Shown here: piece after piece, positions 1 through 35,270 of the stretch | Position numbering within the stretch: position 1 is the stretch's first letter | How the letters are laid out: each line of letters begins with the position of its first letter | DNA from: a virus | Taxonomy: Duplodnaviria; Heunggongvirae; Uroviricota; Caudoviricetes | Direction: 5' to 3' (one strand) | Virus record (IMG/VR): IMGVR_UViG_2506381017_000002 | DNA: 35,270 bases | Notes under the pieces: generated by a model | Database searches by the model: none | The model's input: only the letters and a program-made list of their open reading frames with translations | Told to the model about the DNA's origin: nothing | Made by a program: the position numbers and the translations under genes

Positions 1-2
1 GT

Positions 3-788
3 TACAAAATCTATGTTTACCCAGTTCAACAAACACCAAATAATGTTGAGCTTCTTTTGCCATGGAAAAATCATACCATCACTGTTCAAAAGACTATTTC
101 TGACTGGACTATTGCATCCAAGCTTGAATTCAGTAAAACTCTTAAATTATCTTCTCAAACCATTGATATGACTGTGAAGTCCCAACGGGAATACACGTGC
201 AACCAAAAAGGGAATACTAGTTTATCTCACTCTAGTTTATCTCATGTATTTTTAAATAATAATGGATTGGATGATAACGCGCGTACGCGTAAGGAAAATG
301 AAATTCAACCCAATCAATCAAACAAGAATCCATATCACTCTTTACCAGAAAAGATAAAGAATTCATTTGGTGATGTATTTGGTTTTATTACAAAGCCTAT
401 GGCTATTGAACTACATTCTCTAATCAGTCAAGCTAACGAAGACATGGTTAACTACGTAATTACAAGCAGCAAAGGTCATAAGGTTACTAATGCTATCGCA
501 TATATCAAAGCCGCTATTACCAATGCTATTAAACGAGGGGATAAGTGCGCCCAAGATATGATTGACTTTTATAACAACAACGTAAAAACTACGTTCTCTA
601 GTTACAAGAAAAAGCCAGCAAAGCGTTTTATGTCTGAAGAAGAAGTAAATGCTATGGTTGCAAAAGACGAAGAAGAAATGCGCCAAAACAATCCGAAGCT
701 TTACACTCGTATACAGGAAATTAAGCGTCGCAGCGCAGAAAAGGCACAGAATCGTCCAGAAATTCCAATCTATAAGCTTGAGTTTTAA
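3..788 (+). CDS. 5'-truncated replication initiator / replisome-organiser-like protein (>=261 aa)
   Basis: Frame is open from position 3 (YKIYVYPVQQTPNNVELLLPWKNH...), so the track's TTG start at 57 is probably internal. It has an S/N-rich linker with a 13-bp repeat (SLSHSSLSH) and a DnaD-like-looking C-terminal segment (NAIAYIKAAITNAIK). Function is inferred. Confidence 0.5.
   Translation, partial: YKIYVYPVQQTPNNVELLLPWKNHTITVQKTISDWTIASKLEFSKTLKLSSQTIDMTVKSQREYTCNQKGNTSLSHSSLSHVFLNNNGLDDNARTRKENEIQPNQSNKNPYHSLPEKIKNSFGDVFGFITKPMAIELHSLISQANEDMVNYVITSSKGHKVTNAIAYIKAAITNAIKRGDKCAQDMIDFYNNNVKTTFSSYKKKPAKRFMSEEEVNAMVAKDEEEMRQNNPKLYTRIQEIKRRSAEKAQNRPEIPIYKLEF
217..244 (+). repeat. 13-bp direct repeat CTAGTTTATCTCA x2 (217-229, 232-244; period 15)
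   Basis: Exact duplication seen in sequence, followed by an AT-rich stretch. Confidence 0.85.
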
Positions 789-805
789 AACAAATCCAGG
801 ATTAT

Positions 806-862
806 AAAAACGTTACTGGTAGGTGCAAATCTGTGACTTGCTCATGCTATTTTTGGTAAGAT
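806..862 (+). promoter_or_regulatory. Promoter P1 with conserved upstream operator-like motif
   Basis: AAAAACGTTAC-N16-GTGACT (-35-like, 833-838), 18-nt spacer, TG-G-TAAGAT (extended -10, 857-862). Same architecture at 1880 and 25432. Confidence 0.65.
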
Positions 863-903
863 AACCTCCAGAATGTTGATATGACGCCAAACTCAAAAAG
901 GTA

Positions 904-1050
904 AGAAAATCTACATCTTTTTTTGTTGAAGTGACCACGAAAAGGTGTAGATTTTCTACCGCCTCGACCACGAAAGGGTGTAGATTTTCTTATCAATGCG
1001 TGGTCCTTATTAATATATAAATATATAAATAAGAAAAGGTATATGAGTAA
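904..1050. repeat. Iteron-like cluster plus AT-rich tract (candidate replication origin or operator array)
   Basis: GACCACGAAA(A/G)GGTGTAGATTTTCT at 933-957 and 966-990 (24/25 identical, period 33). Inverted copy of the core at 904-917 (13/14), inverted CGTGGTC at 999-1005, AT-only tract at about 1008-1037. Confidence 0.7.
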
Positions 1051-1059
1051 TAGGGAAAT

Positions 1060-1086
1060 AAAAGCCCGCGCGTAGGCGGAGCTTTT
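1060..1086 (+). terminator. Terminator-like hairpin just upstream of the RBS of ORF 1114
   Basis: AAAAGC-CCGC / GCGG-A-GCTTTT stem with a 6-nt loop and only a short T-tract. Confidence 0.5.
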
Positions 1087-1113
1087 CAGAACATATATCA
1101 CAGGAGGATATTG

Positions 1114-1857
1114 ATGAATCTAATCACGAAATACGATAGTTACAAAGAAGGATTGCCAAAAACAGAAATATATGGGATCGTTGACAAGAACATATTCCAA
1201 ATCAATTTCGATCTTGAAGTTAATGATAAACTAACCTTTGACGAAATTAGCTTATTTATATATCTGTCTTATATGTCTTCACGAGCAACTATATATAATG
1301 GCAAGAGAACAGTTATTGGCGCAGATGATGTAAGCCTATATAAACTAATTTATAAAACTAGTAAATTAGCAGGACGTTATCAGGAAAAAATTAGTGAAAT
1401 CCACAAGTCATTAAATCATCTTAAACGTCTTAGACTTATCAAATCGATGTTATACATAGACCGAGAAGATATTATTATACCTGATGTCGAAGATAACTAT
1501 GGGAGGCTCTCCCCGGTAACGGTAGAATCAATTATTAAAATCTCTAAGGGCGACGCTTTATTAAAACATATTGGGGTGTATGCTGCTATGAAATCTACTG
1601 TTTATGCGGGAAGCACAAACACCTCTGTAGTTGAAAAAAATTCAAAATATATTGCCCATATGCTAAATACAACTAGTACAACTGTTGACCGACATCTTAA
1701 ATGGCTGAGGGATAATAAACTAATTTGTTATTTTCTTTGTGCCTCAGAAAAAGGTACAGTTCGTAAATATTATTATGCCGATCTTCCTGATTGGGAAAAT
1801 CTAAGAGATAATATAAAGACAAAAATCAAAAGGGAACATATTCAATTAATTGCATAA
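1114..1857 (+). CDS. Tandem winged-helix DNA-binding protein, putative replication initiator (247 aa)
   Basis: RBS CAGGAGG (1101-1107) 6 nt before ATG 1114. Two wHTH-like segments (LTFDEISLFIYL...SLNHLKRLRLI; YIAHMLNTTSTTVDRHLKWLRDNKLI). Adjacent to iteron-like repeats. Confidence 0.55.
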   Translation: MNLITKYDSYKEGLPKTEIYGIVDKNIFQINFDLEVNDKLTFDEISLFIYLSYMSSRATIYNGKRTVIGADDVSLYKLIYKTSKLAGRYQEKISEIHKSLNHLKRLRLIKSMLYIDREDIIIPDVEDNYGRLSPVTVESIIKISKGDALLKHIGVYAAMKSTVYAGSTNTSVVEKNSKYIAHMLNTTSTTVDRHLKWLRDNKLICYFLCASEKGTVRKYYYADLPDWENLRDNIKTKIKREHIQLIA

Positions 1858-1871
1858 ACAGCTTGACTTTC

Positions 1872-1930
1872 AAAAAAACGTTACCGGTAGATGCAGATCT
1901 GTGACCTGCCCACCGTGTTCTTGGTACAAT
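1872..1930 (+). promoter_or_regulatory. Promoter P2 with conserved upstream operator-like motif
   Basis: AAAAAAACGTTAC(1880)-N16-GTGACC (1901-1906), 18-nt spacer, TG-G-TACAAT (1925-1930). Confidence 0.7.
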
Positions 1931-1959
1931 AACACCAGCGAACACGGTTTTTATTTTTT
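1912..1959 (+). terminator. Intrinsic terminator overlapping the P2 -10 box
   Basis: ACCGTGTTC (1912-1920) / GAACACGGT (1940-1948), inner TGGT/ACCA, followed by TTTTTATTTTTT. Confidence 0.7.
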
Positions 1960-2027
1960 AAAAATAATCACAACGAAAATACTAAAATAAATTTATTTGA
2001 TATAAAGAGAGGGGATACAAAGACAAG

Positions 2028-2750
2028 GTGAACAAAACACTATTTAAAACTGAATTAATGACGTACAAAGAGAGAAAAGAGAACATTGATAAAGAATTGA
2101 ACCCCAACTTCTTTGAGGAATTTAATCGTGATGATATCGATAAGGGTAAGACAATGGCAGAAAGCTATTCGGGCTGGTTCAATGATCGAATTGTTCAATA
2201 CTTAGTACACGGGCGCAATATAGATAATCCCAAGGAAACAGATTATCCATTTTATGCGAGTGATTATGATTATTACAGAACAAGAATGGCTAAAGCCACA
2301 TTGCTAACTGCGCAGATTGATGATTGGGTTAATCCGATTATGTCAAAGGATTATGAAATAAAAAATCAGGAAAATAAAAAAGAATATATTGAACGCTTAT
2401 TTGATACAAACAATTTAGAAGTTAATGACTTAAGAAATTTTATTAAATTAGGGCTTCACAAGGATCTGAAAAGGTTAAATTTTGAAGATTATTCTTTTGA
2501 TTTATTACGAAATCTGCAAGAATTACAAAAAATTGTTTGGATGGGCTGTACAAAAAACACTGATCAAATATTCTTGAATTATTTTGATGGGAAAAGATCA
2601 ATTAATGAAATAAGCGTTATTTATGGTGTTACTCATCAGAATGTTTCAAAAAAATTAACAAGAATTTGCAAAAATGCCTTAAAAAAGTTGCGCGCACATG
2701 AAGGGTGCGCTTGTCTTAATGAGGAAGTAGATAATAAATTATCTGCTTAG
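2028..2750 (+). CDS. Sigma70 region-4-like HTH transcription regulator (240 aa), candidate late-gene activator
   Basis: C-terminal IFLNYFDGKRSINEISVIYGVTHQNVSKKLTRICKNALKKLR resembles the sigma70 r4 HTH. GTG start after AGAGGGGA. Lies directly upstream of the late operon. Confidence 0.6.
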   Translation: MNKTLFKTELMTYKERKENIDKELNPNFFEEFNRDDIDKGKTMAESYSGWFNDRIVQYLVHGRNIDNPKETDYPFYASDYDYYRTRMAKATLLTAQIDDWVNPIMSKDYEIKNQENKKEYIERLFDTNNLEVNDLRNFIKLGLHKDLKRLNFEDYSFDLLRNLQELQKIVWMGCTKNTDQIFLNYFDGKRSINEISVIYGVTHQNVSKKLTRICKNALKKLRAHEGCACLNEEVDNKLSA

Positions 2751-2780
2751 TCGTAAAATACTTGCGTTTGTACCATTTTT

Positions 2781-2806
2781 CTTCGCGGTTGTTGCGAACC
2801 GCGGAG
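2781..2806. other. GC-rich intergenic hairpin
   Basis: CTTCGCGGTT-GTTGCG-AACCGCGGAG, 10-bp stem with one G-U; no downstream T-tract. Confidence 0.6.
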
Positions 2807-2897
2807 TTATGAGGATTAAGGGTATTAGTCAGTTCGACTCTGACATATCCTCACCGTATAAAATAAACATTTTAACAAGAGAGCGAGAGAGAAAAAT

Positions 2898-3164
2898 ATG
2901 TTAAACAAGAAAGATTTAATTGAAATTATTGCAAAGCAACAAGAAACTACAAAGGTTGAAGCTAAGAAGATTGTGGAAGCCTTTACTGATGGTATCAAGT
3001 CAATTATGAAGGATAACAAGTCAGTAAACATTACAGGCTTTGCTAAGTTTGAAAGTAAGTACAAGGAAGCTTACAAGCGTGTGTTTGGTGTAACTGGTGA
3101 ATTAATTGAAGTTCCAGCACATCACGTACACAAGGCAACTTTATCAAAGAAGATTGCTGAATAA
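2898..3164 (+). CDS. hup: HU-family histone-like DNA-binding protein (88 aa)
   Basis: MLNKKDLIEIIA...KKIVEAF...VNITGFAKF...TGELIEVPA follows the HU/IHF pattern; the arm-tip GRNP motif is altered. Confidence 0.85.
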   Translation: MLNKKDLIEIIAKQQETTKVEAKKIVEAFTDGIKSIMKDNKSVNITGFAKFESKYKEAYKRVFGVTGELIEVPAHHVHKATLSKKIAE

Positions 3165-3171
3165 TTAAGTT

Positions 3172-3386
3172 AACAGTTCATCCGTTAGTCCATGGAGCTA
3201 TAAAAACCCACGATCGAATGGGCTGTTGGGTTGGTTAAGCAGTCCGAACTAAATAATGTCACACGGAAGCGCTCGTGTGATTTTCAAAGCAGATAATAAC
3301 CAGTGAAAACCTCCTTAATAACAAATAAAAAATGAAACTGAGATTATTGTCTGTTGTGAAAACTACACGAGCGTAAGTTATGTGAC
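3172..3386 (+). ncRNA. Candidate structured non-coding RNA or leader (pseudoknot domain plus 129-nt rod)
   Basis: 10-bp stem 3172-3181/3218-3227 with AACCC(3205-3209)/GGGTT(3228-3232) pseudoknot potential. Rod 3258-3386 built from several helices around a 32-nt loop. Found by manual pairing only. Confidence 0.55.
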
Positions 3387-3401
3387 GAAGGGGACAATCA
3401 T

Positions 3402-3572
3402 ATGAATTTAGATATTGATGTCGCCCTCAAGAAGCATGTTGAGTTCGTGCTTAGAAAAATGGACGAAATTGAAGCGTGCGAAGAACTATCAATTCATAAC
3501 ATGGCAGACCTTGACCGGTATGCTCACATATTAAGAAATCTAGCACAAACTCACGAAGCAATTATGAAGTAG
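3402..3572 (+). CDS. Small hypothetical protein (56 aa), not in the ORF track
   Basis: RBS GAAGGGGA (3387-3394), ATG 3402, MNLDIDVALKKHVEFVLRKMDEIEACEELSIHNMADLDRYAHILRNLAQTHEAIMK, stop TAG 3570-3572; packs tightly against the next gene's RBS. Confidence 0.7.
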   Translation: MNLDIDVALKKHVEFVLRKMDEIEACEELSIHNMADLDRYAHILRNLAQTHEAIMK

Positions 3573-3584
3573 AGAGGTGAGTCA

Positions 3585-4361
3585 ATGGCAGGGAAAATAT
3601 GTGTCATCTGTGGTAAAGAAAAAAGGTCTAACCAACTTTTAAGACACAAGAACTTATTATTCGACAATGGTTTTTCTATTTGTCGTGATTGTGCCAATAC
3701 GGTAGCGGATTTTAGTAATGAGGATTCGGTTATTGAAATGGCACAATTCGCAAATATTCCCTTTGTCAAGAACCTTTACATCGATGTAAAGAGAACAAGT
3801 AAGAATCCTAATTTTGGAGAATACTTAAAGAAAATAGCTCCGTATAAGAATTTCAAGACCTTCTCTGATTCTGTATTCACAACAGATCATGCCGAGGAAA
3901 CAGTAAGCATTACCCCCGAATTAGAAAGTAGATGGGGTAAGGGATATAACGAAGAAGAATATGCTTATTTTGAGAATGTGCTACAAGGTCTTATTGCAAT
4001 TAAACCGGCAACAACGGCATTTGAGATTCAGAGATATGTTGCCAATGTAAAGTTGAAGGACGCATTGGATAAGGCGTTTATGGATGGAGACTCTAAGGCG
4101 ATCACTGCCTTACGTAAAGCATATTCAGAAGATTCAAAGGATTTAGGGTTTGACGCTGTACTTAGTGGGAATGATGACAGTGGAAAGACGTTGGGTCAAA
4201 GAATTCAAGGTTGGGAACTTAGTGAACCTGTTCCAGATAGCGATAAATACGAAGACGCTGCTGGCCTAAAGAAGTACATTGAAAAATGGTTCGTGATTCC
4301 TATGAAGAGAACCTTTGGTGTCGCCTCTGAAAAGGAGGTTGAAAGTCTATATGAAGACTGA
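3585..4361 (+). CDS. Zn-finger protein, putative terminase small subunit or packaging accessory (258 aa)
   Basis: N-terminal CxxC...CxxC (CVIC, CRDC). Overlaps the terL start and encodes its RBS. The small-subunit role is inferred from position only. Confidence 0.5.
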   Translation: MAGKICVICGKEKRSNQLLRHKNLLFDNGFSICRDCANTVADFSNEDSVIEMAQFANIPFVKNLYIDVKRTSKNPNFGEYLKKIAPYKNFKTFSDSVFTTDHAEETVSITPELESRWGKGYNEEEYAYFENVLQGLIAIKPATTAFEIQRYVANVKLKDALDKAFMDGDSKAITALRKAYSEDSKDLGFDAVLSGNDDSGKTLGQRIQGWELSEPVPDSDKYEDAAGLKKYIEKWFVIPMKRTFGVASEKEVESLYED

Positions 4362-4635
4362 AAAGACACAACAAAAGTCTAGCTATTTTGAAAAACGAGA
4401 ACGCAACCTGATGAAATGGGTTGGATATTGGCGAAGAAACCCACAGATATTCGTAAAAGATTATCTTGGAGTTAACCTGAAGCCTTATCAGAAATTGTTG
4501 TTTTACATGATGAATAAGGTTGATTTCTTCATGTATATTGCGGCGAGAGGTCAGGGAAAAAGTTTCCTTATTGCTTTGTACTGTATTGTCCGGTGTATTT
4601 TATATCCTGGAACAAAAATAGTATTGGCTTCAGGT
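4351..4635 (+). CDS. terL: Terminase large subunit, exon 1 (95 aa)
   Basis: RBS AAGGAGG at 4332-4338, ATG 4351, Walker A AARGQGKS, ends IVLASG at the predicted 5' splice site (U4635). Confidence 0.9.
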
Positions 4636-5757
4636 AAAAAAGAAACGTATATATTTTGGGAGGATACATATCGTAAGAGTAATGAAGAGATGGACCGTAG
4701 AGGAAGAGAAGTTCCTCAAGGATAATTACGGGAAAATGACATGCCGAGAAATAGGCGATTGTTTGGAGAGATCTGTAGGATCTATAAGAAAACATCTTCC
4801 ATATTTAGGCTTAAGGCGATCAAGATACAAATACAGCTTTAATGCTTCGTATTTCAATACAATTGATACGCCAGAAAAAGCATATTGGCTAGGATTCATT
4901 GCTGCTGATGGATGCATTATAGATACAAGCTCTGAAAAGGGTTCACAGAAGCGTCTTAAAATTGGGTTACAAAAAAGTGATGATGAACACCTTAAAAAAT
5001 TCAGAGAATGTATTAACGGAAATCACCCAATTACATACTATGAATCAGTAAACAAAAAGCGAAATATTTGTTCTGAAGAATGTCAAATCGTTATTTATTC
5101 AGCAAGCATGGTTGAGGATTTAGAGAGACTTGGATTATATCCAAGAAAAACATATTCTTTGCCATTCCCAACAGAAGAGCAAGTTTCTATAGGACTTATG
5201 CCACATTACATTCGAGGTTTTATAGATGGAGATGGAGCTTTTACTTCGCGTATCCGTAATGATCGTAATAGGCGCGTTGCCGAGTTTACAGTTACGGGTG
5301 CAGATAAATCGTTCTTATTTGCTATGAAACAATTTTTTGAGTCTACGTTAGATGTACGTGTGGGATTATATGGGAAGTCTGATGGTAATTGGCGAATAAC
5401 ATCGTCTGCCATCTCTGATGTTTTAAAAATATTAGATTACGCATATAAGGCTGAAGGAATTACTTATAATTCAGTACTCAATAGAAAATACCTAAAATAT
5501 ATACGATCAAGAAAAGAATTTGCCGTCTGTGTTGGCAACAATACAGATAATAAACCCGGAAAAAGCTGGAAGCCTAAACTTGATATAAGCATGGTAATCA
5601 GAGCGGAAGGTCGCGAGAAAGCGAACACGTGCAGAGCATAGATTCTGAAATAATGAATCCACGAGGCCGGGTCATCTCTCAGAGATGAAAAGATATGCCG
5701 AGCTTATGAGAAATCATAAGAAGTAGAGGATAAAAAGCCTTTACGATAACAAAACTG
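4636..5757 (+). mobile_element. Group I self-splicing intron (1,122 nt) in terL, with a homing endonuclease in the P1 loop
   Basis: 5' exon ends in U and intron ends in G5757; splicing restores ...VLASG|TRSQAANIISQKI... in frame. P1 GGT|AAA/TTTGCC(5519-5524) with U-G; P2 5526-5547 with GCAA loop; P3 ACCCGG(5554-5559)/CCGGGT(5667-5672); P7 G(A)GCATA(5634-5640)/TATGCC(5694-5699); P8 TCATCTC/GAGATGA; P9 CTTATGA-GAAA-TCATAAG(5703-5720). Confidence 0.92.
4682..5641 (+). CDS. Intron-encoded double-motif LAGLIDADG homing endonuclease with N-terminal Myb/SANT-like HTH (319 aa)
   Basis: Motifs AYWLGFIAADGCI and HYIRGFIDGDGAF; N-terminal RWTVEEEKFLKDNY...REIGDCLERSVGSIR. Confidence 0.9.
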   Translation: MKRWTVEEEKFLKDNYGKMTCREIGDCLERSVGSIRKHLPYLGLRRSRYKYSFNASYFNTIDTPEKAYWLGFIAADGCIIDTSSEKGSQKRLKIGLQKSDDEHLKKFRECINGNHPITYYESVNKKRNICSEECQIVIYSASMVEDLERLGLYPRKTYSLPFPTEEQVSIGLMPHYIRGFIDGDGAFTSRIRNDRNRRVAEFTVTGADKSFLFAMKQFFESTLDVRVGLYGKSDGNWRITSSAISDVLKILDYAYKAEGITYNSVLNRKYLKYIRSRKEFAVCVGNNTDNKPGKSWKPKLDISMVIRAEGREKANTCRA

Positions 5758-7227
5758 ACAAGAAGCCAAGCTGCAAATATCATTTCACAAAAGATAGTGG
5801 ACTTTTACGATCAATCAGCAGCAGTTCGATACGAAATAGGTTACAAGAAGGACCATATTAAAACGACGGTCAATGAGGCAAAGGTTGAGTTTAAGAATGG
5901 ATCGAGGATCTTTGCCGCTACATCTGGTGAAAGTGCTCGTGGTTTACGTTGTAATATCTTAATCTGTGACGAATTTCGTCTGATTAAGAAAGAAACATTG
6001 GATAAGATTCTAAAACCGATGCTTAACGTTTACCGCCAGCCACCATATTTATCGAAACCAGAATATAGTCACTTAAAGCGAGAGGAAAACAAACAGATTT
6101 ACATTTCTTCTGCTTGGTATAAGTCGCATTGGATATGGGACGAATTCAAGAGCTATTTTAAGAAAATGACCAATTCGGATAAGCGTTATTTCGTTTCAAT
6201 TCTCCCATATCAATTATCGGTTAAGAGCGGATTACTTTCACAGAGTGCGGTTGATGCCGAAAGAACGAGTGACACATTCGATCAAACGAGTTTTGATATG
6301 GAATATGAAACTATATTTGTTGGTGAAAATGATAAAGCCTACTTCAAGCTTGATCCATTAAACAAGATTAGAACGGTGGGAAAGACGTTTAGACCTCCAA
6401 CTAATCAAGAATTCGTTGAAAATCAACATAGATCAAAACCAAGAACGTTGTCGAATTTCAAACGTGTCGATAAAGTAAATGAAATTAGAATAGTAGCCCT
6501 TGATATTGCCTTAATGGGTGGAAATAAGCTCGTTAAGAACGATACATCAGCATTTACGTTGATGAGGTTAATTCGTGAGGGTGATGAATATAAGCGCCAG
6601 GTTGTCTATTTGGAAAGTATTCAAGAGTCAATTTCTTCGGAGAACTTAGCTATTCGTTTAAAACAACTATATTACGACTTTGAAGCCGATTATGTAGTTA
6701 TGGATGCGAATGGTAATGGGTTAGGAGTATTTGATGCTTGTACAACCGTCCTTACAGATAAAGATCGTGATATAGAATATCCAGCCTGGGCTTGTATCAA
6801 TGATGACGAAACAAACGATAGAACAAAAACTAAGGGAATTAAATGTGTATATACGGTTAAGGCAAATGCGGCTTTCAACCACGAAATTGCAGTTTCCCTA
6901 AAGAATGTCATTGAATCTGGAAAACTCAGATTACCTATGAATGACATTCAAAAGCGCGAAGAATTACAGGAAGATAAGGAATATCGAAAGTTGCCGGCCG
7001 AAGAACAAATTAAGGTCTTATATCCATATGTTCAAGCGACTGCATTGGTCAACGAGTTGGTAAACCTTGAATATACCGTTAGAACTGGATATATCAAGAT
7101 TTACGAAGTCGGAACCACAACAAAAGATAGGTATAGTTCGATCGCCTACTGTAATTATTACGCGAATGAATTAGAAAAAGATTTAAAAGAAGAAGCAGCT
7201 GACAATTTTAGCTACTTTATGATCTAA
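5758..7227 (+). CDS. terL: Terminase large subunit, exon 2 (489 aa; spliced protein 584 aa)
   Basis: SGESARGLRCNILICDEF (Walker B), nuclease acidic motifs VALDIA, DTSAF, VVMDANGNG, KDRYSS. Frame is open from 5758, upstream of the track's GTG at 5797. Confidence 0.9.
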   Translation, partial: TRSQAANIISQKIVDFYDQSAAVRYEIGYKKDHIKTTVNEAKVEFKNGSRIFAATSGESARGLRCNILICDEFRLIKKETLDKILKPMLNVYRQPPYLSKPEYSHLKREENKQIYISSAWYKSHWIWDEFKSYFKKMTNSDKRYFVSILPYQLSVKSGLLSQSAVDAERTSDTFDQTSFDMEYETIFVGENDKAYFKLDPLNKIRTVGKTFRPPTNQEFVENQHRSKPRTLSNFKRVDKVNEIRIVALDIALMGGNKLVKNDTSAFTLMRLIREGDEYKRQVVYLESIQESISSENLAIRLKQLYYDFEADYVVMDANGNGLGVFDACTTVLTDKDRDIEYPAWACINDDETNDRTKTKGIKCVYTVKANAAFNHEIAVSLKNVIESGKLRLPMNDIQKREELQEDKEYRKLPAEEQIKVLYPYVQATALVNELVNLEYTVRTGYIKIYEVGTTTKDRYSSIAYCNYYANELEKDLKEEAADNFSYFMI

Positions 7228-7242
7228 ATAGGCGGTGGAGTT

Positions 7243-8808
7243 TTGGCGAATAGACGCAGAAATATGCGAGGAAAACGACGCACCTATGAGCGAAATATAG
7301 CAGCTATCCGTAGAAGAAATGCTGAATATGCTTCTGTTTTAGCTGATCCAAAAAGTCGGTTTAAGCCAAGTACAAGTGCAGCGACCGAAAAAAGTAATAT
7401 TAAGAGCTACTTACAGAGACCTGCTGATAACTTTGCACAAATAGCGGCAACCTTACGGCAGGCATATTTAAACAGCGGAATTGTAAGCGGTGTCATAGAC
7501 TATTACGTTGCTCATCCAACATATAATTATTCAATTTATCCTGTCTTGGGTAATAAGCAATATGCCATTGGTGGCAACATGCAAGAAGATTATATCGATG
7601 TGGCATATCAATTAAATTTATTGAATATAAATTATTGGGCACCAAAATTCTTTAAGGATACCTTGCTAGATGGGGTTACCTTTTATATCAAGATCGAAGA
7701 TTCTACTGGAATAGCATATATGAAGCTCCCTCCTGAGTGGTGTCGTATTTCTAATTTAGAAAATGGAGTATATCGATTTAGAATCGACATTTCTAAATTA
7801 AAGCAAGAACAATACGATGAACTACCTAATGAACTTCAGCAAGCTTACGACAAATATCATGGGAGCGGCATAAGCGACGATGACCAAGATTGGTATGACC
7901 GTAAATGGTACCTGGTATCAGACGACGGTGTTGCTTTTACTTTTGACCATAATGCTATCAACAATGGTGGAACGGCGGTTTCTCCATTCGCAAGCGTATT
8001 GGCAGATAGTCTTTCCCTAGACGCTGCTAAAGACAATATTGATATAAAAGATAAGCTCGATACAGTACGACTAATTCATTCAAAAATACCAACTGACAGT
8101 AATGGGACACCATCGTTAGATTTAAAGACAGCTCGTAATTTTGATGATCAAATGAGGTCAAGATTACCAGAAGGTGTTGTTGCTATTACTAGTCCTTCTT
8201 CATTGGACAACATTCCTTTGAAAGGATCGGGTAATGAAGGAATTTACGATACTGTAAACAATGGATTAGAACAATTATTTTATGACCTGGGTATCAGCTC
8301 ATCATTATTTGGTGGGAAAACTACGAGTTCTAACATCGTAAAAGAATCCGTTAAAAAGGACTCCAATTGGATTTATACAAACTTATTTCCGATGTTGGAA
8401 GCTTATTACAACTTTGAACTTAGCCAGGTAAAAACGAAAAGTAAGATTCCGTGGAACTTGAAGTTCATTAGGGAATCAAACTTCACCTTAAAAGAAGATA
8501 TTGCTAATTATAAAGATCAACTTAGCTACGGTGGTTCAAGACTTGATTATTTGGCTTCTGTTGGATTTACACCAGATCAAATAATCTCTCAATTAACCTT
8601 TGAGCAACAAGCGCTTGATATTGATTCAATTATGGTTGTTAAGCCAACGTCAAATACCATATCAAGCAAAGAAGCCTCGACAGGTAGTGGGAAGACAATA
8701 GTTAAATCACCTAATAGCAATATAAATAATCCAAATAAAGGCAACGTAGGACGACCAGAAACGGATAATCCAACTGATGACACTGATCGTTTGAGTGATG
8801 CCGCATAG
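7243..8808 (+). CDS. Portal protein (521 aa)
   Basis: Follows terL; portal-sized; TTG start with RBS GGTGGAG; low-complexity C-terminus ending in a GRP motif as in SPbeta-like portals. Confidence 0.8.
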   Translation: MANRRRNMRGKRRTYERNIAAIRRRNAEYASVLADPKSRFKPSTSAATEKSNIKSYLQRPADNFAQIAATLRQAYLNSGIVSGVIDYYVAHPTYNYSIYPVLGNKQYAIGGNMQEDYIDVAYQLNLLNINYWAPKFFKDTLLDGVTFYIKIEDSTGIAYMKLPPEWCRISNLENGVYRFRIDISKLKQEQYDELPNELQQAYDKYHGSGISDDDQDWYDRKWYLVSDDGVAFTFDHNAINNGGTAVSPFASVLADSLSLDAAKDNIDIKDKLDTVRLIHSKIPTDSNGTPSLDLKTARNFDDQMRSRLPEGVVAITSPSSLDNIPLKGSGNEGIYDTVNNGLEQLFYDLGISSSLFGGKTTSSNIVKESVKKDSNWIYTNLFPMLEAYYNFELSQVKTKSKIPWNLKFIRESNFTLKEDIANYKDQLSYGGSRLDYLASVGFTPDQIISQLTFEQQALDIDSIMVVKPTSNTISSKEASTGSGKTIVKSPNSNINNPNKGNVGRPETDNPTDDTDRLSDAA

Positions 8809-8821
8809 GTGAGGTTAAAAA

Positions 8822-10483
8822 ATGATTGATGTAACTACGGTAAATCTACCGACTCACTTTGAAGAAATTGAGAGTTGTAATGATTCGAGATTTCAAAAGG
8901 TGAAAATTTATATCGCTCATACCGGAGAGAACTTAAATAAATCGATTTTCTCACGAGAAGTTCTTGAAAATATGATCCCATCTCTTTCACATATTCCAAT
9001 TTTAGGACTGATCAGTGAAAAAGATAACGGTGATAAAGATTTTAGAGGTCATGAGAAGAACCTATCGTTGGAAGATGGAAAATTCAAAATTAAGTTTAAT
9101 ACTCATGCGTATGGGTTTGTTCCAGAAGATAACAACGCTCATTTCGAGATAACTGGCGGTAAAGAATGGCTAGTTACTGATGGTTATCTTTGGACAAGAT
9201 TTATTGATGCCATGGAACTCTTCAATGATGCAAGTGGTTCTAAAGGACAGTCAATGGAAGTGGGAGACGTTGAAGGTTATACAGATAATCGAGGAAGATT
9301 AGTATTTACCAATGCTGTATTTACTGGATTATGTATTCTTGGTGACGATGTACCGCCTGCAATGACTGGCTCAACGGTATCAACAGTATTTAGTAAGCAA
9401 GACTTTAAGTCGAGTTTTGAAGAAATGTTAGCCGAATTCACGGCTGAGAAAGGAGAAAAAGCTTTGGCAACTAAGAAAAAGCAAAATGATGAACCAGCAG
9501 TAGCAACAACGATTACAGAACCAGAAAGTTCTGCAAGTACTGAACCGGCTAAACCAGCTACGCCTGCCTCATCAGCTAATACCAGTAGCGCTTCTAAACC
9601 AGCCGCAGAACCTGCAAAAGCAGATGACAAGACAAAGGCTAGTCCTGCTTCACCAGACAGCTCTACATCTGATGATAAGCCATCAACAAGTGATACAAGT
9701 GCCGGACCAGCAAGTGGTGAAAGCAGTGATTCAACTGATGAAAATGCTGAGATGTCTAGTAAGAAGGACGACAAAGATACTAATTTTTTAAACAAAAATG
9801 AAAGCGCTTTCAAAAAGGATGAAGAGGAAGACGAACCCGACTCCGAGGATGCGGAAGATGACAAGGAAGACAAGAATAGGTTCTCCCAATTCGAACTCAG
9901 TCTTTCAGATCGGGAACGCGCATTGAGCGACGCCGTTCGCCAAAGATACGAAGACGACATTGTTGTAGAAGGAGTTTGGCCGGTAGATATCTTTGAAGAT
10001 TACGGAATTTTCAAATTCGTTAACTGGTCTAACGACAACAGACAACTGTTCCGCATCGCATACAGCGTTAATACTGATGACTCAATCAAATTAGGTGATA
10101 AAACAGAGATTTTCTCAATGTATGTCACTCAAGAAGAGAAAAACAAGATTGAGGACAATCGGGCGAAATTAGCTGATTTAGAAACTAAGATCGCTGAACT
10201 TACTGAGTACAAGAACAACATTGAAATGTCTAAGAAAGAGAAGGCATTGGACGAGGTTAAGGCTTCATTAACAGCTGAACAAATGAAGAATATCCGGGGC
10301 AAGTTTACAGAAATGTCTGTAGAAGACGTTGAACGAGAAATTGCCTACGCGATGTACTCAGCTAATAAACAAGAATTTACACACTCCAAGCGTGGAGGGG
10401 TTCGGACCACGAATTTCAACGCTAAGCAAGAGAGTGATTTTGGCTATGGAACGGCAGATGACCTGTTCCGTAAACGATATTAA
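8822..10483 (+). CDS. Prohead protease/scaffold fusion (553 aa)
   Basis: N-terminal globular domain (HTGENLNKS...GQSME...FTGLCILGDDVPPAM), a P/A/S-rich then acidic linker, and a C-terminal coiled coil; lies between portal and capsid genes. Confidence 0.7.
   Translation: MIDVTTVNLPTHFEEIESCNDSRFQKVKIYIAHTGENLNKSIFSREVLENMIPSLSHIPILGLISEKDNGDKDFRGHEKNLSLEDGKFKIKFNTHAYGFVPEDNNAHFEITGGKEWLVTDGYLWTRFIDAMELFNDASGSKGQSMEVGDVEGYTDNRGRLVFTNAVFTGLCILGDDVPPAMTGSTVSTVFSKQDFKSSFEEMLAEFTAEKGEKALATKKKQNDEPAVATTITEPESSASTEPAKPATPASSANTSSASKPAAEPAKADDKTKASPASPDSSTSDDKPSTSDTSAGPASGESSDSTDENAEMSSKKDDKDTNFLNKNESAFKKDEEEDEPDSEDAEDDKEDKNRFSQFELSLSDRERALSDAVRQRYEDDIVVEGVWPVDIFEDYGIFKFVNWSNDNRQLFRIAYSVNTDDSIKLGDKTEIFSMYVTQEEKNKIEDNRAKLADLETKIAELTEYKNNIEMSKKEKALDEVKASLTAEQMKNIRGKFTEMSVEDVEREIAYAMYSANKQEFTHSKRGGVRTTNFNAKQESDFGYGTADDLFRKRY
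9464..10483 (+). CDS. Possible nested in-frame scaffold protein (339 aa)
   Basis: In-frame TTG at 9464, 8 nt after AAAGGAG (9449-9455), at the boundary between the protease domain and the linker. Confidence 0.45.
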   Translation: MATKKKQNDEPAVATTITEPESSASTEPAKPATPASSANTSSASKPAAEPAKADDKTKASPASPDSSTSDDKPSTSDTSAGPASGESSDSTDENAEMSSKKDDKDTNFLNKNESAFKKDEEEDEPDSEDAEDDKEDKNRFSQFELSLSDRERALSDAVRQRYEDDIVVEGVWPVDIFEDYGIFKFVNWSNDNRQLFRIAYSVNTDDSIKLGDKTEIFSMYVTQEEKNKIEDNRAKLADLETKIAELTEYKNNIEMSKKEKALDEVKASLTAEQMKNIRGKFTEMSVEDVEREIAYAMYSANKQEFTHSKRGGVRTTNFNAKQESDFGYGTADDLFRKRY

Positions 10484-10508
10484 TCAAATGAGAGAAAGAG
10501 GTTAAAGA

Positions 10509-10949
10509 ATGGCTGAAGTTATTTTAGACAAGATTAGTGCTACTGCGCATATTGATAGCGTTGTGGCCGAAGAAGATCTAAAGAACGGTCAATGGTTAAC
10601 TTTGGGCCTTCTTGATGCAGACGGTGAACGTCGTTTAGCAACAAAGGCAGCAAAGGAAGAAGAAGCAGATGTACTTCTTGTAACTAGTTTTACTAAGTAT
10701 GACCCTAACACAGATTTCGCAGATTACGTAACTAAGAGAGGTCAAACAGGACGTGGATTCCACATGATTTCTGGTGACGTTATCTCTGTAACTAAGGATT
10801 TAGTTGCTGGAGCTAAGAAGGGTGACAGCCTAACCATTGGTGACGATGGATTAGGTTTCAAGAAGGCAGAAGGTCGCGGTATCGCTCAAATTATTGGCGA
10901 AGAAAATCAAGGCTTTTACGGCGACATGTTTGTGATCGCAATTCGCTAA
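10509..10949 (+). CDS. Head decoration / capsid auxiliary protein (146 aa)
   Basis: Small beta-rich protein directly upstream of the major capsid gene; call is from position. Confidence 0.5.
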   Translation: MAEVILDKISATAHIDSVVAEEDLKNGQWLTLGLLDADGERRLATKAAKEEEADVLLVTSFTKYDPNTDFADYVTKRGQTGRGFHMISGDVISVTKDLVAGAKKGDSLTIGDDGLGFKKAEGRGIAQIIGEENQGFYGDMFVIAIR

Positions 10950-10969
10950 TAAGGAAACGAGGTAAATTA

Positions 10970-11953
10970 ATGGAAAAGAATGATTTTATGAAATTTGCTC
11001 GCGACCTCTACTTCCACAAGGAATTTACAAAAGGCGAAGTTTCAGGTCAAGAAGCAATGCGTAACGCTATTTTAGATGCTCTTGGTGGCGAATTTACCCC
11101 AACTTCATGGGGCAAGAATAAATACGATGTTTTCGAATTGATTTCAGAAGCAGTTGATGCTGTTGTTCCACGTTTGTTAACTGATCAATTTGCAAACATT
11201 GCCGATGTTCGGACAGTTGCACTTGGTGAAAAACCAATTTTCCAAGTGAAAGATCCAAAGGCTATTCGAGTTGGTCGTGTAGCTGCTGGTGACCAAGACA
11301 TTCGTCGGCAAACAATTAAGGATACTCATTACTCAATTGAAACAGAAGACTTTGGTGCATCTGTATATACAGAACTTCATCAATTCATGACTGGAACAGT
11401 TGATTGGAGCGACTTAATTGATCGGGTTGCGCAAGCTTTTACCAACCACATTCAAGCAACTATTGCAGAAGCCTTAAATGATAGTTACTCATTGCTTGAC
11501 GCAACTGACAAGATTACTGGTAAAGCAACTCTTGATCAAATTGTTAAGTTAGCAGAACGAATTCAAGTTAAGTCTAACAGTAATGTAGAAGTTTACGGCA
11601 CTAAGGCTGCTTTAAGTAAATTAGCAGAAATGGCTAATGTGAACCTTTACTCAGGATCAATGAAAGATGAATTAAATCAAAAGGGCTACCTAGGTGTTGT
11701 GCGTGGCTTGAAGTTAAATGAAATTCCACAGGCATTTAAGGTTAATAAAGATGAGTTTGCCCTTGACGACAACAAGCTTTTGATCCTTCCAGAAGGTGAA
11801 AAGATTGTTGGTGTAGTCATGGAAGGTGACGCTATTACAGTTGAACCAGATTACACAGGACGTAATGATTTACAAATGGGCTTTAAGACGATCGAACGGA
11901 TTGGAATTATGGCTCTTCAAATGAAAGTGTACGGTATGGCCGACTTAGGCTAA
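10970..11953 (+). CDS. Major capsid protein (327 aa)
   Basis: Size and position fit an HK97-type capsid protein; RBS GAGGT; followed by a stable hairpin. Confidence 0.75.
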   Translation: MEKNDFMKFARDLYFHKEFTKGEVSGQEAMRNAILDALGGEFTPTSWGKNKYDVFELISEAVDAVVPRLLTDQFANIADVRTVALGEKPIFQVKDPKAIRVGRVAAGDQDIRRQTIKDTHYSIETEDFGASVYTELHQFMTGTVDWSDLIDRVAQAFTNHIQATIAEALNDSYSLLDATDKITGKATLDQIVKLAERIQVKSNSNVEVYGTKAALSKLAEMANVNLYSGSMKDELNQKGYLGVVRGLKLNEIPQAFKVNKDEFALDDNKLLILPEGEKIVGVVMEGDAITVEPDYTGRNDLQMGFKTIERIGIMALQMKVYGMADLG

Positions 11954-11959
11954 TCGTTT

Positions 11960-11990
11960 AGCTGAATGGGGTTCGACTCCCTATTTAGTT
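11960..11990 (+). other. 12-bp hairpin with tRNA T-loop (TTCGACT)
   Basis: AGCTGAATGGGG-TTCGACT-CCCTATTTAGTT; 12 pairs, 4 of them G-U. Confidence 0.75.
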
Positions 11991-12023
11991 GTAGTGACTA
12001 AGTACGAGAGAGAGGTTTTGAGA

Positions 12024-12587
12024 ATGTCACGTGAACAAAAGCGCCGGAAGCGCAAAATTATTGACCCCTCAACCGAAATAGTAGTGGCAAATAATACATA
12101 TGGAATATTTGCTTATGAATCAAATAATGGGGCCCTTTCTTTTGTTTTGGAAGAAAACGGTGATGAAGAATATATCACATATGCCGAAGCAAGAAAGTTA
12201 AAGAAATACTTTGAAAATATGTCTTTATTAATAATTGACGTCAACTCCGAGGAAGACATTTCAATTATGGATGTAGTTCGTGGATTGAGATTAACTGATG
12301 TTTATAAATCATATCTTGAGCTAGTTGAAGGTTTCGAAGAAGACGAGTTTGACGAAGTAGAAGCGTTATATGCAGAGGCATTAGCAGATTTCTGCTTAGA
12401 CTCTGAACTTGACGACTTCAAGAAGGCATTAAAAACACCTTTAAGAAACGCAGTTATTATGACGACTGTTGAAATGTATAAGCAACGGCGGTTATCTGAT
12501 CGTGATAAACAAGACCTTGTAAATACCAGAGGTGAAGACTTCTGGGCCGATATTGATGTATCGGTTCGTGCAGCAGAAGGTCGCTAA
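12024..12587 (+). CDS. Hypothetical virion morphogenesis protein (187 aa)
   Basis: ATG 12024 after AGAGAGG is favoured over the track's start at 11994; basic N-terminus, acidic body. Confidence 0.6.
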   Translation: MSREQKRRKRKIIDPSTEIVVANNTYGIFAYESNNGALSFVLEENGDEEYITYAEARKLKKYFENMSLLIIDVNSEEDISIMDVVRGLRLTDVYKSYLELVEGFEEDEFDEVEALYAEALADFCLDSELDDFKKALKTPLRNAVIMTTVEMYKQRRLSDRDKQDLVNTRGEDFWADIDVSVRAAEGR

Positions 12588-12612
12588 ATCTTGTTTGGAA
12601 GGGGAATCTTTC

Positions 12613-13071
12613 ATGGCAAATGAGAGCAATGACCCGAAATATACATATTATGAAGAAGTCTATAAGGCGTTCTTGAATACTGTTGATTCATATGATCTTC
12701 CACGATTGGATGATGATGAATTGGCAGATGTCCTTTACGGGTATATGGACGCGGGTCGTTTGATGTTTAGCACTTATATTGCTAAAGATTTCATGGATGA
12801 TGACCCAGAAAATAAGCGTTTCAACTTTAAGATGACCAGGATTGAGATCACTCTTTTAGCCCAAGCAATGAAACTTGAATGGGTTAGGGAACACTTGAAT
12901 TCCGAAGAATTGATGAGAAAAGCAATCGGTGACCGAGATTACACAACAGTGCAAGGTTATCAGTATATCGACAGATTGCAAAATATGGAAAAGCAATTGA
13001 GCCGTGAAATTACTGCGCAAATCAATCGTTTGGAATATTCAAATTCAGAGCTCTATGGAGAAATGAAATGA
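12613..13071 (+). CDS. Putative head-tail adaptor (152 aa)
   Basis: ATG 12613 after GGAAGGGGA; helical TYYEEVYKAFLNTV start; first gene of the neck region. Confidence 0.55.
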   Translation: MANESNDPKYTYYEEVYKAFLNTVDSYDLPRLDDDELADVLYGYMDAGRLMFSTYIAKDFMDDDPENKRFNFKMTRIEITLLAQAMKLEWVREHLNSEELMRKAIGDRDYTTVQGYQYIDRLQNMEKQLSREITAQINRLEYSNSELYGEMK

Positions 13072-14129
13072 GTAGTTTTTCAACATCTTATCGTAGAAAA
13101 CAAAAAGTCCTCGGAGATAACAGGGTTACAAGAAATTATAACCGTCGACTTGAGGAATTTAATTTGTTCTATCGGGATACGTTGACAAGGCATGATTGTG
13201 TAATTGATGGTGTCCCAACGCAGGCGGTCTTTCAAGATCATTCACAAAGTAACAATAAAGATTTGTCTGATGACAAGTACGTTGTTGTCCCAAATTCAGT
13301 TGAAGTTGGTGTGGGCTCATATATTGAATGGGCGGACGAAACATGGATGGTTTTTACAGAAGAATATAAGACCATTCCCACCCATCAACAATTAAAGATA
13401 AAGCATACGAATAGACGGCTTAAGTGGTTGACGAACAAGAACAGTAAGCTGATTTGCAACTTTGGGAAAGGTTGGCCTGCTTATGTACAGAACCAGACGC
13501 TTTATACATTAGGGGTGTCATTCGCAGGACAAAATATCGCATTAGCGAATGCAAAGATGTCTGTCTATATCAAAGATATTCCTGAAACGCGTGCAGTTAA
13601 GGTTGGGACCAGATTATGGATAGCTGGGCAAGTCTATAAGGTTGAATTCGCTGACTACGTATCAAGACCGGGATTAGTTAACTGGTTATTAGACGAAGAT
13701 ACAAAGAATCCGGAAACCGATAATTCTGACTTAGAAATAGCTGATTATTGGAATTCTGGAGGTAAAGACGAAGATGATTCCATAAAAGACGTATCTAAGT
13801 CGACTGTGCCTACAAACGGCTCTGGCAGCAGCCATTCTGAGGACGAAAAGCCGAAAGCTGAATGGAACATCGAAGGAACAATTAAAGCTCGCCTAGGGCA
13901 TACCTATGTCTATACAGCGATGAATTCTGATGGAACTAAGGCAGATGTCTCCGAATGGATGATTGGAACCCTTGAAGACTCTCCATTTTATGTAAAAGAA
14001 AAAGATAATCATAGCATTACTGTGACCGTGAAAGACATCTATAAGCTAGTTGGACAAACAGTAACAATCACAGCAAAAGCCAATGACGAAATAAAAAATA
14101 TTGCAATAAAAATTATAAAGAAGTTCTAG
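13068..14129 (+). CDS. Putative head-closure/neck protein with C-terminal Ig-like domain (353 aa)
   Basis: Overlaps the upstream stop (ATGA); beta-rich; C-terminal NIEGTIKARLGHTYVYTA...VTITAKAN looks Ig-like. Confidence 0.5.
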   Translation: MSSFSTSYRRKQKVLGDNRVTRNYNRRLEEFNLFYRDTLTRHDCVIDGVPTQAVFQDHSQSNNKDLSDDKYVVVPNSVEVGVGSYIEWADETWMVFTEEYKTIPTHQQLKIKHTNRRLKWLTNKNSKLICNFGKGWPAYVQNQTLYTLGVSFAGQNIALANAKMSVYIKDIPETRAVKVGTRLWIAGQVYKVEFADYVSRPGLVNWLLDEDTKNPETDNSDLEIADYWNSGGKDEDDSIKDVSKSTVPTNGSGSSHSEDEKPKAEWNIEGTIKARLGHTYVYTAMNSDGTKADVSEWMIGTLEDSPFYVKEKDNHSITVTVKDIYKLVGQTVTITAKANDEIKNIAIKIIKKF

Positions 14130-14132
14130 GGA

Positions 14133-14696
14133 GTGAATGAGAGAGTGCCCGCAAAGGAAATTACAAATGAGGCTCCAAAACATGTGTCTTCAGTTATGAA
14201 GATTAGTGAGTGGAAACAGCAAATGATGGAAACAATGGCAATGGATGATGATTTAGCAAAATTACTTTATTATGACTCATCTGATGCATTAAGCCGTCCT
14301 GATTTAACCGAGGAGCAAAAATATGAACTGGTAACAGAGGGAGAAGAAAAGCGTCGGATTTATCCAACAAGATATAAGCCTGGGGTCGTTATGGACCAGC
14401 AATCATTTATTGGTATGGCAATTTCTAATTTCTCATTTCCAGAAATTCATTATCACGTAGATAGTGATTTCGTGATGGGGTACTTATACTTCTTTATCCT
14501 TGTTGATAACAAAATTATGGATATCGATGAAGGACAAAGGCAAGATCAAATACTCGCTAGAATTTATGACTTATTCTCCGATTCTAGAAGATACGGAATC
14601 GGGACTGTAAAAATTGGCCAACTTTCCGAATTATGGGAGCAAAACAATAAGTTTGGCGGCTACCAACTAATGATGAGAGTATACGACTTTAAGTAA
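14133..14696 (+). CDS. Putative tail terminator/completion protein (187 aa)
   Basis: Position in the neck module upstream of the tail tube gene. Confidence 0.45.
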   Translation: MNERVPAKEITNEAPKHVSSVMKISEWKQQMMETMAMDDDLAKLLYYDSSDALSRPDLTEEQKYELVTEGEEKRRIYPTRYKPGVVMDQQSFIGMAISNFSFPEIHYHVDSDFVMGYLYFFILVDNKIMDIDEGQRQDQILARIYDLFSDSRRYGIGTVKIGQLSELWEQNNKFGGYQLMMRVYDFK

Positions 14697-14708
14697 AGGA
14701 CGTCTGCT

Positions 14709-15512
14709 ATGAGAATTAACTATTCTTACGTGATTCTCGGGAAAGATATACCCATAAACGATAAGGTAACTTTTCATATTCCCACAATTGGCGAACTAGC
14801 AGAAGCAGAAAACAATGACTTTAGTGATTGTACTCGTGTTTTTGTAACAGGGGTTCGGGAACAATTTAGTGGTGTTCCTGAGCAGGTTGATCTGATAGAA
14901 GAAAGATTCCCGTCTCTATGGGATATGGCTTTTGACGATGAAATGAATGACCTTGTTGGAGAGGCCATGTTTGGTAAGGGCGCTACTTTATTACGACAAT
15001 TTTTGAAAGCGATTTCGTACTGGACTAGGACGAAAGAAGAACAGTACAAAATCCTGAGTAATAAAAAGATCGTAAGCGAAGAACTGGATTGGATTATCGA
15101 CAGGGAAACATACATTGACCTATCCAACCTAATCAAAGCAGTTACTTTGTCAAAGCCCAATAGGGATTTGATTGCACCCAAGGGTGTGGGAAGTAATCCG
15201 AGAAAGATTCAAATGTGGAAAAACACATACAAAGGTCGATTACAACAAGCCATGAAAAGAAAAGGAACGGAATTAGGAGATCAAATCCTTCAGCTAGAAG
15301 TATTTGCGCCTGGATACATTAGCTTTGCTGATATTCAAGGTATGACCTACTACCAGTTTTCAAATCTTTTATCTGCTTACACCGCTAAGTATTCATCAGA
15401 AAAACAGTATCAGATTTACACATCAGAAAAGTTCGATACGAAAGATATGAAGATGCCTGATCTAAACGAAGAAATAAAACTAATCAAATTTGATGAAAAA
15501 AATAAAGACTAA
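14709..15512 (+). CDS. Conserved phage morphogenesis protein (267 aa)
   Basis: Clean ORF with an upstream AAAGGA; specific function not recognised. Confidence 0.5.
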   Translation: MRINYSYVILGKDIPINDKVTFHIPTIGELAEAENNDFSDCTRVFVTGVREQFSGVPEQVDLIEERFPSLWDMAFDDEMNDLVGEAMFGKGATLLRQFLKAISYWTRTKEEQYKILSNKKIVSEELDWIIDRETYIDLSNLIKAVTLSKPNRDLIAPKGVGSNPRKIQMWKNTYKGRLQQAMKRKGTELGDQILQLEVFAPGYISFADIQGMTYYQFSNLLSAYTAKYSSEKQYQIYTSEKFDTKDMKMPDLNEEIKLIKFDEKNKD

Positions 15513-15535
15513 ATACGAAAGGAGACATTGATTAT

Positions 15536-16642
15536 ATGTCTACTTATGGTTTGAAGGATGCGTCAAATATCACATTTGTAAAGCGTGGTACTACTACTCC
15601 CGTTTTATACATTGATTACGCAAACCAAACAAATACTCAATGGCAATCTAACCGTGTATATGCCAAGAAGAAGGGTACACAAGCAATTGCATGGGACTCT
15701 GCACGGACTGGTAAGTTAACCATTCAAACTGAAATGTTTGATCTTCGGCTCTTAGCAATGATGGCCGGTGATGATGACTTACATAAGGGAACAAACACTA
15801 TCTTTAAGCGAAAAGTATTCCAATTACGAGGAGATCGCTTAATTGATTTAGGCGCAAAGCCAGTTGAAGGTTCTGTATCTGTGTTCCGTGTAGACGACAA
15901 GGATAAGCGTGAACACATTACTGAAATCCCTATGTTAGTTTCTGGAGACGCTGGTTCAGTTCCACAAATGGTAACTGATGTTGCTGTTTCTGCCAAGGAT
16001 ACAACTGCAACAATTACTTGGAGTTCTACAGCCAATGCAACTAGTTATGTTGTTTACCGAAATGGAGTAGCTACTGGATACCCTGTTGGTACTTCATTTA
16101 ACGACTCAAACTTAACTCCTGAAACAGAATACAAGTACACAGTTGTTGCTAAGAATGAGGCAGGACAATCAGTTCAATCTGCTGAAGTAGTTATTACTAC
16201 TGCTACATCAGGTACTAAAGAGGCCGGCGCTGCTGTTAAGGCAACTGAAGATGCAATCAAGAAGGCACAAGAAAATGCTAGTGGGGCCAACTTAAATGGC
16301 TTGTACTTCAAGATGACTGATGGTGGAAACGGAATTCAACTTTCTGATGAAGCCGTTGTCGGTGCTGCTTACGCAGTGTACTACGTTGTAAAGCAAGACG
16401 GTGTATCTTCCTACACTATCAATGCACTTAAGTTTGCAACTAACTACGAAATTTACGCCGATGCCGTAATTCGTTCCCAAGACGGTGAAGATAAGTTTGC
16501 GCAAATTCACTTTACTAATGTAAAGCCCGCTGCAAATGTAACATTCAACCAAAACTCAGAACAAGTAACTTCCCTTTCATTAGAATTTGACTTGTTAGCT
16601 GATGAAAATAACGACCAAGCTATTTACGAATACATCGAATAG
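15536..16642 (+). CDS. Major tail tube protein with an internal fibronectin type III domain (368 aa)
   Basis: MSTYGLKDASNITF start and SLSLEFDLL end are tube-like; FN3 pattern TATITWS...SYVVYRNG...SFNDSNLTPETEYKYTVVAKN at about 15962-16201. Confidence 0.75.
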   Translation: MSTYGLKDASNITFVKRGTTTPVLYIDYANQTNTQWQSNRVYAKKKGTQAIAWDSARTGKLTIQTEMFDLRLLAMMAGDDDLHKGTNTIFKRKVFQLRGDRLIDLGAKPVEGSVSVFRVDDKDKREHITEIPMLVSGDAGSVPQMVTDVAVSAKDTTATITWSSTANATSYVVYRNGVATGYPVGTSFNDSNLTPETEYKYTVVAKNEAGQSVQSAEVVITTATSGTKEAGAAVKATEDAIKKAQENASGANLNGLYFKMTDGGNGIQLSDEAVVGAAYAVYYVVKQDGVSSYTINALKFATNYEIYADAVIRSQDGEDKFAQIHFTNVKPAANVTFNQNSEQVTSLSLEFDLLADENNDQAIYEYIE

Positions 16643-16647
16643 CTATT

Positions 16648-16678
16648 AGCTGGATGGGGTTCGACTCCCCATTCAGCT
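16648..16678 (+). other. 12-bp hairpin with tRNA T-loop (TTCGACT)
   Basis: AGCTGGATGGGG-TTCGACT-CCCCATTCAGCT; 12 pairs, one G-U. Confidence 0.8.
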
Positions 16679-16728
16679 TTCAACTAAGTAGATTAAATTA
16701 ATCCATTTATACGGTTATGAATGGACAG

Positions 16729-16758
16729 AAAGTCCGAAACCTCGGGCTTTATTTTTTC
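16729..16758 (+). terminator. Intrinsic terminator between tail tube and tail fibre genes
   Basis: AAAGTCCGA-AACC-TCGGGCTTT followed by ATTTTTTC. Confidence 0.7.
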
Positions 16759-16794
16759 AAGAATTTATAGATTTTACAAAAAGGGGAATCGTTG

Positions 16795-19700
16795 ATGGAG
16801 AAAACGATTAAGTATTTAGAAAACGGAGAATACCATTATGCTACAGTTCGCTCTGTTGGTGATTTGGCGCAATTAAAGACTAATTCAAAGGAAACACTTG
16901 TCGAAGCCATCAACGAGCTCTGGAATGGTGGAGGTAATGCTGATCCAAGTAAAGCACCAAAACCAGAAGGCTATGACCAATTAGTTCAAGACGTTGCTGA
17001 TGCTGTAAAAAATCAACAAGAAATCAGTCAACAATGGATTGAGTGGCAAAACGAAGAGGCTCAATTAACGGAAGAACGAAAACAAGCCTATCTTCAAGCT
17101 ATGAAAGAAATGCAAGAGGCTATTGATAAGGCTAAGGCAGATGCGGCAGCTCTTGATGATAAGACAGCTAAGTTAGATGAGCAAATTACTAAGACTTTTA
17201 GTGATCTTGATACCAACATCCAAAATATGCATGAACAGCTTCAAAAAGAAGCAGATCGCATGAATAAAGATTTACAAGACACTAAGGGGTCCTTGTCAAC
17301 CCTGCGTACCGATTTACAAAATACGCAAATGGATAATGGGAAAATCCATGACGATCTAACTAATATTAATGGGAAATTTGAGCACAAAGTCTGGCAAACA
17401 GATTTGGACCCATTAAAGGAACAGATCGACAGAGCAGAAACCAGTGTTCAACAGACCAAAGATGAGTTACTTGGAAAGGCGAGTCGTCAAGACCTAGATA
17501 CAGTAAGCAACACTGTTTCTAAGCTTGATACGCAACTGAAAGAAACCTCTAAAGGTGTAGAAATCAGCGTTAAGAAAGATGAACTCGGTGGTGAAATCGC
17601 TGAGGCGCTGACTAATAAAACGAACATTTTACTAGGTACAAGAAGATTCACTACTAATAACTGGCAGCAACGAGAGCATGTTGAAATATGTAGCGATCCT
17701 TGGAAGGGATTCTTAGTAGCTAAGCAAAATAGTCCAATTGAGGGTATCCAACAAGCTTATGAAGCAAAAGCTGGAACTACCTATACCTTTAGTCTTTTTG
17801 CAAAGATGGATACTTTGGACGATAGTAGCAAACCGCAAATTATTCTTGCCAAGAATAACCTTGATACTAGTCTAGATACCAAAATTGATGTATGGCGTAA
17901 AGAAATTGATGATATTACCTCTGATTTCAAGAGATATGATTTGACCTTTACCCCAAGTGAAGATTGCACAATTTATCCTCATGTTATATCAAATAGCAAT
18001 AATCCTATATTCGTTTGTGGCTATCAGCTAGAAATTGGAAAGATATCAACTCCATGGGAACCTAATCAAGAAGATGTTGGTGATTACGTAGAAAAGTCTG
18101 AGGCGCAATTCAATGTCTATAATGATAAGATTCAAGCCCTAACTGAAAAACAACGCCAACAAGGTGATACCCAAGAAAAGTTACGAACAGAAGTCACTCA
18201 GACAGCCGAGGGAACTCGACAAGTATCTGAAAATCTTAAAAAGACTAATGATGATATCACTAAACTTCGTGGCGAATTTGAAGTAAAAGCGGATCACATG
18301 AAGTCTGAGTATGAGACTTATACGAATAAAGCTGTAGGTCAAATCAGTGATAGTACATTGAATCTTATTAGAAATAGTTCATTCCAAAATAAAGATAGCG
18401 ATTTTGACCAATGGCAAAATATAAGTGCTAAAGCTAATGTTCGCTCAGATGAGAATGGGCTACGTTGGGTTGAACTAACTCAATCAGGATTAACAACTAA
18501 TAATCCTGAAGGAATTACGAGTAACTACTTTAATATCAAACAAGGTAAGGTTACTGTTGCCGTCGATATTAAGAGTGGTGACAAAGCGAGTTTAGATAAT
18601 GATTCGGTTCTTTCGCTAGAACTTTACAACGATGTAAAAAAACGTGTGGACTTCTACGATGTTTCTTTATCACAATTGGGGTTAAGCAAAGAATTGCTTG
18701 GCGACCACAAGGTTCATAGAGGATTATACCGATTAGGTATTGATCGCAATGATGCTAAATATATGACAGTCAAAGCTAAATTAGTAAAAAATGGTGATTT
18801 ATACTTTACTAATTTCTCTGCAAGATTGTCTTCGATTGACGATGGAGCTTATGAGCCCAATCCAGATGACTTAAATCAACAAATTCTTAAACAGAATACA
18901 AAGATTGAACAGAATGCTAAAGAAGTAGCCATTAAGGCTAATTCAGTTGATGTAACAAGGGATATTAAAAGTGCTGTTGAAAATAATAATGGTGGGGGAG
19001 TTAATCTTTTAAAAGGGACGAAAGATTTTCGACCAGACAGTATATGGTTTCCATTAGGTGCATGGGTTAGAACTAATGATACCTACAATGACCTAACGAT
19101 ATTTAAAGGAAAATCAACAGAAGATTGGAATGGTCTAACCCAATATTATTCGGTAAAAGCTGGCGAAACTTATACGTTTAGCTTAAATGCTCGATATGAA
19201 TCCGGCTCTGGTTCATCTGCGCTATACATTATGTTAAACGAAGATCCCGAAAATGGGCATAAGGCAGCAAAGGTATCTCCATGGTCACGTGATATTACTC
19301 TGAATGAAAACTGGCAAAGATATAGTATCACATTTACTGTGAATTCTGATGGTTATATCAAACCAAGAATTGAACGAGGATCCCATAATAAGAATGTACT
19401 AGAAATTTGTGGGCTTAAGCTAGAGCGAGGGACAGTTGCTACTCCATGGACCCCGGCATCCGAGGACACTTCCACTGAAATCAAATCGGCAAAAGATGCC
19501 GCAATTCAAGTAGCTAGTGACCAAATTAATCTTCATGTTAACGAAATATCCACTCAATTTGATGATAAGTTAAATAGACGAATCAATGAACAAAAAACGG
19601 CCAGTGAAAAGTTCACGTCCGATGGTATTGAGCAGGTCGTAACTAAGGTTACTAATGTAAAGAATGATGTTGATAGATTGGGAGATAATCTACGTAATAC

Positions 19701-22700
19701 GGGTTCACGGAATCTTCTTCATAATACAAGTGATCAGTGGAGAACTTTAACTAATAACAATGACTGGCTACAACAGACAACAGCATCTTCTTGTTGGACT
19801 TCTACTTCTGATTACCATGGCGGGAATAAATTTACTTATGCTGCGAAGATTACTAATAATAGCCATCAACAAGCTGAATTAGAAATTTGGTTATGTGATC
19901 AGAATAAGAATTTAATTAATGGGCAAGCATTCCATGCTCCTATTCCTAAAGGTGCGAATGCTTATGATGTGAATGTTACATTTCCGATTACGACAGGAAC
20001 TTGGTATATAAGAAGTTGGATTATCTTTACGGGCGGACACGCCCCTAAAGGAGATATTGTTCAGGTTAAAGATGAACGTTTGGTTGAGGGGGTCGCTCCC
20101 GGGAGTTGGTCACCTAATCCTGAAGATATTAACCAACAGATTACTAATACTAATAAAAAGATTGATACCCAAACACTTGACTCAGCCAATATAGATAATA
20201 TGCGTACCCAGGGTCATTACTTTGTAAGAAATCTTTCTGGAAATCCTATCGGCGGATGGGTCTATGTTGATGTGACTGGGAATAATAATGATCGTGTGCG
20301 GCAAGATGTTTATGCTGACCAAAATAATCAACATAAATATAGATCATGGAATGGATCAAGATGGTCCGATTGGGAACAAGGCGCTTATTTAAGTGATGTT
20401 AAAACTGAAGTTACTGCTTCGGTTAAGAATCTTGGAGATAGAGTTACAACTGAAGTCAATTCAGTTACAAGTAAGATTAATAATGTTGACGGTAAAGTCA
20501 ACAATCTGAAAATAGGTGGCCGGAACTTACTAAAAGGCACTCGTGACTTCAATAGTAAGTATTGGTATCAAAGTGGAGATCATACTGCGTTAGCTGATAA
20601 CCCTACAGATCCGTCCACCAAAGAGATCCATAGTTGGCTAGATTGGCACAGTTATAAAAATAATCAAACTATTCAGTTAGATCCATCGAAGAATTATATG
20701 ATTAGTGCTGATATTGCGATTTATGGTGGTGACGGTAATGGATTATATGTTACTCCATATGGAACGGTAGACGGACAGGGGAGCAATTTAGTTGGCACAG
20801 ATGTTAACTTAGCTGGATTCCCTAGACAGGTTAAAGGCGAAGGATTTCGACGAATTTATCTTCCTGTGACGGCACATGGACGAACCTTAAAAGATTTTCG
20901 TATCGAAGGGCATGGTAATTGGAACGCAGGTAGTGGCTCAGTATTTATTTCTAAAATTGCGCTTTACGAGGGTAATACTCCAATGGCATGGTCGGATTCT
21001 TCAGATGATTTTGTTGAAGCCATTAAGGAGGTTAATACCAAATGGGACGTTGCTAACGGTCAAATTCAAGGTAAGGTAACGGCCACGGATGTAAATAATA
21101 TTCTAAACGGCAAGGGATATGCTACACAGTCATGGGCACAAACGATGTTCCAAATGAAAAGCGATTCCATTACTTTGCAGGCTGTTAGAGATAATATTAC
21201 GAATGGAATTCAGAACCAGGTAAATAGTATTAATAACCGTGTAACGAATGCTCAAATTGGGGAACGTAATTTAGCGGTTGGAACTAATCGAGGAAAAGCT
21301 GGATGGTGGGTCGATCCAGGAAATGGAACAGCAAGTACAGATATAGCACTTCTAAATGGTGTCAAAGGTCTTCATATAAATAATACAAAGAAAAGTACAT
21401 CTTGGTGGGTTGTTTGTTACCCCTTTGATATGGGGAAATTAAAACCGAATACTTATTACACAATAAGCTTTGACATACAAACGAGTGAAAACACCAATGG
21501 TGGAGCAATAATTGACCTTGCAAGAGGTAATTCATCTGGTAGTCCTTTTATTGAAGGACGAGGCGGGAACATTACGACCCGTGGTGGAGAAATTACTCAT
21601 ATAACTCGCACTTTAAAGACAGGCGCAAGTATAGAAAATAATGGGCAAGCTCTATATATAAATAGTATAGCTTTTGGTAGCTCTAATGTAGTTAACATTG
21701 CTAATTTAATGATTGTTGAAGGTACACAAAGTTCTGTTTGGAAACCAGCTCCAGAAGACCAAGGTAGTGGACAAAATCTTTTAAGAGGTACAGCTGATTT
21801 CAGTTGGCCTACTGGAATAGGAATGAATAATTCATTCGAATTTAATTATGAGCGTTTTGATGATTCTACTATTGCCATGCATCTTTGGAATATAAAAAGT
21901 AATGGTACGGGTATTTACACCAAATGGGGTGGAGCCTTCCCAGATGGACAGATACAAGTCGGTGAACAATATACATTCTCATTTGATGTAAAAGGTTCAG
22001 GAAAGTTTCTAACTGTAAAAAATGAAAGCGAACCTGGAAAAGGCATGCTTACGCTAGATGGAGTAAATGTCCCTAGCGAATGGGCTAGAGTGTCAGTTGC
22101 AGGAACAATTCAGGCACTCGATAAAGCATTTATTATTTATTTCGCACAAGGCGCTAATGTTTGGATAAAGAATGTAAAGATTGAACGAGGGGCGATTGCT
22201 ACTCCTTGGACACCACACCCGTTTGATGATAAAGACAAAGGTGTAAATCTTCTTAAGTCTACTGCCTATTGGAATCCAGCTGACTGGAACCATATTAGTA
22301 ATAATGTCTGGTATGACGATGGTTGGGTAGATAGTAGTGGACATAAAGCGTATGGACATCATACAGCATGGCAGGGATTAGGGCAGACCGTATATGTAAC
22401 TCAGGGTGTTTATACATGGAGTGCCAAGATATATCTGAACGGTTTAGATAGCAATGATTTTGTGTATCCTTATATGGGTGATGGTCAATATAATGGTACA
22501 GCACAAGTTCAAGATATACGAAAGCCTATGCTGGGAGTTAATGACCAAAATCGATGGATTGATTATAGTACAACCTTTTATGTTAAAAATGCGGGCAATC
22601 TATGTGTAAGACCAGAATTAAATCGAGATCATGGGAACATTCATGTTGGCTCTCAGAAATTAGAACATGGAATGGTTGCGACTCCGTGGAGCCCTTCCCC

Positions 22701-23943
22701 ATTAGATGATAAGAATGCGACAATAACTCTTGATTCCGCAGATATTAATAGCATGAAGACACAGGGGCATTACTTTGTTAGAAACTTAGCAAATAGTCCA
22801 ATAGCTGGTTGGGTTTATGTTGATGTCACTGGTAACAATAATGATCGCTTGAAACAAGAGGTTTATCAAGACAATGGCTATGAACATAGATCCAGACGAT
22901 GGACTGGTAGTGGTTGGACTGAGTGGACAACAGATGTAAACAATAAAAATGTTGTTTCGCAAATTAATATCACCCCAGATCAGATTAAGATTGCTTCAAA
23001 TAAGATTGTTATTGATGGTAATACTGATATTCATGGCGATTTAAGGACGGATAGAGTACGCCTTGTTGGTAAACAGGGTTTGATTGATATGACTGGTGAT
23101 GATGGAATGAGAATGGCTAACAAGAATGGTAGCTCTATTCTTATCGGGAACGGGAATATTGATTTAATGTATAACAATGATTTTCGAATGAATATTGATA
23201 GTTCTATGATGACCCTTCTAAAAAAAGAAAGTTCTTTGGGCCAAAATAATCCAATAGCCATAGGAAGTATTGGAACTTCATTTTATGCAAATGATAAAAG
23301 AAGGGGAATGCAAATACTTTATACTCCGGGCAAAGACGACTGGAGTTATAGAGGTGCTGATTATTTAGGCATCGGTTATTCTTTAGAGAATCAGGGAGCA
23401 CAGGGTCAAAGAAAAATATACGATCAACTTGAATTATATCGCCAAGATACAACAATAAATGGTCATTTGAAGAGGAAGGGTATCCATGTACAAGATGCAT
23501 TACATCTTTCTAATGGACTACAAATATATTTAGAAAATAAGGATAATAATATACAAGATCCAATCAAATTTATAGGTAGCAAGTACGCTGCATCCTCGCA
23601 ACCTGAATACACTCAACCCTATTTAACCTTGGGGTATTCCAATAGTACGGGGAATGCTGGTTTAGGCATTAATTGGTGGGAATTAATTCCTACTGGAAGA
23701 ATAAACAGTAGTTACTCTTATATGTCGGCACATGGAACAGATGGGGAAGATGGACTAACTGTAAGTTGGTATTCATGGCCTGGCTGGTATGGGGGAAGAA
23801 AAGCCCCGTCAATTGTATATAAAGGAAAAGATGGCTCGCTAAAGAATGGTGGATTTGTATTCTATCCAGGTGGAGAAGTTTGTTTTTGGCAAGGTGACTT
23901 TAGATCTAATTTTAGATGGAGCGGAATAAAACAAACAGATTAA
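16795..23943 (+). CDS. Giant modular tail fibre / host-recognition protein (2,382 aa)
   Basis: RBS AAGGGGA 7 nt before ATG 16795. N-terminal GDLAQLKTNSKETLVEAINEL tail repeat, coiled coils, eight NLL...G...W.P..ED carbohydrate-binding-like modules, two knob-like repeats, and a gp58-like SQINITPDQIKIASNKIVIDG segment. Confidence 0.8.
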   Translation: MEKTIKYLENGEYHYATVRSVGDLAQLKTNSKETLVEAINELWNGGGNADPSKAPKPEGYDQLVQDVADAVKNQQEISQQWIEWQNEEAQLTEERKQAYLQAMKEMQEAIDKAKADAAALDDKTAKLDEQITKTFSDLDTNIQNMHEQLQKEADRMNKDLQDTKGSLSTLRTDLQNTQMDNGKIHDDLTNINGKFEHKVWQTDLDPLKEQIDRAETSVQQTKDELLGKASRQDLDTVSNTVSKLDTQLKETSKGVEISVKKDELGGEIAEALTNKTNILLGTRRFTTNNWQQREHVEICSDPWKGFLVAKQNSPIEGIQQAYEAKAGTTYTFSLFAKMDTLDDSSKPQIILAKNNLDTSLDTKIDVWRKEIDDITSDFKRYDLTFTPSEDCTIYPHVISNSNNPIFVCGYQLEIGKISTPWEPNQEDVGDYVEKSEAQFNVYNDKIQALTEKQRQQGDTQEKLRTEVTQTAEGTRQVSENLKKTNDDITKLRGEFEVKADHMKSEYETYTNKAVGQISDSTLNLIRNSSFQNKDSDFDQWQNISAKANVRSDENGLRWVELTQSGLTTNNPEGITSNYFNIKQGKVTVAVDIKSGDKASLDNDSVLSLELYNDVKKRVDFYDVSLSQLGLSKELLGDHKVHRGLYRLGIDRNDAKYMTVKAKLVKNGDLYFTNFSARLSSIDDGAYEPNPDDLNQQILKQNTKIEQNAKEVAIKANSVDVTRDIKSAVENNNGGGVNLLKGTKDFRPDSIWFPLGAWVRTNDTYNDLTIFKGKSTEDWNGLTQYYSVKAGETYTFSLNARYESGSGSSALYIMLNEDPENGHKAAKVSPWSRDITLNENWQRYSITFTVNSDGYIKPRIERGSHNKNVLEICGLKLERGTVATPWTPASEDTSTEIKSAKDAAIQVASDQINLHVNEISTQFDDKLNRRINEQKTASEKFTSDGIEQVVTKVTNVKNDVDRLGDNLRNTGSRNLLHNTSDQWRTLTNNNDWLQQTTASSCWTSTSDYHGGNKFTYAAKITNNSHQQAELEIWLCDQNKNLINGQAFHAPIPKGANAYDVNVTFPITTGTWYIRSWIIFTGGHAPKGDIVQVKDERLVEGVAPGSWSPNPEDINQQITNTNKKIDTQTLDSANIDNMRTQGHYFVRNLSGNPIGGWVYVDVTGNNNDRVRQDVYADQNNQHKYRSWNGSRWSDWEQGAYLSDVKTEVTASVKNLGDRVTTEVNSVTSKINNVDGKVNNLKIGGRNLLKGTRDFNSKYWYQSGDHTALADNPTDPSTKEIHSWLDWHSYKNNQTIQLDPSKNYMISADIAIYGGDGNGLYVTPYGTVDGQGSNLVGTDVNLAGFPRQVKGEGFRRIYLPVTAHGRTLKDFRIEGHGNWNAGSGSVFISKIALYEGNTPMAWSDSSDDFVEAIKEVNTKWDVANGQIQGKVTATDVNNILNGKGYATQSWAQTMFQMKSDSITLQAVRDNITNGIQNQVNSINNRVTNAQIGERNLAVGTNRGKAGWWVDPGNGTASTDIALLNGVKGLHINNTKKSTSWWVVCYPFDMGKLKPNTYYTISFDIQTSENTNGGAIIDLARGNSSGSPFIEGRGGNITTRGGEITHITRTLKTGASIENNGQALYINSIAFGSSNVVNIANLMIVEGTQSSVWKPAPEDQGSGQNLLRGTADFSWPTGIGMNNSFEFNYERFDDSTIAMHLWNIKSNGTGIYTKWGGAFPDGQIQVGEQYTFSFDVKGSGKFLTVKNESEPGKGMLTLDGVNVPSEWARVSVAGTIQALDKAFIIYFAQGANVWIKNVKIERGAIATPWTPHPFDDKDKGVNLLKSTAYWNPADWNHISNNVWYDDGWVDSSGHKAYGHHTAWQGLGQTVYVTQGVYTWSAKIYLNGLDSNDFVYPYMGDGQYNGTAQVQDIRKPMLGVNDQNRWIDYSTTFYVKNAGNLCVRPELNRDHGNIHVGSQKLEHGMVATPWSPSPLDDKNATITLDSADINSMKTQGHYFVRNLANSPIAGWVYVDVTGNNNDRLKQEVYQDNGYEHRSRRWTGSGWTEWTTDVNNKNVVSQINITPDQIKIASNKIVIDGNTDIHGDLRTDRVRLVGKQGLIDMTGDDGMRMANKNGSSILIGNGNIDLMYNNDFRMNIDSSMMTLLKKESSLGQNNPIAIGSIGTSFYANDKRRGMQILYTPGKDDWSYRGADYLGIGYSLENQGAQGQRKIYDQLELYRQDTTINGHLKRKGIHVQDALHLSNGLQIYLENKDNNIQDPIKFIGSKYAASSQPEYTQPYLTLGYSNSTGNAGLGINWWELIPTGRINSSYSYMSAHGTDGEDGLTVSWYSWPGWYGGRKAPSIVYKGKDGSLKNGGFVFYPGGEVCFWQGDFRSNFRWSGIKQTD
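20173..22926 (+). repeat. Two 67-codon knob-like repeats in the fibre (20173-20373 and 22726-22926)
   Basis: TLDSANIDNMRTQGHYFVRNL...GWVYVDVTGNNNDRVRQDVY...W vs TLDSADINSMKTQGHYFVRNL...GWVYVDVTGNNNDRLKQEVY...W; resembles pyocin-knob domains. Confidence 0.75.
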
Positions 23944-23954
23944 TAGAGGAAATT

Positions 23955-24269
23955 ATGGAAAAAATAGTCTTATTAAGAGAAGTAGTAAGTGATGGTGACA
24001 GCCAAATTGCAATTTTAGAAACCTATCTAAGAGGTGATGGATCAACTCCAATGATTCAAGCGATGGGTGGAAGAGATAGTAATATTATTGGTTATAAAGA
24101 TAATGGTGAACCAATTATTCGTCAGAACGAAGATGAATTGATTAAAACTGCAAAAATAAAATTAATGGCCGAAGCCATAAAAGAACAGAAAAAATTATGT
24201 GTTGAAAATGGTGTGGATCCTGATTTGGTAAATATGATAGGGCTGGAAAAGAAGGTAAATAATGAATAA
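23955..24269 (+). CDS. Hypothetical protein (104 aa), possible fibre chaperone
   Basis: ATG 23955 after AGAGGA, just past the fibre stop; favoured over the overlapping start at 23916. Confidence 0.6.
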   Translation: MEKIVLLREVVSDGDSQIAILETYLRGDGSTPMIQAMGGRDSNIIGYKDNGEPIIRQNEDELIKTAKIKLMAEAIKEQKKLCVENGVDPDLVNMIGLEKKVNNE

Positions 24270-24471
24270 CCAACAACAAACAAGTAAAGCAGAAAAGGTT
24301 GCAAGTAAGTTAATCAATAAATTAGCTTTAACAGAATTAGAATTGGCTAATCGTGAAGTTGATATTGATGAACTTAATGCCAAAGTTCAACAATTAACTC
24401 AAGCTAATCAACAACTTTCTGCTGAAAATCAACAACTCAAAAGTACACAAGAAACTAAAACAGAAGAATAA
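24262..24471 (+). CDS. Small coiled-coil protein (69 aa)
   Basis: Heptad pattern LELANREVDIDELNAKVQQLTQANQQL; overlaps the upstream stop. Confidence 0.65.
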   Translation: MNNQQQTSKAEKVASKLINKLALTELELANREVDIDELNAKVQQLTQANQQLSAENQQLKSTQETKTEE

Positions 24472-24492
24472 GAAGAAAAGGGGAATATTAGC

Positions 24493-24771
24493 ATGGCTTT
24501 ACGCAAAACTAAATCAACATCATTAACTGGTGAATCAGTAATCAATGGTACTACTGTTGTGCGCATGACTGCTAGTTTATCAACGAGTGGTGGTTCAGAT
24601 TCAGTAAATCAATATGTTCAAAATGTAGACTTATATAATGCAAACAAGCGTGACGTGCGTAAGGATATCTCTGCATTTCAAGAATATGTATATGAGCAAC
24701 AAGATGCTATTGATGCAGAACTTGAAGCTGATAAGGAAGCTGCCGTTTCTGAAAAGAAAGAAGCTCAATAA
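24493..24771 (+). CDS. Hypothetical protein (92 aa) of the type found after phage fibre genes
   Basis: RBS AAAGGGGA; clean ORF; function not recognised. Confidence 0.6.
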   Translation: MALRKTKSTSLTGESVINGTTVVRMTASLSTSGGSDSVNQYVQNVDLYNANKRDVRKDISAFQEYVYEQQDAIDAELEADKEAAVSEKKEAQ

Positions 24772-24870
24772 AACAAGGCTTTTACCAGCATATTTGGTTT
24801 TCGAGAACGCCTAATATACTGGATATTTCGTCGCCTAAGAAATTCACAGTTCCTTAATTGAGGGGCGGCC

Positions 24871-25155
24871 ATGATCGGTGGTGACAGCATGGACAAAGAT
24901 AAAGAGCTTGAACTACTAATGGATATTCAAGAAAAAGTCGGTCGAATTGATGAGAGACTTAAAAAGGTTGAAGATACAGATCGCAAAGCGGAAGAGGCGA
25001 TTCGTTTAAGTGAAAAGAATGAAGAAAAAATTGTTGAGCTTTCCGCAGCAGTTGAAGAACTTAAGGAAGGTCGAAAGTGGACCCAAAGAACTGCCATTGG
25101 TGCCATTATCAGTGCCGCAATTGCAGTTTTATCTTGGATTCACCCGCCATTCTAA
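24871..25155 (+). CDS. XhlA/hemolysin-family holin-like protein (94 aa; alternative start 24889)
   Basis: Coiled coil followed by KWTQRTAIGAIISAAIAVLSWI, a single C-terminal TM segment typical of the XhlA family. Confidence 0.7.
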   Translation: MIGGDSMDKDKELELLMDIQEKVGRIDERLKKVEDTDRKAEEAIRLSEKNEEKIVELSAAVEELKEGRKWTQRTAIGAIISAAIAVLSWIHPPF

Positions 25156-25168
25156 AGGGGTAAATAAA

Positions 25169-25426
25169 ATGAAAAAAGTATTGAATTTAATTAAAAATAA
25201 GGTAGTTAAGCCAGATGGAACGCTGAATGGGAAGATCATTAGTGGTTTGGTAGCACTAATCATTGTATTTGTACAACAAATCTTTGCCTGCTTTGGAGTT
25301 CAACCCAAAGGTGACGTGACTGCTTTTGTTGGACTTGCTAATACAGCCTTAACTATTCTTGGATTGGTTGGAGTATTAAGCGATCCAACGCCTGTGGAAG
25401 TTCCTGTTAAGACAGAAAATAAATAA
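25169..25426 (+). CDS. Holin (85 aa, two TM segments)
   Basis: RBS AAAGGGG, ATG 25169; TM segments IISGLVALIIVFVQQIFACFG and FVGLANTALTILGLVGVL followed by SDPT. Confidence 0.75.
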   Translation: MKKVLNLIKNKVVKPDGTLNGKIISGLVALIIVFVQQIFACFGVQPKGDVTAFVGLANTALTILGLVGVLSDPTPVEVPVKTENK

Positions 25427-25481
25427 AAAATGTTACCGATAGATGCAATTTTGTGACAGCGATTGCAGAATTTGGTAGAAT
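25425..25481 (+). promoter_or_regulatory. Promoter P3 with conserved upstream operator-like motif
   Basis: AAAAAATGTTAC(25432)-N16-GTGACA (25453-25458), 17-nt spacer, TG-G-TAGAAT (25476-25481). Confidence 0.75.
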
Positions 25482-25520
25482 AATCGGTGTGGTACGAACG
25501 GGAAACGGAGAGTACACGAA

Positions 25521-26129
25521 TTGGTACAATTTAATAGTTTTTATAATGATCCAAATAATCGACAAATTCTTGAGGTTATTAATACACCTACGGGTGCTGT
25601 TACAATCTTTGAACCATCAAAAGATGATGTTAATAAGATAATGCAGCTTAAGGAAATGGTAGATGCATTTAATCAAGAAAATACTGATGAAAATCTACTA
25701 GATATTAATGGAACTACAATTTTAAAGGAATTAATTCCTCTTCTTACAGATTTGGAAATTGATCCAGATATGACTGATGAAGAAATGGCTCAAATCATTG
25801 AAAATCCTACAGTGGAATTAAGTTTAATTACGTCAGTCCTTTCAAGTGTAGTAACGAATATCTATACGTTAATGATTATGAACTTTAAGAATAATCTAGA
25901 ATTACGTAATATGGTAGATCAAACTGAAGAGATTTCTGATAGTGCTTTAGCTATGTTTATTTCTAAACAGTCTAAGACTGACGAAGGACGTAAACAAATC
26001 GAAGAGATCAATAAGCAATCAGATAAGATCGTTAAGATGGAAACGGCTATTAAACAAGCTGAAGAAAAAGAAAAAACAAACGCAAAACCAGAGGAAGAGT
26101 CGCAAACTTCCGAAAAACAAGCTGGTTAA
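25521..26129 (+). CDS. Putative tail assembly chaperone (202 aa)
   Basis: TTG start 8 nt after GGAGAG; acidic helical protein upstream of the tape measure gene; call is from position. Confidence 0.5.
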   Translation: MVQFNSFYNDPNNRQILEVINTPTGAVTIFEPSKDDVNKIMQLKEMVDAFNQENTDENLLDINGTTILKELIPLLTDLEIDPDMTDEEMAQIIENPTVELSLITSVLSSVVTNIYTLMIMNFKNNLELRNMVDQTEEISDSALAMFISKQSKTDEGRKQIEEINKQSDKIVKMETAIKQAEEKEKTNAKPEEESQTSEKQAG

Positions 26130-26148
26130 TAAAAATAAAATGGTACAT

Positions 26149-26210
26149 AAAAATAGCGCAAGTAATGAAATGGACAGGAGATAGTCCATCTTTTTGCTTA
26201 CGCTATTTTT
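26149..26210 (+). terminator. Nested hairpin / terminator
   Basis: Outer AAAAATAGCGCAAG/CTTACGCTATTTTT (one mismatch); inner ATGGAC/GTCCAT followed by CTTTTT. Confidence 0.55.
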
Positions 26211-26232
26211 GATTTTAAACAAGGAGGTTTTT

Positions 26233-26757
26233 ATGTCTAGTTTTGTTATTGAAGGTACTTTAACCGTAGACATAAGTGGCCTAGAAGGATTGGCAGGAGA
26301 AATTCGCTCTGTAAGTATTAAGGCGCTTCAGGGTGAAATAAGAAAAGTAGCAGATCAAATATTAAGAGAATTAGTTGAGAAGGATTGGCCGGCAGGTCGG
26401 GCTTCTCCAGGATACGTTTCAACTGGTGAGTTAGTAGATGCCATCAATGTAACGGGTGGTGGGACTAGTTTATCTATTGAAATGGATGGTTCTCGTATGA
26501 GTATGAGTCCTCCAAGCACAGGAAATAGTGCAAACGGAGACTGGGGTGGAATTGAAAGCTGGGGAACCCATATGGGTGTACAGTCTCAGCCATTTAATGA
26601 CGAGATGCCAGCATATCTTAACTATGGTGGTGGCGGACTTGTTCCACATCAAGGTACTCACTATTTTGACAATGCATTTTCTAAATATGTAGAAATAATT
26701 CCTAAACTCCTTGCTGATGCTCTTCGTGCTGCTGGGTTTGAAGTATCTAGCGCATAA
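26233..26757 (+). CDS. HK97 gp10-like tail completion protein (174 aa)
   Basis: Strong RBS AAGGAGG at 26221, ATG 26233; STGELVDAI...LNYG...HYFDNAF pattern resembles HK97 gp10-like proteins. Confidence 0.55.
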   Translation: MSSFVIEGTLTVDISGLEGLAGEIRSVSIKALQGEIRKVADQILRELVEKDWPAGRASPGYVSTGELVDAINVTGGGTSLSIEMDGSRMSMSPPSTGNSANGDWGGIESWGTHMGVQSQPFNDEMPAYLNYGGGGLVPHQGTHYFDNAFSKYVEIIPKLLADALRAAGFEVSSA

Positions 26758-26769
26758 GAGGGGATATAT

Positions 26770-27798
26770 TTGAAACGAAAAGAAGGATTAACGTATCAAA
26801 CAAAAAGCGATAGAAAAATCGTAAGATACGCAACGAAAGCAAGAATGGCAAAAGTAAATCCTAAAAACATTAAGATTTATGAGCGCTATCTTAAGAGTCG
26901 AATCATTCACAATTCTGATGTTAAAGATACTACTTATAAGGTTTACCACTCTTATATGAATATCTTCATGTGTTATATTGCAGAAGAATGGGACAATTTT
27001 TATCTTTTAGATGAAGATATGCTAGAAGATGAAATGATCGACGTAATGGAAGGCTATATGGCTTTCCTTGCCGATGAATGTGGTAATGGTAAAAAAGTCA
27101 TTAACACTAAATTAAGTGCTGTATCCAGTTTCTACCTATGGGCAACTAAGCGAGGAATGATTCGAAGTCATCCTTTTGATGGAAAATTAGACCGTATTAA
27201 GAATGCTCAAGATGAAAAGAAGATTTCAGTTCACTTTTTACACGAAGACAAGATTAATCAAATTTATAAAACTCTTGAAGAAGAAGCAGAACCTGAGGGA
27301 GCAAGATATGATTATCAAGACAGATTGATTTGGGAGATTGCTTTTTATAGTGCTTGTCGTATTGGAGCATTGTATAACTTAAGTTTGTCTAATCTGAAAC
27401 TTGATGAAAATAAGTTTGTCGACATTCGAGAAAAGCGAGGAAAGAGAGTGGAGGTTCCGTTCACAAATGAAACTAAGGAATTAATTAAGAAGTTCCTTAA
27501 GTGGCGTGAGGATAATGGAATTGATACAGATGCGTTCTTTGTTAATCGCCTAGGTGGTCATATGAGTAAACAAGCCATGTCAATCCGTATTCGCAAAATA
27601 GGAGAAATTGTTGGTGTTGGTGATTTCAGAGCTCACAGTATTCGTAAGAGTCGATTAAACCAAGTTGGGCAAAAGAATATTGAATTAGCTAAGCAATTAG
27701 CACACCACGAATCAATGGATACAACAGCACGCTTCTATATGGAAAAGAAGAGTGAAACAGCAACATTGAAAGAAATCGATGCATTACTTTCAGAATAA
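26770..27798 (+). CDS. Tyrosine recombinase (XerC/D-like, 342 aa)
   Basis: Catalytic set: SACRIGAL (R), RAHSIRK (HxxR), LAHHES (H), TTARFY (Y); N-terminal core-binding region INTKLSAVSSFYLW. Confidence 0.9.
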   Translation: MKRKEGLTYQTKSDRKIVRYATKARMAKVNPKNIKIYERYLKSRIIHNSDVKDTTYKVYHSYMNIFMCYIAEEWDNFYLLDEDMLEDEMIDVMEGYMAFLADECGNGKKVINTKLSAVSSFYLWATKRGMIRSHPFDGKLDRIKNAQDEKKISVHFLHEDKINQIYKTLEEEAEPEGARYDYQDRLIWEIAFYSACRIGALYNLSLSNLKLDENKFVDIREKRGKRVEVPFTNETKELIKKFLKWREDNGIDTDAFFVNRLGGHMSKQAMSIRIRKIGEIVGVGDFRAHSIRKSRLNQVGQKNIELAKQLAHHESMDTTARFYMEKKSETATLKEIDALLSE

Positions 27799-27897
27799 AA
27801 TATCCATTTTATAAAGTTGTAATTAATAATTTTATAATTTAAACCGCAGAAGAATGGTACAAACGCAAAATCATTTCTTTTAGGCGGGTGAAATATA

Positions 27898-30800
27898 TTG
27901 GCAAGTAAAGAACTGTCAATAAAAGTTAAAGTTAACCTCCCAACGGCAGGGGAAATTGAAAATCAAATTCAACGTTCTCTGCGTGGGTTAAAGGATATTA
28001 AGGTTGACGCAAATGTAAAATTAAAAGTTGGCAAGCTTGGCAATCTCAAACGCCAACTAAGAAATGCTCTTGGTAAAGAAAACTTTAGAGTAAACGCAAA
28101 TGTTAAAGTACATGGAATGTCCGAATTAAATCGGGTATCCAGTAAATTAAAAGAAATTAGACGTTTAGCAAATGAGCCAATTAAGTTAAACGTTGATATG
28201 GGTGGACATGATTTTGATAAGTCCATCGAAGAGGCACGGCGAAAGGCTAATAAAGAGTTAGAGAATACTAATTCTAGAAGTCACTATGCTCGAGCAGCAG
28301 TTGATGTGCAAAAGGAAATGCGAGCACAACAGCGTGCTATTGAAAAAGCACAACAAGAGTATTTAAAGCTCCAAAATCAAGCTGCTAAGGCTAGTGACGA
28401 ACGTATTCGACAAAATATACAACATTATGCTAGTCAAGTTGCTAAACAACAAGAGCAAGCTGAAATGCGGTATAGAATGGCTGCGAATAAGGCTGGCTTG
28501 AGTGATTCAGAAATTAGTAAAAATGTTCTTGGTTTCAGAGAACAGCCCAAAGCTCGCATGACTCTCAAGAACACTGAAATTGAACAACAGTTAAAAAGAG
28601 ACGCAGAAGCCTTTAGGAGATATAAAAGTGCATTAAATGACGTCACTAAAGCGCAAATGACCCTGGCAAAAGGTGGTTTAGGTGACAATGTGTTTGCCGA
28701 AGTTCAGAGACAAGCTGGGGCAGCAGAAAAAAAGGTACGATCTCTTGAAAGTGCTATAAGAAAAACAAAGTATGCATCTCAAGCATCAGATCTTAGAGAA
28801 GCTTCAGACGCAAGAATTAGAATGGCGCGAGCTCAAGCGGCAGATCGGGAAAATGTAAAGATACGTCGAGGTAGAAAATCTTCTGCTGGCATGATGAATA
28901 CCTTAAACACTTGGGACGTATTACAAAATGGTATATATGGAGCCGCTGCTGTTGTAAATGGTTTAAATGAAGTTGATAAGGCCATTACAAAAGTTACAAA
29001 AGTTGTTCCCGACAGTCAAGCAGCAGTAAATAGATGGAAGAAGAATATCTATAAGGATGCTTCAGAAGTTGGTAAGACTGCTCCAGAATTTGCTGCCGCT
29101 GTAGAACAATGGGCAACAGCTGGATATAATCTTAAACAATCAAATCGTCTTGCAAAGGCGTCAGTTATGGGTTCTTTCGTTGGTGAAGTGCCTGTAGAAG
29201 ACATGGTTAAGTATATGTCTGTTCCAATGAAAGCTTTCCAAAAGGAAGGTATTAAATCGAAAGACATTATTAACGCAATGAACCAAGTTTCTAACAAACA
29301 TGCCATTGAAATGAATGACTTGGGGGCTGCATATCAGAAAGCTAGTTCAACAGTTGGTGCTACTGGAACTAAGTTCTCACAACTAACAGGTATTATTACA
29401 GCTGCTCAAGAAGGTACTCGTGCGGGTGGAGATATGATTGGAACCGCATATAAGACGATTGGCTCACGTCTTGCTAAGATGGGTACTGGATTAACAAAGC
29501 AGGATCAAACCCGTGCAGCGTTCTTTAAGAAGTTGGGTGTTGATTTAACTGACAGCAATGGAAAGTTGAAATCTACTTGGCAAATTATGGATCAGTTAGG
29601 TAAGCAATGGGATAAGTTAGATAGTAAAGACAAGAATACGGCAGCTCAATATGCCGCTGGAGCGAACCATGCTAACATTTTCCAAGCTACGATGGATAAT
29701 TGGAAAATCGCACGTAAAGCCATGAAAGAAGCACAAGCTCAGGTTGATTTAAAAGATAAAGATCATGGATCGGCATATCAAGAATTTGAGAAGCAAAAGC
29801 AATCTATCGAATTCCAGTTAGCTTCATTAAAGAATACATGGATGTCATTCTTAAACAATATATCTGGTGGTAGAGAAGGAATTTCCCAAATTCTTCAAAG
29901 TCTTAATGGAATAGGATCTGTTGCAGATAAACTTGCTTCAAATAAATTATTCTCACAAGCTATTAGATGGGGTGCAATCACTGCTGGAATAGTTATGGCA
30001 CGTAACGCTATAACAGGAATGGTTAAAAGCTTTGCAAGTATTGGAAATGCGGGCAAAGGAATTGAGGGATTAAAATCTAAATTTACTAATGTTGGAAGTT
30101 CTGTTTCTGAATTAAAGGCAAAAATTCATGAATTAAGAGCAGAGTTAGATGGCTTAAATGCCAAGGGCTTTAAGTCAAAAACAAAGCTAGATAGAGATGC
30201 AAAAGGAAGAACCAAGGGAGAGTATACAGGTAAAGACGTAGGTTTAATTAAATACTCTATTCCAGAGAATAACGTCCTCCAAACTAGACGTGGGGCCCGA
30301 AGACAATATGGTCTATCTAAGAAGTATCCAACTCATTTTGCTCCAAAGGAACTTGCAAAAGAAAATGAAGATTTAGCAAAATCATATTCAAATGTTACTC
30401 CTGCAATTAGTAGAGCAGAACAAAAACTAAAAGACACCAATGGTACTCTTTCTAAAGGAACTAAAGCAACTGCTAAATTAGGAAAAGTCATGGGTGTTGC
30501 TGGTAGTGTACTGGGAGTAATTGGTAGCGGACTTGGTGTCGTTGGATTAGGCATTGATGCGATTACTATTGCGTCAGGAGCCTTAGAAATGATGGGCGTT
30601 CATCCATGGGAGCTTATCCGAAAGGCAATTAAGCCGGCCCAAGCTAATGCTGAAGCATTTAGTAAATCTATGCAGAAAATTCATTCCGATATTGGAAATG
30701 TTAATTCTGGATTAAAAGACAATGTATTATTTAATGGCACTGCTGAAAAGTCGAAAAAGAGTCTTTCTGGATTAGATAAAGTCTTAAAAGGCGTTACAGA

Positions 30801-33800
30801 TGGTTCTAATCAATTGAGCAAAGGTGACTGGAAAAACTTCAAGGATAGCTTTAATGCAATTTCAAAGGCTAATGGGCTTGGAATTAGAGCATATTCAAAT
30901 AATGTTGAAGTCTTAAAAGGCCAAATGACAGATCTTAAGAATGCTATTCACGATGTTAACTTGGAACAACTAAAGTCTGGTTCAAGAGAATTAGATAAGC
31001 TTGATAAGACTGGTAAAAAAATTAATAGTCAAAAGACATTAAATGACTTACTCAAGACTAATAATGATTATCTAAAAAAATCTAAGGAATTAGAGCAAGA
31101 GCGAGACAATGCTAATAACGGGGTTACAAATAGTGCTCAAGCCAAGAAGAATAATGATAAATATGAGCACAAGTTAGCAGCTTTACGTGGCTCTGCAATT
31201 CGTAAAGAAATGGGTTCCGCTGCGTACCAAGAGTGGGCTCAACAATATCAAGACTATGGTGACTCTGTAAGAAAACAATATGGTGAATTAGCATCGATCC
31301 TTGATTCTGGTATATTCAAGAAGACAGACTTTAATATGATGTCTTCAAATGAATTGCGGAAGATGGGAACTGCTCAAACTATGAATCTGCAAAATGCAGC
31401 TAGAGCAAATAAAATTTGGAATGATGTTAATAAGCAGTTAACTCAGAATAATAAATTAGGCAGTCAGCAAGGTAAGTTAACAAAAGAGCAACAGCAATAT
31501 CTTTCTAAGAATGTTAAAGGACTTGAAGGTATTAGTCGTAACATGAGTAAGTGGACTGATGCTCAAAGAACAGCGTTCGATGAGTATGGTAAGACTGCGG
31601 CAAAGAATCTTAAGAATCAACAAAGTCGAATGATGGATATCCTTACGGCTCAAGGAATGTCAAAAAGTGCTGCTCAAAAACAAATTAATAAGCTTGACGG
31701 TACTGGTTCAGGATATATTAATGCTCTTGGGAACAATTACAATGCTCAGGCATTGTTGAATGTTGATCCTGATTATGCGGCGTTATATGGGAAAAAGTGG
31801 TTCCCACAGCTACAAGAGCAACAGCGGCAAATTCAAAATTACCAGAATAGAAAAGGAAAAAAGAATAGCGATACAATAGATGCATTTCTTGATCCGCAAA
31901 CTGGGGTAATGAATACTGGTATGATCGCCAGAAGTCAGGCTGTTATGACCTATAACTCAAAGCGACAAAAGCAATTCCAAAAGATGGGATTCATTGATGG
32001 CGATGGGAATATAAAATTCGATAAGGTATCAGACGCATTTGCTGGTGTTAAAGGTCGCGATAATCCAATGCAGCTTATTAGTTCATTAGCAGATGGTTCT
32101 ATTAATAAGTTTAGTAAGCTGCATATTTCTGCAAACCAAGGCCATGGAAAGTTAACTAAGGATGTTAAAAGTGATATCAGAAACTTGGTGAAGAGTAAAG
32201 GAGCTGAAGCGGCAAGAAATTATATTAAAGGGTTACAAGCCGATAACGTCTTAGGAAAAGATGCAATGAATTACTATGATACCCTTGATCGCAAAGGTAA
32301 TGAGACTAAGCGAACACCTAAGAGTCAGCGTAGTCAAAGAAAGCCATCAGGTTCTAGAAAATCTTCAGGGTCATCTAAAAAGAATTGGTACGACAAAGAT
32401 GATGATGACCCAATGGCGAAACCATTATGGAAACGTAATGATACTAAACCATCATCAAGTCGTCATCGTGGTACATCGAAGCCTGATACTAAGAATCAAC
32501 CTAGAACTTCTAAGAATCAGCAAAAAGCATTAGAGAAAGCGGCACAAGGTAAACAGCAGACCAAGAGCCCTAATTTAATACCTAATTTGCTTAAGAAATT
32601 AGGACTTATTACAGATGCGAAAGCTGATACTAAACCAAAAACAGCCAAGGATGTCGAAAAGAATCTTAAGGGCCGTAAGGTATCAGACAAAGAGCTTAAG
32701 AATGCTCAGGCGCTCCTTAAGAACAAGAAAGAGCAGAAAAAACTCGAAGATGATTTGAGGAAGAATGGGCAATTAAAGACTTCGAAACCATCTAGCTCCA
32801 ATTCTAATAAAAAGAATTCATCAAAGAATAAGAAACAAGCCGAAAAGGAAGGGCGCGAAGAAGAGAAAGCCCGTCAAAAGGGTAGAGATAGTGCAAAGAA
32901 AACATCATCCAAGAAATCTAATTCTTCCAAAAAACAGAATCAAGAACAAAAAGATCTTGCCAAACAGTTAAATAAAGGCAAAGGAGTAAAAGTAAAACTT
33001 CAACCAGATGCTAAAAGTTTAACGAAGGGGTTGAAAAATCTTGGTGGTAAAAAAGGTACCAAGATTAAGTTACAACCAGATACAAAATCTCTTACAAAAG
33101 GCCTTAAAAACTTAGGCGGCAAAAAGGGTACTAAAATAAAACTTCAAGCCGACACGAAAAGTTTAACAAAAGATCTTAAGAATCTCGGTGGTAAAAAAGG
33201 CACTAAAGTCAAGTTACAAGCAGACACCAAGGGACTTACTAAGAGTCTTAAGAATCTAGGCGGTAAGAATGGAACAAAGGTTAAGCTTCAAGCTGATACT
33301 AAGTCTCTAACAAAGAGTTTATCTAATCTTGGTAAAGGTAAAGGGGTAAAGGTAAAGCTCCAAGCAGACACCAAAGGACTAGATAAGTCACTCAAAAGCC
33401 TAAAAGGGCTTAAAAAGTCTCAGAATATTAAGATTAATGTTTCTGGTAACGCTTCAAGCAAGATAAGTAAGATCAAGTCTTCTCTAAATGGGTTGAGTGG
33501 TAAGAGTAAGAATATCTCTATTAACGTTCGAGGTAATGCAGTTAGTCAGGTAAATAAAATAAAGTCTGCATTAAACGGGATAAAAGGTTCTAAGAATATC
33601 TCAATCAATGCCTCTGGTAACGCAGCCTCCTTTGCTTCCAAGGTTAAATCATCGCTTGCCGGAATTCATAATAAGCATGTAAATATTAGTGCTTCTGGCA
33701 ACGCTGCATCGATGGCACAAAGAGCGTCCTCAGCAATTAATAGTATCCCGACTAGTCATCAGACGAATATAACTGCTCACGATGGAGCCTCTCCTAAGGC

Positions 33801-35270
33801 AAATGCAGCTAAATCGGCAATTGAGAATATTCCCAAAAAACATAATACTCATATTAGTGTTACTGGAGACGGACAAGCTATAGCAAAAGCACACAGTGTA
33901 GCAGCCGCTATAAATAGTATTCCAAGTAGCAAGACAGTTACTATCAATGTTAATAAGAACGAAACTCACACCATTACAACAGAACATAAGTCTAAATCAA
34001 TGGCTATTACACCAGAAAATTCACAGCCAGTTAGCCCGATGACTTCTATGTCTGTCGTTGCAGGAAATCCTGCTATGAATATGGCCGTAAATAGTGGAGC
34101 TGCTAACATGGGTGTTGATACGAATTCTGCAACTAATGGCGATAAGGTAAGCGGAATTGCTACAACAGATCGTTCTGATTCTACCCAAAAAGTTAGTGAA
34201 GATTATTGGCGTTATATGGGAAATGAACTTTACACGGGCTTACCACTTGACGAAAAAGTTCAGAACCTTGAAAATGCAGTAACCCAAGCTGACGAAGATA
34301 TGGACAAGCTTATTAATCTATCAAAGCAGAGAATTGACTTAGATAATAAGCAAATCGCATATCAAAGAACTATGCAGGGCGCTTATCAGCAACAAATTAC
34401 TGATGTCCTTAATGAATTGCATAAATATGGTTTCCAAACAAATGGTAATCAGATTACTAATTTGAACCATGCAAAGGATATTACAGGTGATAATGCAAGT
34501 AAAGTTGATGAATTACTTGGGAAATACCAAACTGCTTATCAAAACTTCTCTGAAGCTACAAAGAAGATTGATGAGTTGCAAACAGATATTTGGCAACAAG
34601 GTAAGAATCAACAAGATTATAACAACACTAAAGATCAAAAGATGGTTGAAAAGTTACAACGTGAATTAGAGCTTGTGACTACTGCTATTGATAACCAAAA
34701 GAATATTCTTGAGCGTGAAGGTAATTCACTAGAAGATAGTGATTATCGTATGAAGTTAAAGAACAATTCTGATCAGATCTATGCTAAGTCCGAGGCTGTT
34801 CAACAGTTGTTAGCCGAATTTAATCAATTAAGTGTTGCCAATTTTGTTGGTACAAAAGACGCCGATAATGCAAAGAATTTAGCTGACTCCTTAAGTCAAA
34901 TTCGTGATGCTATCATGGAAAACCTTGATTCCATTGATGAATTAAAGAAGAGCATTCGGGATATTCAACTTAATTCTATTATTGAAAGCCTGTCTAAATA
35001 CACCGACAATCTTAGCAATAGTATTGATCGGCTAAAGAACAATGTAACAAATCTTCAAGATGGGTTATTAAGTGGAACATCTTATAACGACCTTATGAGT
35101 AGTAATTTTGATGTTGTTAACCTTAATCAAAAATCTGCTTATGAGAAGAGTGTGGCCGATAAGATTTCATTAGAACGTCAATTGGATAGTGCTCTAGATC
35201 AATTCGCTAGAAAGAACGTTGATCGAACGGCACAAGTAGCCAATGATCAACTTCAAATTGAAGCACAAAA
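27898..35270 (+). CDS. Tape measure protein, 3'-truncated (>=2,457 aa), absent from the ORF track
   Basis: TTG 27898 after AGGCGGGTG. Frame was open in every stretch I translated and still open at the window end. TP901-type core (AVEQWATAGY...DIINAMNQVSNKHAI...GAAYQKASS...SQLTGIITAAQEGTRAGGDMIGTAYKTIGSRL) plus helical repeats. Confidence 0.9.
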   Translation, partial: MASKELSIKVKVNLPTAGEIENQIQRSLRGLKDIKVDANVKLKVGKLGNLKRQLRNALGKENFRVNANVKVHGMSELNRVSSKLKEIRRLANEPIKLNVDMGGHDFDKSIEEARRKANKELENTNSRSHYARAAVDVQKEMRAQQRAIEKAQQEYLKLQNQAAKASDERIRQNIQHYASQVAKQQEQAEMRYRMAANKAGLSDSEISKNVLGFREQPKARMTLKNTEIEQQLKRDAEAFRRYKSALNDVTKAQMTLAKGGLGDNVFAEVQRQAGAAEKKVRSLESAIRKTKYASQASDLREASDARIRMARAQAADRENVKIRRGRKSSAGMMNTLNTWDVLQNGIYGAAAVVNGLNEVDKAITKVTKVVPDSQAAVNRWKKNIYKDASEVGKTAPEFAAAVEQWATAGYNLKQSNRLAKASVMGSFVGEVPVEDMVKYMSVPMKAFQKEGIKSKDIINAMNQVSNKHAIEMNDLGAAYQKASSTVGATGTKFSQLTGIITAAQEGTRAGGDMIGTAYKTIGSRLAKMGTGLTKQDQTRAAFFKKLGVDLTDSNGKLKSTWQIMDQLGKQWDKLDSKDKNTAAQYAAGANHANIFQATMDNWKIARKAMKEAQAQVDLKDKDHGSAYQEFEKQKQSIEFQLASLKNTWMSFLNNISGGREGISQILQSLNGIGSVADKLASNKLFSQAIRWGAITAGIVMARNAITGMVKSFASIGNAGKGIEGLKSKFTNVGSSVSELKAKIHELRAELDGLNAKGFKSKTKLDRDAKGRTKGEYTGKDVGLIKYSIPENNVLQTRRGARRQYGLSKKYPTHFAPKELAKENEDLAKSYSNVTPAISRAEQKLKDTNGTLSKGTKATAKLGKVMGVAGSVLGVIGSGLGVVGLGIDAITIASGALEMMGVHPWELIRKAIKPAQANAEAFSKSMQKIHSDIGNVNSGLKDNVLFNGTAEKSKKSLSGLDKVLKGVTDGSNQLSKGDWKNFKDSFNAISKANGLGIRAYSNNVEVLKGQMTDLKNAIHDVNLEQLKSGSRELDKLDKTGKKINSQKTLNDLLKTNNDYLKKSKELEQERDNANNGVTNSAQAKKNNDKYEHKLAALRGSAIRKEMGSAAYQEWAQQYQDYGDSVRKQYGELASILDSGIFKKTDFNMMSSNELRKMGTAQTMNLQNAARANKIWNDVNKQLTQNNKLGSQQGKLTKEQQQYLSKNVKGLEGISRNMSKWTDAQRTAFDEYGKTAAKNLKNQQSRMMDILTAQGMSKSAAQKQINKLDGTGSGYINALGNNYNAQALLNVDPDYAALYGKKWFPQLQEQQRQIQNYQNRKGKKNSDTIDAFLDPQTGVMNTGMIARSQAVMTYNSKRQKQFQKMGFIDGDGNIKFDKVSDAFAGVKGRDNPMQLISSLADGSINKFSKLHISANQGHGKLTKDVKSDIRNLVKSKGAEAARNYIKGLQADNVLGKDAMNYYDTLDRKGNETKRTPKSQRSQRKPSGSRKSSGSSKKNWYDKDDDDPMAKPLWKRNDTKPSSSRHRGTSKPDTKNQPRTSKNQQKALEKAAQGKQQTKSPNLIPNLLKKLGLITDAKADTKPKTAKDVEKNLKGRKVSDKELKNAQALLKNKKEQKKLEDDLRKNGQLKTSKPSSSNSNKKNSSKNKKQAEKEGREEEKARQKGRDSAKKTSSKKSNSSKKQNQEQKDLAKQLNKGKGVKVKLQPDAKSLTKGLKNLGGKKGTKIKLQPDTKSLTKGLKNLGGKKGTKIKLQADTKSLTKDLKNLGGKKGTKVKLQADTKGLTKSLKNLGGKNGTKVKLQADTKSLTKSLSNLGKGKGVKVKLQADTKGLDKSLKSLKGLKKSQNIKINVSGNASSKISKIKSSLNGLSGKSKNISINVRGNAVSQVNKIKSALNGIKGSKNISINASGNAASFASKVKSSLAGIHNKHVNISASGNAASMAQRASSAINSIPTSHQTNITAHDGASPKANAAKSAIENIPKKHNTHISVTGDGQAIAKAHSVAAAINSIPSSKTVTINVNKNETHTITTEHKSKSMAITPENSQPVSPMTSMSVVAGNPAMNMAVNSGAANMGVDTNSATNGDKVSGIATTDRSDSTQKVSEDYWRYMGNELYTGLPLDEKVQNLENAVTQADEDMDKLINLSKQRIDLDNKQIAYQRTMQGAYQQQITDVLNELHKYGFQTNGNQITNLNHAKDITGDNASKVDELLGKYQTAYQNFSEATKKIDELQTDIWQQGKNQQDYNNTKDQKMVEKLQRELELVTTAIDNQKNILEREGNSLEDSDYRMKLKNNSDQIYAKSEAVQQLLAEFNQLSVANFVGTKDADNAKNLADSLSQIRDAIMENLDSIDELKKSIRDIQLNSIIESLSKYTDNLSNSIDRLKNNVTNLQDGLLSGTSYNDLMSSNFDVVNLNQKSAYEKSVADKISLERQLDSALDQFARKNVDRTAQVANDQLQIEAQ
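32977..33408 (+). repeat. Six tandem 72-bp (24-aa) repeats in the tape measure gene
   Basis: Consensus KKGTKVKLQADTKSLTKxLKNLGG; units start at 32977, 33049, 33121, 33193, 33265 and 33337. About 6-7 degenerate 27-29-aa repeats follow to about 33960. Confidence 0.9.

Follow-up and report, generated by a model that had tools for sequence, protein, structure and literature searches.

The window, i.e., the complete stretch of 35,270 nucleotides of phage DNA that was analyzed, encodes in this order two HTH proteins, an HU-like DNA-binding protein, a small protein of 56 aa, a YonG_N-family protein, TerL, and the portal protein, and the gap between the HU gene and the 56-aa ORF harbors the RNA described here. 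The HU gene (2898-3164, plus strand; PF00216, E 1.9e-17) is the counterpart of yonN of phage SPbeta and lies directly 5′ of the RNA in all relatives. The 56-aa ORF (3402-3572, plus strand) is conserved, has homologs of 57-67 aa in the relatives, and opens the packaging block; its ATG at 3402 is preceded by the purine-rich RBS AAGGGG (3388-3393, plus strand), a position at which the relatives contain varied purine tracts. The YonG_N gene follows (3585-4361, plus strand; phrog_3314, E 2e-44; PF27269; tblastn match to SPbeta yonG). The tblastn search with its protein also matched "small terminase" genes of Bacillus phages, and in some Bacillus phages, the YonG_N-family protein is annotated as the small terminase. 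On the other side, two conserved ORFs of 210-250 aa (1111-1857 and 2028-2750) are always found 5′ of the HU gene. The second of them has a C-terminal HTH with weak matches to sigma-70 region 4 and YlxM (E 0.01-0.02), and it is possible that it encodes a phage-specific late transcription factor. The AlphaFold model of this second ORF (pLDDT 71) had no PDB match at E<=0.001, and its matches were weak and of the sigma-region-4 and LuxR-type HTH kind.

The terL gene consists of two parts in the same frame (4315-4725 and 5797-7227), and the insertion carries an ORF for a LAGLIDADG endonuclease (4682-5641). The insertion is probably a group I intron; an Rfam search of it at the gathering score gave no intron match. 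It is polymorphic, as terL is intact in L047, L051, L052, and L054 and interrupted in L048, L049, L050, L055, and L056. The closest records to the window belong to the 138.5-kb "megaplasmid" pI of Limosilactobacillus reuteri ATCC 53608, which has been reported as a RepA/ParA plasmid with an "incomplete prophage" (PMC4667477). As pI has been described as a plasmid and forms its own contig within a three-contig genome, the element is an SPbeta-related phage-plasmid, and the source of the window is a pI-like phage-plasmid of L. reuteri. In contig G240:C3 (145,196 bases), the YonG gene and the RNA occur twice, 123,506 bases apart and with identical scores; this contig is probably a circle of 123.5 kb that was assembled with overlapping ends and constitutes a separate replicon of a three-contig genome. 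The IMG genome 2937135192 contains two elements, L039 (contig 000006) and L040 (contig 000007), whose YonG proteins are 97% and 47% identical to that of the window, and each of them has its own version of the RNA.

Close relatives turned out to be uninformative, with gaps that were at least 98% identical. More distant relatives were gathered with the YonG-like protein as anchor. This yielded 12 further divergent loci with YonG proteins 39-65% identical to that of the window, i.e., L016 (from Liquorilactobacillus mali), L017, L040, L047 to L052, and L054 to L056; scans with the YonG alignment added just two loci from genome contigs and just one from metagenomes. The order of two 210-250-aa ORFs, HU, gap, small ORF, YonG_N, and terL is common to all 13 loci. 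All of them also have the same RNA architecture, which comprises a conserved box (11 of 13 loci), a hairpin P1, a small hairpin P2, and a long rod of 28-44 bp, here called P3. In L053, the most distant relative (YonG 32% identity), HU is present without the following gap and without the loop motif. A higher conservation of the gap compared with its flanks was considered and rejected, as L038 (IMGVR_UViG_3300010163_000040) is a recombination mosaic: compared with positions 2028-4680 of the window, it is 96-99.7% identical in nucleotide sequence from the upstream ORF through the small ORF, and the identity falls to 77-79% from the start of YonG onwards, which indicates a recombination joint between the small ORF and YonG.

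The sequences around the HU gene have further peculiarities. In place of a GGAGG-type SD motif, (GA)n polypurine tracts lie 5′ of the HU gene and of several small ORFs (window 2870-2897; HU starts of 10 relatives), and the plus strand of the window contains just 10 copies of GGAGG. In most relatives, hairpins with a tRNA T-arm-like loop (GTTCGA/GTTCAA type) are located 5′ of HU, e.g., at about 2800-2880 of the window and upstream of HU in L040, L047, L049, L051, and L056, and in L050, an apparent whole tRNA lies upstream of HU at about 1720-1800. A scan for tRNAs and tmRNAs found none. The T-arm-like hairpins suggest a tRNA-like punctuation of a polycistronic RNA.

The most prominent feature of the gap is the rod P3 (3258-3386, plus strand), which is the longest inverted repeat that a repeat search found in the window. 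All of the helices proposed in the preliminary description were recovered by reading of the sequence and with RNAfold, i.e., 3258-3263/3381-3386, 3270-3278/3365-3373, 3282-3287/3357-3362, 3288-3299/3343-3354, and 3301-3304/3338-3341. Folding of 3250-3410 resulted in a rod of 41 pairs with a 5′ arm (3258-3304), an apical loop of 32 nt (3305-3336), a 3′ arm (3337-3386), and a free energy of -48.3 kcal/mol, and the rod was the minimum free energy (MFE) and the centroid structure alike. Dinucleotide shuffles reached -24.6 +/- 3.5 kcal/mol, corresponding to a z-score of -6.87 for the rod, and none of 200 shuffles folded as well. The rods of the 13 loci have a few 1x1 or 2x2 internal loops, and the RBS of the next gene is found 1-40 nt 3′ of the rod in the relatives.

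To quantify the conservation of the structure, nine sequences were aligned with MAFFT (alignment A4), and the covariance model R1 was built from this alignment. The covariation analysis suggested in the preliminary description supported the rod, with compensatory double changes in 15 of 27 pairs (RNAalifold, A4). Pairing was realized in 92.1% of the paired cells compared with 36-48% when the 3′ partner was slid by 1-3 columns, and the covariation score was 0.455 versus 0.04-0.17 for the slid partners. With column shuffles, the observed values were attained in 0 of 500 cases on four of five measures. R1 scored 160.6 bits in the window (E 5e-35) and matched the nine training sequences, and it recovered three loci on which it had not been trained (L017, E 1e-10; L016, 1e-5; L051, 6e-5). 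As a specificity control, R1 was applied to about 1 Mb of unrelated phage DNA, comprising 118 loci with a loop-like motif from the scan of viral contigs, and none matched. In whole genomes, R1 found one copy per element. An unbiased scan of viral contigs with a pattern of the stem only gave five extra loci besides the known relatives; they were not matched by R1 and were therefore discarded as chance hits.

The aligned rods also reveal which strand is under selection. An A/C mismatch on one strand is a G.U pair on the other strand, and the 13 rods contain 44 G.U pairs among 431 pairs versus 6 A/C 1x1 mismatches; therefore, the plus-strand RNA appears to be what is selected. The plus-strand RNA was more stable than the minus-strand RNA in 11 of the 13 loci, with a mean difference of 6.1 kcal/mol, and a G.U pair at columns 102/184 is conserved in seven of the nine sequences. 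This strand asymmetry makes a plus-strand RNA more likely than either a cruciform or a transcript of the minus strand. Thus, covariation and G.U asymmetry both bore out the initial proposal of a structure at the level of the plus-strand RNA.

The rod is the 3′ domain of a larger structured plus-strand RNA of roughly 190 nt, which fills the gap between HU and the packaging genes. At its 5′ edge lies an A-rich/CC box (3198-3213, plus strand) that is kept in 11 of the 13 loci, followed by hairpin P1 (3219-3246, plus strand), which has a covarying stem and a conserved G/U-rich loop (3228-3237). Nine different stem sequences of 6-11 bp surround the constant loop motif of P1, which is of the GGGUUGGUU type across the loci. 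The AACCC of the box (3205-3209) is able to pair with the GGGTT of the P1 loop (3228-3232), and RNAalifold indeed paired columns 11-14 with columns 36-39. In L055 and L016, box and P1 loop are both changed together from C-G to U-A. The covariation of this pairing thus goes back to perhaps one evolutionary event, and the two elements possibly form a pseudoknot.

Hairpin P2 (3259-3280, plus strand) is special in that its 3′ arm doubles as the 5′ base of the rod, and therefore, the folds of P2 and of the rod are mutually exclusive. Such a competing local hairpin (3259-3265/3274-3280) had been noticed before, and it exists; folded on its own, it has -10 kcal/mol, and it is a competitor of the rod base. 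It is moreover conserved: a P2-type hairpin, the 3′ arm of which is always the rod base, folded in all 13 loci when it was enforced, and its energy by itself was -9 to -16 kcal/mol in 12 loci and just -2.7 kcal/mol in L052. P2 is often a near-perfect palindrome. The complete rod beats the P2 fold by 1-21 kcal/mol in the 13 loci. As the rod is thermodynamically preferred, P2 would form first in transcription and would then be displaced.

The family has been seen in Lactobacillaceae-associated elements only. Even with filters off, R1 matched neither SPbeta nor three other SPbeta-like phages, one each of B. anthracis, Clostridioides, and Mammaliicoccus, and a blastn search of the region against 50,697 phage records was also without a match. 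In Rfam 15, the whole window had 0 matches at the gathering score, with pRNA, put-type and EAR-type leaders, ROOL/GOLLD, and riboswitches among the families covered; at E<=10, positions 3100-3650 gave chance matches to miRNA and lncRNA hairpins alone (11-17 bits), and the relatives L016 and L017 had none. The RNA is thus a conserved element that is absent from Rfam.

The loop of the rod contains an anti-SD-like motif (3308-3316, plus strand), eight letters of which are identical to the 3′ tail of the 16S rRNA. The 11-mer to which the preliminary description had drawn attention (3306-3316) lies inside the loop. Conservation of this motif in homologous rods had been regarded as decisive, and (A/G)CCUCCU was found in the loops of 13 of the 13 rods. 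As is typical of anti-SD regulatory RNAs, the C/U-rich motif is located in an unpaired loop, both in the MFE and the centroid structure of the window and at all 13 loci. The 3′ half of the loop is A-rich (3320-3333, plus strand), and a similar tract occupies the same place in 12 of the 13 loci.

A nine-letter complement of the loop core occurs on the plus strand at 4332, 21025, and 26221, whereas 0.26 occurrences would be expected by chance on both strands together. All three sites are ordinary SD-type or KEV-codon sequences, and the match at 21025 lies out of frame within a 2383-aa ORF. The match of 9-11 nt to the terL RBS (4332), one of the proposed targets, is real in the window, but the complementarity is kept in just 2 of the 13 loci. 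In the other 11, the site is of the AGAGGTG or GTGAGGT type and fits the 16S rRNA better than the loop, and its sequence is set by the Glu-Val codons that end YonG. The proposed complementarity to the RBS at 26221 is likewise real in the window (9-11 nt perfect together with the terL RBS site). Directly upstream of this strong RBS lies the second-longest inverted repeat of the window (26149-26210), with 27-nt arms that are 81% complementary and an 8-nt spacer. For the adjacent RBS AAGGGG, the site itself is present as described, but it shows no co-evolution with the loop: the average energies were -9.1 kcal/mol for loops with their own downstream RBS and -8.7 kcal/mol with the RBSs of other loci (sd 3.2). 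Pairing with a target RBS that is backed by covariation, a further characteristic of anti-SD regulatory RNAs, was thus not found. The (GA)n tracts of HU, of several genes next to it, and of several first late genes pair poorly with CCUCCU. The invariance of the loop and the variability of the local RBSs speak for a generic or invariant partner rather than one cis site.

We hypothesize that the RNA acts in cis, as a leader and processing module whose tip binds SD motifs, and we assign a probability of about 0.4 to this tentative reading of the sequence data. We infer transcription through the region, cleavage by RNase III, pairing with SD motifs, and the regulatory outcome as its steps. No intrinsic terminator was found between HU and the late genes, and therefore, co-directional transcripts from upstream would enter the late block unless they are handled at the RNA level. 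The duplex of 28-44 bp would be the entry site for a double-strand-specific RNase (RNase III); each rod has the length expected of an RNase III site, i.e., a mostly Watson-Crick duplex of about two helical turns or more. Cut at the rod, the transcript would fall into a HU/maintenance message and a separate late message. By pairing with SD-type purine tracts, the CCUCCU tip, which is single-stranded, could limit the loading of ribosomes on the first late genes as long as the RNA has been neither processed nor refolded, and the early formation of P2 during transcription might delay closure of the rod base. The cis-acting leader is favored by the significant fold, by the covariation and the G.U asymmetry of the rods, by the recovery of untrained loci with R1, by the shared architecture and synteny in 13 divergent loci with CCUCCU in every loop, and by the short distance to the next RBS, 1-40 nt 3′ of the rod. 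Precedents are the anti-SD motif of the icaR 3′-UTR with RNase III (PMC3868564) and the 5′/3′-UTR control of the hbs (HU) mRNA (PMC5737220). However, a loop pairs equally well with the downstream RBS of another locus as with its own, the (GA)n tracts that serve many genes, HU and several first late genes among them, have poor pairing to CCUCCU, and the conserved P1 domain is given no role.

The invariance of the loop, the variability of the local RBSs, and the lack of cognate co-evolution would fit a generic SD-type partner, as expected if the rod were excised by RNase III or another nuclease and acted in trans as an sRNA whose loop masks strong SDs of phage or host messages. This reading, which was the main one of the preliminary description and which we regard as somewhat unlikely, would also account for the perfect complementarity of 9-11 nt to the terL RBS (4332) and the RBS at 26221, and the C-rich loops of RNAIII and RsaE of S. 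aureus act in this way, at least as outlined in PMC3868564. However, 11 of 13 relatives have lost the complementarity of the terL site, which is constrained by YonG coding, the site at 21025 is intragenic and out of frame, neither a promoter nor a terminator of its own for a discrete sRNA was found when they were looked for, and with a single copy of the leader in each late transcript, the stoichiometry would be poor for the masking of many RBSs. The conservation of a fold with several domains, P1 among them, calls for a function, and a leader for processive antitermination, like put of HK022 or an EAR-type RNA, would provide one: by modifying its own polymerase, the RNA would enable transcription of the long late operon to proceed through internal terminators. 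The RNA heads a long co-directional gene block, which includes a strong and clear intrinsic terminator (16729-16750, plus strand; 9-bp stem and T-run) between a gene of the tail-tube region and the 2383-aa ORF, the window has fewer sigma-70-like promoters than expected (39 and 35 versus 56 and 62), and the SPbeta late operon opens with a non-coding RNA that lies in the syntenic gap 3′ of the HU gene (PMC5467207). Antitermination nevertheless appears unlikely, because no Rfam antiterminator family was matched, the invariant anti-SD motif is left unexplained, and YonO was not found with the SPbeta query, while the upstream ORF shows weak sigma-region-4 hints. The YonO search was carried out in three genomes (G001, G240, and G304) with the SPbeta protein as a single query, which a divergent YonO could escape.

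A function of the site at the DNA level, as a cruciform, an operator, or a packaging site bound, e.g., by the HU-like or the YonG/terminase proteins, is very unlikely, since the strand asymmetry (44 G.U versus 6 A/C; mean advantage in stability of 6.1 kcal/mol for the plus strand) speaks against it and the stem sequences vary freely while pairing is kept. HU proteins prefer cruciform or bent DNA, and it has to be conceded that the HU gene always adjoins, that P2 is often a near-perfect palindrome, and that the region lies just 5′ of the packaging genes; in SPbeta, however, the packaging start is elsewhere, between yonR and yonP (bioRxiv 10.1101/2021.11.22.469490). The proximity to the packaging genes and the perfect SD formed by the complement of the loop core are also the reasons to consider a phi29-type packaging RNA or the RBS of a small minus-strand gene, both of which we consider extremely improbable. 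The preliminary description had put forward a packaging RNA as an alternative, and no likeness was found: a pRNA match in Rfam was lacking even at E 10, and the phages at hand are large siphovirus-type relatives of SPbeta and not protein-primed podoviruses. It had also noted that the minus-strand AAGGAGG lacks a usable start codon, and this generalizes, as no conserved minus-strand ORF that would explain the motif exists in the 13 loci: in 6 of them, the minus-strand SD is not followed by a start codon at a distance of 3-13 nt, and the peptides encoded in the others are unrelated and range from 3 to at least 33 aa in length (the frame of L017 runs off the stretch examined). The probability left over belongs to readings outside these five, among them a true mimic of the 16S rRNA 3′ tail for a tail-recognizing host factor, or a general SD sponge. 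Candidates for such a factor would be the KH domain of the GTPase Era and a 3′-end maturation nuclease. This mimic or sponge is distinctly unlikely overall; what it would explain best is that eight 16S-identical letters are invariant in loci with differing RBSs. If true, the phage-plasmid would re-tune ribosome biogenesis or global translation initiation at the time of late-gene transcription.

Taken together, the results describe an uncatalogued, well-supported family of structured RNAs at the point where large phage-plasmids switch from maintenance to virion genes. This group of phage-plasmids inhabits gut and food lactobacilli and has been little studied. As the replication/HU genes and the late genes are co-directional without a terminator in between, the silencing of the late genes in the plasmid state needs an explanation, and the RNA is the obvious candidate for the control point. 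An exact copy of the 16S tail on a long rod is unusual, and it offers a mutable handle of six letters in a cultivable host, L. reuteri ATCC 53608.

The combination of features has partial counterparts in several known systems. RNase III hairpins are well known from polycistronic phage mRNAs, e.g., the R sites of T7 and the early RNA of SP82 with its downstream polypurine stabilizer. The RNA of the phage-plasmids resembles them in being a long imperfect duplex between genes of one transcription unit that is followed by a purine-rich tract and an RBS. In contrast, the loops of the known phage sites are small and lack a conserved anti-SD tip, and cleavage of the rod is a prediction. In the hbs (HU) mRNA of B. 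subtilis, an interaction of the 5′- and 3′-UTRs controls RNase access and couples mRNA stability to translation (PMC5737220). The common feature is the structured UTR of an HU gene in a Firmicute; unlike in hbs, the element of the phage-plasmids is as near to the next gene as to HU. Long-range duplexes between the HU 5′ region and the RNA were no better than those of shuffles, a comparison that has little power at this length.

In SPbeta, the gap between yonN and yonK contains the YonO-dependent start of the late operon with an unannotated non-coding RNA (PMC5467207). The phages belong to a related lineage, and both have an HU-like gene followed by a non-coding structured region and late/packaging genes; the RNA described here has the position of an SPbeta-type late-operon leader, between the HU-like gene and the first late/packaging genes. 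The two differ in that the SPbeta gap is 1.7 kb long and has no R1 match. A CCTCC-containing hairpin in the SPbeta locus (L015, about 2440-2480) was considered as a counterpart and rejected, since it folds no better than shuffles (z -0.65). The sole Rfam match in the yonN-yonK gap is a DUF3800-VIII RNA (L015:2967-3032; 47.5 bits, gathering score 40.2).

A parallel to the loop is the 3′-UTR of the S. aureus icaR mRNA, in which an anti-SD motif acts together with RNase III (PMC3868564). Like the icaR 3′-UTR and RNAIII/RsaE (PMC3868564), the RNA presents a single-stranded, pyrimidine-rich, anti-SD-like motif in a Firmicute non-coding region 3′ of a regulator gene, and as in the icaR system, the motif is complementary to SDs, and a nearby long duplex RNA could feed RNase III. 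Unlike for icaR, no specific partner SD was found, and the RBS of HU itself is a (GA)n tract with a poor fit. Moreover, the loops of RNAIII and RsaE contain UCCC, whereas the motif of the phage-plasmids is CCUCCU, an exact copy of the 16S tail and not UCCCC, and it is displayed atop a rod of 28-44 bp in an RNA with two more conserved domains.

Follow-up and report, generated by a model that had tools for sequence, protein, structure and literature searches.

The DNA analysed here, which we call the window, is a 35-kb stretch (35,270 nucleotides) of a Limosilactobacillus reuteri SPbeta-like phage-plasmid, whose named relative is p53608_1. All of the features described below are on the + strand. 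The major capsid protein gene (10970..11953; phrog_4088) encodes a protein that is ~30% identical, across 98% of its length, to proteins annotated as major capsid in Tsamsa-like, SPbeta-like and Lactococcus 949-group phages, and it ends in a TAA stop codon at 11951-11953. The tail tube (major tail) protein gene (15536..16642; phrog_2729/7440) contains an inserted FN3 domain (Pfam fn3) and ends in a TAG stop codon at 16640-16642; the top Foldseek matches to its AF2 model (pLDDT 67) are the tail tube proteins 9jgh, 9jgi, 8xkn and 6xgr. The gene identities proposed in the first-pass annotation are thus upheld, by tblastn for the capsid and by the model matches for the tube. The head–tail module has only two sizeable intergenic gaps, and each is filled by a hairpin. 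A megablast search with the region against 50,697 phage records returned no near-identity match.

The first hairpin, minihelix 1 (11960..11990), begins after a 6-nt gap beyond the capsid stop; the second, minihelix 2 (16648..16678), begins after a 5-nt gap beyond the tube stop. Each comprises a 12-bp stem, made up of 7 acceptor-like and 5 T-stem-like pairs, capped by the 7-nt T-loop UUCGACU. Re-reading of the sequence bore out the positions, gaps, stem lengths and TTCGACT loops originally reported, as well as the claim that substitutions between the copies preserve pairing: all four differences lie inside pairs, and all still pair. It also confirmed that neither hairpin has a 3' CCA or a U-tract, and that the D and anticodon arms are absent; the two stem arms are directly adjacent, and ARAGORN finds 0 tRNA genes in the window. 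Both copies thus have the form of an acceptor/T-arm minihelix—a 12-bp (7+5) coaxial helix with a 7-nt loop—and the loop follows the T-loop consensus, U54 U55 C56 R57 A58 N59 Y60, closed by G53-C61. CM R1 scores are 54.9 bits for minihelix 1 and 52.1 bits for minihelix 2.

The 14-nt tip occurs 2 times against 0.04 expected, and the + and - strands of the 35-kb window hold no other perfect 12-bp/7-nt-loop hairpin; a shuffled window holds a mean of 0.47, with any loop sequence. Folding energies on the + strand are -17.6 (hairpin 1) and -22.9 kcal/mol (hairpin 2). Three of the 12 contiguous pairs in hairpin 1 are G-U, and one in hairpin 2. Hairpin 1 does not fold on the - strand, where a G-U pair turns into an A-C mismatch; the structure is therefore a property of the sense RNA. 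No Rfam family reaches its gathering score for the hairpins; at E<10 there are insignificant tRNA-like matches only, with RF01684 (mascRNA-menRNA) at 16.1 bits, where the gathering score is 42.5, and RF00233 (the Tymovirus tRNA-like 3' element) at 13.6 bits against a threshold of 40.

Other RNA elements lie nearby. Minihelix 1 is followed by a conserved leader of the next gene (11993..12023), with a GTGAC box and a GA-rich Shine-Dalgarno sequence, and then by an ATG start codon at 12024. Minihelix 2 is followed by a second conserved hairpin (16702..16725; 6-bp stem, 12-nt loop), near-identical in sequence in the L. reuteri, L024 and L025 lineages despite differing flanks, and then, 50 nt downstream of minihelix 2, by a canonical intrinsic terminator (16729..16757; 9-bp stem and T-run) at the end of the tube transcript. 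A third, more tRNA-like T-loop element occurs upstream of an HU-like gene (2810..2853). It consists of a 7-bp outer stem, an 11-nt 5' linker with GGG, and a 5-bp T-stem with the loop UUCGACU; both stems covary in its homologues in L016 and L093, and the R1 and R2 models do not detect it. The idea that this element, which has no U74, is tuned for RNase P only is unsupported: the L093 homologue has U/A at those positions. The phage-plasmid family also carries a tRNA/tmRNA cluster of its own, and within it lie a degenerate minihelix and an orphan T-arm.

Relatives with as little as 55% capsid identity keep the hairpin at the same sites. The stem sequences are largely replaced across these relatives, yet 98.3% of cells in the alignment of 15 distinct variants are paired, and 8 of the 12 pairs show double changes. 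None of 500 shuffles reaches the observed values, and slid controls are 46-58% paired. Of 17 variants, 15 have a 12-bp stem; the remaining two carry a single bulge, which in L027 falls exactly at the 7/5 junction. The columns G52, G53, U54, C56, A58, U60, C61 and C62 are invariant (alignments A2/A3), U55 is present in 15 of 16 variants, and position 57 is a purine in all 16. The survey of related phages suggested earlier has come out in favor of the same placement, with covariation and with the T-loop kept. This comparison of sequences, in which the stems covary but keep both their 12-bp length and the invariants of T-loop and T-stem, strongly supports the tRNA-mimic part of the earlier interpretation.

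The T-loop form is not universal. An L. mali relative, and two lineages at the tube site, have ordinary hairpins or none, and so the T-loop form is dispensable. In more distant relatives (SPbeta-like, Tsamsa and 949-group phages), plain hairpins or terminators take up both positions, from which it follows that these are general 3'-end or stability sites. Among close relatives, the tube alleles are mosaic.

Conservation extends beyond the stem on its 3' side. The next two bases (11991..11992 for minihelix 1, 16679..16680 for minihelix 2) are a discriminator-like base—G in the first case and U in the second—and a U74-like base that is T in every sequence at column 38 of alignment A3, and U in 16 of 16 variants overall. 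The invariance of this second base past the stem, read from the aligned variants, is new here. Position 73 is G in hairpin 1, and A or U in the other variants; the terminal pair is A1-U72 in 15 of 16 minihelix variants, a near-invariance for which we know of no RNase Z rule that would account for it. Tryptophan identity (A1-U72, G73) was considered, and fits hairpin 1 alone. In Bacillus subtilis, RNase Z is stimulated ~200-fold by a U no more than 2 nt past the discriminator (PMC10100781), a rule not established for Limosilactobacillus. All 58 tRNA genes sampled from a related host/phage genome are without CCA, and have U74 (49 genes) or U75 (9 genes). The minihelices, with no CCA at 74-76 and a U within 2 nt of the discriminator, have the features of a Bacillota RNase Z substrate. 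RNase P and tRNase Z, and likewise CCA-adding enzyme, take acceptor/T-arm minihelices as substrates (PMC3714273), and the related host genome encodes RNase Z (384 bits), a CCA-adding-type enzyme and type B RNase P RNA. A phage-encoded tRNA enzyme or YonO-type polymerase was considered and rejected: the annotation of p53608_1 includes no RNase Z, CCA enzyme or RNA polymerase, and five large unnamed ORFs, when scanned, came up as a helicase, exonucleases, an integrase and a partition protein.

The first-pass annotation held that the phage recruits host tRNA-processing enzymes, or a T-loop-binding protein, to cut or stabilize the late polycistron and so to set capsid and tube stoichiometry. That proposal is partly supported: the tRNA mimicry strongly so, by the conservation, U74 and the host enzymes; cleavage, stabilization, CCA addition and stoichiometry we infer, and treat below as predictions. 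In our best reading the two hairpins are cis-acting RNA elements of the late transcript (+ strand) and imitate the half of a tRNA in which acceptor stem and T-arm stack coaxially; we see about an even chance that a cut by RNase Z then gives the mRNAs of capsid and tube a protective minihelix at the end. In the most likely mechanism, host RNase Z would dock at the T-loop end, measure 12 bp, and cut after the discriminator-like base, at the predicted positions 11991|11992 and 16679|16680, with the next base, U, as activator. A stable minihelix, possibly extended by CCA, would now close both the capsid and the tube mRNA and block 3' exonucleases; the RNA downstream of the cut would be severed and bear a 5' monophosphate; and capsid and tube output would be raised relative to the neighboring cistrons. 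The predicted ends, 11991 and 16679, should depend on the loop, the 12-bp length and U74. At hairpin 2 the rationale for a cut is weakened, because the terminator 50 nt further on would already protect the 3' end.

The hairpins might instead act uncut, as stabilizers that block 3' exonucleases or as attenuators that pause RNA polymerase, their loop being kept for a protein that reads T-loops—perhaps a TruB or TrmFO-type modifier, or a phage protein. Such a role is consistent with the ordinary hairpins that SPbeta-like, Tsamsa and 949-group phages have in these places, and an invariant loop is what a protein-binding site would be expected to show. We consider it unlikely, however: it leaves unexplained both the strict 12-bp length and the invariant U two bases past the stem, and no candidate phage protein was found on a related 138-kb replicon.

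A role for RNase P, alone or with RNase Z, is also unlikely. It would cut at the 5' edge, 11959|11960 and 16647|16648, so that the downstream mRNA would carry a protective stem at its 5' end or, if RNase Z cut as well, a free, CCA-tailed minihelix of 31-34 nt would be excised. Minihelices are substrates of this enzyme (PMC3714273), its type B RNA is present in the host, and its cuts at plant mitochondrial t-elements generate mRNA 3' ends. The spacing at hairpin 1 could also be read this way, since the distance from hairpin to next start is nearly constant across lineages (31-35 nt) whereas the distance from capsid stop to hairpin varies from 5 to ~50 nt. But it is the 3' side of the minihelix that is tuned tRNA-like, and not the 5' side: U-1 is found in 55 of 58 host tRNAs versus 9 of 16 minihelices, and where 44 of the 58 host tRNAs have G1-C72, the minihelices have A1-U72 (15 of 16). 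They do not conform to the substrate preferences of bacterial RNase P (G+1, G1-C72, U-1), and because G1 and U-1 are not kept, the evidence favors RNase Z over RNase P. A 5' cut, moreover, would remove the 3' hairpin from the capsid and tube mRNAs, and between hairpin 2 and the terminator there is no cistron for it to serve.

It is very unlikely that the hairpins are weak or factor-dependent intrinsic terminators whose loops resemble tRNA incidentally. They follow highly expressed genes, their stems are stable, and there are 2-3 U past the stem; the U-tracts are poor, however, at 2 of the 8 bases after hairpin 1 and 4 of the 8 after hairpin 2. A terminator scan called neither full 12-bp stem—its call at 11968-11980 is a 5-pair sub-hairpin inside minihelix 1—and it found the true terminator 50 nt downstream of hairpin 2. 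Nor does termination constrain the sequence of a 7-nt loop, or exact stem length, across 45% protein divergence. To another elaboration we attach only a very slender chance: that excision on both sides, by RNase P and RNase Z, followed by CCA tailing, would free from each capsid or tube message a trans-acting mimic of the tRNA top half. Late in infection this mimic might, for instance, occupy host tRNA-directed defense toxins or T-loop/acceptor-binding factors, as a decoy or a sponge, instead of just marking where an mRNA ends. Scarcely credible, finally, is a DNA-level or non-functional origin (recombination or module-boundary sequence, protein-binding palindrome, or decayed tRNA-gene remnant), to which the mosaic tube alleles and the degenerate minihelix and orphan T-arm of the family's tRNA/tmRNA cluster lend some color, but against which G-U pairs that are A-C mismatches on the other strand, compensatory changes that maintain an RNA helix, and 98% pairing, incompatible with decay, already weigh. 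A stimulator of readthrough or frameshifting is rejected: in-frame stops occur within 3 and 14 codons, and in relatives the stop-to-hairpin distance varies from 5 to ~50 nt.

When 151 Lactobacillaceae and 151 Lactobacillales genomes were searched with R1 and R2, the only matches beyond the phage-plasmid were a single copy in a prophage (G093), another in a chromosome, where it follows a PstS-like gene (G165), and two weak, terminator-like ones; so few matches in these genomes rule out a widespread chromosomal element. A 12-bp/T-loop minihelix, with U74 also present, lies downstream of the tube gene of an unrelated myovirus-type prophage. A metagenome scan recovered only lineages already known, and our literature search found no description of these phage minihelices. 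If RNase Z or RNase P does cut them, the phage uses the tRNA-maturation machinery to punctuate and stabilize its late mRNAs, a practice documented for mitochondria and for a few eukaryotic long RNAs, and for which we found no example in phage structural operons. The minihelix would then be a simple, portable, 31-nt module for setting relative gene output within Bacillota operons, and would mark a class of unannotated RNA signals passed over by gene callers and tRNA finders alike.

The closest known elements are the t-elements of plant mitochondria, as analogues rather than as a family to which the hairpins belong. T-elements are tRNA-like, have the T-arm motif GGTTCRANYCC, and lie beside protein-coding genes, where they are cis signals for RNase Z and/or RNase P that form mRNA 5' and 3' ends; once released, they carry non-templated C or CA (Forner et al. 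2007, PMC1920247). Their T-arm motif (PMC1920247) is present as GGTTCGACTCC at both hairpin sites. The cloverleaf-like fold of ~70 nt is absent, and there is no homology: t-elements are non-canonical cloverleaves of an organelle, whereas the phage elements are bare 31-nt minihelices after virion genes, with cleavage predicted. In animal mitochondria, and where tRNA genes are embedded in bacterial or phage operons, cuts by RNase P and RNase Z separate messages. Those punctuation units are functional tRNAs; the phage minihelices, without D or anticodon arms, cannot decode. The MALAT1 mascRNA and MEN-beta elements are tRNA-like 3' ends of long transcripts, processed by RNase P, RNase Z and CCA-adding enzyme. 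RF01684 is the best, though insignificant, Rfam match, but these RNAs are eukaryotic, nuclear and cloverleaf-like, and the hairpins do not belong to that family. Synthetic acceptor/T-arm minihelix substrates share the geometry, a 12-bp coaxial stack with a 7-nt T-loop (PMC3714273), but are laboratory constructs, while the phage elements are natural and conserved within mRNAs. In position, and in presumed purpose—high abundance of capsid mRNA compared to downstream genes—the counterparts are T-phi of phage T7, after gene 10, and the post-capsid hairpins of SPbeta-like phages, Tsamsa and phiL47. In those the loops are short and variable, U-tracts are present, and the action is in termination; the elements of the phage-plasmid have a fixed T-loop, a fixed stem of 12 bp, and no U-tract.

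Two hairpins stand out on inspection of the sequence, minihelix 1 at 11960-11990 and minihelix 2 at 16648-16678 (both + strand), each with a 12-pair stem and the loop TTCGACT. The first begins 6 nt past the TAA (11951-11953) of the ORF at 10970-11953, and the second 5 nt past the TAG (16640-16642) of the ORF at 15536-16642. They differ at four positions, every one within a pair, and pairing is preserved throughout. The first-pass annotation was thus correct about the placement, the 12-bp stems, the identical tip and the substitutions that keep pairing. The 14-nt tip common to both occurs twice, against 0.04 occurrences expected, and a scan of both strands of the window for perfect 12-bp hairpins with 7-nt loops of any sequence returned exactly these two (mean in dinucleotide shuffles, 0.47). 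ARAGORN finds no tRNA genes, and no Rfam family is matched at gathering level; the hairpins were accordingly rejected as tRNAs and as members of an Rfam tRNA-like family.

The genes that precede them are also those first proposed, for capsid and tail tube. The product of ORF 10970-11953 aligns over 98% of its length, at ~30% identity, with proteins annotated as major capsid in large siphophages of Bacillota (Tsamsa-like, SPbeta-like, the Lactococcus 949 group and Sundance). That of ORF 15536-16642 hits PHROGs for virion structural and major-tail proteins, contains an FN3 domain, and gives an AF2 model (pLDDT 67) whose top structural matches are tail tube proteins. The only sizeable intergenic gaps in the head–tail gene string (5797-16792), of ~70 and 149 nt, hold the two hairpins. 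The closest named record, the 138.5-kb Limosilactobacillus reuteri ‘plasmid’ p53608_1, carries RepA and ParA alongside a full virion module, and is therefore a phage-plasmid; the full minihelix with this loop occurs in it only at these two sites. Elsewhere in the window, a tyrosine recombinase gene (26770-27798, +) lies within the tail module directly before a giant, tape-measure-like ORF (27898-35268, +), an arrangement found also in SPbeta-like phages (L072 and L073); 72-nt tandem repeats occur in the giant ORF at 32989-33348. A 60-nt direct repeat, 80% identical (806-865 and 1874-1933, +), precedes the consecutive ORFs 1111-1857 and 2028-2750, and probably represents the duplication of a promoter or operator.

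The minihelices are real and strongly conserved. Among capsid-anchored loci of relatives from IMG/VR, GTDB genomes and metagenomes, the post-capsid hairpin lies at the same place in all lineages with a capsid identity of 55% or more, and the post-tube hairpin is present in most. Stem sequences turn over almost completely between lineages; across 15 distinct variants, 98.3% of cells are nevertheless paired, with changes on both sides in 8 of the 12 pairs, the mark of selection on the structure. None of 500 shuffles matched this pairing and covariation, and sliding the 3' partner as a control lowered the paired fraction to 46-58%. The stem is 12 bp long in 15/17 variants; of the other two, the post-capsid copy of L. 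ingluviei has one base bulged precisely where the 7- and 5-bp parts meet, and one tube copy has 11 bp plus a bulge. In tRNA numbering, G52G53-C61C62, U54, C56, A58 and U60 do not vary, and these are the positions fixed in tRNA T-arms; U55 is present in 15 of 16 variants, and position 57 is a purine throughout. The suggestion that these are tRNA-minihelix mimics is strongly supported by such invariants, kept while the stems covary.

More distant relatives carry other structures at these sites. In Staphylococcus SPbeta-like 2, Lactococcus phiL47 and Bacillus Tsamsa, the capsid gene is followed by an ordinary GC-rich hairpin with a loop of 4-6 nt and a U-rich tail, and the putative tube gene by a strong terminator. 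At 54% capsid identity, an L. mali relative shows a plain hairpin of 7 bp with a 3-nt loop behind its capsid gene; in an L. ingluviei relative, the tube gene is followed by a terminator with a GNRA loop. Given these plain hairpins and terminators, both positions are general 3'-end or stability sites in the phage superfamily, for which Limosilactobacillus lineages use a tRNA mimic.

The bases that flank the stems can be compared with those of host tRNAs, for which 58 distinct genes were sampled from a related genome of L. reuteri and the phage-plasmid it carries. The base directly after the stem varies (G, A or U), and the second is U in 16/16 variants. CCA is encoded in none of the 58 tRNA genes; 49 have U74, and the other nine C74-U75. 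According to PMC10100781, which cites Pellegrini et al. 2012, B. subtilis RNase Z acting on CCA-less pre-tRNAs is stimulated ~200-fold by a U no more than 2 nt after the discriminator. Genes for RNase Z (384 bits, above cut-off), for a nucleotidyltransferase of the CCA-adding type and for a type B RNase P RNA are all present in the same L. reuteri genome. On the 5' side, U-1 is found in 55/58 host tRNAs versus 9/16 minihelices, and the 1-72 pair is G1-C72 in 44/58 host tRNAs versus A1-U72 in 15/16 minihelices. With a U two bases past the stem and a 5' side unlike the host's, the minihelices thus appear to be tuned in the manner of a pre-tRNA's 3' half, and not of its 5' half.

The mechanism we favour at both sites, as a plausible one, is cleavage by RNase Z just past the discriminator-like base. 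In capsid and tube mRNAs alike, the minihelix, possibly with CCA added, would then form the 3' terminus and hold off 3' exonucleases, and the RNA downstream would be detached. Of the original proposal, that host tRNA enzymes cut or stabilise the late polycistron and so set capsid and tube stoichiometry, the tRNA-mimic structure stands on its invariants and covariation; cutting, CCA addition, stabilisation and stoichiometry control are what we infer from it. Weak points of RNase Z cleavage are that a terminator already lies behind hairpin 2 and that the near-invariant A1-U72 is unaccounted for. RNase P-led processing or excision is one rival, and acceptor/T-arm minihelices are reportedly accepted by RNase P as well as by tRNase Z and the CCA-adding enzyme (PMC3714273). 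An uncleaved, protein-bound stabiliser is another. That the hairpins are weak terminators is disfavoured, and they were rejected as intrinsic terminators: neither is followed by a U-tract, as first noticed, and a canonical terminator occurs instead at 16729-16757, 50 nt past hairpin 2. A DNA-level feature or remnant is disfavoured by the pairing and double-sided changes, and by a sense-strand-specific fold: the + strand RNAs fold at -17.6 (hairpin 1) and -22.9 kcal/mol (hairpin 2), and the complement of hairpin 1 gave no fold in the same test, since A-C stands there in place of the three G-U pairs.

Other candidate RNA elements occur elsewhere in the window and in a relative. Between minihelix 2 and the terminator, a hairpin at 16702-16725 (+; 6-bp stem, 12-nt loop) is almost identical across several lineages with differing flanks. 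A conserved GTGAC box (11994-11998, +), 3 nt past minihelix 1, complements GTCAC at 12026-12030 (+), which overlaps the next gene's start codon (ATG 12024); they could form a 5-bp helix enclosing the GA-rich Shine-Dalgarno. The pair is conserved in four lineages, but GTCAC is also coding. A third T-loop element (2810-2853, +), 45 nt upstream of an HU-like gene (2898-3164), combines a 7-bp outer stem, an 11-nt 5' linker with a D-loop-like GGG, and a 5-bp T-stem with loop TTCGACT. Homologues in two lineages (L016 and L093; loops TTCAACT and TTCGATT) covary in both stems, and three lineages (L024, L027 and L028) lack it; it is closer in form to a tRNA-like domain of the tmRNA type than to a minihelix. 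A related phage-plasmid (L079; G001:C2:99500-105500, minus strand) encodes its own tmRNA (tag ANNHRVTALAA), with the same TTCGACT T-loop. The cluster includes at least six tRNA genes, all of them CCA-less, as well as an orphan T-arm that was not called as tRNA and a degenerate minihelix, in which 10/12 positions pair, the loop is TTCGATT and A-U-U follows.

Outside the family, a search of 151 Lactobacillaceae genomes with a 44-nt covariance model gave one more copy, in an unrelated myovirus-type prophage of another genus (L078 8578-8610; G093:C1:154577-154609). It has a 12-bp stem, the loop TTCGAAT, and then U-U, so that U74 is present. The genes there run sheath, tube, toxin cassette, minihelix, chaperone, tape measure; the inserted cassette, an Arc/RelE-type toxin–antitoxin with its own terminator, parts the minihelix from the tube gene. 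Among 151 Lactobacillales genomes, a 33-nt model added two weak terminator-like matches and one chromosomal copy (L081 ~1501-1531; G165:C3:160359-160391), between a PstS-like gene and its downstream neighbour. This has 12 bp, the loop TTCGACT and then a T-run, and is either a terminator whose loop resembles a T-loop or a case of the host using the same trick. Since only single copies were found outside, including that in the unrelated prophage, the motif is rare in the genomes searched, yet not confined to one phage family.

Our literature search returned nothing relevant on phage minihelices or tRNA-punctuation elements. Among known systems, the t-element of plant mitochondria comes nearest as an analogue: the same GGTTCRANYCC motif serves to recognise it, and it is linked to mRNA ends generated by RNase Z/P, with non-templated C/CA (PMC1920247). 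Whereas t-elements have mapped ends, the minihelices here are known from sequence; they are bare, 31 nt long, and found in phage. The principle, tRNA-like processing signals in mRNA, is a known one; a phage, minihelix-only form of it would be new.
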